From the IMG/VR virus record IMGVR_UViG_3300042445_002563: a stretch of 56,512 bases of DNA, one strand, 5' to 3'. Shown here one piece after another: positions 1 to 56,512 of the stretch. The position numbers and the translations under genes are program-made. Source of the stretch: an uncultured virus (IMG/VR IMGVR_UViG_3300042445_002563) (lineage: Duplodnaviria > Heunggongvirae > Uroviricota > Caudoviricetes). The stretch's first letter is position 1; each line of letters opens with the position of its first letter. The notes beneath the pieces were generated by a model, which saw only the letters and a list, made by a program, of their open reading frames with translations, made no database searches and had not been told where the DNA came from.

Positions 1-1
1 C

Positions 2-934
2 GGCCGATCAACCACCATGCGCTGGCTTCGCGAACATGCAGACGAAGCTGAACAACGGCAATGGGACATAATGAATCACAATGCTGCCGCAGCAGTAAAA
101 ATGATTGAACGAGTGGCCACGCTACCTCCCGAACGCAGAATGGTGCGCCTGGGTAGTGAAATGCTGCAAGGATATACTGAAGCCAGCTGGATTGACTGGT
201 GGCAGCGAACAGAGATACAAGATCATCTGGCCCGTATTTTTGCTCCTGTTGGCGAAACTGCCCGCAGACTGGGTGTGCGACTCAGCTTCCATCCCGGACA
301 GTTCTGTGTGCTGGCCAGTGAGTCGGATGAAATTGTAGAACGCAGTATCCTGGAATTTGAGTATCATGCAGACATGGCCCGTTGGATGGGCTATGGAAAA
401 ACCTGGCATGATCATGGTTTTAAAATCAACGTACATTTGTCGGGTAAAGGTGGTCCCGACAAGTTTTTGCGCACACTGGGTCGACTGACTCCTGAAGCGC
501 GAAATCTAATTACCATCGAGAATGATGAGATGACAAATGGGATTGATACTACTTTGCTTGTGGCTGAGCATGTTGCTCTTGTGCTGGATGTACACCACCA
601 CTGGATCAACTCGGGGGAATACATCACCCCCACTGACTCTCGTACAATGCGGGTTATTGAGTCTTGGCGTGGTCAGCGTCCTGCTCTTCACTACTCTGTT
701 AGTCGTGAAGATATTTTGGTTGGGCATGATCGAAGCGTTCGACCAGACCTTTCTGAACTTCTTGATCGAGGTTTTAAAAAGCAAAAGCTCCGCGCACATA
801 GTGACTTCATGTGGAATGATGCCTGCAACAAATGGGTAGTGGGGTTTGCTGACAATTTTGACATTCAGTGCGAAGCCAAGGGCAAGAATCTAGCATCCAT
901 GCAGGTGTACGAGCACTACAAACAACTAGCATGA
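2..934 (+). CDS. uvsE: UV-damage endonuclease (UvsE/UVDE family), 5' truncated by window edge
   Basis: RLSFHPGQF, ITIENDE, VLDVHHH, HYS, RAHSD, EAKGK motifs; frame is open from base 2 (GRSTTMRWL). Confidence 0.92.
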   Translation, partial: GRSTTMRWLREHADEAEQRQWDIMNHNAAAAVKMIERVATLPPERRMVRLGSEMLQGYTEASWIDWWQRTEIQDHLARIFAPVGETARRLGVRLSFHPGQFCVLASESDEIVERSILEFEYHADMARWMGYGKTWHDHGFKINVHLSGKGGPDKFLRTLGRLTPEARNLITIENDEMTNGIDTTLLVAEHVALVLDVHHHWINSGEYITPTDSRTMRVIESWRGQRPALHYSVSREDILVGHDRSVRPDLSELLDRGFKKQKLRAHSDFMWNDACNKWVVGFADNFDIQCEAKGKNLASMQVYEHYKQLA

Positions 935-1221
935 ACATAATTCTCAAAGATATTTTTACCTGGATACATGATGATTACAAAACTAACAGATTCCGTTTTG
1001 TCGTGGAAGTACTTGCTTGGGCTATCAGTATTGGCTGTAGCATTACGATGGCTGCCACTGTACCCACTCCCCCTTTACTTGCTATGTATCCTATTTGGAT
1101 TCTTGGTTGTGCTATGTACGCTTGGGCTAGTTGGACTCGCAAATCGTTTGGTATGTTGGCTAACTACATCCTGCTGGTGACCATTGACAGTGTTGGCTTG
1201 ATCAGGATGCTGACACAATAA
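931..1221 (+). CDS. Small membrane protein, about 3 TM segments
   Basis: ATGA overlap with uvsE stop at 931; hydrophobic segments. Confidence 0.7.
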   Translation: MNIILKDIFTWIHDDYKTNRFRFVVEVLAWAISIGCSITMAATVPTPPLLAMYPIWILGCAMYAWASWTRKSFGMLANYILLVTIDSVGLIRMLTQ

Positions 1222-1245
1222 TTTTACAAACGCGATCTCTGACTA

Positions 1246-1740
1246 TCAGCTGCCGCAACCTACCAATTTACAGTATTTGACAAATTCGTAGGTTCCCCAT
1301 ATGGTTCCCAATACCATTATTATTAGCAGTGTTGCTAGTAATACTGTTTCTATTAGATCTTCAAGTTCTTTTTTGTGACGGGCTGCTGCTTCTTTTTCAC
1401 GACGAATAGCATGTGCTTCATCCGCATCCATGGCAGCGGAGCGTGATTTGATCTTGTTCCAGACGTCTACCTTGCCTGCTTGCATGAACAGCAGTTGCAA
1501 CTCGTCTTCAAATCGTTTGGCCTGATCCAGAGCCATCTCAATCTGGATGGCTGTGCCCATACTGGATTTTTTACCACTGTTTTTGGATTCCACCATGGCC
1601 TTGGATGCAGTGCTCTTGGCGTCAAAGTATTTGCCCAGCACTGGTCCCAAGGACGCTACATCGTCCACAGTCTTGGATACTTTTTTAATCAATGCAACAG
1701 CAGCTTGTATGCCGGCCAGTGCGGTTAGCGGATCAATCAT
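1246..1740 (-). CDS. Hypothetical coiled-coil protein with C-terminal TM helix
   Basis: MIDPLTALAG start, overlap with upstream ORF, C-terminal hydrophobic helix. Confidence 0.7.
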   Translation of the reverse strand: MIDPLTALAGIQAAVALIKKVSKTVDDVASLGPVLGKYFDAKSTASKAMVESKNSGKKSSMGTAIQIEMALDQAKRFEDELQLLFMQAGKVDVWNKIKSRSAAMDADEAHAIRREKEAAARHKKELEDLIETVLLATLLIIMVLGTIWGTYEFVKYCKLVGCGS

Positions 1741-1973
1741 TTTAGTTCTTTTCTTCCTTCTAATTTACATATTTCTTTGTGCAATCGATTGGAGCAATCT
1801 TTCTTTTGCCATTCCACGCAAACTACTCGACGATCATATACATCGCCCGTCCAGGTCCATCTAACACATGCCCATGTGTAGTCCGTGGCTTTTTCAGTAT
1901 CTTTTTTGGTTTGAGCACCTGAATTCAACATGCCCAAACATACCACAACAATAAACACCACAGTTTTGATCAC
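1737..1973 (-). CDS. Small secreted Cys-containing hypothetical protein
   Basis: GTG start, signal-like N-terminus, TAAATA motif upstream (1991-1996, - strand). Confidence 0.6.
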   Translation of the reverse strand: MIKTVVFIVVVCLGMLNSGAQTKKDTEKATDYTWACVRWTWTGDVYDRRVVCVEWQKKDCSNRLHKEICKLEGRKELK

Positions 1974-2064
1974 AAAAAAGCCTCATGCAGTATTTACATA
2001 GGGCTTTTAAATTGTAAACCGGGCAGTTATCGCGGCTGGAACTGGTTTGCATGTTATGCAACTG

Positions 2065-2098
2065 GTGTAACAAAACTGTAATATTTGGTTGTTAAATA
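2065..2098 (+). promoter_or_regulatory. Pho-box-like direct repeat plus TAAATA upstream of pstS
   Basis: GTGTAACAAAA-CTGTAAT: TGTAAC/TGTAAT at 11-bp period (2066, 2077), similar to PhoB consensus CTGTCAT-N4-CTGTCAT; TAAATA at 2093 after a 10-bp gap. Confidence 0.75.
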
Positions 2099-2120
2099 AA
2101 TGTACTAACAAGGAGACTTT

Positions 2121-3122
2121 ATGAAACGATTTATCACAATGCTGCTGGCAGCAGTAGCAGTCACAGCTCACGCAGACATCACAGGTGCTGGTGCAACATT
2201 CCCCTACCCTATCTATGCCAAGTGGGCAGAAGCCTACAAGAAAGAAACCGGTATTGGACTCAACTATCAGTCAATTGGCAGTTCAGGTGGTATACGCCAG
2301 ATCAACAACAAAACAGTGACATTTGGTGCCAGCGATGCTCCTGTGGCAGGTGCTGAACTAGACAAGCTAGCTCAAGTACAGTTTCCCGCTATCATTGGCG
2401 GCACAGTGCCTATCGTGAACTTGGAAGGGTTTAAACCTGGAGAATTGCGTATCACTGGGCAAGTATTAGCCGAAGTGTTCTTGGGTGATATCACTCGATG
2501 GAATGACGCTAAACTAGCAGCATTGAATCCTGGTAAGAAATTGCCCGATCAACCGATCACAGTGGTTCATCGTGCTGACGGATCAGGCACAACATTCAAC
2601 TGGACTGACTACTTGACTGTGGCCAGCCCAGACTGGGCCAAGCGTGTGGGTCGTGGTGCAGCAATTAAATGGCCTGCTGTGAGCAGTATTGGTGGCAAAG
2701 GCAACGAAGGTGTTGCAGCCATTGTGAATCGTACTAAGGGCGGTATTGGTTATGTTGAGTATGCTTATGTAAAGAAAAATAACATGACCTTTATGCAACT
2801 ACAAAACAAAAATGGTAAGTTTGTCAGTCCTGATGATGTGACATTTGCAGCCGCAGCCGCAGGGGCTGATTGGTTCAGTGTGCCGGGCATGGGCTTGAGC
2901 ATCGTGGATCAAAAGGGCGATGCTGTGTGGCCAGTAACCACTGCCAGCTTTATCATCATGTACAAGAATCCAGAAGATAAAAAATCTTCAGCCGAAGTGC
3001 TCAAGTTTTTTGACTGGGCATTCCGCAATGGCAAGAAGGATGCTGCTGACCTTGACTATGTGTCATTGCCAGACAGCTTGACTCGACAAATTCGTGAACG
3101 AGTTTGGACACAAATCAAATAA
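2121..3122 (+). CDS. pstS: Phosphate ABC transporter substrate-binding protein PstS
   Basis: Signal peptide, GAGATFPYP, SIGSSGG, FGASD, HRADGSGTT, GKGNEGV, IGYVE; AAGGAG RBS. Confidence 0.97.
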   Translation: MKRFITMLLAAVAVTAHADITGAGATFPYPIYAKWAEAYKKETGIGLNYQSIGSSGGIRQINNKTVTFGASDAPVAGAELDKLAQVQFPAIIGGTVPIVNLEGFKPGELRITGQVLAEVFLGDITRWNDAKLAALNPGKKLPDQPITVVHRADGSGTTFNWTDYLTVASPDWAKRVGRGAAIKWPAVSSIGGKGNEGVAAIVNRTKGGIGYVEYAYVKKNNMTFMQLQNKNGKFVSPDDVTFAAAAAGADWFSVPGMGLSIVDQKGDAVWPVTTASFIIMYKNPEDKKSSAEVLKFFDWAFRNGKKDAADLDYVSLPDSLTRQIRERVWTQIK

Positions 3123-3167
3123 ACCGGCCGCAAAATTGAGCGGAAGCTGGAACTCGTAACCAGTACT

Positions 3168-3190
3168 AAGGGCCGCAAGGCTCTTTTTTA
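3168..3190 (+). terminator. Rho-independent terminator after pstS
   Basis: AGGGCC-GCAA-GGCTCT stem-loop followed by T run. Confidence 0.75.
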
Positions 3191-3191
3191 T

Positions 3192-3226
3192 TTGTAACAC
3201 AAGTGTAATCAAACAGGTTGTAAATA
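3192..3226 (+). promoter_or_regulatory. Second Pho-box-like direct repeat plus TAAATA upstream of plcP-like gene
   Basis: TTGTAACACAA-GTGTAAT: TGTAAC (3193) and TGTAAT (3204) at 11-bp period; GGTTG-TAAATA at 3221. Confidence 0.72.
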
Positions 3227-3230
3227 CACC

Positions 3231-4115
3231 ATGCAAAAGACTTATCGATCTATTTTTATCAGTGATGTGCATTTGGGCACCCGAGACTGTCAGGCCGGCA
3301 AGTTAAACAACTTTCTCAAACACAACACCTGCGAAACCTTGTACCTGGTAGGGGACATACTAGATGTGTGGCGCATACAACAAAACAAATGGCGTTGGAA
3401 GCAGAGTCATACCAATGTGGTTCGCCGCATACTGGGACATGCCAAACGCGGCACCAGAGTGATATATGTGGCTGGAAATCATGATGAATTCTTGAGACCG
3501 CTCATGCAGTACGGCATCAACTTTGGCAATGTGGAAGTGGTCAATCAATGTGAACACATTGGAGTAGATACCAAACATTACCTAGTCACACACGGCGACC
3601 TGTTTGATGGCATCACACGTCTAGCGCCCTGGATTGCTTTCTTGGGAGACAAAGCCTATGATTTTGTGCTTGGTCTCAACAGCAAGTTCAATTGGATCCG
3701 CCATCGCATGGGATTTGGTTACTGGAGTTTGAGTAAATATCTCAAGGGCCGTGTTAAAAAAGCAGTGGACTTTATATTTCAATTTGAAAAAAATCTAGCA
3801 ACCTACTGCAACAAGCGTGGCTATGATGGTGTGATTTGTGGTCATATTCACCATGCAGAAATCAAACTGATAGACGGCATTGTGTACATGAATGATGGCG
3901 ACTGGGTAGAATCATGTACAGCACTGGTAGAGCACCACACAGGCCAGTGGGAAATTGTTACCTGGACCAAGGAGAGTGATGATGTGGATCTTGATACTGA
4001 TAGCAACACACATAAACGACCCCGCCGATCAGCCAGGACGAATAGAGATACAGTTTCCCAACCAACAGAGTTGCGAGCAGGCTCTAAACACAGTCAAGTG
4101 GCAGTTAAAGTTTAA
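3231..4115 (+). CDS. plcP: PlcP-type phospholipase C (LpxH-like metallophosphoesterase)
   Basis: RSIFISDVHLG, LYLVGDILD-W, GNHDEFLR, THGDLFD, YWSLSKYLKGRVKKAV, ICGHIHHAE, YMNDGDWVESCTALVE match the PlcP subfamily pattern; adjacent GT4 gene. Confidence 0.85.
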   Translation: MQKTYRSIFISDVHLGTRDCQAGKLNNFLKHNTCETLYLVGDILDVWRIQQNKWRWKQSHTNVVRRILGHAKRGTRVIYVAGNHDEFLRPLMQYGINFGNVEVVNQCEHIGVDTKHYLVTHGDLFDGITRLAPWIAFLGDKAYDFVLGLNSKFNWIRHRMGFGYWSLSKYLKGRVKKAVDFIFQFEKNLATYCNKRGYDGVICGHIHHAEIKLIDGIVYMNDGDWVESCTALVEHHTGQWEIVTWTKESDDVDLDTDSNTHKRPRRSARTNRDTVSQPTELRAGSKHSQVAVKV

Positions 4116-4158
4116 AAGTTTCAAGGTAGTGAGCGAATGCAAAAAACCATCCTTATAG
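3979..4158 (+). CDS. Small secreted protein overlapping the non-conserved tail of plcP
   Basis: AAGGAG RBS at 3969, MMWILILIA signal-like start, two Cys. Confidence 0.55.
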   Translation: MMWILILIATHINDPADQPGRIEIQFPNQQSCEQALNTVKWQLKFKSFKVVSECKKPSL

Positions 4159-5144
4159 TCACAGACAACCTATATGACCAAATCAACGGTGTGGTTACGA
4201 CCTACAAAAATATTGAAGCGTGTGCGGTTCGCGACAACTATCGTGTTGTATATCTTGATCCCGGGCGGTTCCGCTATGTTGATTGCCCTGGCTACAACGA
4301 AGTCAAGATTGCCTTTCCCCGGAAAGTGGGCGCGATACTTGAGGAGATCCGTCCGGATTATATCCACATCGCCACCGAGGGTCCTGTGGGTCTGCGTGTT
4401 AGACAATATCTTGACAAACACGGTTATCGCTATAATACTGCTTACCATACTAAGTTTCCAGAAGGACTTAAAAAACTATTTGGAATTCCTGAAGCCATTA
4501 CTTGGCCTCTAGTGCGCTGGTTCCACAAGCATTCGGGCAAGGTATTGACCACCACAGAGTCCATGGTTCAAGAACTACGGGCACACGGCTTTGACGGAGA
4601 TATTGTTCCTTGGACTCGTGGTGTTGATCGTGAGATATTCAATCCTGAATCCAGAGAACCACACCAGGACACTGTGCTGGTTTGTGTGTCAAGAGTCAGC
4701 AAAGAAAAGAACCTGGAAGCATTTTGCAGCTTGGCCTACCCAGGGGCAAAAAAAATCTTAGTAGGCGATGGGCCGCATCGAGCAGAACTTCAAGAACAGT
4801 ATCCTGATGTTGAGTTTGTGGGATTCAAACGAGGAATTGCTCTGGCCTGGTACTATGCCAATGCTGATGTGTTTGTGTTTCCAAGCCGCTGGGAAACATT
4901 TGGCATTGTAATGATTGAAGCCATGGCCTGTGGTACGCCAGTAGCAGCTTATCCTTGCCAAGGACCTGAAGATGTTGTGGACCCTGGGGTTACTGGTTGT
5001 CTCAACGAAGATCTATCACAGGCCATAACAGACTGTTTGGCTCTGGACAGAAACACCGTTGTCAAAGGCAGTGAACACTGGAGTTGGGAACAGGCCTGGG
5101 TCATATTCCGAGACAACCTAGTTGAAGCCAGGCATAAAAGTTAA
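4137..5144 (+). CDS. agt: GT4 glycosyltransferase, Agt-like (glycosyl-diacylglycerol synthase)
   Basis: ILIVTD-QINGVV, IHIATEGPVG, TAYHTKFPE, WTRGVD, RVSKEKN, FVFPSRWETFGIVMIEAMACGTPVAAYP. Confidence 0.82.
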   Translation: MQKTILIVTDNLYDQINGVVTTYKNIEACAVRDNYRVVYLDPGRFRYVDCPGYNEVKIAFPRKVGAILEEIRPDYIHIATEGPVGLRVRQYLDKHGYRYNTAYHTKFPEGLKKLFGIPEAITWPLVRWFHKHSGKVLTTTESMVQELRAHGFDGDIVPWTRGVDREIFNPESREPHQDTVLVCVSRVSKEKNLEAFCSLAYPGAKKILVGDGPHRAELQEQYPDVEFVGFKRGIALAWYYANADVFVFPSRWETFGIVMIEAMACGTPVAAYPCQGPEDVVDPGVTGCLNEDLSQAITDCLALDRNTVVKGSEHWSWEQAWVIFRDNLVEARHKS

Positions 5145-5149
5145 TCAGC

Positions 5150-5875
5150 TCAAACTGAATTTTGCGGCTGTCTTGTGGTCACAGTTGCTAGTCCCACTGA
5201 TCTAAGCACAGTAATATACATCCACCCTATGTCAAACTCAAACCAACGACGGCTCAGTCGAGGGTTAGCAGGATCCAGATGATGGTTATTATGAAGACAC
5301 TCCCCACCAATAATAATACCCCAAGGCATAAGATTTCTACTGTGATCTTTGGTTTTGCCATTTCTGTATCCTATCCAGTGTCCTACTCCGTTGACTACAC
5401 CTGCTGCCCAGAACGGTATCCAGATCATTTGTATGCCCCAAATCAGCAGCCCCCACCAGCCAAACACAATTATGTTGAACACAAAGAGAATGCCAATGCC
5501 AAGTCTACTGTGAGCAGTGTATACGTTGTGCTCCATCCAATCAGCAGGAGTGCCAGCACCGTATGAATCAACCATGACTTTATCTTTGCTTGCTGCATGA
5601 TATAACATTGCTCCCTGAAACAACACCTGCCAAATACCATACACATGTGGTGTATGCGGATCGCCTTGCTGGTCACTAAATCTATGATGCTTGCGATGGA
5701 TTGCAACCCATTGTTTGGTGACCATGCCTGTGGTCAACCACAACCAGGCTCGCATGGCATGACTAATCACGGGATGAAAAGTCACGCCACGGTGTGCTTG
5801 GCCACGGTGCAAAAACAAAGTCACGCACACTATGGTAATGTGCGTGACTATCAAGGTGTAAATTAAATATGTCAT
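5150..5875 (-). CDS. Membrane fatty-acid desaturase (delta-9/DesA-like)
   Basis: His boxes HRGQAH, HRKHH, HNNHH; start MTYLIY at TAATG overlap 5875. Confidence 0.92.
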   Translation of the reverse strand: MTYLIYTLIVTHITIVCVTLFLHRGQAHRGVTFHPVISHAMRAWLWLTTGMVTKQWVAIHRKHHRFSDQQGDPHTPHVYGIWQVLFQGAMLYHAASKDKVMVDSYGAGTPADWMEHNVYTAHSRLGIGILFVFNIIVFGWWGLLIWGIQMIWIPFWAAGVVNGVGHWIGYRNGKTKDHSRNLMPWGIIIGGECLHNNHHLDPANPRLSRRWFEFDIGWMYITVLRSVGLATVTTRQPQNSV

Positions 5876-6432
5876 TACATACTTAGCGGTGCCCACAGCC
5901 ATAGGCCTTGACTCATGAGCACCAGACCTAGTGCTCCTACTCCTATTGATCCCCAATACATACGCATGTTAACTGCTAAGATACTAGCACTCAACAACAC
6001 GATTGCCAGCTGAAACAGCATGCCTGAAAAGTTTAACCAAGGACTATGTAGTCTAGCTTCGTCTCTTGCAGCTTCCTGTGCTCGTGCTTTGACCAATAAC
6101 TCTTTCTTACCTTCGCCTGTGTCAGGTTCTGATTCGTAGCGATCAATCTTGGCTTCCAGCTTGGCTACACGTTCTTTGTTGCCTGCCAGTCGTGCTTCTT
6201 CCAGTTGCCCTTCGGCTAGAGTTTGTTTGATTGATTTGGACTGATAAAATCCGTAGGTGTTAGATGCCTTCAGCAGATTGGTTTGTGCTACACTGCTGAA
6301 GTTGTTGGCAATATAGGTGTTGGCTGCCAGGAACAGGGCCATGAAAACAATTACCAGGCCTGCTCGGTCTTTGATTTGTGCTTCACGTTCTGAACGTGAG
6401 AGTGGCTTTGCTTCTTTGATTTCTTCTGCCAT
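5875..6432 (-). CDS. DUF4337-like membrane protein
   Basis: N-terminal TM, YQSKSIKQTL, GKKELL, C-terminal TM hairpin QLAIVLLSASIL. Confidence 0.7.
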   Translation of the reverse strand: MAEEIKEAKPLSRSEREAQIKDRAGLVIVFMALFLAANTYIANNFSSVAQTNLLKASNTYGFYQSKSIKQTLAEGQLEEARLAGNKERVAKLEAKIDRYESEPDTGEGKKELLVKARAQEAARDEARLHSPWLNFSGMLFQLAIVLLSASILAVNMRMYWGSIGVGALGLVLMSQGLWLWAPLSM

Positions 6433-6433
6433 T

Positions 6434-6904
6434 TTATTTCCTTGTTATGTCGAATGTTAAATTGGGATGATCGGGATAATTCACAATCACTTCACCTTCT
6501 GGGCACTTGTATTTGATATTGGCCATCAGCGTGGCTGTACCAGGTGCAACTCGTGCAGGGTCAGCCAGTGTGATACGATACCCAAATTTATCAACTTTGT
6601 TTGAAGCAGGACCCGAAAATACACTAACAGAGCTCTTGGCAGTGTGTACTTGAAATTCTGAATCTTTTACTTCTAGCTTGAACTCCTTGACTTCGCAATC
6701 ATCTCGGTGTTTTTCTCTAGCAACTACCACTGCAAACTCGCCATTTGCTGGGCCTGACTGAATTTTAAAATACTCTCCGTGCCAGGTCAATATAGGCTCT
6801 GGGGCTTTCATTTTATCCCAGAGTGAATAGCCACCACCTGCTAGTGCTAAACTAGCTGTGATAGCCCCTATACCTTTGGTGATTGTTTCTAGAGTTAGTT
6901 CCAT
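6434..6904 (-). CDS. Hypothetical protein with N-terminal membrane anchor
   Basis: Co-oriented in - strand operon; TM near N-terminus, beta-rich body. Confidence 0.7.
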   Translation of the reverse strand: MELTLETITKGIGAITASLALAGGGYSLWDKMKAPEPILTWHGEYFKIQSGPANGEFAVVVAREKHRDDCEVKEFKLEVKDSEFQVHTAKSSVSVFSGPASNKVDKFGYRITLADPARVAPGTATLMANIKYKCPEGEVIVNYPDHPNLTFDITRK

Positions 6905-6919
6905 ATCAAATCCTTTGGA

Positions 6920-7507
6920 TTATTTACCGGCTAAAGGATTGTCAATGGCTTTCTGAATCTTGTTGTCTACTTCGCGTTTGAGTGCGTCTACTTCGCGACC
7001 AATTTCTCTACGAGCATCAGCCATTTCCTTACGGATAGCATTTACTTCACCACGAGCTTTTTCTAGATCTTCTTGAATACCCTTACGAGCCTGGCGCATT
7101 TCTTGCTCAGTTTCACGCTGTGCTGTTTTAACACTGCGTTCAACTTGTTCTGTTACACTCTCATTGCGACGAATATCGTTCTTTAGGTCATTCTTGATGT
7201 CACGAGTGTAGTCGCTGGTCTTGCCTGAATTTTCTTCAATCACTGCCAGTCGCTTGTCAAACCCACTCAAGTCAGGTGCAGCATACTCAGCAATTTTCTT
7301 CTTCATGCCCTGATAGTCCTTGTACACTTCAAACGTGCCATATAATCCACCCAGTATGGATGATACTATTGTGAATGCTACCATGAGTTTGGCAGGTGTA
7401 AATTCATATCCACCTATGCTGATCACAGTGTCTTTGCTGGCATACTTCTTGACCGCTGATTCAGCTTGGTCGATTGTGGCATTAACATCTTTGATTTGTT
7501 CTGTCAT
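6920..7507 (-). CDS. Membrane-anchored coiled-coil protein
   Basis: Single TM then long heptad region, ends DNPLAGK. Confidence 0.75.
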   Translation of the reverse strand: MTEQIKDVNATIDQAESAVKKYASKDTVISIGGYEFTPAKLMVAFTIVSSILGGLYGTFEVYKDYQGMKKKIAEYAAPDLSGFDKRLAVIEENSGKTSDYTRDIKNDLKNDIRRNESVTEQVERSVKTAQRETEQEMRQARKGIQEDLEKARGEVNAIRKEMADARREIGREVDALKREVDNKIQKAIDNPLAGK

Positions 7508-7518
7508 TTTATTATTCC

Positions 7519-9072
7519 TTATTTGTATTGACTGTCAACAATTTGTTTCCAACGAGTTTCATTGGCTCCGCCGAGTTGACGTTGTGCGGATCTGTTGTCT
7601 ACCGTGGCCTTGTAGTATTGTTTTGCCACTGTGGCACCCATGGTATCTGGCACAGTACTGTTTTGATATGCACTAAAGCCCGGCACATATCCTATTAGGC
7701 CCACCAGCAGGCCCTGTGTGGCTGTTTGTGCTTCTAGAGTTGCTGCTCGACCAATATCTTTGGCCAGTTCCTTAGCTTTTTCTGTGGCTGCTGCCCTGGC
7801 TGCTGTGGCATTGCCGCCGGCTTTCTTTTCCACACTGGCCACAGCACCTTCTGTTTTCTTGGCATCAGCTTTTTGTTCCGCTGCCGCACCAGGCGGAGGA
7901 GGTGGGGGCGGTGCAGACGCTGCGTTCATTGTGCTAGCAGCCGGCGGTGCATTGATAACTGACATAGGCGAAGTAACTGAAGTTGCTGATGTTGTGGATG
8001 GTGCTGTTACAACAGAATCCACAGTGGCATTGCCTGTGGCAGAAACCACATTGGCAGGATCATTGCGCTGAATTTCTACATTTGTGGTCAGGGCTGAATT
8101 AACCGCAGTGGTCACAGCAGGATCCAGGTTCACAAGATACTTGATGGCATAGGCAGTTTTGTATCCTTCGCATTTGTTGCTGAACAAGCTGTCTATCAAA
8201 CACTGTTGATTCAGGTAGGCTTCTGCGTAGCCTGGACAGTCAGTGGCATACAAGGGACTGGCTGTACACTGGTATGATTTATAGGCCACATCATAGCCTG
8301 GACAGTCAGTAGCATACAAGGGATTGGCACTACACTGTTGAATTTTGTAGGCTGCTGCGTATCCTGAACAAGCAGTTGAATATAGTGGATTGGCACTGCA
8401 TTGCTGGGCAGTGTAGGCCTGTTGATATCCTGCACAAGTGGTGGAACTTAGTGGATTGGCAATGCAGGGGTCTGGTGCTTCTGCACTGTACTTGAGTCTG
8501 GCATACACTGTGCTCAGTGCGGTGCCCAGGTATGGCTCACCAGTTGATGCGCCTCCATCAGTACCAGTAAATGTCATGTTGATGTGACCCATGCTGGCCA
8601 GGGGAGTTGATGAGAAGTTCACATCCTGTGCTTCGCTAATCCAGGACCACCGGCTGGTGTTGTACACATGAGTTCGGTCAAACACAGTGCTGCCACCGGT
8701 GTTGGTAACATTGACATTGGCTGTGAGTGTGTCTGCTGCTCCTGTGCCGTTGGCGCAGGTGTTTGAGTTGCCACCCACAGGATTGTTGCAGTATATGGCA
8801 AATCTCCAACCGTACTGAATACCTGTTACATTGATACCTGTGCCTGCTAGTGCAGCATTGATAGCAATAGATCGTGCAACTGATCCTTGTGTTCCAAACG
8901 AATACTGGTTTTGACCCACAACAGGATGACTGGCGTTGGATCCAGACCCTGTCACAGTCCACCCGTTCATTGTGGAAAAATTAGGGTCTGTAACCAGGTT
9001 GTCAGTTGTGCTTTGTGACTGAGCAGAAATTGCTGCCAGACTCAGCAGTGCTATTGCTATCCAGTGTTTCAT
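7519..9072 (-). CDS. Secreted protein with five 22-aa Cys repeats and Pro/Ala linker
   Basis: Signal peptide; repeats QQCxxNPLYxxxCxGYxxAY; poly-Pro tract. Confidence 0.8.
   Translation of the reverse strand: MKHWIAIALLSLAAISAQSQSTTDNLVTDPNFSTMNGWTVTGSGSNASHPVVGQNQYSFGTQGSVARSIAINAALAGTGINVTGIQYGWRFAIYCNNPVGGNSNTCANGTGAADTLTANVNVTNTGGSTVFDRTHVYNTSRWSWISEAQDVNFSSTPLASMGHINMTFTGTDGGASTGEPYLGTALSTVYARLKYSAEAPDPCIANPLSSTTCAGYQQAYTAQQCSANPLYSTACSGYAAAYKIQQCSANPLYATDCPGYDVAYKSYQCTASPLYATDCPGYAEAYLNQQCLIDSLFSNKCEGYKTAYAIKYLVNLDPAVTTAVNSALTTNVEIQRNDPANVVSATGNATVDSVVTAPSTTSATSVTSPMSVINAPPAASTMNAASAPPPPPPPGAAAEQKADAKKTEGAVASVEKKAGGNATAARAAATEKAKELAKDIGRAATLEAQTATQGLLVGLIGYVPGFSAYQNSTVPDTMGATVAKQYYKATVDNRSAQRQLGGANETRWKQIVDSQYK
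8149..8472 (-). repeat. Degenerate 66-nt coding tandem repeat, five units
   Basis: Repeated CxxNPLYxxxCxGYxxAY units. Confidence 0.8.
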
Positions 9073-9545
9073 TTTTCACGCACAACAGCAGGTATACGAC
9101 CGGGTGCAGCATCCCAGATTTCCTTGGCTTCTGCACCAATCTTGCCGTCAATGGGGCAGGGTGTGCCGGCATTCATCATGGCATCAAACACTCTACGGTC
9201 CTGACACATGGTAGACACAGCAGCCACTTTCATGCCCATGTCATACAGAGTCTTGCTCAGTTTCAGACGTTCGCAGTTGTAGTCAACTCGTGTGCTGCCA
9301 AAGCTGATGCCAAAGATTTGTGTTTGTGCAGCACCACTAAAGCCTGTGACACAGATGTCACTGTTGATGCTGGTAACGCTGGGTGCAATAGCACTGGGAG
9401 GAGGACTAACCACAGTGGTCTTGCTGTCACTGGTGCTGGTGGTTCTACTGTCACTGGTGGATTGGGTCACAATCGGATCCGACTGTGCAAACGCAGAAAC
9501 GGCAACGAATCCCAAAATCGCTGCCAAGTAATTTAATTTTTTCAT
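9069..9545 (-). CDS. Secreted Cys-containing hypothetical protein
   Basis: Signal peptide, PPPSAIAP, NCERLKLSKTL, AGTPCP; TATAAATA upstream (9593-9600, -). Confidence 0.8.
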   Translation of the reverse strand: MKKLNYLAAILGFVAVSAFAQSDPIVTQSTSDSRTTSTSDSKTTVVSPPPSAIAPSVTSINSDICVTGFSGAAQTQIFGISFGSTRVDYNCERLKLSKTLYDMGMKVAAVSTMCQDRRVFDAMMNAGTPCPIDGKIGAEAKEIWDAAPGRIPAVVREK

Positions 9546-9630
9546 AACTCTGGCCCTTTATTATCAACAGCCAATCTTTGTTGGCTTGCTGATATTTATA
9601 GCACCAGAGTTGCTTTATAGTCTGGTGCTA

Positions 9631-9990
9631 TTAAGTTGGCTTTTTGACTGCTGGTTTTTTCACAACAGGCTTTTTGGCAGTCTGTGGTTTTTTCACAGCA
9701 GGCTTTTTGGCAGCGGCTGCCGGGGTGTCGCAAGAATTGTTGGCCTTTTGGCAGCTGCCACGAGCTTGTTCTGCTGCCCATTGTGCTGGTGTAAGTTTGT
9801 GCAATCCAACACACAGGCCAGTTGGGCTTCGCCCGCAACCGCACTTGGTCTGGGCTGATACCGTGGCTGGTGTCATTGTGGGTGCAACAACAGGTGCTTC
9901 TACCTTGTATGGTGCTGCTTCAGGTTGCACTGTGGGCGCAAGGGCCCGGGGGCTGGGTGATCTAAACCAATCAAAAACTGCTTTTAACAT
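9631..9990 (-). CDS. CDGSH-like Fe-S/zinc-finger protein with Lys/Pro/Ala-rich tail
   Basis: CGCGRSPTGLCVGLH (3Cys-1His); AKKP repeats; AGGAG RBS and TAAATA upstream. Confidence 0.65.
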   Translation of the reverse strand: MLKAVFDWFRSPSPRALAPTVQPEAAPYKVEAPVVAPTMTPATVSAQTKCGCGRSPTGLCVGLHKLTPAQWAAEQARGSCQKANNSCDTPAAAAKKPAVKKPQTAKKPVVKKPAVKKPT

Positions 9991-10073
9991 AAAATTCTCC
10001 TAGGCAGTATTTACTATCAAAACACAAAATTGGTTTAAAAAATTAGTGAGTGGTCACTAAAGGGTTGAAAAAA

Positions 10074-10105
10074 TGTTGCGTTGCAACAAAGTTATCATAT
10101 ATAAT
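10074..10105 (+). promoter_or_regulatory. Promoter with palindromic operator TGTTGC-N3-GCAACA over the -35 (PhaR-type)
   Basis: Perfect inverted repeat 10074-10088; TTGCGT-N18-TATAAT. Confidence 0.6.
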
Positions 10106-10167
10106 AGTACATGAGACGCTGGATAGGCCGGGTCTCATAGCAAACTCGCTTAAATTAGGAGAAACAT

Positions 10168-10440
10168 ATGTTTACAGCAGACGCAATCATCGACACCGTT
10201 CAAACCGGTAAAAAACAATTTGTAAAAACTTTTGTGACCAACGAAGCCGTTGCAGCCGCAATGAATAGCTTTGTGGACGCACAAGCCGACTACACCAAGA
10301 AAGCATTCCGAGTTGGTGTGGACACATTCACAACTCTCAGCTCAGAAATGATCAAGGCCAATCAAGAAGCCATGAAATTTGACTACAGCAAATTTGGTGA
10401 AGGCATTATGAAAGCCTACACTGCACAAGGCAAAAAGTAA
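10168..10440 (+). CDS. Phasin-like small helical protein
   Basis: 90 aa, Ala/Lys-rich amphipathic helices, no Cys/Trp/Pro; AGGAG RBS; TGC-N3-GCA operator upstream. Confidence 0.55.
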   Translation: MFTADAIIDTVQTGKKQFVKTFVTNEAVAAAMNSFVDAQADYTKKAFRVGVDTFTTLSSEMIKANQEAMKFDYSKFGEGIMKAYTAQGKK

Positions 10441-10456
10441 TACTTTTTTGCTACTA

Positions 10457-10486
10457 AAAACCCGTCATTTTGGCGGGTTTTCTTTT
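10457..10486 (+). terminator. Rho-independent terminator
   Basis: AAAACCCGTCA-TTT-TGGCGGGTTTT then T run. Confidence 0.8.
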
Positions 10487-10488
10487 GG

Positions 10489-10517
10489 TTGACTCAAATT
10501 GCTCAAAGTGCTATAAT
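10489..10517 (+). promoter_or_regulatory. Sigma70-type early promoter
   Basis: TTGACT-N17-TATAAT with TGn extension. Confidence 0.85.
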
Positions 10518-10544
10518 TAACACTTAATCAACACAGGAGCTGCC

Positions 10545-10799
10545 ATGCTTACGGATGCACAAGAATTGCAAATTAACTCAGTTGAAAAGTACACACACGA
10601 CTACGAAGCAGAAGCCGTAAAGTCTTTTGATGCCACTGGCGACGACAACATGCAAAAATTGCAAGAACGTTTTGAAGCAGTCATTGCAGGTGCTTACAAC
10701 AACAACGACGACATGGGTGGTATTGTTGCTTACTTTAAAGACTCAGAGCTCGTGGCATTTTACGACTATGAGAATTTTAAAGGTGCAGTGTTTGCATAA
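10545..10799 (+). CDS. Acidic hypothetical early protein
   Basis: Promoter and CAGGAG RBS. Confidence 0.75.
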   Translation: MLTDAQELQINSVEKYTHDYEAEAVKSFDATGDDNMQKLQERFEAVIAGAYNNNDDMGGIVAYFKDSELVAFYDYENFKGAVFA

Positions 10800-10823
10800 C
10801 CCTTGACCCGAAAGGGTCATTGG

Positions 10824-10852
10824 GTGACAATAATTGCCCATTGTGCTATAAT
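10824..10852 (+). promoter_or_regulatory. Sigma70-type early promoter preceded by GACCC-GAAA-GGGTC hairpin
   Basis: GTGACA-N17-TATAAT with TGn. Confidence 0.75.
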
Positions 10853-10882
10853 ATACACATAAACAGCAAACAGGAGTTCCAG

Positions 10883-11098
10883 ATGAGCAAGTTTGAAGTT
10901 CGTTTTTTTCGTAGTGAAGATGCCGCATCCTCTAGCTGGCTGGTGACTGAAGTGCTGTCAGACGATGGCGAAGGCAATCGCACAAGCGATATCTATGCTG
11001 AATTTGACCCCACCACCGATGGCCAGGAACAGGCCCGCGACCTGGCTGATGTGTTAAACCGCGAAGTGGAACAAGAAATCTACGCAGAATTTGGTTGA
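10883..11098 (+). CDS. Acidic hypothetical early protein
   Basis: CAGGAG RBS places start at MSKFEV (10883). Confidence 0.75.
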   Translation: MSKFEVRFFRSEDAASSSWLVTEVLSDDGEGNRTSDIYAEFDPTTDGQEQARDLADVLNREVEQEIYAEFG

Positions 11099-11105
11099 AG
11101 CAAAT

Positions 11106-11255
11106 ATGAAACCCGTGTCTTTTGTTATACAACTACCTCGTCGGCGTCGTCGTGCTGTGGAACTGTACAGCCGCGACACGCCGTTCAAACCCCGAATTGA
11201 AAAGTCTCGCACAGTATACACTCGTCGAGTCAAACATGTTCAGCAGGAATTCTAA
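11106..11255 (+). CDS. 49-aa basic protein with ArfA-like motif (absent from ORF track)
   Basis: MKPVSFVIQLPRRRRRAVELYSRDTPFKPRIEKSRTVYTRRVKHVQQEF; fills the gap and abuts the next ATG. Confidence 0.6.
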   Translation: MKPVSFVIQLPRRRRRAVELYSRDTPFKPRIEKSRTVYTRRVKHVQQEF

Positions 11256-11498
11256 ATGAAACGTTGTGCTATACTGCTGGCCTTGGTGCTGACTGGTTGT
11301 GCAACACATCAGGTGCCACCTCCCAGTGTACAGATCATGCCCAATGACTGCGCCAACCGTGCCATGATAATTCAGTGGCTGAGCCGACAAGCTGCTATTT
11401 CTCGAACTCCCTTGCAAACACAGGAATCTTATGACCAAGCCCAAGCTCAAATTCGCCATCGTATTTGGAATATGCGTTACAATTGCCAGCCTGTCTAG
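11256..11498 (+). CDS. Lipoprotein
   Basis: Lipobox LTGC; CAGGA RBS. Confidence 0.75.
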   Translation: MKRCAILLALVLTGCATHQVPPPSVQIMPNDCANRAMIIQWLSRQAAISRTPLQTQESYDQAQAQIRHRIWNMRYNCQPV

Positions 11499-11781
11499 TG
11501 GGTGTGCCATCAGTCCCAATCCCAATCGTGTGACTGCCAGCATTGCACATCTTGACAGTGGGTTCCGGCTGGACTGCCGCAGGAAACACGAACAGATTGC
11601 CATGTTGCAGAGCATGCGGCAATCAAAAGATGAAAGCTTTGAAGCTCACTTGCGAGTATTTTTGCAACCCTGGCGAGTGATCACCGATCCGGCAGATCAT
11701 CAAATTGACTCAGAGGTTGCTTACGGCAATCCCAACAAATACATCAACTATCATCTCAACCAGTTAAGGTACTGCCCATGA
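11431..11781 (+). CDS. Putative lipoprotein
   Basis: Basic N-terminus, hydrophobic stretch, SSGC; ATGA overlap with next gene. Confidence 0.55.
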   Translation: MTKPKLKFAIVFGICVTIASLSSGCAISPNPNRVTASIAHLDSGFRLDCRRKHEQIAMLQSMRQSKDESFEAHLRVFLQPWRVITDPADHQIDSEVAYGNPNKYINYHLNQLRYCP

Positions 11782-12338
11782 AACATCTAGCATTGATTGC
11801 AGCCTTGATCCCTGCCTTGGCCGCGGCAGAATGTGTGCTACAAGATCGAACAGTTACTTCGCATGCAATTGTGATACAAGAACGTTCAGGGCTGCAACGA
11901 ACAGTGGTTGCTCCTCCCGAAGGCGGCAAAAGATGTATTGTGAATTTTCGTGCCAGAGTGGGATCAGCCTGGTACACTGCCACAGGGCAGTATGATTGGG
12001 CCGGGGATCGGCCTTCCAACGAAGCATGTGCTGTGGCTGCTGCTCGAGCCGATGACAGTGTGCATGGTCAAGCCATCAGTCAACATGTGCGCAGTGAAAA
12101 AGTCATGATCTGCAATGACCAAGAAAACTTGAACAACACAAAAACAACCACTCCGGGCACAAAAGGACAACTACATCAGTTTCGCCCACATCCAGATTAT
12201 CCCAAACGTTTTTGGCACAACGGAGCACAGTGCAGAATGATCCTGGATTCGGCCTGGACTGGTCGAGATATCCATACCTACCAAGGAGTCATTTGCCAAT
12301 TGCAAGATTCCACCTGGGTAGTGGTTGACAAATTTTAA
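11778..12338 (+). CDS. Secreted Cys-containing hypothetical protein
   Basis: Signal peptide MKHLALIAALIPALAAAE. Confidence 0.75.
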   Translation: MKHLALIAALIPALAAAECVLQDRTVTSHAIVIQERSGLQRTVVAPPEGGKRCIVNFRARVGSAWYTATGQYDWAGDRPSNEACAVAAARADDSVHGQAISQHVRSEKVMICNDQENLNNTKTTTPGTKGQLHQFRPHPDYPKRFWHNGAQCRMILDSAWTGRDIHTYQGVICQLQDSTWVVVDKF

Positions 12339-12353
12339 CAACCGTGCTATACT
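12325..12353 (+). promoter_or_regulatory. Sigma70-type early promoter
   Basis: TTGACA-N17-TATACT with TGn. Confidence 0.85.
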
Positions 12354-12382
12354 ACAAGCACATTAACTCAACGGAGAAATCC

Positions 12383-12505
12383 ATGAAATTGTTTTTAACT
12401 TTGATCCTGGCCATGTTTCTGACTGCATGTGGCACAATAGGCGGTACAGTCAGTGGTGCCGGCACAGACCTGAGTCGAGCCGGTGAATGGATTAAATCTC
12501 GTTAA
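12383..12505 (+). CDS. Entericidin EcnA/B-like 40-aa lipoprotein (absent from ORF track)
   Basis: MKLFLTLILAMFLTACGTIGGTVSGAGTDLSRAGEWIKSR; GGAG RBS; own promoter. Confidence 0.75.
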   Translation: MKLFLTLILAMFLTACGTIGGTVSGAGTDLSRAGEWIKSR

Positions 12506-12510
12506 GGAAT

Positions 12511-13089
12511 ATGATGAAAAACTTTTTAGCTCTGGCCCTGGTGGCATCGTTGGCTGCATGCAGTTCTGCCCCCAAAGACACCTACGAAAAACGTGTGTAT
12601 GAAGAACGCATTCAGCAAGAAAAGTCAGTTGAGCGATCAATTGACCAGGCTCCAAAATGGATGACTCAATTGCCCGAAAGCAAAAACGCAGTATTTGCCA
12701 CAGGATCTAGTGTGAGCCGTGACATGAGCATGGCAGACTGGAAAGCCAAGATGGTTGCCATGGGCAAGATCTGTGTGGCAGCTGGCGGTCAGATCAGTCA
12801 GCAAGGCAAGATCTTCATGCAGGACAGCGAAAGCACTTCGACTGAAATCAGTGAAATGGCCATCAAAACATTCTGCCCAAGTGTGGATGTGACTGGGGTC
12901 GAAGTTCGTGAAATCAAACGTATTGCTGAAGGCAGTCGGTATCGAACCTTTGTGCTGATAGCACTGCCCACTGGCGATGCCAATCTGTTGCAAAAGCGCA
13001 AAGACGTACTAGCTCAGCAAAATCGAGCAAAAATCCGAAGCACAGAGGCATTTAGAGAGCTAGATGCTGTAAAAACACCGGCTCAATAA
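12511..13089 (+). CDS. Lipoprotein, LPP20-like
   Basis: Lipobox LAAC, APKWM, AVFATGS. Confidence 0.7.
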   Translation: MMKNFLALALVASLAACSSAPKDTYEKRVYEERIQQEKSVERSIDQAPKWMTQLPESKNAVFATGSSVSRDMSMADWKAKMVAMGKICVAAGGQISQQGKIFMQDSESTSTEISEMAIKTFCPSVDVTGVEVREIKRIAEGSRYRTFVLIALPTGDANLLQKRKDVLAQQNRAKIRSTEAFRELDAVKTPAQ

Positions 13090-13100
13090 GCTAATAAATA

Positions 13101-13123
13101 AAAGCAGCCTCCGGGCTGCTTTT
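13101..13123 (+). terminator. Stem-loop terminator
   Basis: AAAGCAGCC-TCCG-GGCTGCTTT. Confidence 0.7.
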
Positions 13124-13130
13124 CTCACGT

Positions 13131-13712
13131 ATGAACATGGCCACAGACAACACACAACAACTTGAACAAACGCACACACAAGCCTTGGCCGACAACGGTA
13201 TGCATGTGTTTATGGGCGAGGTAGACAATGAGCACATACAGCCCATTGTGGAATGGATCTTGCATGAAAATTTTGTGGTTAAAAAACGCAAAAAAGAACT
13301 CTTGCTGATGATCTGCTCCGAAGGTGGTGACATGAGCACTGCCTTTGCCTTGATTGATGTCATGCGCAGCAGCAACATTCCTGTAAAAACTGTGGGCCTG
13401 GGCCAAATTGGATCAGCTGGCCTGTTGATATTTCTAGCAGGCTCGCCGGGACGTAGAATACTTACTCCCAACACCAGTATCTTGAGTCACCAGTTCAGCT
13501 GGGGCAGTGATGGCAAGGTACATGAATTGTTTGCCACAATGAAAGAATTTGAGCTTACACAAAAACGCATGGTACAGCACTACAAGGATTGTACCGGGCT
13601 CGATGATGAAACAATTCGAGCCAAGTTGTTGCCACCACATGATGTTTGGCTCAGTGCTCAAGAAGCCCTGGCACTGAACATCTGCGATGCTATTTCTGAA
13701 CTGGCTCGCTGA
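13131..13712 (+). CDS. Divergent ClpP-family protease
   Basis: ICSEGGD, GQIGSAG (Ser), SHQF (His), HDVWLSAQEAL (Asp). Confidence 0.88.
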   Translation: MNMATDNTQQLEQTHTQALADNGMHVFMGEVDNEHIQPIVEWILHENFVVKKRKKELLLMICSEGGDMSTAFALIDVMRSSNIPVKTVGLGQIGSAGLLIFLAGSPGRRILTPNTSILSHQFSWGSDGKVHELFATMKEFELTQKRMVQHYKDCTGLDDETIRAKLLPPHDVWLSAQEALALNICDAISELAR

Positions 13713-13714
13713 GT

Positions 13715-15295
13715 TTAGCGTTTGGCCCGGCCAGTAACACTGGGATCAAAGTTTGGTTCTTGAGTTTGTTTTGATGCTCGGGCACCCGGTCCAGTTAGTC
13801 TTGGAGCACTAGTGATATTGTCCAAGGTATCTGTGTCCTGGTCAGCTATCTCCGCATCACTCTTGGCAACTCCGGGAATGTCTCCTGGATCAAGGTCTGT
13901 ACCACCCGGGGAGATTTCCACACTCATTTTACCCTTGATTTCACCTGCAGATCCTTTGGTCTTGAGTTTAACTTGGCCGGATATTTTAGCAGGCCAAAAA
14001 GCCTCTGTGACCAACTTGTTGCCCTTGACGTTGGTGTAGAGTTGAATAAAGTTATAGCCCAAACTTTCAATCAATGCTGCTCTTAGGTCTGGCACGGCTC
14101 GATCAGAATTCACAGCCCGCATCACATCCGAAGTTACTGCATACCAGGCCTTGCCACCGTCAGCAGCAGTACCATACAACACTTTGTCGCTGAGTTGTTT
14201 TTCAAAATTTTTCATAATGCCTCTTGGCAATGATTTGCCAGATTTCATACTGGCTTCTATCCGAGACACAAAATCTGAGTCAAACGGCAACATTGCATGA
14301 TAGGCTTTTGGTACCTTGCTGGGATTAAGCAAATACAGATGGTTCATCATGGCAAATGGTTGCGTGTATTGCGAAAGAGCAGGGTCTTGTGCAATATCCA
14401 AAAACTCCGCAGCATCAGGATATTTTTCACGTACCTCTTTTGGCAACTTCATTGAACCAAGACTTGGTGGTGCTCCTTTGCCTGCTGCTTTGCTGGAAAT
14501 CTTGACAGCATGACCTGTTGAATCGTTGACAACACTAAAACTATCAGCCAGCGGATTGTTTGACGCCTTGGGAAAGAACATGATCATGTCGGAAAGATCC
14601 CCCCCAACAAACTCTTGAAATTCTTCACGACTGCCCCGAACAAATGGCACTCCACCGCTGACCAATCCCAGAGCTCCAATGTATTCAGATGCATACAGTT
14701 CAATTGCCTTGGTTTGATCTTTGTTGAGATCTGAAGGAAATACCGGAACTTGTCCGTTGTTGGCCTGCTTGGCCAAATAAATTACTGCGTCACCCAGTTT
14801 TCCCATGTTCTGCAACGCAGGATTTTCTGCAATCTTGCTGTACATTTCTGAAGCCGGAAACCCGCCTGCTTTCAACAGAGAATCAATGTTGTTGCCAAGA
14901 TCAGCAATTTCAGTGTCTGGATCAGTTGCAAAAACATCACTGGGTTTGATTTTAATATTTTCTGCTTCTTTACTGCCAAACTCCACAGTTTTCTGCAACT
15001 CAGTATTTTTGACTGTGCCGCCATCTGTGGTGCGCATGGTGATGGTTCCTTTGGGGCCACTGGCCAGCCAGGATGCAACCAAATTGGCATCTCCACGATT
15101 GATCACAACTTCGTCGCCATCAATTTTGGTGAACGGACTACCATTTTTGACCTTGTGTAAAAACAGTTCGGGCCGAGTGAACAGTGTTTTAGTTTTGGGA
15201 TTGACCACTGCTGACATTTTTTTGGAAGGTATTTCGCCGGCTGCTAGACTGGCCTCTACCAGCATGTTATCGAGTAAGTTGAGTAGGTCTCTCAT
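13715..15295 (-). CDS. 526-aa hypothetical protein, possibly virion-internal; weak PD-(D/E)xK-like motif
   Basis: Long [18 protein letters not shown] leader; NPLADSF...KISSK. Confidence 0.7.
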
Positions 15296-15350
15296 TGTGT
15301 TTTCCGTAAAAAGATGTTATACTTACTTATCACTAACACAAGGAACCCCT

Positions 15351-15944
15351 ATGTCAAACTTGGTACCAATGGTGCTGGAACAAACAGCCAAGGGCGAACG
15401 CAGCTACGATATCTACAGCCGTTTGCTCCGAGATCGCATCATCATGCTGCACACTGATGTGAATGAAAATTCAGCCAGCCTGATTGTGAGTCAGCTGTTG
15501 TTTTTGGAAGCAGACAATCCTGACAAAGACATCAGTTTTTACATCAACTCACCAGGTGGCGCAGTCACAGCAGGCATGGCCATCTATGATACCATGCAGT
15601 TTATCAAATGTGATGTGCAGACCATTGTGATGGGGCAGGCATGCAGCATGGGCAGTTTGTTGGCACAAGCAGGCGCAGCAGGCAAACGCAGCATCCTGGC
15701 CAATGCACGACACATGATTCACCAGCCGTCGGGCGGAGCTCGTGGCCAGGCCACAGACATGCTGATTCAGGTGGAGGAAATTCTTGCCATGAAAAAGAAC
15801 CTGACCGAGATCTATGTTGATCACAACTCAGCAGGCAAAACGTTTGATCAGCTGAGTGCCGACATGGAACGGGATAACTACATGAGTGCAGATCAAGCAG
15901 TTGCTTATGGTCTTGCCGACAAAGTTATTTCTAAACGTGACTAA
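15351..15944 (+). CDS. clpP: ATP-dependent Clp protease proteolytic subunit
   Basis: [53 protein letters not shown] gives start 15351. Confidence 0.96.
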
Positions 15945-17253
15945 TCCTAACATTTTTTGTAGCACACCCTGGTACGAACTGCACATCTATTGGGATGGCA
16001 GTCTGGGTATCTGCTGCGCCGAAGCACACAAACTGTACTCGCCTGACAGCAGATACAACATAGCTCGCATGAGCATTGTGGAATGGTTCAATTCTGAACC
16101 AGTGAAACAATTTAGAACTAGAATTTCTGGAAATGCTCGTATATCTCAATGCCGTCGTTGTTATGATGAGGAAGATTTTGGTGGCAATAGTCGTCGGCAA
16201 CGATCCAATCAAAAAAGTGTAATCTTTGAACAAGCATTTGATGAAAGTTTTCAGCAAAGTCCGGGGCACCAGTATTTTGTAAATAGTGCTAATAACAATG
16301 GTGCAACTGAAACCTACCCAATAGACATGCACATTGATTTAGGCAATCACTGTAATCTTGCCTGTAAAATGTGCTTCCCTCGGGCCAGTAGTAAAATCGC
16401 AATGCAAGAAGTAAAATGGGGCATCGAATCCAGTAAACAGTATGTTGGTACTGATTGGACCAGAGATCAGTTGGTCTGGAACAATTTTAAAACCCAACTG
16501 GTAAACATTCACAAATTAAAAAATATTCACTTTATGGGCGGTGAGACTCTGATCTCTCCAAGATTTGAGGACCTGGTGGACACACTAACAGCACATGAGC
16601 GATTTGATGTGGGGTTTAGTTTTGTGACCAATGGCACCACGGTAAATCCTGCATTGATGAACAAGCTAAAAAAATTCAGTAGAGTAGGAATAGAAGTCAG
16701 TATTGAAACAACCACTCCACACAACTCCTATGTAAGACAAGGCACAGACACCAGTCAAGTGCTGAAAAACATAGCCTGGTATCAGTCACAGGCCAACAAT
16801 ACCACTATTTCAGTAGCTCTGCGTCCAGCAATCAGTATGTTGACCATTGGATATTATTCTTCTTTGTTGGAGTATGCCTGGCACAATCAGTTGATCATAA
16901 AATCGTTGTTGGTAACAGATCCAGATTTTTTAAATGCCAGCAATCTCCCAACTGATGTGAAACAGCATTACTCTGGAACATTTGACAAAATCATCTCAAA
17001 ATCGTCCCACATCACAGTTGATCCAGATTACAACGCTAGTGATCCCAACAATTATCAAACTGTGATTCAACAACAGGCTCACATGTGCAAACAATTGTTG
17101 AACACACCGGCTCACCACAACAGTTTGCACAATCATCGACTACTGGTAGAGCATTGTCAGCGATGGGACAAGGTGTACGGGCACAACGCAACAGTGCTGT
17201 ATCCTGAACTGCAAGACATCTGGACTCAATATGACTACACTGGTTCAACTTGA
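15937..17253 (+). CDS. Radical SAM protein with N-terminal twitch/SPASM-like Cys cluster
   Basis: [18 protein letters not shown]-terminal FC...ICC...CRRC; GTG start overlapping clpP end. Confidence 0.9.
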
Positions 17254-17662
17254 ACTAACGCTGGAACCAGTGCATCTGCCCTGGATCGAAGTGGCACTAG
17301 ACGGCATCAAGTACACTCAACAGTTGACCAAAGAAACGGCGTTTGTATTTGAATTTGAAACTGACGTTCAGCAACTGCTGCTGACAGTGACTCATTTCAA
17401 CAAACTGCCCGATGATCCGTCAACTGCGGTAATAGTCAAACAGTTGAGTTTTTTTGGAATATCAGATCCTAAATTCATATGGCAGGCACAATATAGACCC
17501 GAATATCCTGAACCCTGGTTTGGCCAACAACGTCCGTCTCCGCCAGAGATTGTGACTAGTGCCACCTACCTGGGCTGGAACGGAGTTTGGAGTTTGGAGT
17601 TTGGGGTGCCAGTATTCACATGGATACACCAGATTCAAAATCTTGGCTGGATTTACGATTGA
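17231..17662 (+). CDS. Hypothetical protein
   Basis: Coupled to radical SAM gene; LGWNGVW...PVFTWIH. Confidence 0.7.
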   Translation: MTTLVQLELTLEPVHLPWIEVALDGIKYTQQLTKETAFVFEFETDVQQLLLTVTHFNKLPDDPSTAVIVKQLSFFGISDPKFIWQAQYRPEYPEPWFGQQRPSPPEIVTSATYLGWNGVWSLEFGVPVFTWIHQIQNLGWIYD

Positions 17663-17670
17663 TGTCCAAT

Positions 17671-17699
17671 TTGACCTAAATTCCCATTTGTGCTATAAT
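17671..17699 (+). promoter_or_regulatory. Sigma70-type early promoter
   Basis: TTGACC-N17-TATAAT with TGn. Confidence 0.85.
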
Positions 17700-17749
17700 A
17701 TACACATAGATAGCAACAAAATTCTCAAAGAACACTTTGGAGTCGAAGA

Positions 17750-18100
17750 ATGAAATGGTTTGCTGAAACAACTGTGTGGAGTGACACCAACATTCCCAAT
17801 GGTGTGTACTTGCTGGACGATGGCAAAAGCAAGATGTATGCATTCCGTCCACAGAGCACTGGTGCTATAAAAGTTTTCAAGAATGCAATCCGTATTGACA
17901 CTCGTGGACGCAAGTTTGTGGTCAATCCTGTGCAGTTTGCAACTGGTGTGAAAGAACCAGAACCTCAAGGTCGTGCCTGGACAGTAAAAGGCAGCAAGGG
18001 CGACGAGTACAAGGTCACAGAGTTGAACGGAAACTTTTCTTGCACCTGTTCAGGATTTCGATTCCGGGGGGACTGCAAGCACGTTAAGGGTGTGACATGA
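17750..18100 (+). CDS. Protein with C-terminal SWIM-type zinc finger
   Basis: VKGSKGDEYKV...CTCSGF...CKH. Confidence 0.75.
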   Translation: MKWFAETTVWSDTNIPNGVYLLDDGKSKMYAFRPQSTGAIKVFKNAIRIDTRGRKFVVNPVQFATGVKEPEPQGRAWTVKGSKGDEYKVTELNGNFSCTCSGFRFRGDCKHVKGVT

Positions 18101-18327
18101 ATTCAGCACAACGACGACAGGATGACCGAAAGTGGAAGTACCAGATCAAGTTAACTTTGGAGGAGGCAGATCGTAACGGGTATGACAACATGTTTGACTG
18201 GTGCCGCACCACGTTTGGCAATGGTATACACAATGATCTTTGGCGGGAAAAACATCAAGAAACTGGCACCTGGTGGCAGTTCAGTGACAGCAAGGCCGCC
18301 GCACTGTTTGCACTGAAATGGTCGTAA
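18097..18327 (+). CDS. LKW-family small protein
   Basis: DWC...FSDSKAAALFALKWS; ATGA overlap. Confidence 0.7.
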   Translation: MNSAQRRQDDRKWKYQIKLTLEEADRNGYDNMFDWCRTTFGNGIHNDLWREKHQETGTWWQFSDSKAAALFALKWS

Positions 18328-18351
18328 GAAAGCCCCTTTCGGGGCTTTCAT
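18328..18351. terminator. Hairpin between convergent genes, probably bidirectional terminator
   Basis: GAAAGCCCC-TTTC-GGGGCTTTC. Confidence 0.75.
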
Positions 18352-18354
18352 TTC

Positions 18355-18582
18355 TTACGCCTGGTCTACAAACTTCTTGAGTTCTTCAGCCTTGCTCACA
18401 ATATCCGCACTAGACGGAAAGTCCGGTAAGGCTGGAAATGCAAGTGAGTCACGATTGGCATCAGTTAACTTGGCATGATACTCATTTATCTTAGCCTCGC
18501 GAGTTTGGTAGATTGGCGTTTGGAGTATTTCCCTAGCCAAGTGTAAGAGTTCGAGACGAATCTCATAGGGTGTTTTGCTCAT
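18355..18582 (-). CDS. Conserved-looking phage hypothetical protein
   Basis: MSKTPYEIRLELL...AEELKKFV; CAGGAG RBS. Confidence 0.75.
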   Translation of the reverse strand: MSKTPYEIRLELLHLAREILQTPIYQTREAKINEYHAKLTDANRDSLAFPALPDFPSSADIVSKAEELKKFVDQA

Positions 18583-18654
18583 GTTTTTCTCCTGTGTGAT
18601 GTGTGTGTAATCGTGCCCCGCCCTTTGCAGGACAAGATTGCTACACGAGCAAGT

Positions 18655-19086
18655 TTACTTATAGATGTAGTTGATGGTGTTGGAATTTTCACGCAATTCT
18701 CTAGCACCATTTTTCAAATGAAATCGTCGAGCCATTTCGGTCTTGGGACTTAGGGTCACATAGGTGCTGATATCGGGAAATTCTTGCTGAATGCTGGTCT
18801 GAGCCTGCTGGATTAGTTCTCGGCCTGCGCCAGCGGCATAGCTCCAAATGGTGTAAAATACCGCAGTTGTGGCACTCTCGACCAAGCCAACCAAGTCTTC
18901 CACAGCAGCAGGAACCACAGTCAAAAACTTCACACAGGTCACTGCCAGAGTTTGGTCACCATTTTTCAGCATGTAGATTCTGCTGTTGGCATTGACTCTT
19001 TGGCTTAGAGGAATTTCGGGACGTACCGGGTCATCCTGAATCAAGGTCTCAAGCTCGTCGGTAATGGTTGTGATGGTGTGTAACAT
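18655..19086 (-). CDS. GNAT-fold protein resembling malonyl-CoA decarboxylase catalytic domain
   Basis: TAVFYTI...GRELI...QEFP..TYVTLSP; ARRFHLKNG; TAAATA upstream. Confidence 0.55.
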   Translation of the reverse strand: MLHTITTITDELETLIQDDPVRPEIPLSQRVNANSRIYMLKNGDQTLAVTCVKFLTVVPAAVEDLVGLVESATTAVFYTIWSYAAGAGRELIQQAQTSIQQEFPDISTYVTLSPKTEMARRFHLKNGARELRENSNTINYIYK

Positions 19087-19187
19087 AATCTACGCCATTC
19101 GTTATATACAGCTATTTATCTTTGGCATCAAAATTTGATATTTTTTATCAAAACAATAGATTATGGCAACATGTGTGCCAAACATGC

Positions 19188-19216
19188 TTGATTATATCGC
19201 ACACATGCGTTATACT
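19188..19216 (+). promoter_or_regulatory. Sigma70-type promoter
   Basis: TTGATT-N17-TATACT. Confidence 0.65.
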
Positions 19217-19271
19217 AGTATCATGCTGTGACGCAAACAGCTAATTTAACTTACTTTGAAAGGTAACAATT

Positions 19272-19538
19272 ATGCGCTTTAATCCAGAAACTAAAACCTA
19301 CAAACTTTTCTCCGCTCTCAATGCAGGCGAGAAAGTGTCCGCCAGTGTCGCTTCCAAGCGTTTTGGCATCAAGAACATTTCCGCTGAAGTGTCACGTATC
19401 CGTCAAGCAGGCTTTGCTGTGTACGGCAACTCCCGTGTGGCCGGCAACGGTATCAAGGTTACAGAATATGTAATCGGCAAACCAAGCCGCAAGATTGTGG
19501 CTGCTGGCTACAAGGCCATGGCCATGGGCCTGGTCTAA
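19272..19538 (+). CDS. Winged-HTH-like basic DNA-binding protein
   Basis: SKRFGIKNISAEVSRIRQAG; AAGGT RBS. Confidence 0.65.
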   Translation: MRFNPETKTYKLFSALNAGEKVSASVASKRFGIKNISAEVSRIRQAGFAVYGNSRVAGNGIKVTEYVIGKPSRKIVAAGYKAMAMGLV

Positions 19539-19580
19539 TACAGACTCGCTGTCCGATTCAGACCGGACACTTAGGTAAAC

Positions 19581-19606
19581 AAGGCCCGTGCAATGCGGGC
19601 TTTCTC
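19581..19606 (+). terminator. Rho-independent terminator
   Basis: GCCCGT-GCAA-TGCGGGC then TTTCTCTT. Confidence 0.65.
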
Positions 19607-19635
19607 TTGACCATTAATTCAAGATGTTGTATAAT
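19607..19635 (+). promoter_or_regulatory. Sigma70-type early promoter
   Basis: TTGACC-N17-TATAAT. Confidence 0.85.
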
Positions 19636-19655
19636 TGTTCAGCAAAGGAGTAAGC

Positions 19656-20108
19656 ATGTTTTTAAAACTACTGGAGCGTCTGGGCCGAAAAAGGATTGTT
19701 TACGATCGCCTGGACAATGAACCGTATCTGGAGCGTTACTATATTTTTCTCAAGGACCGAAGCTGGTTCCCTTTTAATGTGTTCCTTCACAAGTTTCTCA
19801 AGAGTGATCCTGACGATGTGCATGATCATCCGTGGCCATTTGCCACACTAATTTTGAAAGGTGGATACTGGGAGTGGCGCCCGCAGTTTGATGCACAAGG
19901 TAACAAGGCCGGAGAGATTGCCAAATGGTGCGGTGCCGGTAGCTTTAGAACTGCTCGAGCCACAACATATCACCGCATTGAACTGGATCCCACAGTGGAA
20001 TGTTGGACCTTGTTCATGCCTGGTGCCAAACAACGAGACTGGGGATTCCTTGTGAAAAACAAGTGGGTACAGTGGGAACAATATTTAACTCAAAGGAAAA
20101 CAGCATGA
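19656..20108 (+). CDS. Cupin-fold protein
   Basis: LHKF..SD...HDHPW, GGYWE, YHRI, WTLF, WGF; AAGGAG RBS gives start 19656. Confidence 0.7.
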   Translation: MFLKLLERLGRKRIVYDRLDNEPYLERYYIFLKDRSWFPFNVFLHKFLKSDPDDVHDHPWPFATLILKGGYWEWRPQFDAQGNKAGEIAKWCGAGSFRTARATTYHRIELDPTVECWTLFMPGAKQRDWGFLVKNKWVQWEQYLTQRKTA

Positions 20109-20407
20109 AATGGTTTGACAAATGGTTTCTCAACAAATCCAAGTGGGCCTGGCAGCACCGCAACGACGAACCTAATGTGGCTGAGGTAGAAACAAACAGC
20201 GTATCAAGATTGGTTGGCCGTGAGCATGACTGGCACGAAAATCTCAGCTTGTCGATAACTACTGCAAATGGTGGAAAAATTGTTTCGTTCAGGCGCTATG
20301 ATCACAAGACTGATCGCCATGACAACAAGATCTATGTTGTGCCCGATGATCTGGACTTTAATGCAGAACTGGGCAAGATGATCACTTTGGAAAGCATGCG
20401 AGGTTAA
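20105..20407 (+). CDS. Hypothetical protein
   Basis: AAGGA RBS, ATGA overlap (MKWFDKW). Confidence 0.72.
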   Translation: MKWFDKWFLNKSKWAWQHRNDEPNVAEVETNSVSRLVGREHDWHENLSLSITTANGGKIVSFRRYDHKTDRHDNKIYVVPDDLDFNAELGKMITLESMRG

Positions 20408-20409
20408 AT

Positions 20410-20775
20410 ATGGACTTGATCATGGAGTTTTTAGAACTGGCTGGATATGTTGCAATTGCATATGGCATTGTTAGATGGATGACCAAAACGGCCGTGCCAA
20501 GTGAGACCAACCAGGTCCTGACCGAAATCCAGGATGGTAGCTTGATACCACTCACTGTTGAACTTGACAACAATACCTTTTTGTGCTATAATATGTTAAC
20601 AAAGGAATTTGTGTGTCAGGGCAATGATCTCAACGAGATCATGAAACGGTTCACTGAACGATTCCCTGACACAATGTTGTCCTTTTATGATGACAACAGT
20701 GTCGCAGTCAAAATCTTGAACGAACAACGCAGGAGTTTACTTGAAAATCGCAATTGCATCGGACCTACACCTTGA
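20410..20775 (+). CDS. Hypothetical protein with N-terminal TM
   Basis: GAGG RBS; EFVCQG. Confidence 0.7.
   Translation: MDLIMEFLELAGYVAIAYGIVRWMTKTAVPSETNQVLTEIQDGSLIPLTVELDNNTFLCYNMLTKEFVCQGNDLNEIMKRFTERFPDTMLSFYDDNSVAVKILNEQRRSLLENRNCIGPTP
20564..20592 (+). promoter_or_regulatory. Intragenic perfect-consensus sigma70 promoter
   Basis: TTGACA-N17-TATAAT with TGn, inside CDS 20410-20775. Confidence 0.7.
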
Positions 20776-21619
20776 ATTTGGTGACCTGGAGTTTGACAAC
20801 AGCAGCCACGCTGATGTGTTGATCCTGAGTGGCGATATCCTTGTGGCCCGAGATATCACACAACATGATCCCCACAACATCATGGGAACAGAATACCGTA
20901 GCAATCGATATCACAACTTTATGCAACGCTGCTGTGAACAGTTTGCTCATGTGATCTACGTCATGGGTAATCACGAACACTATCATCATGACTTTGCCAA
21001 GACCGAAAGTCATCTCAAAGATGTGCTTGGTTACCTGAAAAACTTGTATATCCTTGAGCGTGAAATCAAGGTCATTGACAACGTTACCTTTGTTGGTGGC
21101 ACGTTATGGACTGACATGAACCAGGAAGATCCGCTGACCTTGTACCACATGAAGAGCATGATGAATGATTTCAGGATCATCAGCAACAGCAACAAACAGG
21201 TCAATTATAGAACTTTTGATGATGTTGACAATCCTGAAAAACCAACTTTTAGAACTCGGGAGGCCAAATTCAGCCCGGAGGATTCAGTAGAACAACATCG
21301 TATGTTTGTGGCCTACCTTCAACACTGTGTTGAAGGCCGAGCAGATCAAAAGTTTGTGGTGGCGGGGCATCATGCACCCAGCAGACTCAGCACACATGCA
21401 CAGTATGCCAACGCCACTCTGATGAACGGTGCCTACCGTTCAGACTTGGATGAATACATTCAGGATCATCCGCAGATTCGACTGTGGACTCATGGGCACA
21501 CGCATCACAATTTTGACTACATGATTGGCGAAACTAGAGTGGTATGTAACCCGCGTGGTTATCATGGGCATGAGCAACAGGCCGCTACCTGGCAACTGCA
21601 AACCGTGGAGATTCAATGA
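20741..21619 (+). CDS. Calcineurin-like metallophosphoesterase
   Basis: SDLHLEF, LSGD, GNHEHY, TLWTD, HHAP, HGHTH, CNPRGY; TTG start after AGGAG. Confidence 0.92.
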   Translation: MKIAIASDLHLEFGDLEFDNSSHADVLILSGDILVARDITQHDPHNIMGTEYRSNRYHNFMQRCCEQFAHVIYVMGNHEHYHHDFAKTESHLKDVLGYLKNLYILEREIKVIDNVTFVGGTLWTDMNQEDPLTLYHMKSMMNDFRIISNSNKQVNYRTFDDVDNPEKPTFRTREAKFSPEDSVEQHRMFVAYLQHCVEGRADQKFVVAGHHAPSRLSTHAQYANATLMNGAYRSDLDEYIQDHPQIRLWTHGHTHHNFDYMIGETRVVCNPRGYHGHEQQAATWQLQTVEIQ

Positions 21620-21876
21620 GCCAACAAGAAACTACTGCCAAGGGCCAACGAGGCATACTGATCACTGGTATGGATAATCAAGTGTACTTTAGACAGTACG
21701 CCAGTGACTACACCTTTGTTGACTACATGTTGACCAACTATGACGTTGAGATTGAAATCACTGATGCAGACGCTGCCTTGATCAGAAACGAAAGCGGCAA
21801 CTTTCTTGACTACACTTCTGAAAGCATGAGTGTTGTGGCAAACAGTAACCTTGGTAGTGACAATGACCGAACTTGA
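21616..21876 (+). CDS. Hypothetical protein
   Basis: GGAG RBS, ATGA overlap. Confidence 0.65.
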   Translation: MSQQETTAKGQRGILITGMDNQVYFRQYASDYTFVDYMLTNYDVEIEITDADAALIRNESGNFLDYTSESMSVVANSNLGSDNDRT

Positions 21877-22042
21877 AACTTTGTTGAAAACACATGACTG
21901 GGGTCATGCAGGATACATTACTCGACCTGCAATAGATCAAGCCATGCGAGCCACAGCAGGTGCAGAAGCCACTGCACTATGGGAAAAATACTGTCCTTGG
22001 AGTGAGACCAATGGCGGATACATTGCCTGGAGTAAACGATGA
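21863..22042 (+). CDS. Hypothetical protein
   Basis: MTELETLLKTHDW; coupled to neighbours. Confidence 0.6.
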   Translation: MTELETLLKTHDWGHAGYITRPAIDQAMRATAGAEATALWEKYCPWSETNGGYIAWSKR

Positions 22043-22761
22043 AAGTATATATTAGCAAATATCGAGATCACTGGATCTCACCGTACACCATGTTGGACTA
22101 TGCGTTTTGGTGGACTGACTGGTCACGGTGCAGTCGTGACAAAACTGTGATTCGTTCACTGGCCGAAGAGCGTGAACACAAATATGTGGAACACCCTGCC
22201 TGGGTAGAGCGGTGGTCGGATCGACTGCTGCCTGTTAGTCGTGCTATTGCATGGGTGTGGGACCGTGTGCATCCACCCATCAACTACATCAAGATTGATC
22301 ACTATGACACCTGGAGCATGGATCATACCCTGAGCCCCATCATCCTGCCCATGCTGAAACAACTAAAAGCGGCCAAGCATGGTTCACCGTTTGTGGATGA
22401 CGAGGATGTGCCAGACGAACTAAAAAGCACAGCAGCGCCCCCCAAAGAAAACGAATGGGACACTGATGAAAACCACTTCCGGCGTTGGGACTGGGTCATG
22501 AGCGAAATGATCTTTGCATTTGAGTGCAAGGTAGATGACTCCTGGGAAGATGCTTTCCGTTCAGGCGAACATGACATTACATGGATCCCTGTGGATGCTG
22601 CCGGCAATGAAGTAGCCAAGGGCGAGCACAAGTACTATCAAATGGGACACGGGCCCAAAGACACCTACCGGTGCGATTACGAAGGCATGAAGGTGGTAGA
22701 AGCTCGTATTCAAAACGGCTTCCGATTATTTGGCAAGTATTATGCAGCACTTTGGGATTGA
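22039..22761 (+). CDS. Hypothetical phage protein
   Basis: DTWSMDHTL...GFRLFGKYY; ATGA overlap. Confidence 0.75.
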   Translation: MKVYISKYRDHWISPYTMLDYAFWWTDWSRCSRDKTVIRSLAEEREHKYVEHPAWVERWSDRLLPVSRAIAWVWDRVHPPINYIKIDHYDTWSMDHTLSPIILPMLKQLKAAKHGSPFVDDEDVPDELKSTAAPPKENEWDTDENHFRRWDWVMSEMIFAFECKVDDSWEDAFRSGEHDITWIPVDAAGNEVAKGEHKYYQMGHGPKDTYRCDYEGMKVVEARIQNGFRLFGKYYAALWD

Positions 22762-22762
22762 C

Positions 22763-23458
22763 ATGAGAACTGCACTGCAGACAATCAACTGGGACGAGGT
22801 TCTCACCATTGACAACGAGCCTCCCGAAGGACCAATTGTGTTCAAAGATGATCCAATTGCCATGGCCTGTGCCAGCTATAGATTGGGGCAACAGGGTGGA
22901 TATGCCTGGTTGGATCTACATTCAGCAACAATAGAACCTCAGGATCGCGACACAGCCGCTGACATTCGCAAATACTATGCTGATCGACTGTTGGTAACAG
23001 CACTCAAGTCCAATGGCGTCATGAGTGAATTTAGACGCAAACTGTATGGTGTGGTCACTGGCAACTATCAACTGAAGAAATCTGAAGAAGGTATGCTGTA
23101 TCGACTGCCATACTTTTATGCTGAAGACACTGGCCTTGATCATGTGATGAGTCAGACACAGTCAGTATCAATAGTCAACAATGCCACAGCAAAGATTGCA
23201 GGAAAGTTTACTCTTGTGAAAAAAATATTTTGCAGTCGTGCACATGCCGGATCTCATTGGCAGTTTTGGTTTGTGCGTGAAACATCTCAGGTGCCATACT
23301 TGGTAGAAATCCGGGATGACAATGTGCTGTACAAGTTGTTTGACACCTTGACCCAGCAGCCGCAGATGTTTTCCGCGGGCACAACGCACGTCAAACATCA
23401 TCGCGGCCATTATCGAGACAGGGTCTACATCAAGATGACACAGGTTGATCTAGCATGA
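22763..23458 (+). CDS. Hypothetical protein
   Basis: Starts 1 nt after upstream stop. Confidence 0.7.
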   Translation: MRTALQTINWDEVLTIDNEPPEGPIVFKDDPIAMACASYRLGQQGGYAWLDLHSATIEPQDRDTAADIRKYYADRLLVTALKSNGVMSEFRRKLYGVVTGNYQLKKSEEGMLYRLPYFYAEDTGLDHVMSQTQSVSIVNNATAKIAGKFTLVKKIFCSRAHAGSHWQFWFVRETSQVPYLVEIRDDNVLYKLFDTLTQQPQMFSAGTTHVKHHRGHYRDRVYIKMTQVDLA

Positions 23459-23480
23459 TGGGTCAAGCAGTATTTGCCAA

Positions 23481-23699
23481 ATGTATAGAATTGAATTACC
23501 AAACTTGACCCCCGATGACGGCATACGTCTCAAGAATCTGCTGATCAGTACTGGACTAGTAATGTATCAGGACTTTGTATGGCAATACCGCACAGCAGTT
23601 TACGACAAAACAGGATACAACTCAATTACCCCGCGCACAGTGACATTTGACTTTGAGGATGGAGCCACTGCCACATACTGGCGGCTGAAATGGATCTGA
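23481..23699 (+). CDS. LKW-family small protein
   Basis: FDFEDGATATYWRLKWI. Confidence 0.68.
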   Translation: MYRIELPNLTPDDGIRLKNLLISTGLVMYQDFVWQYRTAVYDKTGYNSITPRTVTFDFEDGATATYWRLKWI

Positions 23700-23736
23700 C
23701 ATTTTTGTCAAGCACTGCTAGACCAACTAATTAACA

Positions 23737-23976
23737 TTGATGAATACTGTTTCAGTCCCTTATCAACATCGCAACAAAGAAAGTTTTCAGCATACCCGAA
23801 AAATTACCAAACCTTTTGGGGCACTGGATCACGTGATAGACTGGTGCAGAACTGAATGCACTGGAGATTGGCGCTGGGAGTTGGTTGACGTCAGTTCAGA
23901 CACAAGTCCGGGACAATACATTTTTTATTTTGATTCAGATCGTGATTGTGCAGCATTTTCCCTGCAATGGTGCTAG
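23737..23976 (+). CDS. LKW-family small protein
   Basis: DWC..E...WRW...FYFDSDRDCAAFSLQWC. Confidence 0.68.
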   Translation: MMNTVSVPYQHRNKESFQHTRKITKPFGALDHVIDWCRTECTGDWRWELVDVSSDTSPGQYIFYFDSDRDCAAFSLQWC

Positions 23977-23990
23977 TACTTTTGCTGTAC

Positions 23991-24019
23991 TTGACTCAAA
24001 ACCCTGATTCAGCTATAAT
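23991..24019 (+). promoter_or_regulatory. Sigma70-type early promoter
   Basis: TTGACT-N17-TATAAT. Confidence 0.82.
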
Positions 24020-24044
24020 ACAAGCTCATCCACTAGGAAACGCC

Positions 24045-24269
24045 ATGACTATTCACATTGACAATCTAACCCAGGCGCAAGTTGACATGCTGGATCACAT
24101 GTGGTCCTTGGAAACAGAACAAGACTACTTTGACTGGTACGAAACACTGGACGCTAGAGAACAGCACAGTGCCGATGTACTGCAACGCTTGATCATTCTT
24201 GAGTGCATGGAAGAAAATCTAGGCAACCATGCCGAAGCCCGTGCAGTGCTACAACAATTTCGATTATGA
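24045..24269 (+). CDS. Hypothetical acidic protein
   Basis: AGGA RBS gives start MTIHID. Confidence 0.7.
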   Translation: MTIHIDNLTQAQVDMLDHMWSLETEQDYFDWYETLDAREQHSADVLQRLIILECMEENLGNHAEARAVLQQFRL

Positions 24270-24481
24270 GCCAAGACGGCCGAACAATTGATCATGTCAT
24301 GCGTGACATCAAGAACTTGACAGAATACCAGGTTCAGATCACCATTCCGGAGGGATTTAAGTTCTCTGGCACAGTGCCATTTGACATGAACATTGTGGCC
24401 GGCGAAGCCTTTGTGACCCTGGTAGCACCCAGCTGGCCTGAGGCAGTGTCTAGAGTAAAAAACTTTTTTAATCAAACTTAA
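24266..24481 (+). CDS. Hypothetical protein
   Basis: ATGA overlap (MSQDGR). Confidence 0.65.
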   Translation: MSQDGRTIDHVMRDIKNLTEYQVQITIPEGFKFSGTVPFDMNIVAGEAFVTLVAPSWPEAVSRVKNFFNQT

Positions 24482-24482
24482 T

Positions 24483-24728
24483 ATGAATATTGATCAAGCA
24501 TCTGCATTTTTAGTAGGCTCAATCTTGATTGGCCTGGCCATATGTGTGTTGTCAGTGGTAATACTGGTGGTGAATAATTTGTTCAGCCGCTTCTGGCAGA
24601 CTGTACATTGGTCCAAGTATGAATGGTTGCAGCCCGGCAGATTTGTCAACTCAGAAGATCCAGCGCCGCCAAAAGTAGCGCCCGAGTTTGACAGCAAGGC
24701 TACAAAAAAGAAACCACCAGTTGTATGA
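24483..24728 (+). CDS. Small membrane protein
   Basis: N-terminal TM helix. Confidence 0.65.
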   Translation: MNIDQASAFLVGSILIGLAICVLSVVILVVNNLFSRFWQTVHWSKYEWLQPGRFVNSEDPAPPKVAPEFDSKATKKKPPVV

Positions 24729-25075
24729 TCAACCAAGAAGATGAAGATCCACGCAATAGCGTGTTTGCCATCATGTGGGACTGCAATGGCCTTGAAGCTG
24801 TGGCTCGTGTGCCCAACCCAGCTGACATCACCTTTGCATTGCTCAAGGGTGCAGAGCCTCCAAGACCGCCCAACATCAACCATTGGCAATTGCGAGCACG
24901 ATACAACAGCCAGCGCCACTACGAAATCTACATCATTACTGCTGACTCAGGCATTGTTGAAGATGACATTCGCAACATGTTTGAAGCTGATCCGCAAACA
25001 GCAGCCGACACCGTTCGACGCATTGGTGAAAAGTTTTACGGTGATCGCCGGTGCACTCCGGTGGCAATCACTTAG
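24725..25075 (+). CDS. Hypothetical protein
   Basis: ATGA overlap; MWDCNGLE, RARYNSQRHYEIY. Confidence 0.7.
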   Translation: MINQEDEDPRNSVFAIMWDCNGLEAVARVPNPADITFALLKGAEPPRPPNINHWQLRARYNSQRHYEIYIITADSGIVEDDIRNMFEADPQTAADTVRRIGEKFYGDRRCTPVAIT

Positions 25076-25078
25076 TGG

Positions 25079-25107
25079 TTGACCATTGATCATAATTTTG
25101 TTATAAT
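25079..25107 (+). promoter_or_regulatory. Sigma70-type early promoter
   Basis: TTGACC-N17-TATAAT with TGn. Confidence 0.85.
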
Positions 25108-25183
25108 ATACACAAGCTAGCCTGGTATGGTACCAGGCGGCCTGTTACCCGATGCATTGTGCATCATTACTAAAGGAAACAAA

Positions 25184-26236
25184 ATGGCAACCAAACGCCT
25201 AACACGCAAACTCACTGACGTGATTGCAGAAGTTGAAACACAACTTCGAGCACACTACAATGTAACTCAAAACAACCTTGATGCCTGGCGAACCCGTGCA
25301 AAGGCTCTATCACACAAATTTCCTGTCAGTAGCATGATCCAAATTGAAGATCTTTGGATTGACTATGAAGTTCAGCGTGATGTGTTGCACAAGCACATCA
25401 TTAATATCATGCGAAAGTGGGATCCACGCATTTGCTCCCCTGGATCTGCATGCCGCTTTGGCGGAACACCTCCAATCTATTTGTACGACGCCCAGCACCG
25501 TACCATTGCGGCAGGCTTGCTAGGCTACACAGAAATTCCTTGTGCAGTGGTAGAAACTGACGAACCCAACTTTGCATCCTACGCATTTGAAATGCTCAAC
25601 GACACAGGCGTCAAACGACTCACTCCCGGCGATTTGCATCGCAATGCCTTGGTGCGTTACAAGAATGGCAGTCGCGACAGCAAGGTAGTTCACGCCAGAA
25701 CTATGCAAGATCAATTTGACGCCACGGGCATTGACCTGCAAGACAAAGGTAGTCGCAACAGCGATAACCTACGTGGTGACAACGACTACTTCTTCAGTCA
25801 CTTTAAGTATGCACAAAAAGGCATCGAAGTGGATGACAAGGGCAAGGTACTGTTTGAAGTCTTAAATTCTATCAAGACAGCGTTTCCATTACAAGAGGAA
25901 ATTGACCAGGGCATTTACATTGGACTGTTGGAATTACACAAGTTATCTCGTGCAGAGACAACCGAATTACCCAAAAGGTGGATAATTGAATTGTTAAATG
26001 TGGTCAAGAAAACTTTTAAGAGTTCTAATTTGATCCATTCCAAAGCCAAAGTGCAATGGGAACATGTGAATCCCGGCGGCACTTGGACTGCTCCTACTGC
26101 TATGAGCAACTTCATGCGTGAGCTGTATATTCGCAACGGCGGCACCCAGTTGAACTTGCCCTACCACGGAGAAGGCGCTAAAATGGGTATTACTGATGGC
26201 AATGTTGCCCCAGGTTTGTTTCCCGAGGAGAACTAA
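25184..26236 (+). CDS. ParB/Srx-fold (DGQHR-like, DUF6551-like) protein
   Basis: LWIDYEVQR, YDAQHR, IPCAVV, FEMLN...LTPGD; AAGGA RBS gives start MATKRL. Confidence 0.72.
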   Translation: MATKRLTRKLTDVIAEVETQLRAHYNVTQNNLDAWRTRAKALSHKFPVSSMIQIEDLWIDYEVQRDVLHKHIINIMRKWDPRICSPGSACRFGGTPPIYLYDAQHRTIAAGLLGYTEIPCAVVETDEPNFASYAFEMLNDTGVKRLTPGDLHRNALVRYKNGSRDSKVVHARTMQDQFDATGIDLQDKGSRNSDNLRGDNDYFFSHFKYAQKGIEVDDKGKVLFEVLNSIKTAFPLQEEIDQGIYIGLLELHKLSRAETTELPKRWIIELLNVVKKTFKSSNLIHSKAKVQWEHVNPGGTWTAPTAMSNFMRELYIRNGGTQLNLPYHGEGAKMGITDGNVAPGLFPEEN

Positions 26237-26237
26237 A

Positions 26238-26759
26238 ATGAAAAATGCATTTCACAACTACCCTGCAATCTACTTACCACTGGCCTCAATGAATGATCCT
26301 TGGGAAATCTGTGAATTCTTAGATGCTAAAAATATCAGACAGTACACCTATTTCTTTGCTACCAGTTTAGGAATACTAAAATATGGACAGAGCGCCAATG
26401 ATAACAGTGCATTTTGTGGCAACCGTCTATACAGACAAGCAGGCAACATACTTGGTTGGCCCAAAGGCCTGATAGGTAACAGTGGCGATGACATGACGGT
26501 TATTAGTCAGGACTATACAGAAATGTACAGGAAAAATTTACACAGGAAGGATGTGATAATTGGTGTGGTTGACATGTCTGGGCACACCGCCGAAGACTGT
26601 GAAGAATTAGAACGAAATTTTATTGACCTACATATTCACCAGCGCGGTCATGCCCCAATTGGAAACAAGGATTATACAACTTTGTTAACTGAACGAAAAT
26701 ATCACAATCAACATCAACTAGAAAAGTTTGGCATTTATATCCTGGGTGACCATGCTTAA
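26238..26759 (+). CDS. GIY-YIG-like protein
   Basis: QYTYFF...LKYGQS...RLYRQ...ELERNFI...PIGN spacing; GAGGAG RBS. Confidence 0.55.
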   Translation: MKNAFHNYPAIYLPLASMNDPWEICEFLDAKNIRQYTYFFATSLGILKYGQSANDNSAFCGNRLYRQAGNILGWPKGLIGNSGDDMTVISQDYTEMYRKNLHRKDVIIGVVDMSGHTAEDCEELERNFIDLHIHQRGHAPIGNKDYTTLLTERKYHNQHQLEKFGIYILGDHA

Positions 26760-27309
26760 AGAATCTCTAGAACAATTCACAGCACCGGTGTACGGCAAGA
26801 CCCGTCGTACACCGGACACATACCGCACTGTGGCCGACCACTGTACCGGGCACTTGGAACGTCTGGTTGCAGAGTACCGCGGTGTAAAAAACAATCAACA
26901 GTTGTTGCGTGAGATACGCAATGACATTGACTACTATCTGCGTCGATATCACGAGTACTGCATCAAGCAACGCGATGGAATGCAAGCACACTACCACGAA
27001 ATTGGCGCTGATGACGAGTGTGATTTTGAGCATTTGATTCCGGCCGCTCGCATTCGCGACCTGTTGTTGGTCAATGCCATCGCAGTAGAACAGGCTCTCA
27101 ATGCACCCACTGTGCGACTGAGTCGTATCAAACATGCTCAACTCAAAGAAGCGGGCTGGGCCAGTACCACTCCTGACATGTGGCGGCCGTTCAGGCGCTA
27201 CAGTCAGGTGTTTGAGGCCAAGTTTGAAACACACGACGGCACCCAGATTAACACTGAGACTTGGACACTTGAACAACATTTCAACTACTTTCAACATCTT
27301 GTGCTATGA
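26752..27309 (+). CDS. HNH/His-Me-finger-like protein
   Basis: CDFEHLIP...H..L...PF.RY. Confidence 0.5.
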   Translation: MLKESLEQFTAPVYGKTRRTPDTYRTVADHCTGHLERLVAEYRGVKNNQQLLREIRNDIDYYLRRYHEYCIKQRDGMQAHYHEIGADDECDFEHLIPAARIRDLLLVNAIAVEQALNAPTVRLSRIKHAQLKEAGWASTTPDMWRPFRRYSQVFEAKFETHDGTQINTETWTLEQHFNYFQHLVL

Positions 27310-27536
27310 ACCTGGATCTTAACTCAGTATTGAAATGGTTGGGCACTGTGACCTTGATTGTGGGCACTGGCATCAACAGCCTGGGCTATTATCCAGCAGG
27401 ACCACTGATTCTGCTGTTGGGCGGCGCCTTTTGGTTGGCCGTGAGTATTCGTTGGCGCGAACCTGCACTGATTGTGACCAATGCTGTGATGTTTGTGACA
27501 GCAGCCGCGGGCCTGACCTGGGCATGGCTAAAGTGA
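27306..27536 (+). CDS. Small 3-TM membrane protein
   Basis: LKWLGT...YP...WREPALIVTN; ATGA overlap. Confidence 0.7.
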   Translation: MNLDLNSVLKWLGTVTLIVGTGINSLGYYPAGPLILLLGGAFWLAVSIRWREPALIVTNAVMFVTAAAGLTWAWLK

Positions 27537-27540
27537 CTGC

Positions 27541-27894
27541 ATGATGTCACTGCCATTTCCCATTACTCAGGTCCGCAACGGTTGGATGATTAGCTGGCCC
27601 GGCTTTCGTGACATCAGCCAGATAGAAATCAAACAGAAACTGGCAGATTTAATTTTTGACTCCATTGGAGTGGAAGAGGCCCGTTTTGGTGTTCGAGTGC
27701 AGAGTGGCAAAACTGAATTCTTGCACATACAATTCGATGACTGGGCCGCAGATCGATCCGGCATTGCAGACAAAATACTGGACCGAATTGAAATAACCGG
27801 GGTGTTGTTCGACACTAAACAGTCGGCTGAATGGTTGCAGGACTACTTTGAAAAAAAGCTGATGTGGAAACGGTTAAAACAGGTTGCTCAATAA
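27541..27894 (+). CDS. Hypothetical protein
   Basis: Co-oriented, 4-nt gap. Confidence 0.65.
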   Translation: MMSLPFPITQVRNGWMISWPGFRDISQIEIKQKLADLIFDSIGVEEARFGVRVQSGKTEFLHIQFDDWAADRSGIADKILDRIEITGVLFDTKQSAEWLQDYFEKKLMWKRLKQVAQ

Positions 27895-27912
27895 TCACTT
27901 TAGTGCTATAAT
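27884..27912 (+). promoter_or_regulatory. Sigma70-type early promoter
   Basis: TTGCTC-N17-TATAAT with TGn. Confidence 0.75.
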
Positions 27913-27935
27913 AATAGCACACAAGGAGACAATCC

Positions 27936-28463
27936 ATGCTTACTTTGCCCGAATTTCTTGAATTGATTGATCATCGCATCACTGGCGGCAGTGAATACGG
28001 TTGGCAGTGCTACGGCGGCCATGCACAGACCATTGACTCAGACGCAGTAGACTACAACTTCTCAGTGATTTTTGATCGGCAAGATCAAACAGTGTACGAA
28101 GTCACTGTGTGTGATTATCCCAACAACCGTGCCTATCGCATTATCAACCCTGATTACAAAACCAAACATGATGCCGAAGCGTCCATGCGTGGGGTTCAAT
28201 CCCGCCAGGCCTGGGACGATGTTAACTATGTGGATCTAGATGTGGATGACGATTTTATACAAAAAGGTCTGGCCATCCGTGCAGGCAACTCATACGACAC
28301 ACGAGTTCAAGTTGAGTTGGACCTAGACGATGACCTGTTGCTCCAGCTCATGACTCAAGCTCACAAGCAAGACATTACCCTGAATAAAATGGTCGAGCAG
28401 ATCCTGACGGAAATGATTGATCGTACTCAAAAATCACAAACTGAATCTCAAAGGCAGCTGTAA
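27936..28463 (+). CDS. Hypothetical protein with possible C-terminal ribbon-helix-helix
   Basis: AAGGAG RBS; VQVELDLDDDLL...AHKQDITLNKMVEQIL. Confidence 0.72.
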   Translation: MLTLPEFLELIDHRITGGSEYGWQCYGGHAQTIDSDAVDYNFSVIFDRQDQTVYEVTVCDYPNNRAYRIINPDYKTKHDAEASMRGVQSRQAWDDVNYVDLDVDDDFIQKGLAIRAGNSYDTRVQVELDLDDDLLLQLMTQAHKQDITLNKMVEQILTEMIDRTQKSQTESQRQL

Positions 28464-28468
28464 ATCGG

Positions 28469-28497
28469 TTGACCTTTATTCACCAAAATGCTATAAT
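28469..28497 (+). promoter_or_regulatory. Sigma70-type early promoter (repeated cassette)
   Basis: TTGACC-N17-TATAAT. Confidence 0.85.
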
Positions 28498-28527
28498 TAA
28501 CACTTAAACAGCAACAAGGAGCCTTGA

Positions 28528-28854
28528 ATGTTTGCACTAGACAATATTGAATCCGTCCATAACACTGCCGTAGCCGCCGCGCAACAGGCCGAAACAGAAT
28601 TCCGCGCCCGGCATGGTGAGCCTGGCTACTGTGGTTTTGCCTGGGTGCAGGTAACTGAAAAAGCCAGTACCAAACTGGGTCGTGCGCTGAAAACTGTGGG
28701 CTTTACCAAGGCCTACGGTGGCGGTCTCCAGCTGTGGAATCCGGGTGGTAGCTTCACGCAGAGCATGGACATCAAAGAAACAGGTGCCCGAGCCTATGCT
28801 GAGGTACTCAAGTCGCATGGCATCACTGCATACATGAGCTCAAGAGCCGATTGA
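28528..28854 (+). CDS. Hypothetical phage protein
   Basis: CGFAWV, QSMDIKE, SRAD; AAGGAG RBS. Confidence 0.75.
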   Translation: MFALDNIESVHNTAVAAAQQAETEFRARHGEPGYCGFAWVQVTEKASTKLGRALKTVGFTKAYGGGLQLWNPGGSFTQSMDIKETGARAYAEVLKSHGITAYMSSRAD

Positions 28855-28879
28855 CCCTTATTCACCATTCTGTTATAAT
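28851..28879 (+). promoter_or_regulatory. Sigma70-type early promoter (repeated cassette)
   Basis: TTGACC-N17-TATAAT; shares TTATTCACCA and AAACAGCAACAAGGAG with 28469. Confidence 0.85.
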
Positions 28880-28909
28880 ATATACATAAACAGCAACAAG
28901 GAGTTCTAA

Positions 28910-29383
28910 ATGGGCACACACAGTCGAATTGGGGTCATGCACGGTGACACTGTTAAGAGTGTTTACTGTCATTGGGATGGCTACCTGGAGCACAATGGCC
29001 GGATCCTACAAGAGCATTATGGCTCAAATCAATCCCCCAAAGCAAATCATCTTGTGGCCTTGGGCGACATTAGCTCGCTGGGCAAAGAGATTGGTGAGAA
29101 GCATCCGTTCAGTCGATTTGACACTGACATGTCAGACGAAGCGTATGAGAAACTCTATGGCAACATGACCACTTTTTACGGTCGCGACCGTGATGAACAA
29201 GGCGTGGACTTCAAAGTGGCACACACCTTTGCCTCCTTCCTGGATCAGGTTGAGGCCTGTGGTGCAGAGTATTACTACATCATGCGTGACGGTGTGTGGT
29301 ACTGTGGTAGTCCTAACAAGGGTAGCCGACTGGTGGCTCTGACAGAGGCTCTGGCTGCAATACAGGAGACTGAACATGCGTAA
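28910..29383 (+). CDS. Hypothetical phage protein (YCHWDGY motif)
   Basis: MGTHSRIG, VYCHWDGY, YGRDR, EYYY; AAGGAG RBS. Confidence 0.78.
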   Translation: MGTHSRIGVMHGDTVKSVYCHWDGYLEHNGRILQEHYGSNQSPKANHLVALGDISSLGKEIGEKHPFSRFDTDMSDEAYEKLYGNMTTFYGRDRDEQGVDFKVAHTFASFLDQVEACGAEYYYIMRDGVWYCGSPNKGSRLVALTEALAAIQETEHA

Positions 29384-29504
29384 TTTAATAATTGGATTCA
29401 TTCTAGGCCTGGTGGTCAGTGCTGTGGGATTTTCGGGTATTGCTCGAATGTTCGACCGAGGTGTCCAAACCATCCAGGAAACCAGCAAAGAACTCGCCCA
29501 GTAA
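29376..29504 (+). CDS. 42-aa membrane peptide (absent from ORF track)
   Basis: CAGGAG RBS; MRNLIIGFILGLVVSAVGFSGIARMFDRGVQTIQETSKELAQ. Confidence 0.65.
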   Translation: MRNLIIGFILGLVVSAVGFSGIARMFDRGVQTIQETSKELAQ

Positions 29505-29540
29505 AACGGGCAAACAGAGTCAAAATTATGCAGAAAGTGG

Positions 29541-29569
29541 TTGACCGTTATGCCGCAATCTGCTATAAT
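29541..29569 (+). promoter_or_regulatory. Sigma70-type early promoter
   Basis: TTGACC-N17-TATAAT with TGn. Confidence 0.85.
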
Positions 29570-29634
29570 TTAGACATGCAGAAAAACACTGCATTAATTT
29601 TAAACTTGACAGGCAACTTTTTAAAGGCAACAAA

Positions 29635-29991
29635 ATGACAGAAAAACTCTTCACAGTGGCAGGTACTGCAACTAACCCCGATGGCACAACCAAGGCTCGT
29701 TTTGCAAACGACCTGGTGGCTCGCATCAAGATTCTAAACAAATCCAAATGCACTGACATTAACCTGATGGAACTGCCCGAGCCCATGACCAAACTGCAAG
29801 CTCTGCAATTTTTGCAAGCACAGGGGGTCACTGACGGCGAAGCTGGTTATGCAGTGAGTGCCAAATTGGCAGAGAAAAGCAAGGTCGCTAAAAAAGGCGA
29901 AGTCAAAGTGGCTGGCGTCAAGACCAAATCCGCTAAACCAGCGGTCACTGCTGAACAGGTGCTGTCTGCAGTAAACAAAGCCTCCGTTTAA
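29635..29991 (+). CDS. Hypothetical protein with Lys/Ala-rich tail
   Basis: FTVAG, KARFAND, ELPEPMTK. Confidence 0.75.
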   Translation: MTEKLFTVAGTATNPDGTTKARFANDLVARIKILNKSKCTDINLMELPEPMTKLQALQFLQAQGVTDGEAGYAVSAKLAEKSKVAKKGEVKVAGVKTKSAKPAVTAEQVLSAVNKASV

Positions 29992-30013
29992 AAACTGACC
30001 AGCTCAGACCCAC

Positions 30014-30037
30014 AAGCGGCCTCCGGGCCGCTTTTTT
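30014..30037 (+). terminator. Rho-independent terminator
   Basis: AAGCGGCC-TCCG-GGCCGCTT then T run. Confidence 0.85.
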
Positions 30038-30097
30038 ACGATCGTGACACTTTGGCATATATAAACTGTGCGTCAAGTTGACGCCATTTTTTTACCA

Positions 30098-30346
30098 ATG
30101 ACCATACTTTCGTATCGCTCCGCCGAGCCCTTGTATATTGTCAGCATGCGTAACAACCCTCGAGCAGAAACTATGTTTCGGACCTGGATCAAAGATCACA
30201 AGATTGAGCATGCTTCAGTGTCTGACTACCGACTCCAATTACACGACCAACGCGGATTTGAGAAATTCTGCTTGACCTGGTCACACGATTGGCAGTGCCT
30301 GAATGTGTGGGATACCTGGAATCGACGCCACATTTATCTGGATTAA
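30098..30346 (+). CDS. Hypothetical protein, divergent LKW-family member
   Basis: LHDQRGFEKFCLTW. Confidence 0.6.
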   Translation: MTILSYRSAEPLYIVSMRNNPRAETMFRTWIKDHKIEHASVSDYRLQLHDQRGFEKFCLTWSHDWQCLNVWDTWNRRHIYLD

Positions 30347-30361
30347 TTTACTCGTCTTTTA

Positions 30362-30390
30362 TTGACACCAGGTGTAGTTGACGTTATAAT
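30362..30390 (+). promoter_or_regulatory. Sigma70-type early promoter
   Basis: TTGACA-N17-TATAAT. Confidence 0.88.
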
Positions 30391-30440
30391 TACTTTGCTG
30401 CCAGCAAATCAGCTGGCACAGTCTTAATAAGGAAACTCAA

Positions 30441-30629
30441 ATGACTACACAACATGAAACAATCGTCGCCGCTTATGAATCTTACATCTCTGAAAATGAG
30501 AAGTTCACAACCAAGGGTGTGAAAGCCTCTGCGGCCCGAGCCCGTAAAGCTCTGCAGGAAATGTCAAAAGGTATCAAGGAGCGCCGTAAAGAAATCACAG
30601 CTGAAAAAGAAGCACTAGCTGCAAAATGA
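30441..30629 (+). CDS. Histone H1-like Hc1-family protein
   Basis: EKF..KGVKASAARARKALQEM.K..KERRKEI; AAGGA RBS. Confidence 0.75.
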   Translation: MTTQHETIVAAYESYISENEKFTTKGVKASAARARKALQEMSKGIKERRKEITAEKEALAAK

Positions 30630-30796
30630 TTGTGAAACAAGACCAAGTACACCGGCAGCATCCAGAACACTGGCCCGAAGAACTAACACCTGCACAACGA
30701 GAGCAACTGTTGCAGGCCAAGTTGACTCGGGCTGTGGAATGGATTCGTGCTCGTGCTGGTCTTGATACCTTTAGGTATCAAAAGGAATCAACATGA
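30626..30796 (+). CDS. 56-aa hypothetical protein (absent from ORF track)
   Basis: MIVKQDQVH...QKEST; ATGA overlaps at both ends. Confidence 0.6.
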   Translation: MIVKQDQVHRQHPEHWPEELTPAQREQLLQAKLTRAVEWIRARAGLDTFRYQKEST

Positions 30797-31230
30797 GTGA
30801 TGATGAATTAACAATTACCTGGCCTGATATTTCTGACACTTCGGACACATACAATATCAACCTTGACTCAATGGGCACAGTCAGTAGTGGTGGAGCGTAT
30901 GTCTACAGTGCCAACACGAACAACACAATCTGGACCACAAACACCACAACTGGTTCAAATCCGCAATTCAATAACTGGAACATAGGCAACAGCAATGTTG
31001 TACCGACGGGACAGTTGAGCCTAGTGGGCGACAATGCTGACATTGTGATCAATGGTCAAAGCCTAAATGACACACTGACAATCATACAAGAACGCCTGGG
31101 CATGTTGGTACCCAATGCAGAAATGGAAGCAGAATGGGACGAACTGCGCGAGCTCGCTGAACGCTATCGTGAACTAGAAAAACTATGCAAGGAAAAAAGC
31201 ACAGTATGGAACAAGCTCAAAAAGATTTAA
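30793..31230 (+). CDS. Hypothetical protein, Thr/Asn-rich N-terminus and C-terminal coiled coil
   Basis: AAGGA RBS, ATGA overlap. Confidence 0.72.
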   Translation: MSDDELTITWPDISDTSDTYNINLDSMGTVSSGGAYVYSANTNNTIWTTNTTTGSNPQFNNWNIGNSNVVPTGQLSLVGDNADIVINGQSLNDTLTIIQERLGMLVPNAEMEAEWDELRELAERYRELEKLCKEKSTVWNKLKKI

Positions 31231-31270
31231 CATCCCGGCACAAGATGACCCCCCATTCCTGTGTGCAGAC

Positions 31271-31299
31271 TTGACAACTAAGTCAAGTTCTTGTATAAT
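31271..31299 (+). promoter_or_regulatory. Sigma70 promoter with inverted repeat over the -35
   Basis: TTGACA-N17-TATAAT; ACTTGAC-N6-GTCAAGT at 31269-31288. Confidence 0.8.
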
Positions 31300-31395
31300 A
31301 CAATACGTGAGTTAACTGCTCACATAATGGCAAAATCGTGCCATTTGGGCCCGATGATTCGGGGTTATGCAACTCTCTGAGTAAGTAAAACTACC

Positions 31396-31974
31396 ATGAA
31401 AGCACAAGTAAACTCTATCAACCAAGCACTGACCACCTGGAGCGCAAGACTGCTAAAGTCTCTGGGTCTGCTGGCAGTGGCCGTGACATTGTTCACTGTG
31501 GTTGGTGCCAAATTTGATCATCTGCGCCTGGCCAACAGCAGAATGCCCGAGCACATGATCACTGCTGAGCAACGCATGAAAGAACTGGATTGTCTTACTA
31601 GAAATATCTACTGGGAAGCTGCCTCGGAACCTTTTGAAGGCAAAGTAGGCGTGGCCCAGGTCACACTGAATCGAGTAGAATCGGGCAAGTTCGCCCCTAC
31701 CATATGCGGAGTGGTGTACCAAAAGAATGTGTTCTACGAAAAAGTAGTGTGCCAATTCAGCTGGTTCTGCGAAGCAACTCACAAGATCAGACCCATTCAC
31801 AAACCTTTGTGGCTGGAAAGTGAAGAAGTGGCCAAGAAGGTACTGCTGGAAGGATTCCGCCTGCCCAGCCTGGAAAACGCATTGTTCTATCACGCAGATT
31901 ACGTGAGCCCAGGCTGGAAACTGCCCCGAATTGAAAAAATTGGACGACATATTTTTTATGGAGAACGTGTATGA
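31396..31974 (+). CDS. SleB-like cell wall hydrolase (Hydrolase_2)
   Basis: CLTRNIYWEA, VAQVTLNRV, ICGVVYQ, CQFSW, ALFYHADYV, IGRHIFY; N-terminal TM. Confidence 0.92.
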   Translation: MKAQVNSINQALTTWSARLLKSLGLLAVAVTLFTVVGAKFDHLRLANSRMPEHMITAEQRMKELDCLTRNIYWEAASEPFEGKVGVAQVTLNRVESGKFAPTICGVVYQKNVFYEKVVCQFSWFCEATHKIRPIHKPLWLESEEVAKKVLLEGFRLPSLENALFYHADYVSPGWKLPRIEKIGRHIFYGERV

Positions 31975-32279
31975 AATGGCAAATCTTATTTTTTGGCCTG
32001 CGAGATTATATCCGCGAAAGTTCTGCCAAAATCTCAGCTGACACTCTGGGATGGCTGGCTGCAATTGTACTGCATGCAGCCACAGTGCCCACAACACTGG
32101 CCCTGATAACCGGACTCAGCGACCGCACTCCCAATTTGGATATAGTGCTGTTTCTGTGGTCGGGTCTGGTGCTGTTGTTTCTTCGAGCAGTGGTACTCAA
32201 AGACATGCTGAACATCATCACAATCGGGGTGGGATTCATGGTGCAGGCAGCATTGATGGCCCTGATTCTGTTTAAGTAA
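31971..32279 (+). CDS. 3-TM membrane protein
   Basis: Hydrophobic helices; ATGA overlap with hydrolase. Confidence 0.72.
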   Translation: MKWQILFFGLRDYIRESSAKISADTLGWLAAIVLHAATVPTTLALITGLSDRTPNLDIVLFLWSGLVLLFLRAVVLKDMLNIITIGVGFMVQAALMALILFK

Positions 32280-32290
32280 AAAGTACTAGA

Positions 32291-32319
32291 TTGACCATTA
32301 ATCACAATCGTGCTATAAT
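32291..32319 (+). promoter_or_regulatory. Sigma70-type early promoter
   Basis: TTGACC-N17-TATAAT with TGn; only 6 nt to the ATG, so possibly leaderless. Confidence 0.85.
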
Positions 32320-32325
32320 AACAGC

Positions 32326-32556
32326 ATGATAAAGATTACTTCTGGTCGATCCTTTCGAACAATCAAGTCTGGCGATCCTGACTGGCATTTCAGTCCCAAT
32401 GAATTTACTTTGGTGCCACGTGCTGGTTTTGAAATCAGTGAAAAATGTCCAAAAGAATATCGAATGATCCTTGCAGATTGTATCAACTACGGCTGGATCA
32501 AACCCGTTGCCCACATGCAAGATTCTGAATACACCTGGGAGTTATTGAAAAAATGA
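32326..32556 (+). CDS. Hypothetical protein
   Basis: Directly after promoter. Confidence 0.68.
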   Translation: MIKITSGRSFRTIKSGDPDWHFSPNEFTLVPRAGFEISEKCPKEYRMILADCINYGWIKPVAHMQDSEYTWELLKK

Positions 32557-32951
32557 GCATGCACCTACATCATCCTAGTCTTAGTCTTAATGGCAAGCGC
32601 AAAGGCAAAGTAAAGTTTCGCAATGCAGCCGAAGCACAACGAGCACGAGAACTTGACGCCAGCTGGAAAGAGATCCTCAAAGCTCAGGGTGTTGCAGACG
32701 AGCAGCGCAAACGTACACGGGCCATGAAAGCAGAACCCTTGCAATACAATCTCTCTTCGGTTAATGACCGTGCCAACACACGACACATTCCCAGCCTGGA
32801 TACAGGACACTCTGGTGCTTTGCGTACCAAGGATATTCCCAAGTACACCGGCACAAAGATTCTGGGCATTGGTACCATGCACAAATCAAATGCAGTGCCT
32901 GTGTTCAGCGAAGAAGAAGCACATGACATCGCAACCATGCGCCGTGGCTAA
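32553..32951 (+). CDS. Conserved-looking T4-like hypothetical basic protein
   Basis: YTG..ILGIGTMHKSNAVPVFS..EA.DI..MRR. Confidence 0.75.
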   Translation: MSMHLHHPSLSLNGKRKGKVKFRNAAEAQRARELDASWKEILKAQGVADEQRKRTRAMKAEPLQYNLSSVNDRANTRHIPSLDTGHSGALRTKDIPKYTGTKILGIGTMHKSNAVPVFSEEEAHDIATMRRG

Positions 32952-33186
32952 ACACACAGTGAGAACGCATTACCCTTGGGCAGAGGTACTGAGTTACTTG
33001 CAGGAACATGTGGGTGTGTTGCTGCATTCTCAACCTATAATATTTTGGCACGGTCGAGGCTGGCACATGAAAGCCGGCACCTCACATAGACAAGTAGCAC
33101 CAAGAGGCACTGTGGGAACTAGTTTTTATGATGTCACCTTTGATGATCCCAAGCAGGCAGTGGCCTTTGCACTAAAGTGGGCATGA
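32944..33186 (+). CDS. LKW-family small protein
   Basis: GTG start; VTFDDPKQAVAFALKWA. Confidence 0.62.
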   Translation: MAKHTVRTHYPWAEVLSYLQEHVGVLLHSQPIIFWHGRGWHMKAGTSHRQVAPRGTVGTSFYDVTFDDPKQAVAFALKWA

Positions 33187-33350
33187 AATTTTTCCGTAAA
33201 GTAAAAATACCCGAAGCATACGCTCGTATAGAGTGGTGTCGTATGACGTTGGGTCGCGAGCGCAAAAGTGGCAATTGGTGGCGTCATCGAGGACATATCT
33301 ACTTCAAAGATGAACAAGCATTTGTATTTTACACATTGAAATGGGCATGA
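33183..33350 (+). CDS. 55-aa LKW-family protein (absent from ORF track)
   Basis: MKFFRK...EWC...GNWW...IYFKDEQAFVFYTLKWA; ATGA overlaps at both ends. Confidence 0.7.
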   Translation: MKFFRKVKIPEAYARIEWCRMTLGRERKSGNWWRHRGHIYFKDEQAFVFYTLKWA

Positions 33351-33670
33351 TAAAGAAACAAGCCATTGCTGCGGGCAGACAATTTGGTAAGACTGGTTTG
33401 ACAACCGACCAAATTTGGTGGAACGACATGTGGAACAACACTCCACGACTCGAAACTGGCTATGCCTTCAATCAACCCAAATGGCCCTATTGGGTCAAGC
33501 CGTGTAACTACTCTGCCGAAGAGTGGTTGGATATGACTAATTGGATGGTAGAAACATTTGGTGATACTGACTGGTCTACTCCCGGTGGGCGCTGGGTAGG
33601 CAGCGATAGAAAATTCTGGTTCCGTGATGCAGCCGATAGAACCTTGTTCTTGTTGAAATGGTCACGATGA
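33347..33670 (+). CDS. LKW-family protein
   Basis: NWMVETFG...RW...FWFRDAADRTLFLLKWSR. Confidence 0.7.
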   Translation: MIKKQAIAAGRQFGKTGLTTDQIWWNDMWNNTPRLETGYAFNQPKWPYWVKPCNYSAEEWLDMTNWMVETFGDTDWSTPGGRWVGSDRKFWFRDAADRTLFLLKWSR

Positions 33671-34491
33671 ACAGGTGGGCCAAGTTACTGGCAACATCAG
33701 CCTTGATCATGTGCGGAAATGTGCAAGCCAAGCCAAGTATCTGGGTGTACAATCAAACTCAAGACACAATTGTTTTCAATCAAAATGTCAACACAGTTAG
33801 ACCAATTGCATCTATTACCAAATTGATGACAGCCATGGTGGCCTTGGACCATGACCCTGCGCTTGCTCGTAGCATAAAACTCATCAACCGTGTGGGCAGT
33901 AGCTTGCCAAACGGGCATTACACTCGACGTCAGTTGTTTGATGCTATGCTGGTACGCAGTGACAACGCAGCAGCCGAAACACTGGCAGAAGACTTTCCCG
34001 GCGGCAGAGCGGCTTTTGTCCGAGCCATGAATCGTCGGGCTCGTGCCCTGGGCATGACCGGCACTAGATTTCAAGATCCCTCAGGACTGAGCCGAAGCAA
34101 TGTGGGCACCGCAGGAGACATAGGCACCTTGGTCACAGCCGCTGGCAAATACGCACTCATACGAGAAATCAGTGTGCAGCAACAAGTTCGGATTGAGTCA
34201 CACTTTAAACAGCGTGTTCGAATCATTTCTTTGCCCAATACCAATCAGCCCGTGTTGTTTAGTTTTGACAACATACAGGTCAGCAAAACAGGATTTACTA
34301 ATCCTGCTGGTTGGTGTGTGGCTCTGCTGGTGGAACGCAACAAGCAGACATTTGCTGTGGTGGTATTGGGGTCCGAAAACAAGTCTCGCAGACTTGACAC
34401 AGTAAGAAATCTAATGTATAATCATATTAATGATGCAGCAGAATTGCCCGCGGTGGACGATCCCAGCATCATACCGGAGATAAGATGGTAG
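33667..34491 (+). CDS. Peptidase S11, PBP7/PbpG-like D-alanyl-D-alanine peptidase
   Basis: Signal peptide; ASITK (SxxK), SDN, KTG. Confidence 0.92.
   Translation: MNRWAKLLATSALIMCGNVQAKPSIWVYNQTQDTIVFNQNVNTVRPIASITKLMTAMVALDHDPALARSIKLINRVGSSLPNGHYTRRQLFDAMLVRSDNAAAETLAEDFPGGRAAFVRAMNRRARALGMTGTRFQDPSGLSRSNVGTAGDIGTLVTAAGKYALIREISVQQQVRIESHFKQRVRIISLPNTNQPVLFSFDNIQVSKTGFTNPAGWCVALLVERNKQTFAVVVLGSENKSRRLDTVRNLMYNHINDAAELPAVDDPSIIPEIRW
34394..34422 (+). promoter_or_regulatory. Intragenic sigma70 promoter for downstream genes
   Basis: TTGACA-N17-TATAAT within 3' end of peptidase gene. Confidence 0.75.
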
Positions 34492-34874
34492 AAAATAAAT
34501 TGTCAATTTGGGAACAGCAAGAAATTGTGCGACTGCTCAAGGGAGCGCCAGGCACACAGTATCAAGCAGCAGATGATGCCAACAAAATGATCATGCGAGA
34601 TTGGATAAAGAGTTTGCTGCAAGCATCCACAATTACAGTACAGTTTACCAAGGCTGATGGCACGGTACGGGACATGCAATGCACACTAAATCCTGAACAA
34701 CTGCCAGACATGGTCACAACCGGCCCGGTGGACGGTATTGTTGTGGAATCTGCCAGGCCTCGAAAAGTACCTGATCCACACAGTTTGCGAGTGTTTGATG
34801 TAGAAAAACAAGAATGGCGCAGTTTTAGATTTGATCGTTTGCTCAAGATCACAGCTGAACTAAAGTTTGAATGA
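34485..34874 (+). CDS. SH3/WYL_2-like beta-barrel protein
   Basis: VQFTKADGTVRDMQCTL...VFDVEKQEWRSFR. Confidence 0.78.
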   Translation: MVENKLSIWEQQEIVRLLKGAPGTQYQAADDANKMIMRDWIKSLLQASTITVQFTKADGTVRDMQCTLNPEQLPDMVTTGPVDGIVVESARPRKVPDPHSLRVFDVEKQEWRSFRFDRLLKITAELKFE

Positions 34875-35302
34875 GACACTTGTATTTTGCATATGGCATG
34901 AATACACACCTAGATCAAATGGCTCAGCGTTGTCCTGGTGCCGAAGTTGTGGGCGTGGCTGAGCTACAGGACTATGCTCTAGAGTTTGCTTACCACTGCA
35001 ATGTCACCCCTGTGCCCGGATCAAGCGTGCCAGGTCTGCTGTGGACCATAACTGATCAGGATCTGGAAGCACTGGATTGGGTCGAAGGATATCCTGTCTA
35101 TTACGATCGTTTACAAGTGCCAGTTGCGGTCAACGGGATTGTACTCAACGCTGTGGTGTATGTTATGACGGGCAAAACACAGCCATGCCCGCCCGGACAG
35201 GGATACTTGGACCTGGTGCGAACTGGCTATGCCCAGAACAAAATAAATCAAACACAGCTGGATCTGGCATTAAATAAAAGCTATGAACTATACACTGTTT
35301 AA
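34871..35302 (+). CDS. Gamma-glutamylcyclotransferase-family protein
   Basis: [21 protein letters not shown]. Confidence 0.88.
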
Positions 35303-35304
35303 CT

Positions 35305-35523
35305 GTGGCTAAAGAAACGACCATCAACATGGAAGGTAAAGTGGAAGAAATTCTTCCGGCTGCTATGTTCCGCATCCGACTGGACGTGAATCAAAGCATG
35401 GTCCTGGGTCATCTAAGTGGCCGCATGCGAACCAACAACATCAAGGTACTGCTGGGAGATCGTGTGGAAATGGAATTTTCACCATACGATCTCACTCGTG
35501 GGCGTATTACCCGTCGCAAATAA
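35305..35523 (+). CDS. infA: Translation initiation factor IF-1
   Basis: [33 protein letters not shown] start. Confidence 0.95.
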
Positions 35524-35531
35524 ATACTAGT

Positions 35532-36080
35532 ATGACCATCAGACAAACCATTGACCTAATAGAAGCGTCCACTCGCCCGGCCAAGCTGGAAACCACTCCT
35601 TTGCCCTATGGCGAAAAGGATCTGGACCCTGTATTGAGTGCAGACAGCATCAACTATCACTACGGCCACCTGGCCCGGGGCTATGCCAAACGCTACAATG
35701 CAGGAGAAGGCAATGCAGATTTTAATCGTGCTGGTAGTTTTCTACACAATAAATTTTTCCCCCAGCTTAGGGCTCCCAAGGGCGCCAATCGTCCCAGGGG
35801 AGCAGTACTTGAACTTATAGAGACCAACTTCAAAACATACGAAGACTTCAAAGAAGAGTTCAAACAAACTGCCATGAAGATCCAAGGATCAGGCTGGGTG
35901 TATTTGAGCACAGGTGGAGCAATCAAAACAATTGCCAACCATGCAGTTCGTACTGATATCTGTGTGCTGGTGGACTGGTGGGAACATGTGTGGGCCACAG
36001 ATTACCAGTGGGACAAAGAAGCATACCTTGATAATATCTGGAAGATTATCAACTGGGACGTTTGCAACGAAAGACTGTAA
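35532..36080 (+). CDS. sod: Fe/Mn superoxide dismutase, short divergent form
   Basis: LPY..LDP, YHYGH, LHNKFF, QGSGW, DWWEH, INW; TAAATA at 35521. Confidence 0.85.
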
Positions 36081-36400
36081 TGAATATTTTACCTGGTGCT
36101 GTGACCAAACTTCAAGAATTGTTTGCTGAAGAAAACAATCCCAATCTCAAACTTCGTGTGTTTGTGCAAGGTGGCGGCTGTTCAGGATTCAGCTATGGAT
36201 TCACATTTGACGAAGTTCAAGCTGAAGACGACTTTGACTTTGTGGCTGAAGACGTCAAGGTTCTGGTAGATGCCATGAGCATGCAGTATCTTCAAGGTTC
36301 TGATATTGACTACAAGGAAGATGCCATGGGCTCCAGCTTTGTGATCAACAATCCTCAAGCGGCCAGCACCTGCGGCTGCGGATCAAGTTTTAGCGTTTAA
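36080..36400 (+). CDS. erpA: A-type Fe-S carrier ErpA/HesB
   Basis: [33 protein letters not shown] overlap. Confidence 0.92.
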
Positions 36401-36589
36401 CCAAGCGGTGTACTCTGTTGCAAGAGGATGTGTCAGCACTTGCTGACCAGTTGCATGACCAATCAGTGGCAATCCTGGCATGATTTTATCTAGTAACGTG
36501 GCATGTTCAGAAATTATCTGAAACAATACATGTTTCTCATCTTGCGGTAATCCAATGATAGTCTGGGTAATGGTCGGTATTGTGTACAT
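36383..36589 (-). CDS. Small hypothetical protein
   Basis: Follows Gly-rich gene by 2 nt. Confidence 0.5.
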
Positions 36590-36591
36590 TT

Positions 36592-38427
36592 TTATTTCCG
36601 TGTAAATAATTTTCCTAGCCCGGCAACTGTCCTGAGAGCCACAAATACTGGTATAAGCATCAGTCCCTTGCCAAACCCAGCTGGACGTTTACTTGGACCC
36701 ATCACCCGCTGCCAGACACCAACTACTTTACATATTGGAGTTCCCACAGCCATTATGGCTTTGCCTGTTGCATTACTTGATTCTCTACAACCCATTTGAT
36801 AGGCCATTTCTTCGGCCCAGGGTGTGGCAATTTCTTGTGCCCAACTGGTTGACCAACGTTGAGTAATTTCACGTCTACGTTGCTCTGACAACCAAGGCAT
36901 CATGTTGGGACCATTGCCGTCCATCCAGTCAACCACAATTTCTGCCCAGGCACGATATCCGTTGTAAAGGTCTGGATGGGATTTCACTAGATCCGCACCA
37001 AATGCTTGATCGGCTTCGTAGATCTCTTTGCTCATTAATCCAAGCTCGTGTAGTTTGGTACAAATGATCTTGCCGCCGCCACCACCGCCACCTTGGCCCC
37101 CTATTCCTTCTCTTGGGTTTATGCCAAATCGACCTGGCACGTTGCTGAATCCTGGTGCTTCAGATCCGTTGATAGTAGCCCAGTCCCCGTCTTTTTTAAT
37201 ATAAGTTGATTGTACCGGTTGCCAAACGTTGTTTAATTTTACATAAGTTTGAGTCACTGGTTGGAAAGATACACCGTCATGCACAAAAGTTCCTGGTACT
37301 TCAAATTCAAAAACTGCAAAGCCTGGCACTCCACCGCCACCACCAAAGGATCCGCCCCGACCGGCCCTACCGGGATAGTAAGAGTTGGTTGTGCCGCCAG
37401 GTTGAAGGCCCACAGGATCTTGAAAATCACCTGAACTCAGACCAAATGCACCTGCAAATCCTCCTGTGTCACCGCCTGGAGTAGTTCCGCCATTGCCGCC
37501 AGCCCAGCCCCCACCACCACCACCACCGCCGCCACCGTCTCCTGATTTGTTGGTACCGTTTTGTCCAGCATTATCTCCTACTGCGGCCTGACCACGATCT
37601 CCTGGCGCAGTTTGACCTATTGCTGCGCCAGTATTGCCACCGCCACCACCACCTGCACCGCCACCTGCTGCGCCAATTGGCACACCATTTAGTAAAATCA
37701 CAGTACCGCCACCACCACCACCGCCAGCGCCCGAAGTACCAGAGCCGCCTGCGTTGCCACCACGACCGCCACTGTAGGCGACGCCTTGGTTGATAGTCAA
37801 TGCCACAGCTCCTGGTCCGCCAGTGTTGGTTCCTAAAATTCTTATGGAATGATTGCCTGCAGACACCGGTATGCTGATAGTGAATTCGTTAGTATAGTTG
37901 TTGGCAAAAAACGCTGATGTGCCGTCAATAAAAAATTGAGCAGAGTTGTCAGCTGATGCTGTAAATTGATAGTCGCCTGACACTGGAAAATTCACAGTGT
38001 AGGTTCGATCAAATACAGCCGCACTAGTTGGGTTTACCCAAACACCGTAGGTGTTTAAGAATGTGCAATAGGCTGAATTGAACTGTTTGAATACTGGCGG
38101 GCTAGCAGCATTGTCAATGGTGTTAAAATCGCTTGATTCAAGGAGACTGGCCCCAGCAAAACCACCGCCTGCGCCACGTTGTCCACTTGCACCCGGCCCA
38201 CCGCCTTCGCCAACTGCAACCTCAAGCACATCGCCAACATTGATGGTAAATTGCACTGGTGTGAATCCGGCGCCACATCCGTTCCCGCCTCGGTTAGAGT
38301 CATTGCCACCACCACCACCACCGCCTCCCCATAGATAAGCAGTTACTGGAACGTTGTTACCTTGCGCCCAGATCAACTGTTGCAAAGAGCCAGTATAGCC
38401 GGCTGGTCTGACTACGATTTTTCCCAT
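36592..38427 (-). CDS. Glycine-rich virion/tail-associated protein with PA14-like insert and C-terminal KIICT domain
   Basis: Poly-Gly motifs; YQFTASADN...GNHSIRI; GGGGGGGGKIICTKL. Confidence 0.7.
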   Translation of the reverse strand: MGKIVVRPAGYTGSLQQLIWAQGNNVPVTAYLWGGGGGGGGNDSNRGGNGCGAGFTPVQFTINVGDVLEVAVGEGGGPGASGQRGAGGGFAGASLLESSDFNTIDNAASPPVFKQFNSAYCTFLNTYGVWVNPTSAAVFDRTYTVNFPVSGDYQFTASADNSAQFFIDGTSAFFANNYTNEFTISIPVSAGNHSIRILGTNTGGPGAVALTINQGVAYSGGRGGNAGGSGTSGAGGGGGGGTVILLNGVPIGAAGGGAGGGGGGNTGAAIGQTAPGDRGQAAVGDNAGQNGTNKSGDGGGGGGGGGGWAGGNGGTTPGGDTGGFAGAFGLSSGDFQDPVGLQPGGTTNSYYPGRAGRGGSFGGGGGVPGFAVFEFEVPGTFVHDGVSFQPVTQTYVKLNNVWQPVQSTYIKKDGDWATINGSEAPGFSNVPGRFGINPREGIGGQGGGGGGGKIICTKLHELGLMSKEIYEADQAFGADLVKSHPDLYNGYRAWAEIVVDWMDGNGPNMMPWLSEQRRREITQRWSTSWAQEIATPWAEEMAYQMGCRESSNATGKAIMAVGTPICKVVGVWQRVMGPSKRPAGFGKGLMLIPVFVALRTVAGLGKLFTRK

Positions 38428-38430
38428 ATA

Positions 38431-40101
38431 TTAAATTTGATACCAAATGTCACCGTCTTGTCCGCCTGTGGGCGATGATGTACTTACATAACGTGTGCCG
38501 TATCCATTACTATTGGTGGCGATGCTTAGTGTACGATCAGTAACAAGACTACCGCCGCCAGCAAGGCCAGCACCTGCTATAATTTGTGTACTACTTCCAG
38601 CAGCAGCAAGACTGGTTCTTGCACCTGCAGCAGTGTTGGCTCCGGTTCCGCCATCGGCTATGGCCAAAGAAATAATACCACTGATGGAGCCACTGGTAAT
38701 AGTTACATTGGCACCATTGAACTGAGTAATCCCTACCATGGTGCCGCCTGTGATTCCCACAGCATTGGCATTTTGTGTTGAGATACTGCCAAGTCCAAGT
38801 CCTGCCCGTGCACCTGGTTGGTCGGTGCCGCTTGTGCCACCCGACGACACTGCTAGTGGGGTATTGAGTCCAGAAATATTGCCACCAATGATATTGATGT
38901 TGTCTGCATTTTGCGTAGACACAGTGCCCAACCCAATATTTATACGAGCATTGGCAGCATTGGTGGCACCCGTGCCACCAGATATTATTGCAAGTGGAGA
39001 CGTTAGATTGCTAATAGCACTATTGGTAATAGAAATGTTATCTAAGGTACCACCGGTGATAGTAATTTCGCCTGAATTTTGAGTAGCAATATTTCCCAGC
39101 CCTAGATTGATCCTGGCATCAGCAGCAGTATTTGAACCAGTTCCTCCAAATGCAATCGACAGCGGAGAAATACCTGTGATGGTTCCGCCTGTGATGGCTA
39201 CTGCGTTAGAATTTTGCTGACTCATTGTGGGCAAGTTTGAAGCTGTTTGTTGCACAAACTGTGTAGTAGCAATTTGAGTTGTACTGGTTCCCACTGCAGC
39301 AGTGGGTGCAATGGGTGTGCCTGTAAATGCAGGACTGACTTTTTCGCCTTGCACAAAAGCAGTTGTTGCAATTCTGGTACTAGAGTCACCTGTAGCGGCT
39401 GTGGTAGCAGTGGGAGTACCAGTTAATACAGGACTAATTTTTTGTAACTGAACAAACTCTGTAGTGGCCAACTGTGTGGTATTGGCAGTGGCAGTTGCAG
39501 TGGGCGCTGTGGGTATGCCTGCAAATTGCGGGCCAGCTGTGACAAAAGCTGTAGTGGCCAACTGTGTGGTGTTGGTTCCCGCAGCGGCTGTGGGCGCTGT
39601 GGGTATGCCTGCAAATTGCGGGCCAGCTGTGACAAAAGCTGTAGTGGCCAACTGTGTGGTGTTGGTTCCCGCAGCGGCTGTGGGTGCAACAGGCACACCG
39701 ACAAATTGCGGGCTGTTGGTCACAAAAGCAGTGGTAGCCACCTGGGTAGTGGCTGTGCCTGCGGCTGCTGTGGGTGCAGTGGGGGTGCCCGTAAATGCAG
39801 GGCTGACTTTTTGTAGTTGCACATATTCTTGTGTAGCCAGTGGAATCCACGCATTGCCTGAGCCGTATGTGGAAATCACATCTATAGCATTGTTGTACCA
39901 CAGTTGTCCCAGTATGGGTTGCAAAGGTGCAGTACTGTTGGCAAAGTTTTCCAACAAAAACACATAGTTTTCGTTTTCAAAAGTACCGTAGTCAGTAAGG
40001 GCTCGTCCTACCAAAGATAGGTCTGTGGCAGTGGTGTTTACTGTGCCATCTGCTACTACTGCAATGACTTGCCCGCGGCTGTTGTTGATAATATATGACA
40101 T
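38431..40101 (-). CDS. Tail fibre protein
   Basis: LENFANSTAP..PILGQLWY, PAFTGTPTAPTA repeats, GGTGA..A..AR..LG repeats, GDIWYQ; start MSYIINN after TAAATA 40121-40126. Confidence 0.85.
   Translation of the reverse strand: MSYIINNSRGQVIAVVADGTVNTTATDLSLVGRALTDYGTFENENYVFLLENFANSTAPLQPILGQLWYNNAIDVISTYGSGNAWIPLATQEYVQLQKVSPAFTGTPTAPTAAAGTATTQVATTAFVTNSPQFVGVPVAPTAAAGTNTTQLATTAFVTAGPQFAGIPTAPTAAAGTNTTQLATTAFVTAGPQFAGIPTAPTATATANTTQLATTEFVQLQKISPVLTGTPTATTAATGDSSTRIATTAFVQGEKVSPAFTGTPIAPTAAVGTSTTQIATTQFVQQTASNLPTMSQQNSNAVAITGGTITGISPLSIAFGGTGSNTAADARINLGLGNIATQNSGEITITGGTLDNISITNSAISNLTSPLAIISGGTGATNAANARINIGLGTVSTQNADNINIIGGNISGLNTPLAVSSGGTSGTDQPGARAGLGLGSISTQNANAVGITGGTMVGITQFNGANVTITSGSISGIISLAIADGGTGANTAAGARTSLAAAGSSTQIIAGAGLAGGGSLVTDRTLSIATNSNGYGTRYVSTSSPTGGQDGDIWYQI
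39500..39684. repeat. Exact 90-bp tandem duplication in tail fibre gene
   Basis: 39500-39589 equals 39590-39679, encoding APTAAAGTNTTQLATTAFVTAGPQFAGIPT. Confidence 0.9.
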
Positions 40102-40191
40102 TAATTGCTCCGAATACGTGTATTTAGTACTTGACAGGTTGTTGCTGTAGCACAAAACTTTTGGTAAATACAATCAACAGGAATTTCAAAC

Positions 40192-42498
40192 ATGGCACAG
40201 CAAACGATCAATGTAGGCAACGTAGCAAACGATGGGCAAGGCGATCCTGTCCGTACTGCTTTTGAAAAAACAAACAGCAATTTTACTGAACTTTTTAATA
40301 TTGGTGGTATTTCGGGTATTGCCAATGGCACTTCAAACATTCAAATTGTTGAAGATTCCACTGTGAGTGTAAGTGCCGCCAACGTGGCCAACGTGTTTGT
40401 GGTTTCAGGGACCGGAGCAACAGTAAAAGGCACATTGGTAGCCAATACCACAATTTCTGCCACAGGCAACATCACATCAGGCGGTTTGTTCTTTGGCAAC
40501 GGATCCCAGCTGACTGGCGTGGTTGCAAGTGCTCCGGCTGCGCTGATCACAGGAAACACACTCAGTGCCAACGTGATAAATTCAAGTTTGGTCACTGTGG
40601 GGACATTGACTTCGTTGTTGGTATCAGGCAATGCCACAGGCGGCAACTTGACTTCTAGCGGTGTTGTTACTGCATCTGGCAACATCTCTGGACAAAACAT
40701 TGTGACCAATGGCACTGTGAGTGCAGCAGGCAACGTCACTGGCAGCAACATTGTCACAGCAGGTCAGGTCAACAGCACAGGCAACATCACCAGCCTGGGC
40801 AACATCACCGCCAGCTACTTCATCGGCGATGGCAGTTTGTTAAGCAATGTCAGTGGCAGCGGTGGCGGCTCTAATGCACAGCTACTGACCGGAAGCACAC
40901 TGAGTTCAAACGTGGTCAACTCTGTTCTACAAACAGTAGGCGACCTAAACAGTTTGGTGGTCAGCAATGCCCTGGGCGGCACTGGCAATATTGCCAGCAA
41001 CAATATCAGTGCGGCAGCCAGCATGATTGCAACCGGCAACATCACAGGCGGCAACATTATTAGTCTTGGCACAGTGTCCACTGTGACTATCACAGCTCTG
41101 GGCGAAATACAATGCGACAATGTGATTGCCAATACCACCGCAGGCACAGTGGCAGGCAATCTAGTGGCTGCAACCAGTTTGATTACCACATCAGTGTTGA
41201 GTGCTTCGGGCAACATCACAGGTGGCAATGTGGCCACAGCCGGACGAATAATTGCCACAGGCAACATCACAGGTGGCAACTTGATTGGTGCAATTGCTAC
41301 TGCCAGTCAGACTGCTATCACAGCAATTGGTACACTGGGCAGTCTAAACGTAACAGGCAATATTGCCGGTGGGAATATCTCCTTGGGCGGAGAAGTTGTG
41401 GCCACAGCCAACGTCAGCGGCGGCAACGTGATCAGCGGCGGCCTAATCAGTGCAGCAGGAGCAGTAACTGTGGTGGGCAACGTCACCGGCGGTAACATCA
41501 GCACAGCTGGCCTGATCACTGTGGTGGGCAACGTCACCGGCGGCAACATCAGCACAGCAGGTCAGGTCAGTGCCACCGGTGCCATCACAGGCGGCAGTTT
41601 GACAGTGAACGGTGCCACTGTGATTGCTGGCAACTTGACTGTGACCGGCAATACTTTTTACACCAACGTTGAGACCCTGGCCATTCAGGATCCTATTATT
41701 AGCCTAGGCAACGGTGCTAACAATGCTCCACTGATTAGCAACGACAGCAAGGATCGCGGAACTGCTCTGCAGTATTATGACACTGCTGCAAGAACAGCAT
41801 TTGTGGGCTACGACAATAGTGTAAACAAACTGGTTGCTGCAGTTCGAGTCAACATTACCAACGAAGTGATCACTGTGAGTAGTTACGGCACACTGGTAGT
41901 GGGCACACTAGAAGGCAGCAATGTCAGCGTCACAGGCGATGTCAATGCTGGCAATGTGGTATCTGTAGGATTTGTACAGTCAGCCACAGTTTCTGCGTCA
42001 GGCAACGTCACTGGCGGCAATGTCGTCACCAGCGGCCTGATCAGTGCAGGAGGCACTGTCAGTGCAACAGGCAACGTCACCGGCGGCAACATAAGAACAG
42101 CAGGTTCAGTCAGTGCCACAGGAACCGTCATAGGCGGCCTAATCAGTGCAACAGGCAACGTCACCGGTGCTCAGTTCAATGGATCTGGTGCAGGTCTAAC
42201 ATCAATTCCTGGTGCCCAGGTCACAGGCACTGTGCCTAGTGCAACCACCGCCTCCACCGCAGGATCAGCAACCACCGCAGGATCAGCAACCACAGCAGGA
42301 TCAGCAACCACCGCAACCACAGCAGGCACAGTGACCACAGCGGCACAGCCCAATATTACCAGCCTGGGTTCGTTGATCAGCTTGATCATACCAGTATCAA
42401 GTTTTGATCCAGCAAGTCCAGCCGTTGGGCAATTCTATTACAACACCTTTACTGGCGGCCTTAGACTCTGGACCGGCAGCGTCTGGGATAACGTTTAA
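40192..42498 (+). CDS. Fibre-like virion protein with GN(V/I)TGGN repeats
   Basis: INVGNVANDGQGDPVRTAF.K.NSNFTEL N-terminus; many GNxTGGN repeats; TAAATA at 40165. Confidence 0.85.
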   Translation: MAQQTINVGNVANDGQGDPVRTAFEKTNSNFTELFNIGGISGIANGTSNIQIVEDSTVSVSAANVANVFVVSGTGATVKGTLVANTTISATGNITSGGLFFGNGSQLTGVVASAPAALITGNTLSANVINSSLVTVGTLTSLLVSGNATGGNLTSSGVVTASGNISGQNIVTNGTVSAAGNVTGSNIVTAGQVNSTGNITSLGNITASYFIGDGSLLSNVSGSGGGSNAQLLTGSTLSSNVVNSVLQTVGDLNSLVVSNALGGTGNIASNNISAAASMIATGNITGGNIISLGTVSTVTITALGEIQCDNVIANTTAGTVAGNLVAATSLITTSVLSASGNITGGNVATAGRIIATGNITGGNLIGAIATASQTAITAIGTLGSLNVTGNIAGGNISLGGEVVATANVSGGNVISGGLISAAGAVTVVGNVTGGNISTAGLITVVGNVTGGNISTAGQVSATGAITGGSLTVNGATVIAGNLTVTGNTFYTNVETLAIQDPIISLGNGANNAPLISNDSKDRGTALQYYDTAARTAFVGYDNSVNKLVAAVRVNITNEVITVSSYGTLVVGTLEGSNVSVTGDVNAGNVVSVGFVQSATVSASGNVTGGNVVTSGLISAGGTVSATGNVTGGNIRTAGSVSATGTVIGGLISATGNVTGAQFNGSGAGLTSIPGAQVTGTVPSATTASTAGSATTAGSATTAGSATTATTAGTVTTAAQPNITSLGSLISLIIPVSSFDPASPAVGQFYYNTFTGGLRLWTGSVWDNV

Positions 42499-42506
42499 AA
42501 TATAGT

Positions 42507-45500
42507 ATGGCACAACCAATCTGGATCACGCCAGCTGGCAACCTAGGAGTCATACCCGAAGGTGTGTTTTTTCAGCTGATTCTTGAAGCAGCAGACGCCG
42601 ATCTTGGCGGAGTCACGTTTTCTTTAATTGCAGGCAGTTTGCCAGCAGGTATTCAAATCACAGCCAACGGTAGTATTACTGGTGTACCAGTTGCTGCAGC
42701 ACGACTACAAGGTGTACCACTAGATGTAAGTGCAGATGTAACCAGCAAATTCACCATACGTGCTAGCAGTCAAGACCTGCTGCCGCGTGTGCGAGACCGA
42801 ACATTTGAAATAACCATTACTGGTGACGAGGCTCCTGAATTTACCACACCCTCAGGTAGTCTAGGAACATTTTACGATGGTGACCAACTCAATATTCAAA
42901 TAAATTACACAGACACAGATGCTGCTGACACTGTGATTGTTAGACTGGTTGATGGAGAACTGCCCGGGGGTATCACTGTGAGTCCAACTGGGTTGATTTC
43001 AGGTTATATACAACCAGCAGCAGATGTAAATGAGCCAGCAGGATATGATGTTACTCCCATCTATACTTTGCCCTATGACTTTGTGGTCAGTGCTATCAAC
43101 AAGAACTATCAATTCACGCTGGAAGTCACAGACGGCCGTAATAATAATCTGCGTACATTTGAATTCTTTGTGTATGACCGAACCACAATCACAGCAGACA
43201 ACACCACAATCACAGCAGACAACACAGTGGTCACTGCAGATGAAACCACAGAGCGTCGCCCGTTTATCATCAATTCAGAACCCAGCAATTTGGGACTGGT
43301 CCGAGGCGACAACTACTATGCTTATCAATTTATTGGCAACGACTATGACACTCCTGACATACGTTATGCTATCTCAGTAAATCAAGGTTCAGGTTTGCCA
43401 TCTGGACTTGTACTGGATCCAGTAACTGGCTGGTATTACGGTTATATTCCAGATCAAGGTGTCACTGAAGTTGACTACAGTTTCAACATTGTGGCCTATC
43501 AGGAAGAATTTGTGAGCAGTATCACATGCTCAGCAACCACATTTGGCACCAATCGTATCACTTGTGCCAGCACAGAATCAATTGGTCCAGGACAGCCACT
43601 GATATTCACAGGCACTGCATTTGGCGGCATTGTTGCAGCACCCATTCAAGTGTACTATGTGTTAGCGGTGGTCAACTCCACACAGTTCACAGTGACTGAA
43701 CGTTTGACTTCAACCACAGCAGTCACGTTGACCACCGCAGCAGGAACCATGACTGCCAACTTGATTGTGGCCAGTGATCCCTACCCCTACACTATAACTC
43801 TTGCTGGTGATATTGATGCTGAAGTCGCCTGGCTAACCAATGCAGATCTTGGCGTGCTAGACAACGGAGATATTAGTCTGCTTCAGGTAGAAGCGGTAAA
43901 TCGTGGTGGCCGAACTCTGTTGTATCGACTTGAGAGTGGTGCATTCAATGAACTGCCGCAAGGACTAGAACTATTGCCCACTGGAGAAATTTCTGGTCGT
44001 GTGAGCTTCAACACCTTTGCCATTGATCTGGGCCATACCACATTTGACCAGGATACCACCTGGGATAGCACCTTTAGATTTACAGTGAATGCCTATGCTC
44101 AAGACACTGAGCAATTGCTATATGATGTTGAAAGTGTGCTTGTAGTCAACGGCGGCACGGGCTACAGCAGCGTTAATCTACCAGCAATTGAATTCAGTTC
44201 TCCAGTGGGAGCATCAGCATTTCCGGCACAAGCGGGCAACGTCACAGTGATTGGCAGCTCTATTGCTACAGTAGAATTGATCAGTTCTGGTGAAGGCTAC
44301 AGTTCTCCTGCTATAATCACAATCACTGAAGGATTTGGTGGCACAGGTGCAGTGCTAGAATCAGTCATGCGTGTGACTGGCATTAGAGACGTAGTATCTG
44401 TGTTCAAAGAATTTGTTGTGAAAGTTCAAAGAGAATACAACAAACCGTATCAGAATCTTGAGGTGCAGGCCATGCCTCCGGCCAACGATCGTGAGTTGAT
44501 TGCTGAACTATTGACCAACAACAATATTTTTGTTCCTGATTACATATTTAGACCCACAGATCCTTATTTTGGCAAGTCTGATCGAGTGGTGTATCAACAT
44601 GCATTTGGTCTAGATCCTGAAACCCAAGATCTGTATGTGGAAAGCTTGTATCTCAATCACTACTGGAAAGAACTAGTACTGGGTTCCATCGAAACTGCCC
44701 AAGCACTGGATGCACAAGGCAATGTGGTCTATGAAGTGGTTTATAGCCGTGTGATTGATAATCTAGTGAACAATCAAGGTCAGAGTGTTGGCAAGATTGT
44801 GAACCTGTCTTACCCAATCACGGATCCTGGTGACGGTAGTACCGAACTCACGCAAGTGTACCCCAACAGCTTGGCCAACATGCGAGATCAAGTGATTGAT
44901 GTGGTAGGACAAATATCTACCAAATTGCCTCTATGGATGACGTCAAAACAAACTGATGGACGAGTGTTGGGCTTTACTCCAGCCTGGGTCTTATGTTATA
45001 CACAACCTGATCGAGCTCGACAGATTGCATACTATATTGCCACTCAGTTTGGTCAGCAATTGAACCGTGTGGACTTCAAAGTCGATCGATATATCCTAGG
45101 AACTGATCTCAGTCGCAACTGGGATCCTGTAACTCAACGTTGGACTCCAACGCCAAATCTAACCACATTTGACAGATTTGGCACCGGCAACAACACATTT
45201 ATCGGCACAGTGGACATTGCCACAGACTTGGCCTACAGTGACGTCAACAACCGTACCCTAGATTATATCAATGCCCTGGGCGGCCTTGACGGAGTGATAT
45301 TAGGCATCAACAACGACACCTTGATCTTTGTCAAACAGCAAGATTACAACGGCCCTCCGGGCAGCAATTATCCCAACACCGATGACGCTTGGCAGGATTA
45401 CCTGTATCCTTATGACAGCATAGGCTACGATCTGGGCACAACAGAATTTGACGAAGCAGTCACCGTGCCCAATGGCGACGAATCCAGTCTAAATGATCGA

Positions 45501-45812
45501 ATGGCCATCTATACTATTAGTGTAGATCCTGTGACTGAATTTGTGACCTTGACCTTGACCACTCTCACAGAACCCGACGACTTTGTGCAAGTCTCACGCG
45601 GTAATTTCTACCGAAGTGCACAACTACGGCACCCCACGGCACCTGCTGTGGGATTGACTGAAATCAGTTGGGTGCCGTTGGAAACCGTGGTAACTGAAGA
45701 AACATTCTTTGACGAAGGCAGTGTGGCGTTCACTGAACCTGTGGATATGTACGATCCAACCGATCAGTTCGATAAATATCTTGTATTCCCCAAAGCCAAC
45801 ATATTGGCCTAA
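42507..45812 (+). CDS. Large Ig-repeat structural protein, baseplate wedge-like
   Basis: W.TPAG.LG and G.LP.G..L...G.I.G Ig repeats; LPLWM, GFTPAW, DKYLVFP. Confidence 0.78.
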   Translation: MAQPIWITPAGNLGVIPEGVFFQLILEAADADLGGVTFSLIAGSLPAGIQITANGSITGVPVAAARLQGVPLDVSADVTSKFTIRASSQDLLPRVRDRTFEITITGDEAPEFTTPSGSLGTFYDGDQLNIQINYTDTDAADTVIVRLVDGELPGGITVSPTGLISGYIQPAADVNEPAGYDVTPIYTLPYDFVVSAINKNYQFTLEVTDGRNNNLRTFEFFVYDRTTITADNTTITADNTVVTADETTERRPFIINSEPSNLGLVRGDNYYAYQFIGNDYDTPDIRYAISVNQGSGLPSGLVLDPVTGWYYGYIPDQGVTEVDYSFNIVAYQEEFVSSITCSATTFGTNRITCASTESIGPGQPLIFTGTAFGGIVAAPIQVYYVLAVVNSTQFTVTERLTSTTAVTLTTAAGTMTANLIVASDPYPYTITLAGDIDAEVAWLTNADLGVLDNGDISLLQVEAVNRGGRTLLYRLESGAFNELPQGLELLPTGEISGRVSFNTFAIDLGHTTFDQDTTWDSTFRFTVNAYAQDTEQLLYDVESVLVVNGGTGYSSVNLPAIEFSSPVGASAFPAQAGNVTVIGSSIATVELISSGEGYSSPAIITITEGFGGTGAVLESVMRVTGIRDVVSVFKEFVVKVQREYNKPYQNLEVQAMPPANDRELIAELLTNNNIFVPDYIFRPTDPYFGKSDRVVYQHAFGLDPETQDLYVESLYLNHYWKELVLGSIETAQALDAQGNVVYEVVYSRVIDNLVNNQGQSVGKIVNLSYPITDPGDGSTELTQVYPNSLANMRDQVIDVVGQISTKLPLWMTSKQTDGRVLGFTPAWVLCYTQPDRARQIAYYIATQFGQQLNRVDFKVDRYILGTDLSRNWDPVTQRWTPTPNLTTFDRFGTGNNTFIGTVDIATDLAYSDVNNRTLDYINALGGLDGVILGINNDTLIFVKQQDYNGPPGSNYPNTDDAWQDYLYPYDSIGYDLGTTEFDEAVTVPNGDESSLNDRMAIYTISVDPVTEFVTLTLTTLTEPDDFVQVSRGNFYRSAQLRHPTAPAVGLTEISWVPLETVVTEETFFDEGSVAFTEPVDMYDPTDQFDKYLVFPKANILA

Positions 45813-45824
45813 TCAGGACCCCAA

Positions 45825-46703
45825 ATGACCAGTCAAATCAACCCCAACAACATTGACACTGCTTATCCAGTGGCAGGCCAAGACAACAACACACAAGGTT
45901 TTCGTGACAATTTCACGTTTATCAAAAACAACTTCACAGCGGCTGCTAGTGAAATCACTGTGTTGCAAAACACTGGTGCTGTAAAAGGATCAACTGCTGT
46001 AAACGATTTTGGTGGTGGGCTGATATACGATGCAAAAATACAAGACTTAGCAGCAACGGCTGTAAATCTTGGATCAGTAACAGGCACAGTCACTATCAAC
46101 TATGCTGCTGGGCACTACCAACAAATGAGCACATCAGGCAGTATCACCATTGCGTTAGATGCTGCCAGTTTGCCACCTATCGGTCGTTATGGATTTGTTC
46201 GACTGGAAATCACAGCAAGCAGTGCTGCACACACAGTGACCTTGCCCGGTTCAGTGACCATAAACCGCAGTGGTATCCAAGGCCTCAACGTGTCAACCAA
46301 TGTGATCACTTTTGCTGCTGCTGGAGTTTATACATTTGACTTTACCACTGTAAACACTGGGTCAACTGTGACTGTGAATGAAACCAACAACCAGCTACAG
46401 CCTTTCAACAATTCCAGCGAAGACCTTGCGGCCAGTGCTGCTGCAAGCCTGGTTACAACTGCTAGTTATTTCACTACTGCTGCTGCTGAAACTGCTACTC
46501 TAGCAGCCGGCGTAGAAGGACAGATCAAAACTTTTGCAATGTATGCTGACAGCGGTGACATGGTTATTACTGTGACCAATGCAGGATGGAAAACGTCAGG
46601 CACAGGTACTATAACATTCGACACTATTGGTGATGCTTGTACTCTGCAATACATCAATGCCAAGTGGTTCTGTATTGGCAACAACGGCTGTGTGTTTGCT
46701 TAA
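45825..46703 (+). CDS. Virion structural protein (YPVA-QDN-QGFRDNF family)
   Basis: SQINPNNID..YPVAGQDNNTQGFRDNF; TAAATA at 45773. Confidence 0.78.
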   Translation: MTSQINPNNIDTAYPVAGQDNNTQGFRDNFTFIKNNFTAAASEITVLQNTGAVKGSTAVNDFGGGLIYDAKIQDLAATAVNLGSVTGTVTINYAAGHYQQMSTSGSITIALDAASLPPIGRYGFVRLEITASSAAHTVTLPGSVTINRSGIQGLNVSTNVITFAAAGVYTFDFTTVNTGSTVTVNETNNQLQPFNNSSEDLAASAAASLVTTASYFTTAAAETATLAAGVEGQIKTFAMYADSGDMVITVTNAGWKTSGTGTITFDTIGDACTLQYINAKWFCIGNNGCVFA

Positions 46704-46722
46704 ATATCTCAAGGAATAACAA

Positions 46723-48204
46723 ATGCCCAGTCAAATTAATCCCAACAACATCGACGGTTCGTATCCAGTTGCCAACCAAGACAATAACTCACAAGGCTTC
46801 AGAGACAACTTTACCAACATCAAGGTAAACTTTCAAGATGCTGCAGGTGAAATCACTGACCTACAAAACAAGGCCGTTCTCAAAGCTGCCCTAATTGGTG
46901 ATGTGTTAGACAACAACATGAATGATGCACTGTTGTATGCTGCCCGCATACAAGATTTTTCAGCAACCAAAGTGACCATTGGAACCACTACTGGAGCCAT
47001 TGCTGTGAACTATACTTTGGGCCACTATCAAGGAATCAGCACCACAGGCAGTATCACTTTAAGTTTTACTAACTTTCCTCCGTCAGGTATGTATGGCTAT
47101 ATCAAACTGCAGATCAACATTACCAATATTGCACACACAGTGACTTTGCCTGCTGCGGTGAGTCTTGGCCTCTCAGGTCTACAGGGATATGCAGCTGGCA
47201 CAATCACGTTTGGTGCCACTGGTGTTTATGAATTTGCATTTGGAACCTATGACGCTGGTGCTATTATTACCATATTTGACTTGAACCGTGCACTGACCAA
47301 TTTTAGCACAGGTAATCTTTCAGTGGGCACATTGAGTGCTACCACAGCCACTATTAGTGGCAACTTCTCAGCAGGTAACATCAGCACAGGTGGCCTGATC
47401 ACCGCCACAGGCAACGTCACAGGCGGCAATGTGGCCACTGCAGGCCAAATAACTGCCACCGGAAACATTGTGGGTGGTAACATTACCACAGCTGGTGCTG
47501 TGAGTGCAACTGGTGCCGTGAGTGGGTTGACAGTGGCAGGATTTGTGCGTCCCACTGCTGGATCTGCCAGCCAAGCACCTGTGGTTTTGACTGCTGGTAC
47601 CAATACCAGTGTGGCCACAGCAGGTGCCGTGGAATACAACGGCAGTGTGTTTTTTGCATCGCCAGCAGCATCTCAACGTGGCTTGATGCCAGCAGAATAT
47701 CTAGTGGCCCTGGCATCAAACTACACTGGCATTGATTCTTCTGGTGCACAAAAAGTGTTTAACCTGCCTGCTGATGGAGCCATTGCTGTTCTGGCCAACA
47801 CCACTTACATGATCGAAGGCTTGTATATTGTGGCGCCTGCCATCAACTTCAACGCTGAATCCTTGCAGACTTTGTTTGCGTTAAGTGGTGGTGCTACACT
47901 GACTAGTATCAGATATGTTGCAGATTCTAGCACAGGCCTGGCAAGTGCCAGCAGTGCACTCACACGCCGCCAAGTTGCCACAGCCAGTGCTACCACAGTG
48001 ACCAGTGCAGCACCAGGTGGTGCAGCAACCAATTTTGTGGTGCAACTTCGCGGCGTAATACGAACCAACGCTGCTGGCACACTGACCCCGCAGTTTCAGT
48101 TGACAGGCACACCCGGTTCCGCTCCTGTGGTGCAGGCCAACAGTTTCTTTAGATTAGTTCCCATTGGTTCAGGATCTGCAACCACAATTGGTGCTTGGAC
48201 CTGA
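46723..48204 (+). CDS. Paralogous virion structural protein with GNxTGGN insert
   Basis: Same N-terminal domain as 45825 gene; TAAATA at 46701; AAGGA RBS. Confidence 0.78.
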   Translation: MPSQINPNNIDGSYPVANQDNNSQGFRDNFTNIKVNFQDAAGEITDLQNKAVLKAALIGDVLDNNMNDALLYAARIQDFSATKVTIGTTTGAIAVNYTLGHYQGISTTGSITLSFTNFPPSGMYGYIKLQINITNIAHTVTLPAAVSLGLSGLQGYAAGTITFGATGVYEFAFGTYDAGAIITIFDLNRALTNFSTGNLSVGTLSATTATISGNFSAGNISTGGLITATGNVTGGNVATAGQITATGNIVGGNITTAGAVSATGAVSGLTVAGFVRPTAGSASQAPVVLTAGTNTSVATAGAVEYNGSVFFASPAASQRGLMPAEYLVALASNYTGIDSSGAQKVFNLPADGAIAVLANTTYMIEGLYIVAPAINFNAESLQTLFALSGGATLTSIRYVADSSTGLASASSALTRRQVATASATTVTSAAPGGAATNFVVQLRGVIRTNAAGTLTPQFQLTGTPGSAPVVQANSFFRLVPIGSGSATTIGAWT

Positions 48205-48213
48205 TCAAAACTG

Positions 48214-48242
48214 TTGACTTTGCAGTGTCCAGCAGTTATAAT
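48214..48242 (+). promoter_or_regulatory. Sigma70-type promoter
   Basis: TTGACT-N17-TATAAT, 5 nt before ATG. Confidence 0.8.
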
Positions 48243-48247
48243 ATGTT

Positions 48248-48487
48248 ATGGAACACCCACTCATAGGCAATCTTGACGACCAAAGCACAGATCAACTGAC
48301 TGCTCAAATCAGTGATCTTTCTCGAAAATTAGGCATTGCTAGCCGAACTGGCAATGCCCATTTGTGTAATCAAATCCGCATGGCCTTGGAGAGTTATCAA
48401 ACCAAGTATCAAGAAAAACTTCAGGCTGACTACAATCGTCGCCTGGCCGACGCCAAGATTGACACAACCAGGATCGATATACAATGA
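48248..48487 (+). CDS. Small coiled-coil hypothetical protein
   Basis: MEHPLIG; helical. Confidence 0.72.
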   Translation: MEHPLIGNLDDQSTDQLTAQISDLSRKLGIASRTGNAHLCNQIRMALESYQTKYQEKLQADYNRRLADAKIDTTRIDIQ

Positions 48488-49083
48488 ACGTTAGATTACA
48501 AATCAATCTAGAATTTCCTGCTGGCCTCTACATTGGAGATCAACTGCAACTCAATTGGTATTCAGTCAGTGTGCAGTTATGTACCGCCACAGGAGATCCT
48601 GATCAAACCAACACGGCCATGGACCGTCTCAAGACGTTTGTGTACGCAGAGTTAGCAGACACTGTGTTTATCAATCAAGAAGATGCTGAACGGGCCCAGA
48701 TGCTGGACTTGTTGGGAATAAACATTACTACTTTGCCCGAAGAACCTGTTGACCAAATTGTGGGTCTCATGCTACACTGCAAACTAAATGCTGTCATGGA
48801 AGATCGCATGATTGTGGAACGCTTGGACATTGCCAGCAGCTTGGGAGACGATGTGTTTTACCTGCATGAACATGGTGATGCTGTGGGACCATTTCAGGCT
48901 GCTGGCTGGTGGTCGGTCAGCGACACCACACACAATTCACTCACACCGATTGAAACACACGAAAATGTAGTTCATGTTCCAGTCACTGGTTGGAGCAAAT
49001 ACAATCTAAATTGGCCTGATTCCGCAGGCCCAGAATCGGGAAAAACAGTGAGTTTTGGCAAACTAAACAAAAATGCAAACTAA
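48484..49083 (+). CDS. Hypothetical protein
   Basis: ATGA overlap; LPEEPVDQ...CKLNA. Confidence 0.72.
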   Translation: MNVRLQINLEFPAGLYIGDQLQLNWYSVSVQLCTATGDPDQTNTAMDRLKTFVYAELADTVFINQEDAERAQMLDLLGINITTLPEEPVDQIVGLMLHCKLNAVMEDRMIVERLDIASSLGDDVFYLHEHGDAVGPFQAAGWWSVSDTTHNSLTPIETHENVVHVPVTGWSKYNLNWPDSAGPESGKTVSFGKLNKNAN

Positions 49084-49591
49084 CACTGTGGGCGAAATTG
49101 TTCTAGATGAGCAAGATCTTTGTGATCTTGTGATGCAGGGCCGATCTATTGCTAACCTGAAAAGAGTCACCGTAGATCACTCAGTGGATCTGGAACAACT
49201 GATCTTTGTGCTAGAAGACCCTGCTGCCCTGACCTGGACCCGGCCCGCAGACAGTAATACCAGTGTGTTGGACTGGGACTTGGTACAGCAACAACACTGG
49301 CACATGCCCGAACAATATGCTGTGTTAGACATTGCTGCTTATGTACTGGGCCTGTGCTCAACTGACGCAGAACTGCAACGGGCCGGGCACGAACTCATGC
49401 TGTATCAAGAACGAGGTCTGTTTGATCTTTTGAAATATCTCAAGTACCTGGTGGATGTGATGACTGACAATCATGTGATCTGGGGTGTGGGTCGAGGCAG
49501 CAGTGTGTCCAGTCATGTGCTATACTTGTTGGGTGTGCACAGAATTAATTCTATGTTCTATGATTTAGACATAGACGAGTTCCTGCGTTAA
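49073..49591 (+). CDS. Stand-alone fragment of DNA polymerase III alpha (DnaE)
   Basis: R..HEL...YL.YLVD...WGVGRGSSVSSHVLYLLGVHRINS..YDL...EFL mirrors DnaE [26 protein letters not shown].FERFL. Confidence 0.8.
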   Translation: MQTNTVGEIVLDEQDLCDLVMQGRSIANLKRVTVDHSVDLEQLIFVLEDPAALTWTRPADSNTSVLDWDLVQQQHWHMPEQYAVLDIAAYVLGLCSTDAELQRAGHELMLYQERGLFDLLKYLKYLVDVMTDNHVIWGVGRGSSVSSHVLYLLGVHRINSMFYDLDIDEFLR

Positions 49592-49612
49592 ATACTTTTT
49601 TAGGAGATAATT

Positions 49613-49825
49613 ATGACCAAAGATATTCATCGATCAGCAAATGGCAAACAAGTAGATATGGGTTCCTTGCGGCTCCGCAACGAACATGTACGAGCAGTAG
49701 GCAACATGCAAGTCAATGCTCGTGGAGACCTAGTGGATGACAAAAACCAAGTGATCTCAACCAAGAATCAACAAGTGACTCAAACCTACGACAAACAAGT
49801 GACCAATCCCAAAGGCAGCAAATGA
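49613..49825 (+). CDS. Hypothetical protein
   Basis: AGGAG RBS, TAAATA at 49589; AVGNMQVNARGD. Confidence 0.75.
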   Translation: MTKDIHRSANGKQVDMGSLRLRNEHVRAVGNMQVNARGDLVDDKNQVISTKNQQVTQTYDKQVTNPKGSK

Positions 49826-50223
49826 TCAAAGCAGCATACTCGGCACACAGAATTGATCGTGACAAACTGCGCCCGCTGGGCAAATCGGTGATTGTGAGTG
49901 ACATGAACTTTGAAGAGCGTATCAGCACTGGCGGTATTATTATCATGACCGACAATGGCAAAAGCACAGGTATTAGACCACGCTGGGGTCAAGTGTATGC
50001 AGTGGGTCCAGACCAACAGGATGTAAAAGTCCATGACTGGGTGTGTGTGGAACACGGGCGTTGGACTCGTGGCATAGACATTGAAGATGAAAATGGTAAA
50101 ATTACTCTACGTCGAGTTGATCCCAAAGACATCATGATGACTGCTGATCAAAAGCCAGACGATCTTACTTTCTCTGGAGCAATTCACGTGGAAGCCAAAC
50201 CCAGTCACATGCAGCACAACTGA
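49822..50223 (+). CDS. groES: GroES-like co-chaperonin
   Basis: LRPLG, STGGII, GQVYAVGP, VKVHDWV. Confidence 0.82.
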   Translation: MIKAAYSAHRIDRDKLRPLGKSVIVSDMNFEERISTGGIIIMTDNGKSTGIRPRWGQVYAVGPDQQDVKVHDWVCVEHGRWTRGIDIEDENGKITLRRVDPKDIMMTADQKPDDLTFSGAIHVEAKPSHMQHN

Positions 50224-50224
50224 C

Positions 50225-50476
50225 ATGGGATTTCAAACACCCATGGACTACAAATCGTTGCATGATCAAATCTGCAAGAGTGGTGCTGAACTTTGCAGCC
50301 CTTACAATGACGGATACACCACATGGGAAATCAAAAAAGACCTGTACCAGCTGAAATTTTTGCTGGACGAGATCTTGGCCAACTCTCCCACATATTCAGT
50401 GGAACCACAGTTTCTAGAGGAACAGTCCAAAAAGAAAATGTGGAAAACTCTCACGCAACCACAAGGAAACACATGA
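50225..50476 (+). CDS. Hypothetical protein
   Basis: SPYNDGYT...KKDLY. Confidence 0.68.
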   Translation: MGFQTPMDYKSLHDQICKSGAELCSPYNDGYTTWEIKKDLYQLKFLLDEILANSPTYSVEPQFLEEQSKKKMWKTLTQPQGNT

Positions 50477-50643
50477 TAGATATTCAACCTAAAGACACCA
50501 GCCGCGGCCATTTTTATGTTAGCCTTGCAAAGAGTGCTATTCGTATTGTGGCAGGCGGATGTTTGATCACAGGCAACTTGCTAATGGCAGGTGTTTGCTT
50601 GATTTTAGCCGAAGTGCTTGGCATTGTTGAAGAATTAGTGTGA
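50473..50643 (+). CDS. Small membrane protein
   Basis: AAGGA RBS, ATGA overlap; HFYVSLAKSAIRI...AEVLGIVEELV. Confidence 0.7.
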   Translation: MIDIQPKDTSRGHFYVSLAKSAIRIVAGGCLITGNLLMAGVCLILAEVLGIVEELV

Positions 50644-50710
50644 ATGTTGCATCAGTTGTTGTTACTGTTTAAAGTACACACATAAATATGGTTATCCCCG
50701 GGGCCACATT

Positions 50711-51469
50711 ATGCACAAACCAACCCACAATCAGACTGTAAGGTCGTTGCAGATAACTAATCATCTGCTGAGTTTGGCTGGAATTTTTTATGTGGTTTAT
50801 ACATCACAATGGATTTGGTTATTGACAGCATTGTTGACTTATTGGTTCATTGGAGTTTTTGGAATAAACATTGGACTTCACCGACTGTTGAGTCACAGAA
50901 GTTTTAAAACTTATTCCTGGTTTGAAAAATTTGTAAGCGTAATTGGAGTCATCACAACTGTGGGATCTCCCTTGGCCTGGGTGGCTATTCATAGGCAGCA
51001 TCATCGTGCTGCTGAAACTCCTGAAGACCCCCATAGTCCGTATCAAATTGGTAACTTACGTGCCTGGTTTGGTATCTGGTCCCTGATTAAATTAGATACT
51101 AAACTAGTAAGAGACATGAGGCAAGATCGTTTTCAGCGTTGGTTGCATCGCAACTATATCTGGGTAATTGCTGTCTATGCGTTGATATTATTGACGTTAT
51201 GGGGGCCATTGGGCGTGATTTTTGGATATTGTTTGCCCGCCCTGTTGTGTTTACACTCAAGCAGTGCAATCATTGTGATTGCTCACAGGCATGGTTACAA
51301 GACACACAAATGTCGTGACGAAAGCCGTAACAGCTGGATTGCCAATATTATTACTCTGGGCGAAGGATGGCACAACAATCATCATGCCAAGCCATACGCC
51401 TGGAGTAACTGGGAAAAGTGGTGGGAATGGGATGTTCCTGCAGTGATTATCTGGGCAATTAAAAAATGA
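50711..51469 (+). CDS. Fatty-acid desaturase 1 of tandem array
   Basis: HRLLSH, HRQHH, DPHSP, GEGWHNNHH; TAAATA at 50683. Confidence 0.93.
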   Translation: MHKPTHNQTVRSLQITNHLLSLAGIFYVVYTSQWIWLLTALLTYWFIGVFGINIGLHRLLSHRSFKTYSWFEKFVSVIGVITTVGSPLAWVAIHRQHHRAAETPEDPHSPYQIGNLRAWFGIWSLIKLDTKLVRDMRQDRFQRWLHRNYIWVIAVYALILLTLWGPLGVIFGYCLPALLCLHSSSAIIVIAHRHGYKTHKCRDESRNSWIANIITLGEGWHNNHHAKPYAWSNWEKWWEWDVPAVIIWAIKK

Positions 51470-52182
51470 CATTTTATTATTTCTCAAGATTATTGCAAGT
51501 TATAACATTTGCATTTTCTCTGTATGTGTTTGATTGGCAGTATTTTATAATTGCAGTTGTTGTAGGCTGGGTGCTGGCTGGTTTCAGTATAAGTGTAATT
51601 TTGCATAGACAAATTTGCCACAATGCATTCAAATTCAGAAATAAACTAGTAGAATTTTTGAGTTATACAATATTGGTTATTACTGGCCAAAGCTCACCGT
51701 TGTCCTGGGCTATAATACATCGACAACATCACTTGCATACTGACACAGAACTAGACCCACAGAGTCATCGAATTGTAGGGCATTGGCGCACATTGTTTTC
51801 TTGGTACAAGCCTAACAAAGTAAATCCTAGACAAGTAGTTGATCTATTGGCAAATACCAGAGTGATGTTTTTGCATCGGCACATAGATAAACTATTTTTA
51901 ACTTATGCTGCAATTATGATAGCAGTTAGCCCAATACTATTTTTGTATGCTGTTGGTGTGGTCCCTGTCGTTGCCTATTTGTTTATTGGTATAATCAACA
52001 CATTTGGACACCGTGATGAACAACGCATACACGGCACCTATGCTGCTAATTTGCCATTTGCTGCAATGTTTTGGGGAGAGAGCTATCACAAAACACACCA
52101 CTTGACTCCCAGGGCCCAGCAACTAGGTCAATACGATTTTGGTTTTTACATAATACAAATATTGAAAAAACAACATGAATAA
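51466..52182 (+). CDS. Fatty-acid desaturase 2 of tandem array
   Basis: HRQICH, HRQHH, GESYHKTHH. Confidence 0.88.
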   Translation: MTFYYFSRLLQVITFAFSLYVFDWQYFIIAVVVGWVLAGFSISVILHRQICHNAFKFRNKLVEFLSYTILVITGQSSPLSWAIIHRQHHLHTDTELDPQSHRIVGHWRTLFSWYKPNKVNPRQVVDLLANTRVMFLHRHIDKLFLTYAAIMIAVSPILFLYAVGVVPVVAYLFIGIINTFGHRDEQRIHGTYAANLPFAAMFWGESYHKTHHLTPRAQQLGQYDFGFYIIQILKKQHE

Positions 52183-52933
52183 ACATGCAATGCTAGTTAT
52201 TGTCCCATTCCATCTTTTGGCCGTGGTGGGGTTGTTTTTTGTTGACCAGTATTGGCCCTGGGCAATCGCGTTCTTTGTGCTTTTTGGAATCATTGGCAAC
52301 GGGGTCGCTGGACACAGATATTTTGCGCACAGATCTTTTCAGGTGGCCAAGTGGTTGCATCCAGTATTGACCTACCTCAATGTTATGTCTGCATTTGCAC
52401 CACCCACATACTGGGTGATACAACATGCACATCATCACAGAACATCAGACAAGAACGAAGATATTCATAGCCCTCGACGAGGACTTTGGCAATCTTGGTA
52501 TGGGTGGTTGTTTGATCAGCCCTATGTAGAATTTATGTTGAGTAACAAAATGGCAGTGGCCAAGGCAGTGATCAAAAGCCGAGTACAGTGGGTTGAACGG
52601 CATTACTACAAAACATTATTTGTGTCTATTGCTATAGTTGCTGTGATAAATTGGCAAGTTGCATTGATGTATTTTGTTGCGTATGCTGCTGAAATGTTTA
52701 GAATTGGTGCAGTAAACACAGTTTGTCATAGTTGGGGTTATAGAAATCATGACACATCAGATCACAGCAAAAATAACATTTTGGTGGGCATTCTGGGCAT
52801 GGGATTTGGTTGGCACAACAATCATCATGCTAATCCTTCACGCTTGATACTTACCGAACGCTGGTGGGAGATCGACATAGAAGGATACATAGCCTGGCTA
52901 TTGAGTAGAACACATCAAGGAAAAATTCAATGA
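52175..52933 (+). CDS. Fatty-acid desaturase 3 of tandem array
   Basis: HRYFAH, HAHHH, GWHNNHH. Confidence 0.92.
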   Translation: MNKHAMLVIVPFHLLAVVGLFFVDQYWPWAIAFFVLFGIIGNGVAGHRYFAHRSFQVAKWLHPVLTYLNVMSAFAPPTYWVIQHAHHHRTSDKNEDIHSPRRGLWQSWYGWLFDQPYVEFMLSNKMAVAKAVIKSRVQWVERHYYKTLFVSIAIVAVINWQVALMYFVAYAAEMFRIGAVNTVCHSWGYRNHDTSDHSKNNILVGILGMGFGWHNNHHANPSRLILTERWWEIDIEGYIAWLLSRTHQGKIQ

Positions 52934-53706
52934 CATATTATCGAAAACATTTTTTTGCAGTTATTTGTGTGCAGATGATGCTGGCAGGTGTAGCTGTTAC
53001 AGATTTAGCTGTAAACGGCACAACGATATGGTTGTATGCAACATTTATCATGTGGTTCTTGATGTACGTGGTCGGAGAAGGCATTTTCCTACACAGATAT
53101 TTTGCACACAAATCTTTTGAAACTCATCCTGTACTAGCAAAAGTTTTTTCAGTATTTGCAGCACTTGGCGGATTTGGCGGCCCAATTGGTTATCGCGCAG
53201 CTCATATAGGATTACATCATGCGCACTCAGACAAACCTGGAGATTGCCACAGTCCTGTACAAAATGGATTCTGGTACGCAGCAGTGACCTGGCATTTGCA
53301 TAACCATAAATTGCCCATGTTACTCTGCAAGTCGCTGCTGAGAGATCCATTTTACGTCTGGTTGGAAAATCATGTCATCAGCATTTGGTGGACCACACTT
53401 GTGGTATTTGCTTTTATTGACATGAGATTAGCTGTGTATGGTCTAGGGTTAGCAGGATTTATAGGATTTGTATTTGTTGCAATTACAAATGCCGCGGCTC
53501 ATACCTACGGCACACGCAGATTTCAAACCGACGACAACAGCCGTAATATATCCATCCTGAGTTGGATAACTTGGCAGGGATCATCAGTACTGCAAAACAA
53601 TCATCATGCACATCCTGGACGATTTCACGACAGCTGGGCCTGGTATGAGTTCGACATTGGAAAATGGTTGATTCCACTGATAGCCACCCGAATAAATCAA
53701 AGATAG
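52930..53706 (+). CDS. Fatty-acid desaturase 4 of tandem array (variant boxes)
   Basis: HRYFAH, HIGLHH, QNNHH. Confidence 0.88.
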   Translation: MTYYRKHFFAVICVQMMLAGVAVTDLAVNGTTIWLYATFIMWFLMYVVGEGIFLHRYFAHKSFETHPVLAKVFSVFAALGGFGGPIGYRAAHIGLHHAHSDKPGDCHSPVQNGFWYAAVTWHLHNHKLPMLLCKSLLRDPFYVWLENHVISIWWTTLVVFAFIDMRLAVYGLGLAGFIGFVFVAITNAAAHTYGTRRFQTDDNSRNISILSWITWQGSSVLQNNHHAHPGRFHDSWAWYEFDIGKWLIPLIATRINQR

Positions 53707-53707
53707 C

Positions 53708-53736
53708 TTGACTTCCTGCACAATATGTAGTAAACT
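53708..53736 (+). promoter_or_regulatory. Sigma70-type promoter
   Basis: TTGACT-N17-TAAACT. Confidence 0.7.
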
Positions 53737-53769
53737 ACCAGTAGTGTTACATTATTAAAAGGAAAAAGA

Positions 53770-54693
53770 ATGAAACAACTATGGGTAGAAAAATATCGTC
53801 CTAATACTGTGGACGGATATGTGTTTGTGGATCAAGCACAACGAGAACAAGTGGAGTCTTGGATTCGTGATGGATCAATTCCGCATCTAATGCTGAGTGG
53901 GTCAGCGGGCACAGGCAAAACTACACTGGCCAAACTGTTGATCAAACAACTGGGCGTGGACGAGTATGATGTGATGATGGCCAATGGATCCAAAGAAGCC
54001 CGCAAGGTAGAATGGGTTGATCGACTTATCAGTTTCTGTCAGACCATGCCGTATGGCAAATTTAAAGTGGTGCTGATTGACGAAGCAGATTACATGAATA
54101 TTAATTCAGTTCAGCCTGCACTGCGTAACTTGATGGAAGACTACAGCCAGACCGTGCGGTTTATTTTGACCTGTAACTATCCTCATAAAATTATACCAGC
54201 AATACACAGTCGTTGCCAAGGATTTCATATTGCCAAGACTGACCACACAGAATTCACAGCCCGTGCTGCCACAGTACTGGTGTCTGAAGGTGTGGAGTTT
54301 GATCTAGATGAACTTGACAGCTATGTCAAGGCCACATACCCTGATCTTCGCAAGTGTCTAAATTTGTTGCAGCCCAACTCACAATCAGGACAACTGCAGC
54401 CCCCCAGTGCCGCAGACAAAAGTGCACGTGACTGGAAGCTGGAGTGTGTGGACCTGTTTAAAAAGGGTCGAGTTCGCGAGGCACGAACTCTGCTGTGTCA
54501 AAGTTCTACTCCTGAAGAAGCCGAAGATATTTTCCGCTGGATGTACGACAACCTGGAACTATGGGGCTCGACTCCTGAGCAACAAGATCAAGCTATTGTG
54601 ATTATTCGCAACGGACTTGTGAGCAACAACGCTGTGGCTGACGTTGAGATCAATCTAAGTGCTACTCTGATTGAACTGGCAGGAATACAATGA
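53770..54693 (+). CDS. Sliding-clamp loader subunit (T4 gp44 / RFC small subunit-like)
   Basis: LWVEKYRP, GSAGTGKTT, LIDEAD, SRC, PDLRK. Confidence 0.93.
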   Translation: MKQLWVEKYRPNTVDGYVFVDQAQREQVESWIRDGSIPHLMLSGSAGTGKTTLAKLLIKQLGVDEYDVMMANGSKEARKVEWVDRLISFCQTMPYGKFKVVLIDEADYMNINSVQPALRNLMEDYSQTVRFILTCNYPHKIIPAIHSRCQGFHIAKTDHTEFTARAATVLVSEGVEFDLDELDSYVKATYPDLRKCLNLLQPNSQSGQLQPPSAADKSARDWKLECVDLFKKGRVREARTLLCQSSTPEEAEDIFRWMYDNLELWGSTPEQQDQAIVIIRNGLVSNNAVADVEINLSATLIELAGIQ

Positions 54694-55001
54694 GATATCT
54701 TACACTTACCTACTACACCAAACCCGACGGCAAAATTGACGAAGCAATGGCCGTGAGCAAGAACATCAGGACACGGGACCTGCAGACGGCCAGTGTGATC
54801 CTGGACTTTAAAAAGCTCCAAGTGGTCAAGTGCAGCATGAACGGTGTACAGGTTCCCAAAGACTGGGACAGAATTGTGACCTACTATCATCAACACTATG
54901 CTGCCACCATTGAGCGATTGTTTGCAGAAAACGGCTGGGAAGTTGTTAAACCAGAAACTACAACCAAGGAACCTCATGAACCAACGCCTAATACTAACTG
55001 A
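54690..55001 (+). CDS. Hypothetical protein
   Basis: AGGA RBS, ATGA overlap. Confidence 0.72.
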   Translation: MRYLTLTYYTKPDGKIDEAMAVSKNIRTRDLQTASVILDFKKLQVVKCSMNGVQVPKDWDRIVTYYHQHYAATIERLFAENGWEVVKPETTTKEPHEPTPNTN

Positions 55002-55587
55002 CGCAGACGGCGTGTTGCTGGACTGGGAATGGGCATTTTCAGTTTGGATGCAGGAGCGTGGGTACACACTCACCGCAGACAACAAGAAAAGCTATCTGCT
55101 GCATCATCACTACCGTGAACTGGAAGAAAAAGACGCCAAAAAGGTTGTAAAAACCTTCAACGAATCGGCTGCTGTGGGCTTCTTGCCTGCCTTGCGTGAT
55201 GCCACCTACTATGTCAAACGCCTGTATGAAGAACACGGCTATCAGTTTCGAGTGATCACCAGTCTGAGCCTGGACCGAAATGCTGCCAAGCTGAGAGAAA
55301 TGAACCTGAACAAACTGTTTGGTAATGCAATTGAAAGTGTGATTTGCCTGGACACCGGCGCAGACAAAGATTCAGCACTAGAACCCTATCGTGGCAGCGG
55401 CATGTGGTGGATTGAGGACAAGCCCGAAAATGCTGATGTCGGCCATGCACTGGGGCTACGGAGTCTCTTAATAGAACACGGGCACAACATGCATCATGTG
55501 TGTCCGTATCCTGTTGTTAAAAATTGGAAAGAGATCTATTCTATAATTGCTCCTAGTGAGAATACAGTCTCAACACATCACCAATAA
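54976..55587 (+). CDS. HAD-superfamily 5'(3')-nucleotidase-like phosphatase
   Basis: DADGVLLD, VITS, K, WIEDK; AAGGA RBS gives start MNQRL. Confidence 0.85.
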   Translation: MNQRLILTDADGVLLDWEWAFSVWMQERGYTLTADNKKSYLLHHHYRELEEKDAKKVVKTFNESAAVGFLPALRDATYYVKRLYEEHGYQFRVITSLSLDRNAAKLREMNLNKLFGNAIESVICLDTGADKDSALEPYRGSGMWWIEDKPENADVGHALGLRSLLIEHGHNMHHVCPYPVVKNWKEIYSIIAPSENTVSTHHQ

Positions 55588-56290
55588 TTTTATGGCGCTG
55601 CACATCTCGAGCTCCAAGTTCGCACACAGCGATACCCGGAACTGAGTTTCCTTTCAATCGTTTACAAAGATCCATCAAGCCGTTGTCTCCGTGATTACGA
55701 TCGGCTTGCTCCACATCTCCTGTGATAACAATGCGTGAGTTTTGTCCAATACGTGTCATTAACATCTTGACCTGTGCTGGTGTTGCGTTTTGCATTTCAT
55801 CCGCAATAATCCAGGCATTTTTGAAGGTGCGGCCGCGCATGTATGCCAGTGGCGCAATTTCCACAGTTTGATCTTCTATCATGGTCACAATGTCTTGGGC
55901 ACGATAACATTCCCGCATGACGTCCAACAACGGACGGGTCCACGGCTCCATTTTTTGATTAAGGTCTCCAGGTAGGAAACCATGTGATTCACCTTCTACA
56001 CCCACTGCTGGGCGAGTCAGCACAATCCTCGAGCACTCTCCTGTTCTAAGAGCTTGAACTGCGGCCAACATAGCAAGGTAAGTTTTACCTGTACCTGCTG
56101 GACCCACAGTGACAACTATGTGTTGTGAAGAATCTTGCAAAGCCAATACCAATTGCTCTTGATTTCGTGTTCGAGGGATCAAGTCTATGCGTCTAGGAGC
56201 CGCCTTAGGTGCTTGCGAAAAGTTTATGGTGTTTTCTACTGCCTGATTCATACGTTTGTTTTGTGCTTTTTGGGCGCGATTTCTACTCAA
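55553..56290 (-). CDS. phoH: PhoH-family ATPase
   Basis: GPAGTGKT, LTRPAV, GFLPG, YMRGRTF, DEMQN, GD..Q.D, DVQRH; TTG start at 56290 fits AGGAG spacing better than ATG at 56296. Confidence 0.95.
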   Translation of the reverse strand: MSRNRAQKAQNKRMNQAVENTINFSQAPKAAPRRIDLIPRTRNQEQLVLALQDSSQHIVVTVGPAGTGKTYLAMLAAVQALRTGECSRIVLTRPAVGVEGESHGFLPGDLNQKMEPWTRPLLDVMRECYRAQDIVTMIEDQTVEIAPLAYMRGRTFKNAWIIADEMQNATPAQVKMLMTRIGQNSRIVITGDVEQADRNHGDNGLMDLCKRLKGNSVPGIAVCELGARDVQRHKIIGDVLRLYSH

Positions 56291-56450
56291 ATGCATTTCT
56301 CCTGGTGTAAGTCCTCTTGGACACTAATATTTACAGTAACGTACTCAATGATAAGTGGGTGGTGATTTTTAATATCTGGATCATAAGTATTTGGCTTTGT
56401 TCCTGATATTCAAGATACAAGCTATCATGTTCGGTGCCATAAATACTTTC

Positions 56451-56512
56451 ATGGACAAAGAACTCTTTAAGGACCACACGGATTACTGGCAAGTGGCCAA
56501 CAACATCCGCGA
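56451..56512 (+). CDS. Start of a gene running off the window (MDKELFKDHTDYWQVANNIR)
   Basis: ATG 5 nt after TAAATA at 56440; open to the edge. Confidence 0.55.
   Translation, partial: MDKELFKDHTDYWQVANNIR

What the first reader, a model, noticed from the sequence alone, without database searches (positions are those of the whole stretch)
2065..5144. Phage-encoded, Pho-regulated phospholipid-to-glycolipid remodelling module (pstS, plcP, agt)
Seen: pstS, a metallophosphoesterase with the PlcP-subfamily pattern and an Agt-type GT4 glycosyltransferase lie in a row, with an 11-bp-period TGTAAC/TGTAAT repeat before both pstS and plcP. Established: in bacteria (Sinorhizobium SMc00171, SAR11, P. 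aeruginosa PA3219/PA3218) PhoB-induced PlcP cleaves phospholipids to diacylglycerol and Agt glycosylates it to P-free glycolipids. Inference: the phage imports phosphate and also mines it from the host membrane for DNA synthesis, back-filling the membrane with glycolipid. Phage pstS is well known; I know of no characterised phage-borne PlcP-Agt pair, but cannot verify novelty. Automated annotation would probably call these LpxH and a generic glycosyltransferase.
Basis: partly seen in the sequence, partly recalled or inferred. Interest (0 to 1): 0.92.

Follow-up and report, generated by a model that had tools for sequence, protein, structure and literature searches.

The report
Phage-borne phosphate-stress membrane lipid-swap genes
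A very large uncultured freshwater phage carries, behind phosphate-starvation-type control sites, a phosphate-binding protein and the bacterial enzyme pair that removes the phosphate head from membrane lipids and puts a sugar in its place, so it can probably draw phosphorus from its host's membrane.

Summary
pstS (2121-3122), a PlcP-type metallophosphoesterase (3231-4115) and an Agt-type GT4 glycosyltransferase (4137-5144) lie in a row. TGTAAY-N5-TGTAAY occurs only twice in the whole 98.9-kb virus record, once before pstS and once before plcP (0.02 expected in the window).

The esterase is not LpxH. It scores 43 bits against a cut-off of 134, but 388 bits against a profile of bacterial agt-adjacent PlcP-type proteins. 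Those bacteria carry a true LpxH elsewhere.

The glycosyltransferase is 38-47% identical to bacterial plcP-adjacent Agt proteins and keeps their DAG-binding residues. It has Glu where they have the catalytic Asp.

At least 585 viral stretches encode the esterase and 420 the transferase. Of 75 transferase loci with room upstream, 71 have plcP directly upstream. dN/dS is 0.06-0.18.

Best reading: a host-PhoB-driven phosphate-uptake and phospholipid-to-glycolipid module. Activity, regulation and purpose are inferred.

I found no paper on it; viral surveys list the esterase as lpxH. Earlier agents of this scan noted the same module on other DNA (74 notes, at least 72 genomes).

The parts
2066..2082 (+). 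Pho-box-like direct repeat TGTAAC-N5-TGTAAT before pstS
   Evidence: one of only 2 matches in the window and in the whole 98.9-kb record. The strict motif is present in 19 of 25 distinct pstS upstream regions of related viral loci.
2093..2098 (+). TAAATA, -10-like hexamer 10 nt after the repeat (inferred)
   Evidence: Read. The spacing fits PhoB-type promoters, in which the box replaces the -35 element (recalled knowledge). No sigma-70 -35/-10 pair was found here.
2121..3122 (+). pstS, periplasmic phosphate-binding protein with an N-terminal signal-peptide-like stretch (MKRFITMLLAAVAVTAHA)
   Evidence: NF008171 397 bits (cut-off 339) and TIGR00975 365 bits (cut-off 205). phrog_5385 'phosphate transporter subunit'. 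An AAGGAG Shine-Dalgarno lies before the ATG.
3168..3185 (+). Terminator-like hairpin plus T-run after pstS
   Evidence: 7 pairs, GCAA loop, T-run; sequence. It separates pstS from the plcP promoter.
3193..3209 (+). Pho-box-like direct repeat TGTAAC-N5-TGTAAT before plcP
   Evidence: The strict motif is in 49 of 123 distinct plcP upstream regions of related viral loci, and in 0 of 86 agt and 0 of 27 desA upstream regions.
3221..3226 (+). TAAATA, 11 nt after the repeat and 4 nt before the plcP ATG; no Shine-Dalgarno (possible leaderless start, inferred)
   Evidence: TAAATA lies 4-8 nt before the ATG in 81 of 123 plcP upstream regions (11 nt in one more), and an SD-like sequence in only 6 of 123. 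Only 2 ORFs of the window show this arrangement. Phage Mosig has the same TAAATA-N5-ATG.
3231..4115 (+). plcP-type metallophosphoesterase (predicted phospholipase C); catalytic core residues 1-250, disordered tail 250-294
   Evidence: All metallophosphoesterase motifs are kept: D12, H14, D42, N83, H84, H121, H205, H207. LpxH models 43 and 30 bits, below their cut-offs. 388 bits to a profile of 43 bacterial agt-adjacent PlcP-type proteins. AF2 pLDDT 84; the nearest solved fold is LpxH at 16-21% identity.
4137..5144 (+). agt-type GT4 diacylglycerol glycosyltransferase (predicted), 21 nt after plcP, no promoter motif of its own
   Evidence: GT4 domains. 38-47% identity to bacterial plcP-adjacent genes and best reciprocal match. 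H104, T160-R161, W317 and SRVSKEKN are kept; FPSRWETFG has E253 for the clade's Asp. AF2 pLDDT 91.6, GT-B fold.
5150..5956 (-). DesA-family fatty-acid desaturase, convergent with agt (likely start at the ATG at 5875); possible accessory of the lipid island
   Evidence: NF049918 384 bits (cut-off 400); PF00487. A DesA homologue lies within the fetched flanks of plcP or agt in many related loci, for example plcP-agt-desA all on one strand in L014, L015 and L104.

Best explanation
This is an auxiliary metabolic island of an uncultured freshwater jumbo phage. The record is 98.9 kb and is estimated at 29% of the genome.

Proposed mechanism:
- When the infected cell is phosphate-starved, the host's PhoB response regulator binds the two 11-nt-spaced TGTAAY repeats. 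These stand where a -35 element would be, before pstS and before plcP. (Inferred.)
- PstS is exported and feeds phosphate to the host PstCAB transporter.
- The PlcP-type enzyme cuts the phospho-head group off membrane phospholipids and leaves diacylglycerol.
- The Agt-type GT4 is co-transcribed 21 nt downstream. It puts a sugar from a UDP-sugar on the diacylglycerol, giving phosphorus-free glycolipid.

Net effect: membrane phosphorus becomes available for replicating a very large DNA genome while the membrane stays intact.

Shown here: the gene identities by homology, the operon logic, the conservation and the motif statistics. Inferred: the enzyme activities, PhoB dependence and the purpose.
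For: Identity of the esterase:
- All metallophosphoesterase motifs are intact.
- It fails the LpxH equivalogs: 43 bits against a cut-off of 134.
- 4 of 5 bacterial genomes searched hold a true LpxH at 213-333 bits. In 3 of them the phage-like gene at the locus scores only 38-54 bits.
- It scores 388 bits on a profile of 43 bacterial agt-adjacent proteins. On that profile three of the 4 true LpxH score 17-36 bits and the fourth is not found.
- In the quick tree, the 27 uncultured-phage rows form one clade (SH-aLRT 99) inside the bacterial PlcP-type proteins, with LpxH on distant long branches.
- Its identity to Pseudomonas and Burkholderiales homologues is 45-57%. Characterised PlcPs share 46-47% with each other (passages of bioRxiv 10.1101/2021.04.14.439775).

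Identity of the transferase:
- Bacterial homologues at 38-47% identity lie directly downstream of plcP in 42 of 73 eligible loci.
- It is the best match of that gene in 4 of 4 genomes with the pair (225-261 bits). The next match is 122 bits, and generic GT4 proteins score 45 or less.
- The DAG-binding residues reported for the Pelagibacter enzyme are kept.

Coupling of the two genes:
- Of 75 viral Agt loci with room upstream, 71 have plcP within 300 nt upstream and the other 4 within 1.5 kb.
- Natural fusions exist in both orders: L193, 621 aa, PlcP-GT4; P0208 and P0175, GT4-PlcP.

Selection: dN/dS is 0.06-0.18 for pstS, plcP and agt.

Regulation:
- The motif has 2 matches in 98.9 kb, both at these promoters.
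- It is shared by 19 of 25 pstS and 49 of 123 plcP upstream regions, and by 0 of 86 agt and 0 of 27 desA regions.
- Bacterial plcP upstream regions carry GTCAY repeats of the same period in 36 of 80 cases, against 0 of 80 inside the genes.
- One bacterial promoter (L204) mixes TGTAAT, TGTAAC and TGTCAT boxes in register.
- The published consensus is CTGTCATNNNNCTGTCAT.

Viral setting:
- Head-maturation protease, tail-fibre and structural PHROGs lie on the same window.
- G+C is even across the window.
- Relatives lie on IMG/VR contigs of up to 524 kb.

Precedent in bacteria: the plcP-agt(-dagK) operon is induced by phosphate depletion, and agt alone makes MGDG and GADG in E. coli (passages of PMC13691135; PMC4796936).
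Against: - No activity, transcript start or regulator binding was measured.
- The repeat has A where the Pho-box consensus has C. It matches only 9-10 of 14 consensus positions, so PhoB recognition is not assured.
- The transferase has Glu253 where the characterised Agt clade has Asp. In the Pelagibacter enzyme, D256E lost over 90% of activity. 104 of 111 viral copies share this Glu, so the donor or the product may differ.
- 45 of 75 related plcP loci have no agt within the fetched flank. Glycolipid back-filling is therefore not obligatory, and plcP alone may be the core function.
- No named, characterised PlcP or Agt sequence could be fetched. The link to them runs through operon synteny and published identity figures.
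- The tree is a quick search with long outgroup branches. The careful search did not finish.
- The host is unknown.
Confidence: 0.65

Rival explanations
1. The enzymes do convert phospholipid to glycolipid, but the benefit is not phosphorus supply. The phage changes the envelope for another reason: to block superinfection or adsorption of other phages, or to keep membranes stable during a long infection. Phosphate release is a by-product.
For: Host lipid renovation is discussed as altering membrane proteins that serve as phage receptors (passages of PMC9804370). It is linked to phage attachment trade-offs in the title and abstract listing of PMC9938194. The island also holds a DesA-type desaturase, and the window holds four more desaturase-family genes. 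That points to broader membrane tailoring than phosphorus economy alone.
Against: pstS and plcP share the same rare promoter motif. They are neighbours also in the marine phage Mosig. Both facts tie plcP to phosphate acquisition. 45 of 75 plcP loci lack agt, so the head-group cleavage, not the new lipid, is the conserved step.
Confidence: 0.2
2. The repeat is not read by host PhoB. It is read by a phage-encoded regulator or another OmpR-family regulator, so the module follows the infection programme or another signal rather than phosphate status.
For: Position 5 of each heptad is A, not the consensus C, in all strict matches. Only about 29% of the genome is in hand, so a phage regulator could lie elsewhere.
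Against: No Trans_reg_C (PhoB/OmpR DNA-binding) domain was found in the 98.9 kb. The motif marks exactly the two Pho-regulon homologues. Bacterial plcP promoters carry repeats of the same period, and one mixes TGTAAY with TGTCAT. From recall, E. coli phoE has a CTGTAAT half-site.
Confidence: 0.2
3. The esterase is a true lipid A enzyme (LpxH or LpxG-like) and the GT4 an LPS or polysaccharide glycosyltransferase. Together they alter LPS, as automatic annotation implies.
For: JGI and GenBank names say LpxH. The nearest solved folds are LpxH, which take the top 25 listed ranks at TM about 0.49/0.58. Viral surveys file such genes under LPS biosynthesis (passages).
Against: - It scores far below both LpxH cut-offs.
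- The bacterial counterparts coexist with a true LpxH.
- A PlcP-type profile gives 388 bits against 36 or less for true LpxH.
- No other lpx gene was seen on the record in the Pfam scans of 32 window ORFs and 30 flank ORFs.
- The GT4 pairs with plcP, not with LPS genes.
Confidence: 0.03
4. The block is host DNA in a mis-assembled or mis-classified contig, or a decaying passenger without function in the phage.
For: The record is a metagenomic fragment with many host-like genes (ClpX, ClpP, Lon-like protease, RNR).
Against: - At least 585 and 420 viral stretches encode the two proteins.
- The phage copies form one clade only 45-57% identical to any bacterial copy.
- dN/dS is 0.06-0.18.
- G+C is 0.46, like the rest of the window.
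- Phage-specific neighbours (UvdE, DUF4337, orf195) recur beside the block in other contigs such as L085, L141 and L160.
Confidence: 0.02

Closest known systems
Bacterial PhoB-regulated plcP-agt lipid-renovation operons: P. aeruginosa PA3219-PA3218; B. cenocepacia BCAL2364-2366; Phaeobacter MED193; SAR11 HTCC7211
   Same: - Same two protein families in the same order, with a short gap between them.
- A Pho-box-type repeat lies upstream.
- Identities of 45-57% (PlcP) and 38-47% (Agt) are within the range that characterised members share with each other.
   Different: - It is encoded by a virus, beside a viral pstS.
- Repeat units are TGTAAY, not TGTCAY.
- plcP has TAAATA 4 nt before the ATG and no Shine-Dalgarno.
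- Agt has W-E in place of T-D in the FPSxTDTFG motif.
- There is no dagK.
- PlcP has a 45-residue disordered tail.
LpxH (UDP-2,3-diacylglucosamine diphosphatase), PDB 5B49, 5K8K, 6PH9
   Same: Calcineurin-like core with a helical insertion. It is the nearest solved fold and the source of the automatic name.
   Different: 16-21% identity. It scores below the LpxH equivalog cut-offs. It is a separate paralogue in bacteria that also have LpxH. Its operon partner is a DAG glycosyltransferase, not an lpx gene.
Agt/GTcp clade of GT4 (A. tumefaciens Atu2297; Pelagibacter HTCC7211 GTcp, PMC8231724)
   Same: About 335 aa with a GT-B fold. His104, Thr-Arg (160-161), Trp317 and the xRVxxEKN motif are kept.
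   Different: Glu253 stands in place of the catalytic Asp256. This holds in 104 of 111 viral copies, and in only 5 of 41 bacterial plcP-adjacent copies.
Phage pstS (and phoA) as Pho-regulated auxiliary genes of cyanophages (recalled: Zeng and Chisholm 2012)
   Same: A phage carries pstS behind a host-type Pho box and exploits the host two-component system.
   Different: Here the same control site also drives a lipid head-group hydrolase and a glycolipid synthase. The phage is a freshwater jumbo phage of a probable proteobacterial host.
Pelagibacter phage Mosig EXVC030M gene Mosig_00120 and Synechococcus phage S-SRM01 QPX48289 (both deposited as LpxH-type hydrolases)
   Same: PlcP-type homologues in cultured phages: 48% and 37% identity, and 350 and 193 bits on the PlcP-type profile. 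In Mosig the gene is divergent from pstS, with TTAAC repeats of 11-nt period and TAAATA-N5-ATG.
   Different: Neither has an agt neighbour. Passages searched in their genome papers do not mention the gene.

Membership tests
PlcP (metallophosphoesterase-type phospholipase C of lipid renovation) | Intact calcineurin-like metal and catalytic motifs (DxH, GD, GNHD/E, H, GHxH) | tested here: met
   D12, H14, G41-D42, G82-N83-H84-D85, H121, G204-H205 and H207 are invariant in a 41-row alignment. PF00149 match.
PlcP (metallophosphoesterase-type phospholipase C of lipid renovation) | A paralogue distinct from LpxH | tested here: met
   43 and 30 bits against cut-offs of 134 and 190. True LpxH at 213-333 bits lies elsewhere in 4 of 5 bacterial genomes. 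On the PlcP-type profile it scores 388 bits, against 17-36 bits or no hit for 4 true LpxH.
PlcP (metallophosphoesterase-type phospholipase C of lipid renovation) | Operon with a gene for phosphorus-free lipid synthesis (agt type) | tested here: met
   agt starts 21 nt downstream. The pair is adjacent in 71 of 75 viral Agt loci and in 42 of 73 bacterial loci. Fusions exist.
PlcP (metallophosphoesterase-type phospholipase C of lipid renovation) | Pho box in the promoter | tested here: inconclusive
   Two heptads with an 11-nt period lie 11 nt before a -10-like TAAATA. Only 9 of 14 positions match CTGTCATNNNNCTGTCAT, and binding is untested.
PlcP (metallophosphoesterase-type phospholipase C of lipid renovation) | BLASTP E < 1e-40 to Phaeobacter MED193_17359, the working criterion of Sebastian et al. 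(PMC4796936 legend) | not testable with these tools
PlcP (metallophosphoesterase-type phospholipase C of lipid renovation) | Releases diacylglycerol from phospholipids | not testable with these tools
   Needs an enzyme assay or lipidomics.
Agt/GTcp clade of GT4 diacylglycerol glycosyltransferases | GT4 family, GT-B fold, about 335 aa | tested here: met
   PF13439, PF00534 and PF13692. AF2 pLDDT 91.6; top PDB matches are the retaining GT4 enzymes BshA, MshA and PimA.
Agt/GTcp clade of GT4 diacylglycerol glycosyltransferases | Clusters with plcP-adjacent Agt proteins and is far from other GT4 (clade members are under 25% identical to other GT4, PMC8231724) | tested here: met
   38-47% identity to plcP-adjacent genes. 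These genes are its best match at 225-261 bits, while other GT4 proteins of the same genomes score 45 or less.
Agt/GTcp clade of GT4 diacylglycerol glycosyltransferases | DAG-binding and catalytic His104, Thr162, Arg163 and Trp320 of GTcp | tested here: met
   H104, T160-R161 and W317 are present. H104 and W317 are invariant in 26 rows. WTRGV is found in 107 of 111 viral copies.
Agt/GTcp clade of GT4 diacylglycerol glycosyltransferases | UDP-sugar motifs GRVAxEKN and FPSxTDTFG, with the catalytic Asp256 | tested here: not met
   The first motif is kept as SRVSKEKN. The second reads FPSRWETFG, with Glu253 for Asp. D256E cost GTcp over 90% of its activity. This lowers strict clade membership, not the working analogy.
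Agt/GTcp clade of GT4 diacylglycerol glycosyltransferases | Makes MGDG and/or GADG from DAG and a UDP-sugar | not testable with these tools
   Needs expression and lipidomics.
LpxH | Scores above the curated equivalog cut-off | tested here: not met
   NF003743 43 bits (cut-off 134); TIGR01854 29.6 bits (cut-off 190.35).
PstS | Scores above the curated equivalog cut-off | tested here: met
   NF008171 397.2 bits (cut-off 339); TIGR00975 365.3 bits (cut-off 205).

The most novel reading that the evidence does not exclude
A large, abundant clade of freshwater jumbo phages, and some marine and cyanobacterial myophages, hijack the host's PhoB switch to dismantle the host's own phospholipid membrane for phosphorus during infection.

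In this reading plcP is expressed from a leaderless, Pho-box-driven promoter. The membrane is rebuilt with a glycolipid made by a virus-specific Glu-type Agt. That enzyme's sugar donor may be supplied by the phage's own UDP-glucose dehydrogenase-like gene, which lies 3.4 kb upstream of pstS.

Viral 'lpxH' entries in aquatic AMG surveys would then mostly be misread plcP genes. Virus-driven lipid remodelling would be an unrecognised term in lake and ocean phosphorus cycling.
Probability: 0.4. Interest if true: 0.85.

Novelty: new variant of a known kind. Interest (0 to 1): 0.72.

Why it matters
Phage pstS is a textbook auxiliary gene. A phage that also turns the host's membrane phospholipid into a phosphorus source is not in the literature I could search.

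If true, it matters in four ways:
- It adds a new route by which viruses reshape cellular phosphorus budgets in phosphorus-limited lakes and seas.
- It changes what infected cells are made of: glycolipid in place of phospholipid. That matters for grazers, for lipid biomarkers and for adsorption of other phages.
- It corrects a systematic mis-annotation, since viral 'lpxH' is filed under LPS synthesis.
- The family is large. At least 585 viral stretches encode the esterase, and single 90%-identity clusters hold up to 2,167 member sequences. The effect could therefore be quantitatively relevant.

The prediction can be tested directly by expression in laboratory E. coli with lipidomics.

Tried and rejected
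- **Complex prediction.** The job on PlcP (1-250) with Agt gave no verdict, so it is evidence neither way.
- **Careful tree.** The IQ-TREE search did not finish in two 300-s runs. Only the quick tree is used.
- **DNA search of the phage collection.** Window 2000-6000 gave only five short matches of 73-93 nt at 76-80% identity.
- **Sequence search of PDB with the esterase.** It gave only two weak LpxH hits, E 0.034 and 0.28.
- **T4-type late promoter.** I considered that TAAATA before plcP is a general late promoter of this phage. I rejected this because TAAATA occurs 26 times on both strands of the window, about chance, and precedes only 2 ORF starts.
- **One-mismatch repeat sites.** The sites at 963 and 18595 are at chance level.
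- **Phage-encoded PhoB.** No PF00486 domain was found in the 98.9 kb. The record is a fragment, so absence is not shown.
- **RNA runs.** Three freshwater, lake and sediment metatranscriptome runs from three studies held only 5-6% of the sampled words. When laid, they give short contigs over the region, mostly 90-99% alike with a minority at 88-90%. They cover 30, 18 and 11 of 30 bins, and one contig bridges the plcP-agt junction at 4041-4225. These are contigs of relatives in RNA libraries that may contain DNA, so they show presence in such samples, not transcription.
- **Papers.** Searches with PlcP+phage, 'lipid remodelling'+PlcP+viral, LpxH+phage+'auxiliary metabolic', and phage-encoded+'phospholipase C'+'lipid remodeling'+phosphate found no description of a viral PlcP or Agt. 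A fifth search, on jumbo phage terms, gave nothing relevant.

Full report
**What the window is.** The window is bases 21584-78095 of a 98,929-bp IMG/VR virus record that CheckV rates 29% complete, which implies a genome of about 340 kb. The window carries:
- a head-maturation protease (phrog_94)
- tail-fibre and structural-protein matches
- a clamp loader and PhoH
- ClpP and a DNA polymerase fragment

The flanks of the record hold ribonucleotide reductase, ligase, ClpX, Hsp20 and a Lon-like protease. G+C is 0.41-0.50 throughout and 0.46 over the finding. Relatives of the finding's genes lie on viral contigs of up to 524 kb. This is a jumbo phage, not a host fragment.

**The observation.** TGTAAY-N5-TGTAAY occurs at 2066-2082 and at 3193-3209 and nowhere else in the window or in the whole record. 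The window expectation is 0.02. A hairpin with a T-run at 3168-3185 ends pstS, so plcP has its own promoter. agt follows plcP after 21 nt and has no motif of its own.

**pstS.** It passes both PstS equivalog cut-offs: 397 bits against 339, and 365 against 205. It begins with a signal-peptide-like stretch, as read.

**The esterase is PlcP-type, not LpxH.**
- All metallophosphoesterase motifs are invariant in a 41-row alignment.
- The two LpxH equivalogs give 43 and 30 bits against cut-offs of 134 and 190.
- A search of 1.84 billion cluster representatives found 6,274 related clusters, 893 of them at E of 1e-30 or better.
- A profile scan of one genome per species returned 590 relatives. The best 80 are 45-57% identical and come from Burkholderiales, Pseudomonas, Rhodospirillales and others.
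- I searched five of those genomes with the LpxH model. Four hold a true LpxH at 213-333 bits at another place. In three, the phage-like gene rings at only 38-54 bits.
- A profile built from 43 bacterial agt-adjacent homologues scores the window protein at 388 bits. It scores 26 other uncultured-phage copies at 378-396, Mosig at 350 and S-SRM01 at 193. Three true LpxH score 17-36, and one true LpxH and the window's second metallophosphoesterase are not found.
- In a quick maximum-likelihood tree of 74 rows, the 27 uncultured-phage rows form one clade (SH-aLRT 99) nested among bacterial PlcP-type proteins. The nearest neighbours are Mosig with a Hyphomonas protein and a Pseudomonas group. LpxH sits on very long branches. 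The careful search did not finish.
- The AF2 model (pLDDT 84) has the esterase core, a helical insertion at 127-196 and a disordered tail at 250-294. The top 25 listed solved matches are all LpxH, at 16-21% identity. No PlcP structure appeared.

**The transferase is Agt-type, with one departure.**
- It is a GT4, GT-B enzyme.
- Its bacterial relatives at 38-47% identity sit directly downstream of plcP in 42 of 73 eligible loci, and elsewhere in the locus in 3.
- In the four searched genomes that have the pair, the plcP-adjacent gene is the best match at 225-261 bits. The runner-up scores 122 bits, and ordinary GT4 proteins score 45 or less. In the fifth genome, which has no adjacent agt, the best match is 103 bits elsewhere.
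- The paper on the Pelagibacter enzyme (passages) names a His104-Asp256 dyad, the motifs GRVAxEKN and FPSxTDTFG, and DAG-binding His104, Thr162, Arg163 and Trp320.
- The window protein has H104, T160-R161, W317 and SRVSKEKN, but its second motif reads FPSRWETFG.
- Across 111 viral copies, 104 read xWETFG, 5 keep Asp and 2 gave no match. Across 41 bacterial copies, 31 keep Asp, 5 read SETFG and 5 gave no match.
- The Glu is therefore a fixed trait of this viral clade. Since D256E crippled the Pelagibacter enzyme, the viral enzyme may differ in donor or product.

**Synteny.** I analysed the best 80 loci of each search, which are not random samples.
- Of 79 Agt-anchored loci, 75 have at least 1.1 kb upstream. 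Of those, 71 have plcP within 300 nt and 4 have it within 1.5 kb.
- Of 80 PlcP-anchored loci, 75 have at least 1.2 kb downstream. Of those, 21 have agt adjacent, 9 have it further downstream in the locus and 45 have none.

So agt never travels without plcP, while plcP often travels alone. pstS sits before, after or away from the pair. Fused PlcP-GT4 and GT4-PlcP proteins exist in bacteria and metagenomes. dN/dS against near relatives is 0.06-0.09 for plcP, 0.10-0.18 for agt and 0.10-0.15 for pstS.

**Promoters.**
- The strict repeat is present in 49 of 123 distinct plcP upstream regions and 19 of 25 pstS regions. It is present in 0 of 86 agt and 0 of 27 desA regions. Many other plcP regions carry a TTTAAC-N5-TGTAAC variant.
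- TAAATA lies 4-8 nt before the plcP ATG in 81 of 123 regions (11 nt in one more).
- The repeat ends 11 nt (32 cases) or 21-22 nt (27 cases) before that TAAATA.
- Only 6 of 123 plcP regions have a Shine-Dalgarno-like word. This compares with 21 of 25 for pstS and 48 of 86 for agt.
- In the window only plcP and one other ORF have TAAATA this close to the start.
- The marine phage Mosig shows TTAAC repeats of 11-nt period and TAAATA-N5-ATG before its plcP-type gene, which is divergent from pstS.

I read this as a PhoB-type promoter, with the box replacing the -35 element, that yields a leaderless or nearly leaderless plcP mRNA. That is inference. Bacterial plcP upstream regions carry GTCAY repeats of the same period in 36 of 80 cases. 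This compares with 0 of 80 inside the genes and 0.3 in shuffles. One of them mixes TGTAAT, TGTAAC and TGTCAT.

**Surroundings.**
- A DesA-family desaturase (384 bits, cut-off 400) converges on agt.
- Four tandem ORFs at 50711-53706 are desaturase-family paralogues. Three match PF00487 and the fourth matches only phrog_35201.
- A UDP-glucose dehydrogenase-like gene lies 3.4 kb upstream of pstS, outside the window. It scores 281 bits on phrog_9148, but 135 bits on TIGR03026, below the cut-off of 189.8. It could supply UDP-glucuronate, and it lies within 6 kb of plcP or agt in 7 of 159 related loci.

**How it most likely works, and rivals.** See the structured fields for the full argument. A rough budget from recalled figures shows the scale. 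A 340-kb duplex holds about 0.7 million phosphorus atoms, and an E. coli-sized cell holds about 20 million phospholipid molecules. The membrane is therefore worth some tens of genomes, and fewer in small lake bacteria. That is meaningful for a jumbo phage but not sufficient alone.

**Literature.**
- I read passages of PMC4796936, PMC13691135, PMC8231724, bioRxiv 10.1101/2021.04.14.439775, PMC9804370, PMC6030836 and PMC12981677.
- I read passages of three viral surveys or phage papers that list 'lpxH' under LPS synthesis: PMC13384950, PMC9611531 and PMC10653327.
- I read passages of the Mosig and S-SRM01 genome papers (PMC7892664, PMC8557907), which do not mention the gene.
- No search found a viral PlcP or Agt. 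Supplements were not opened.

**Earlier notes of this scan.** One search returned 74 notes from at least 72 genomes for the search words. Seven of the eight shown describe the same module on other phage DNA and agree with this reading.

**Limits.**
- No named reference enzyme could be compared directly.
- The host is unknown. There are two weak hints to Burkholderiales. PstS is 73% and 67% identical to PstS in two Burkholderiaceae MAG loci. A TctC-family binding protein lies on the record.
- Everything on function is prediction.

Noticed in passing
window 50711-53706 (+): Four tandem ORFs of 238-258 aa are desaturase-family paralogues. Three match PF00487 and all four match phrog_35201, a family of unknown function. 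With the DesA-type gene at 5150-5956 the window holds five desaturase-family genes, which is unusual for a phage.
   Followed up: partly
L253:18460-19710 (G000:C1:18460-19710, 3.4 kb upstream of pstS, outside the window): A UDP-glucose dehydrogenase-like gene. It scores 281 bits on phrog_9148, but 135 bits on TIGR03026, below the cut-off of 189.8. It could supply UDP-glucuronate for a glucuronosyl-diacylglycerol. It lies within the fetched flanks in 7 of 159 related viral loci.
   Followed up: partly
L193:4989-6851 (Burkholderiales MAG); proteins P0208, P0175: Natural fusions of the PlcP-type esterase and a GT4 transferase exist in both domain orders. This is Rosetta-stone support for a functional link.
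   Followed up: partly
window 3221-3233; L001:4975-4995: TAAATA lies 4-5 nt before the plcP ATG with no Shine-Dalgarno. The arrangement is conserved from this freshwater clade to the marine phage Mosig. It suggests a leaderless mRNA. Several bacterial plcP promoters also leave almost no room for a leader.
   Followed up: partly
L086 versus window 2121-5144: Divergence is mosaic within the module. pstS is 98% identical (dS 0.10), plcP 95% (dS 0.59) and agt 82% (dS 0.70) in the same contig. This suggests recombination between cassettes.
   Followed up: no
window 20741-21619 (+) and L253:16008-16799 (-): Two further calcineurin-like phosphoesterases lie on the record. One matches phrog_1649 at 175 bits; the other is a weak 'acc_ester' match. 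Neither is PlcP-type.
   Followed up: partly
window 7519-9072 (-): A 517-aa protein with a signal-peptide-like start and four or five tandem Cys-bearing repeats (QQCSANPLY.T.C.GY...), followed by an Ala/Pro-rich stretch. It has no Pfam or PHROG match.
   Followed up: no
window 17-934 (+), 55553-56296 (-), 5875-6432 (-): A UvdE-type UV endonuclease (102 bits PF03851), PhoH (phrog_170) and a DUF4337 membrane protein flank the island. UvdE and DUF4337 recur beside plcP-agt in other viral contigs. phoH has no Pho-box-like repeat.
   Followed up: partly
L255:6438-7424 (+), outside the window: A TctC-family (tripartite tricarboxylate transporter) periplasmic binding protein. From recall, this family is greatly expanded in Burkholderiales, so it is a weak hint to the host.
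   Followed up: no
window 13131-13712; L253:13616-14821; L253:15182-15643; L255:13695-16079: The phage carries its own ClpP, ClpX, Hsp20 and a Lon-like ATP-dependent protease (phrog_4871, 787 bits).
   Followed up: no
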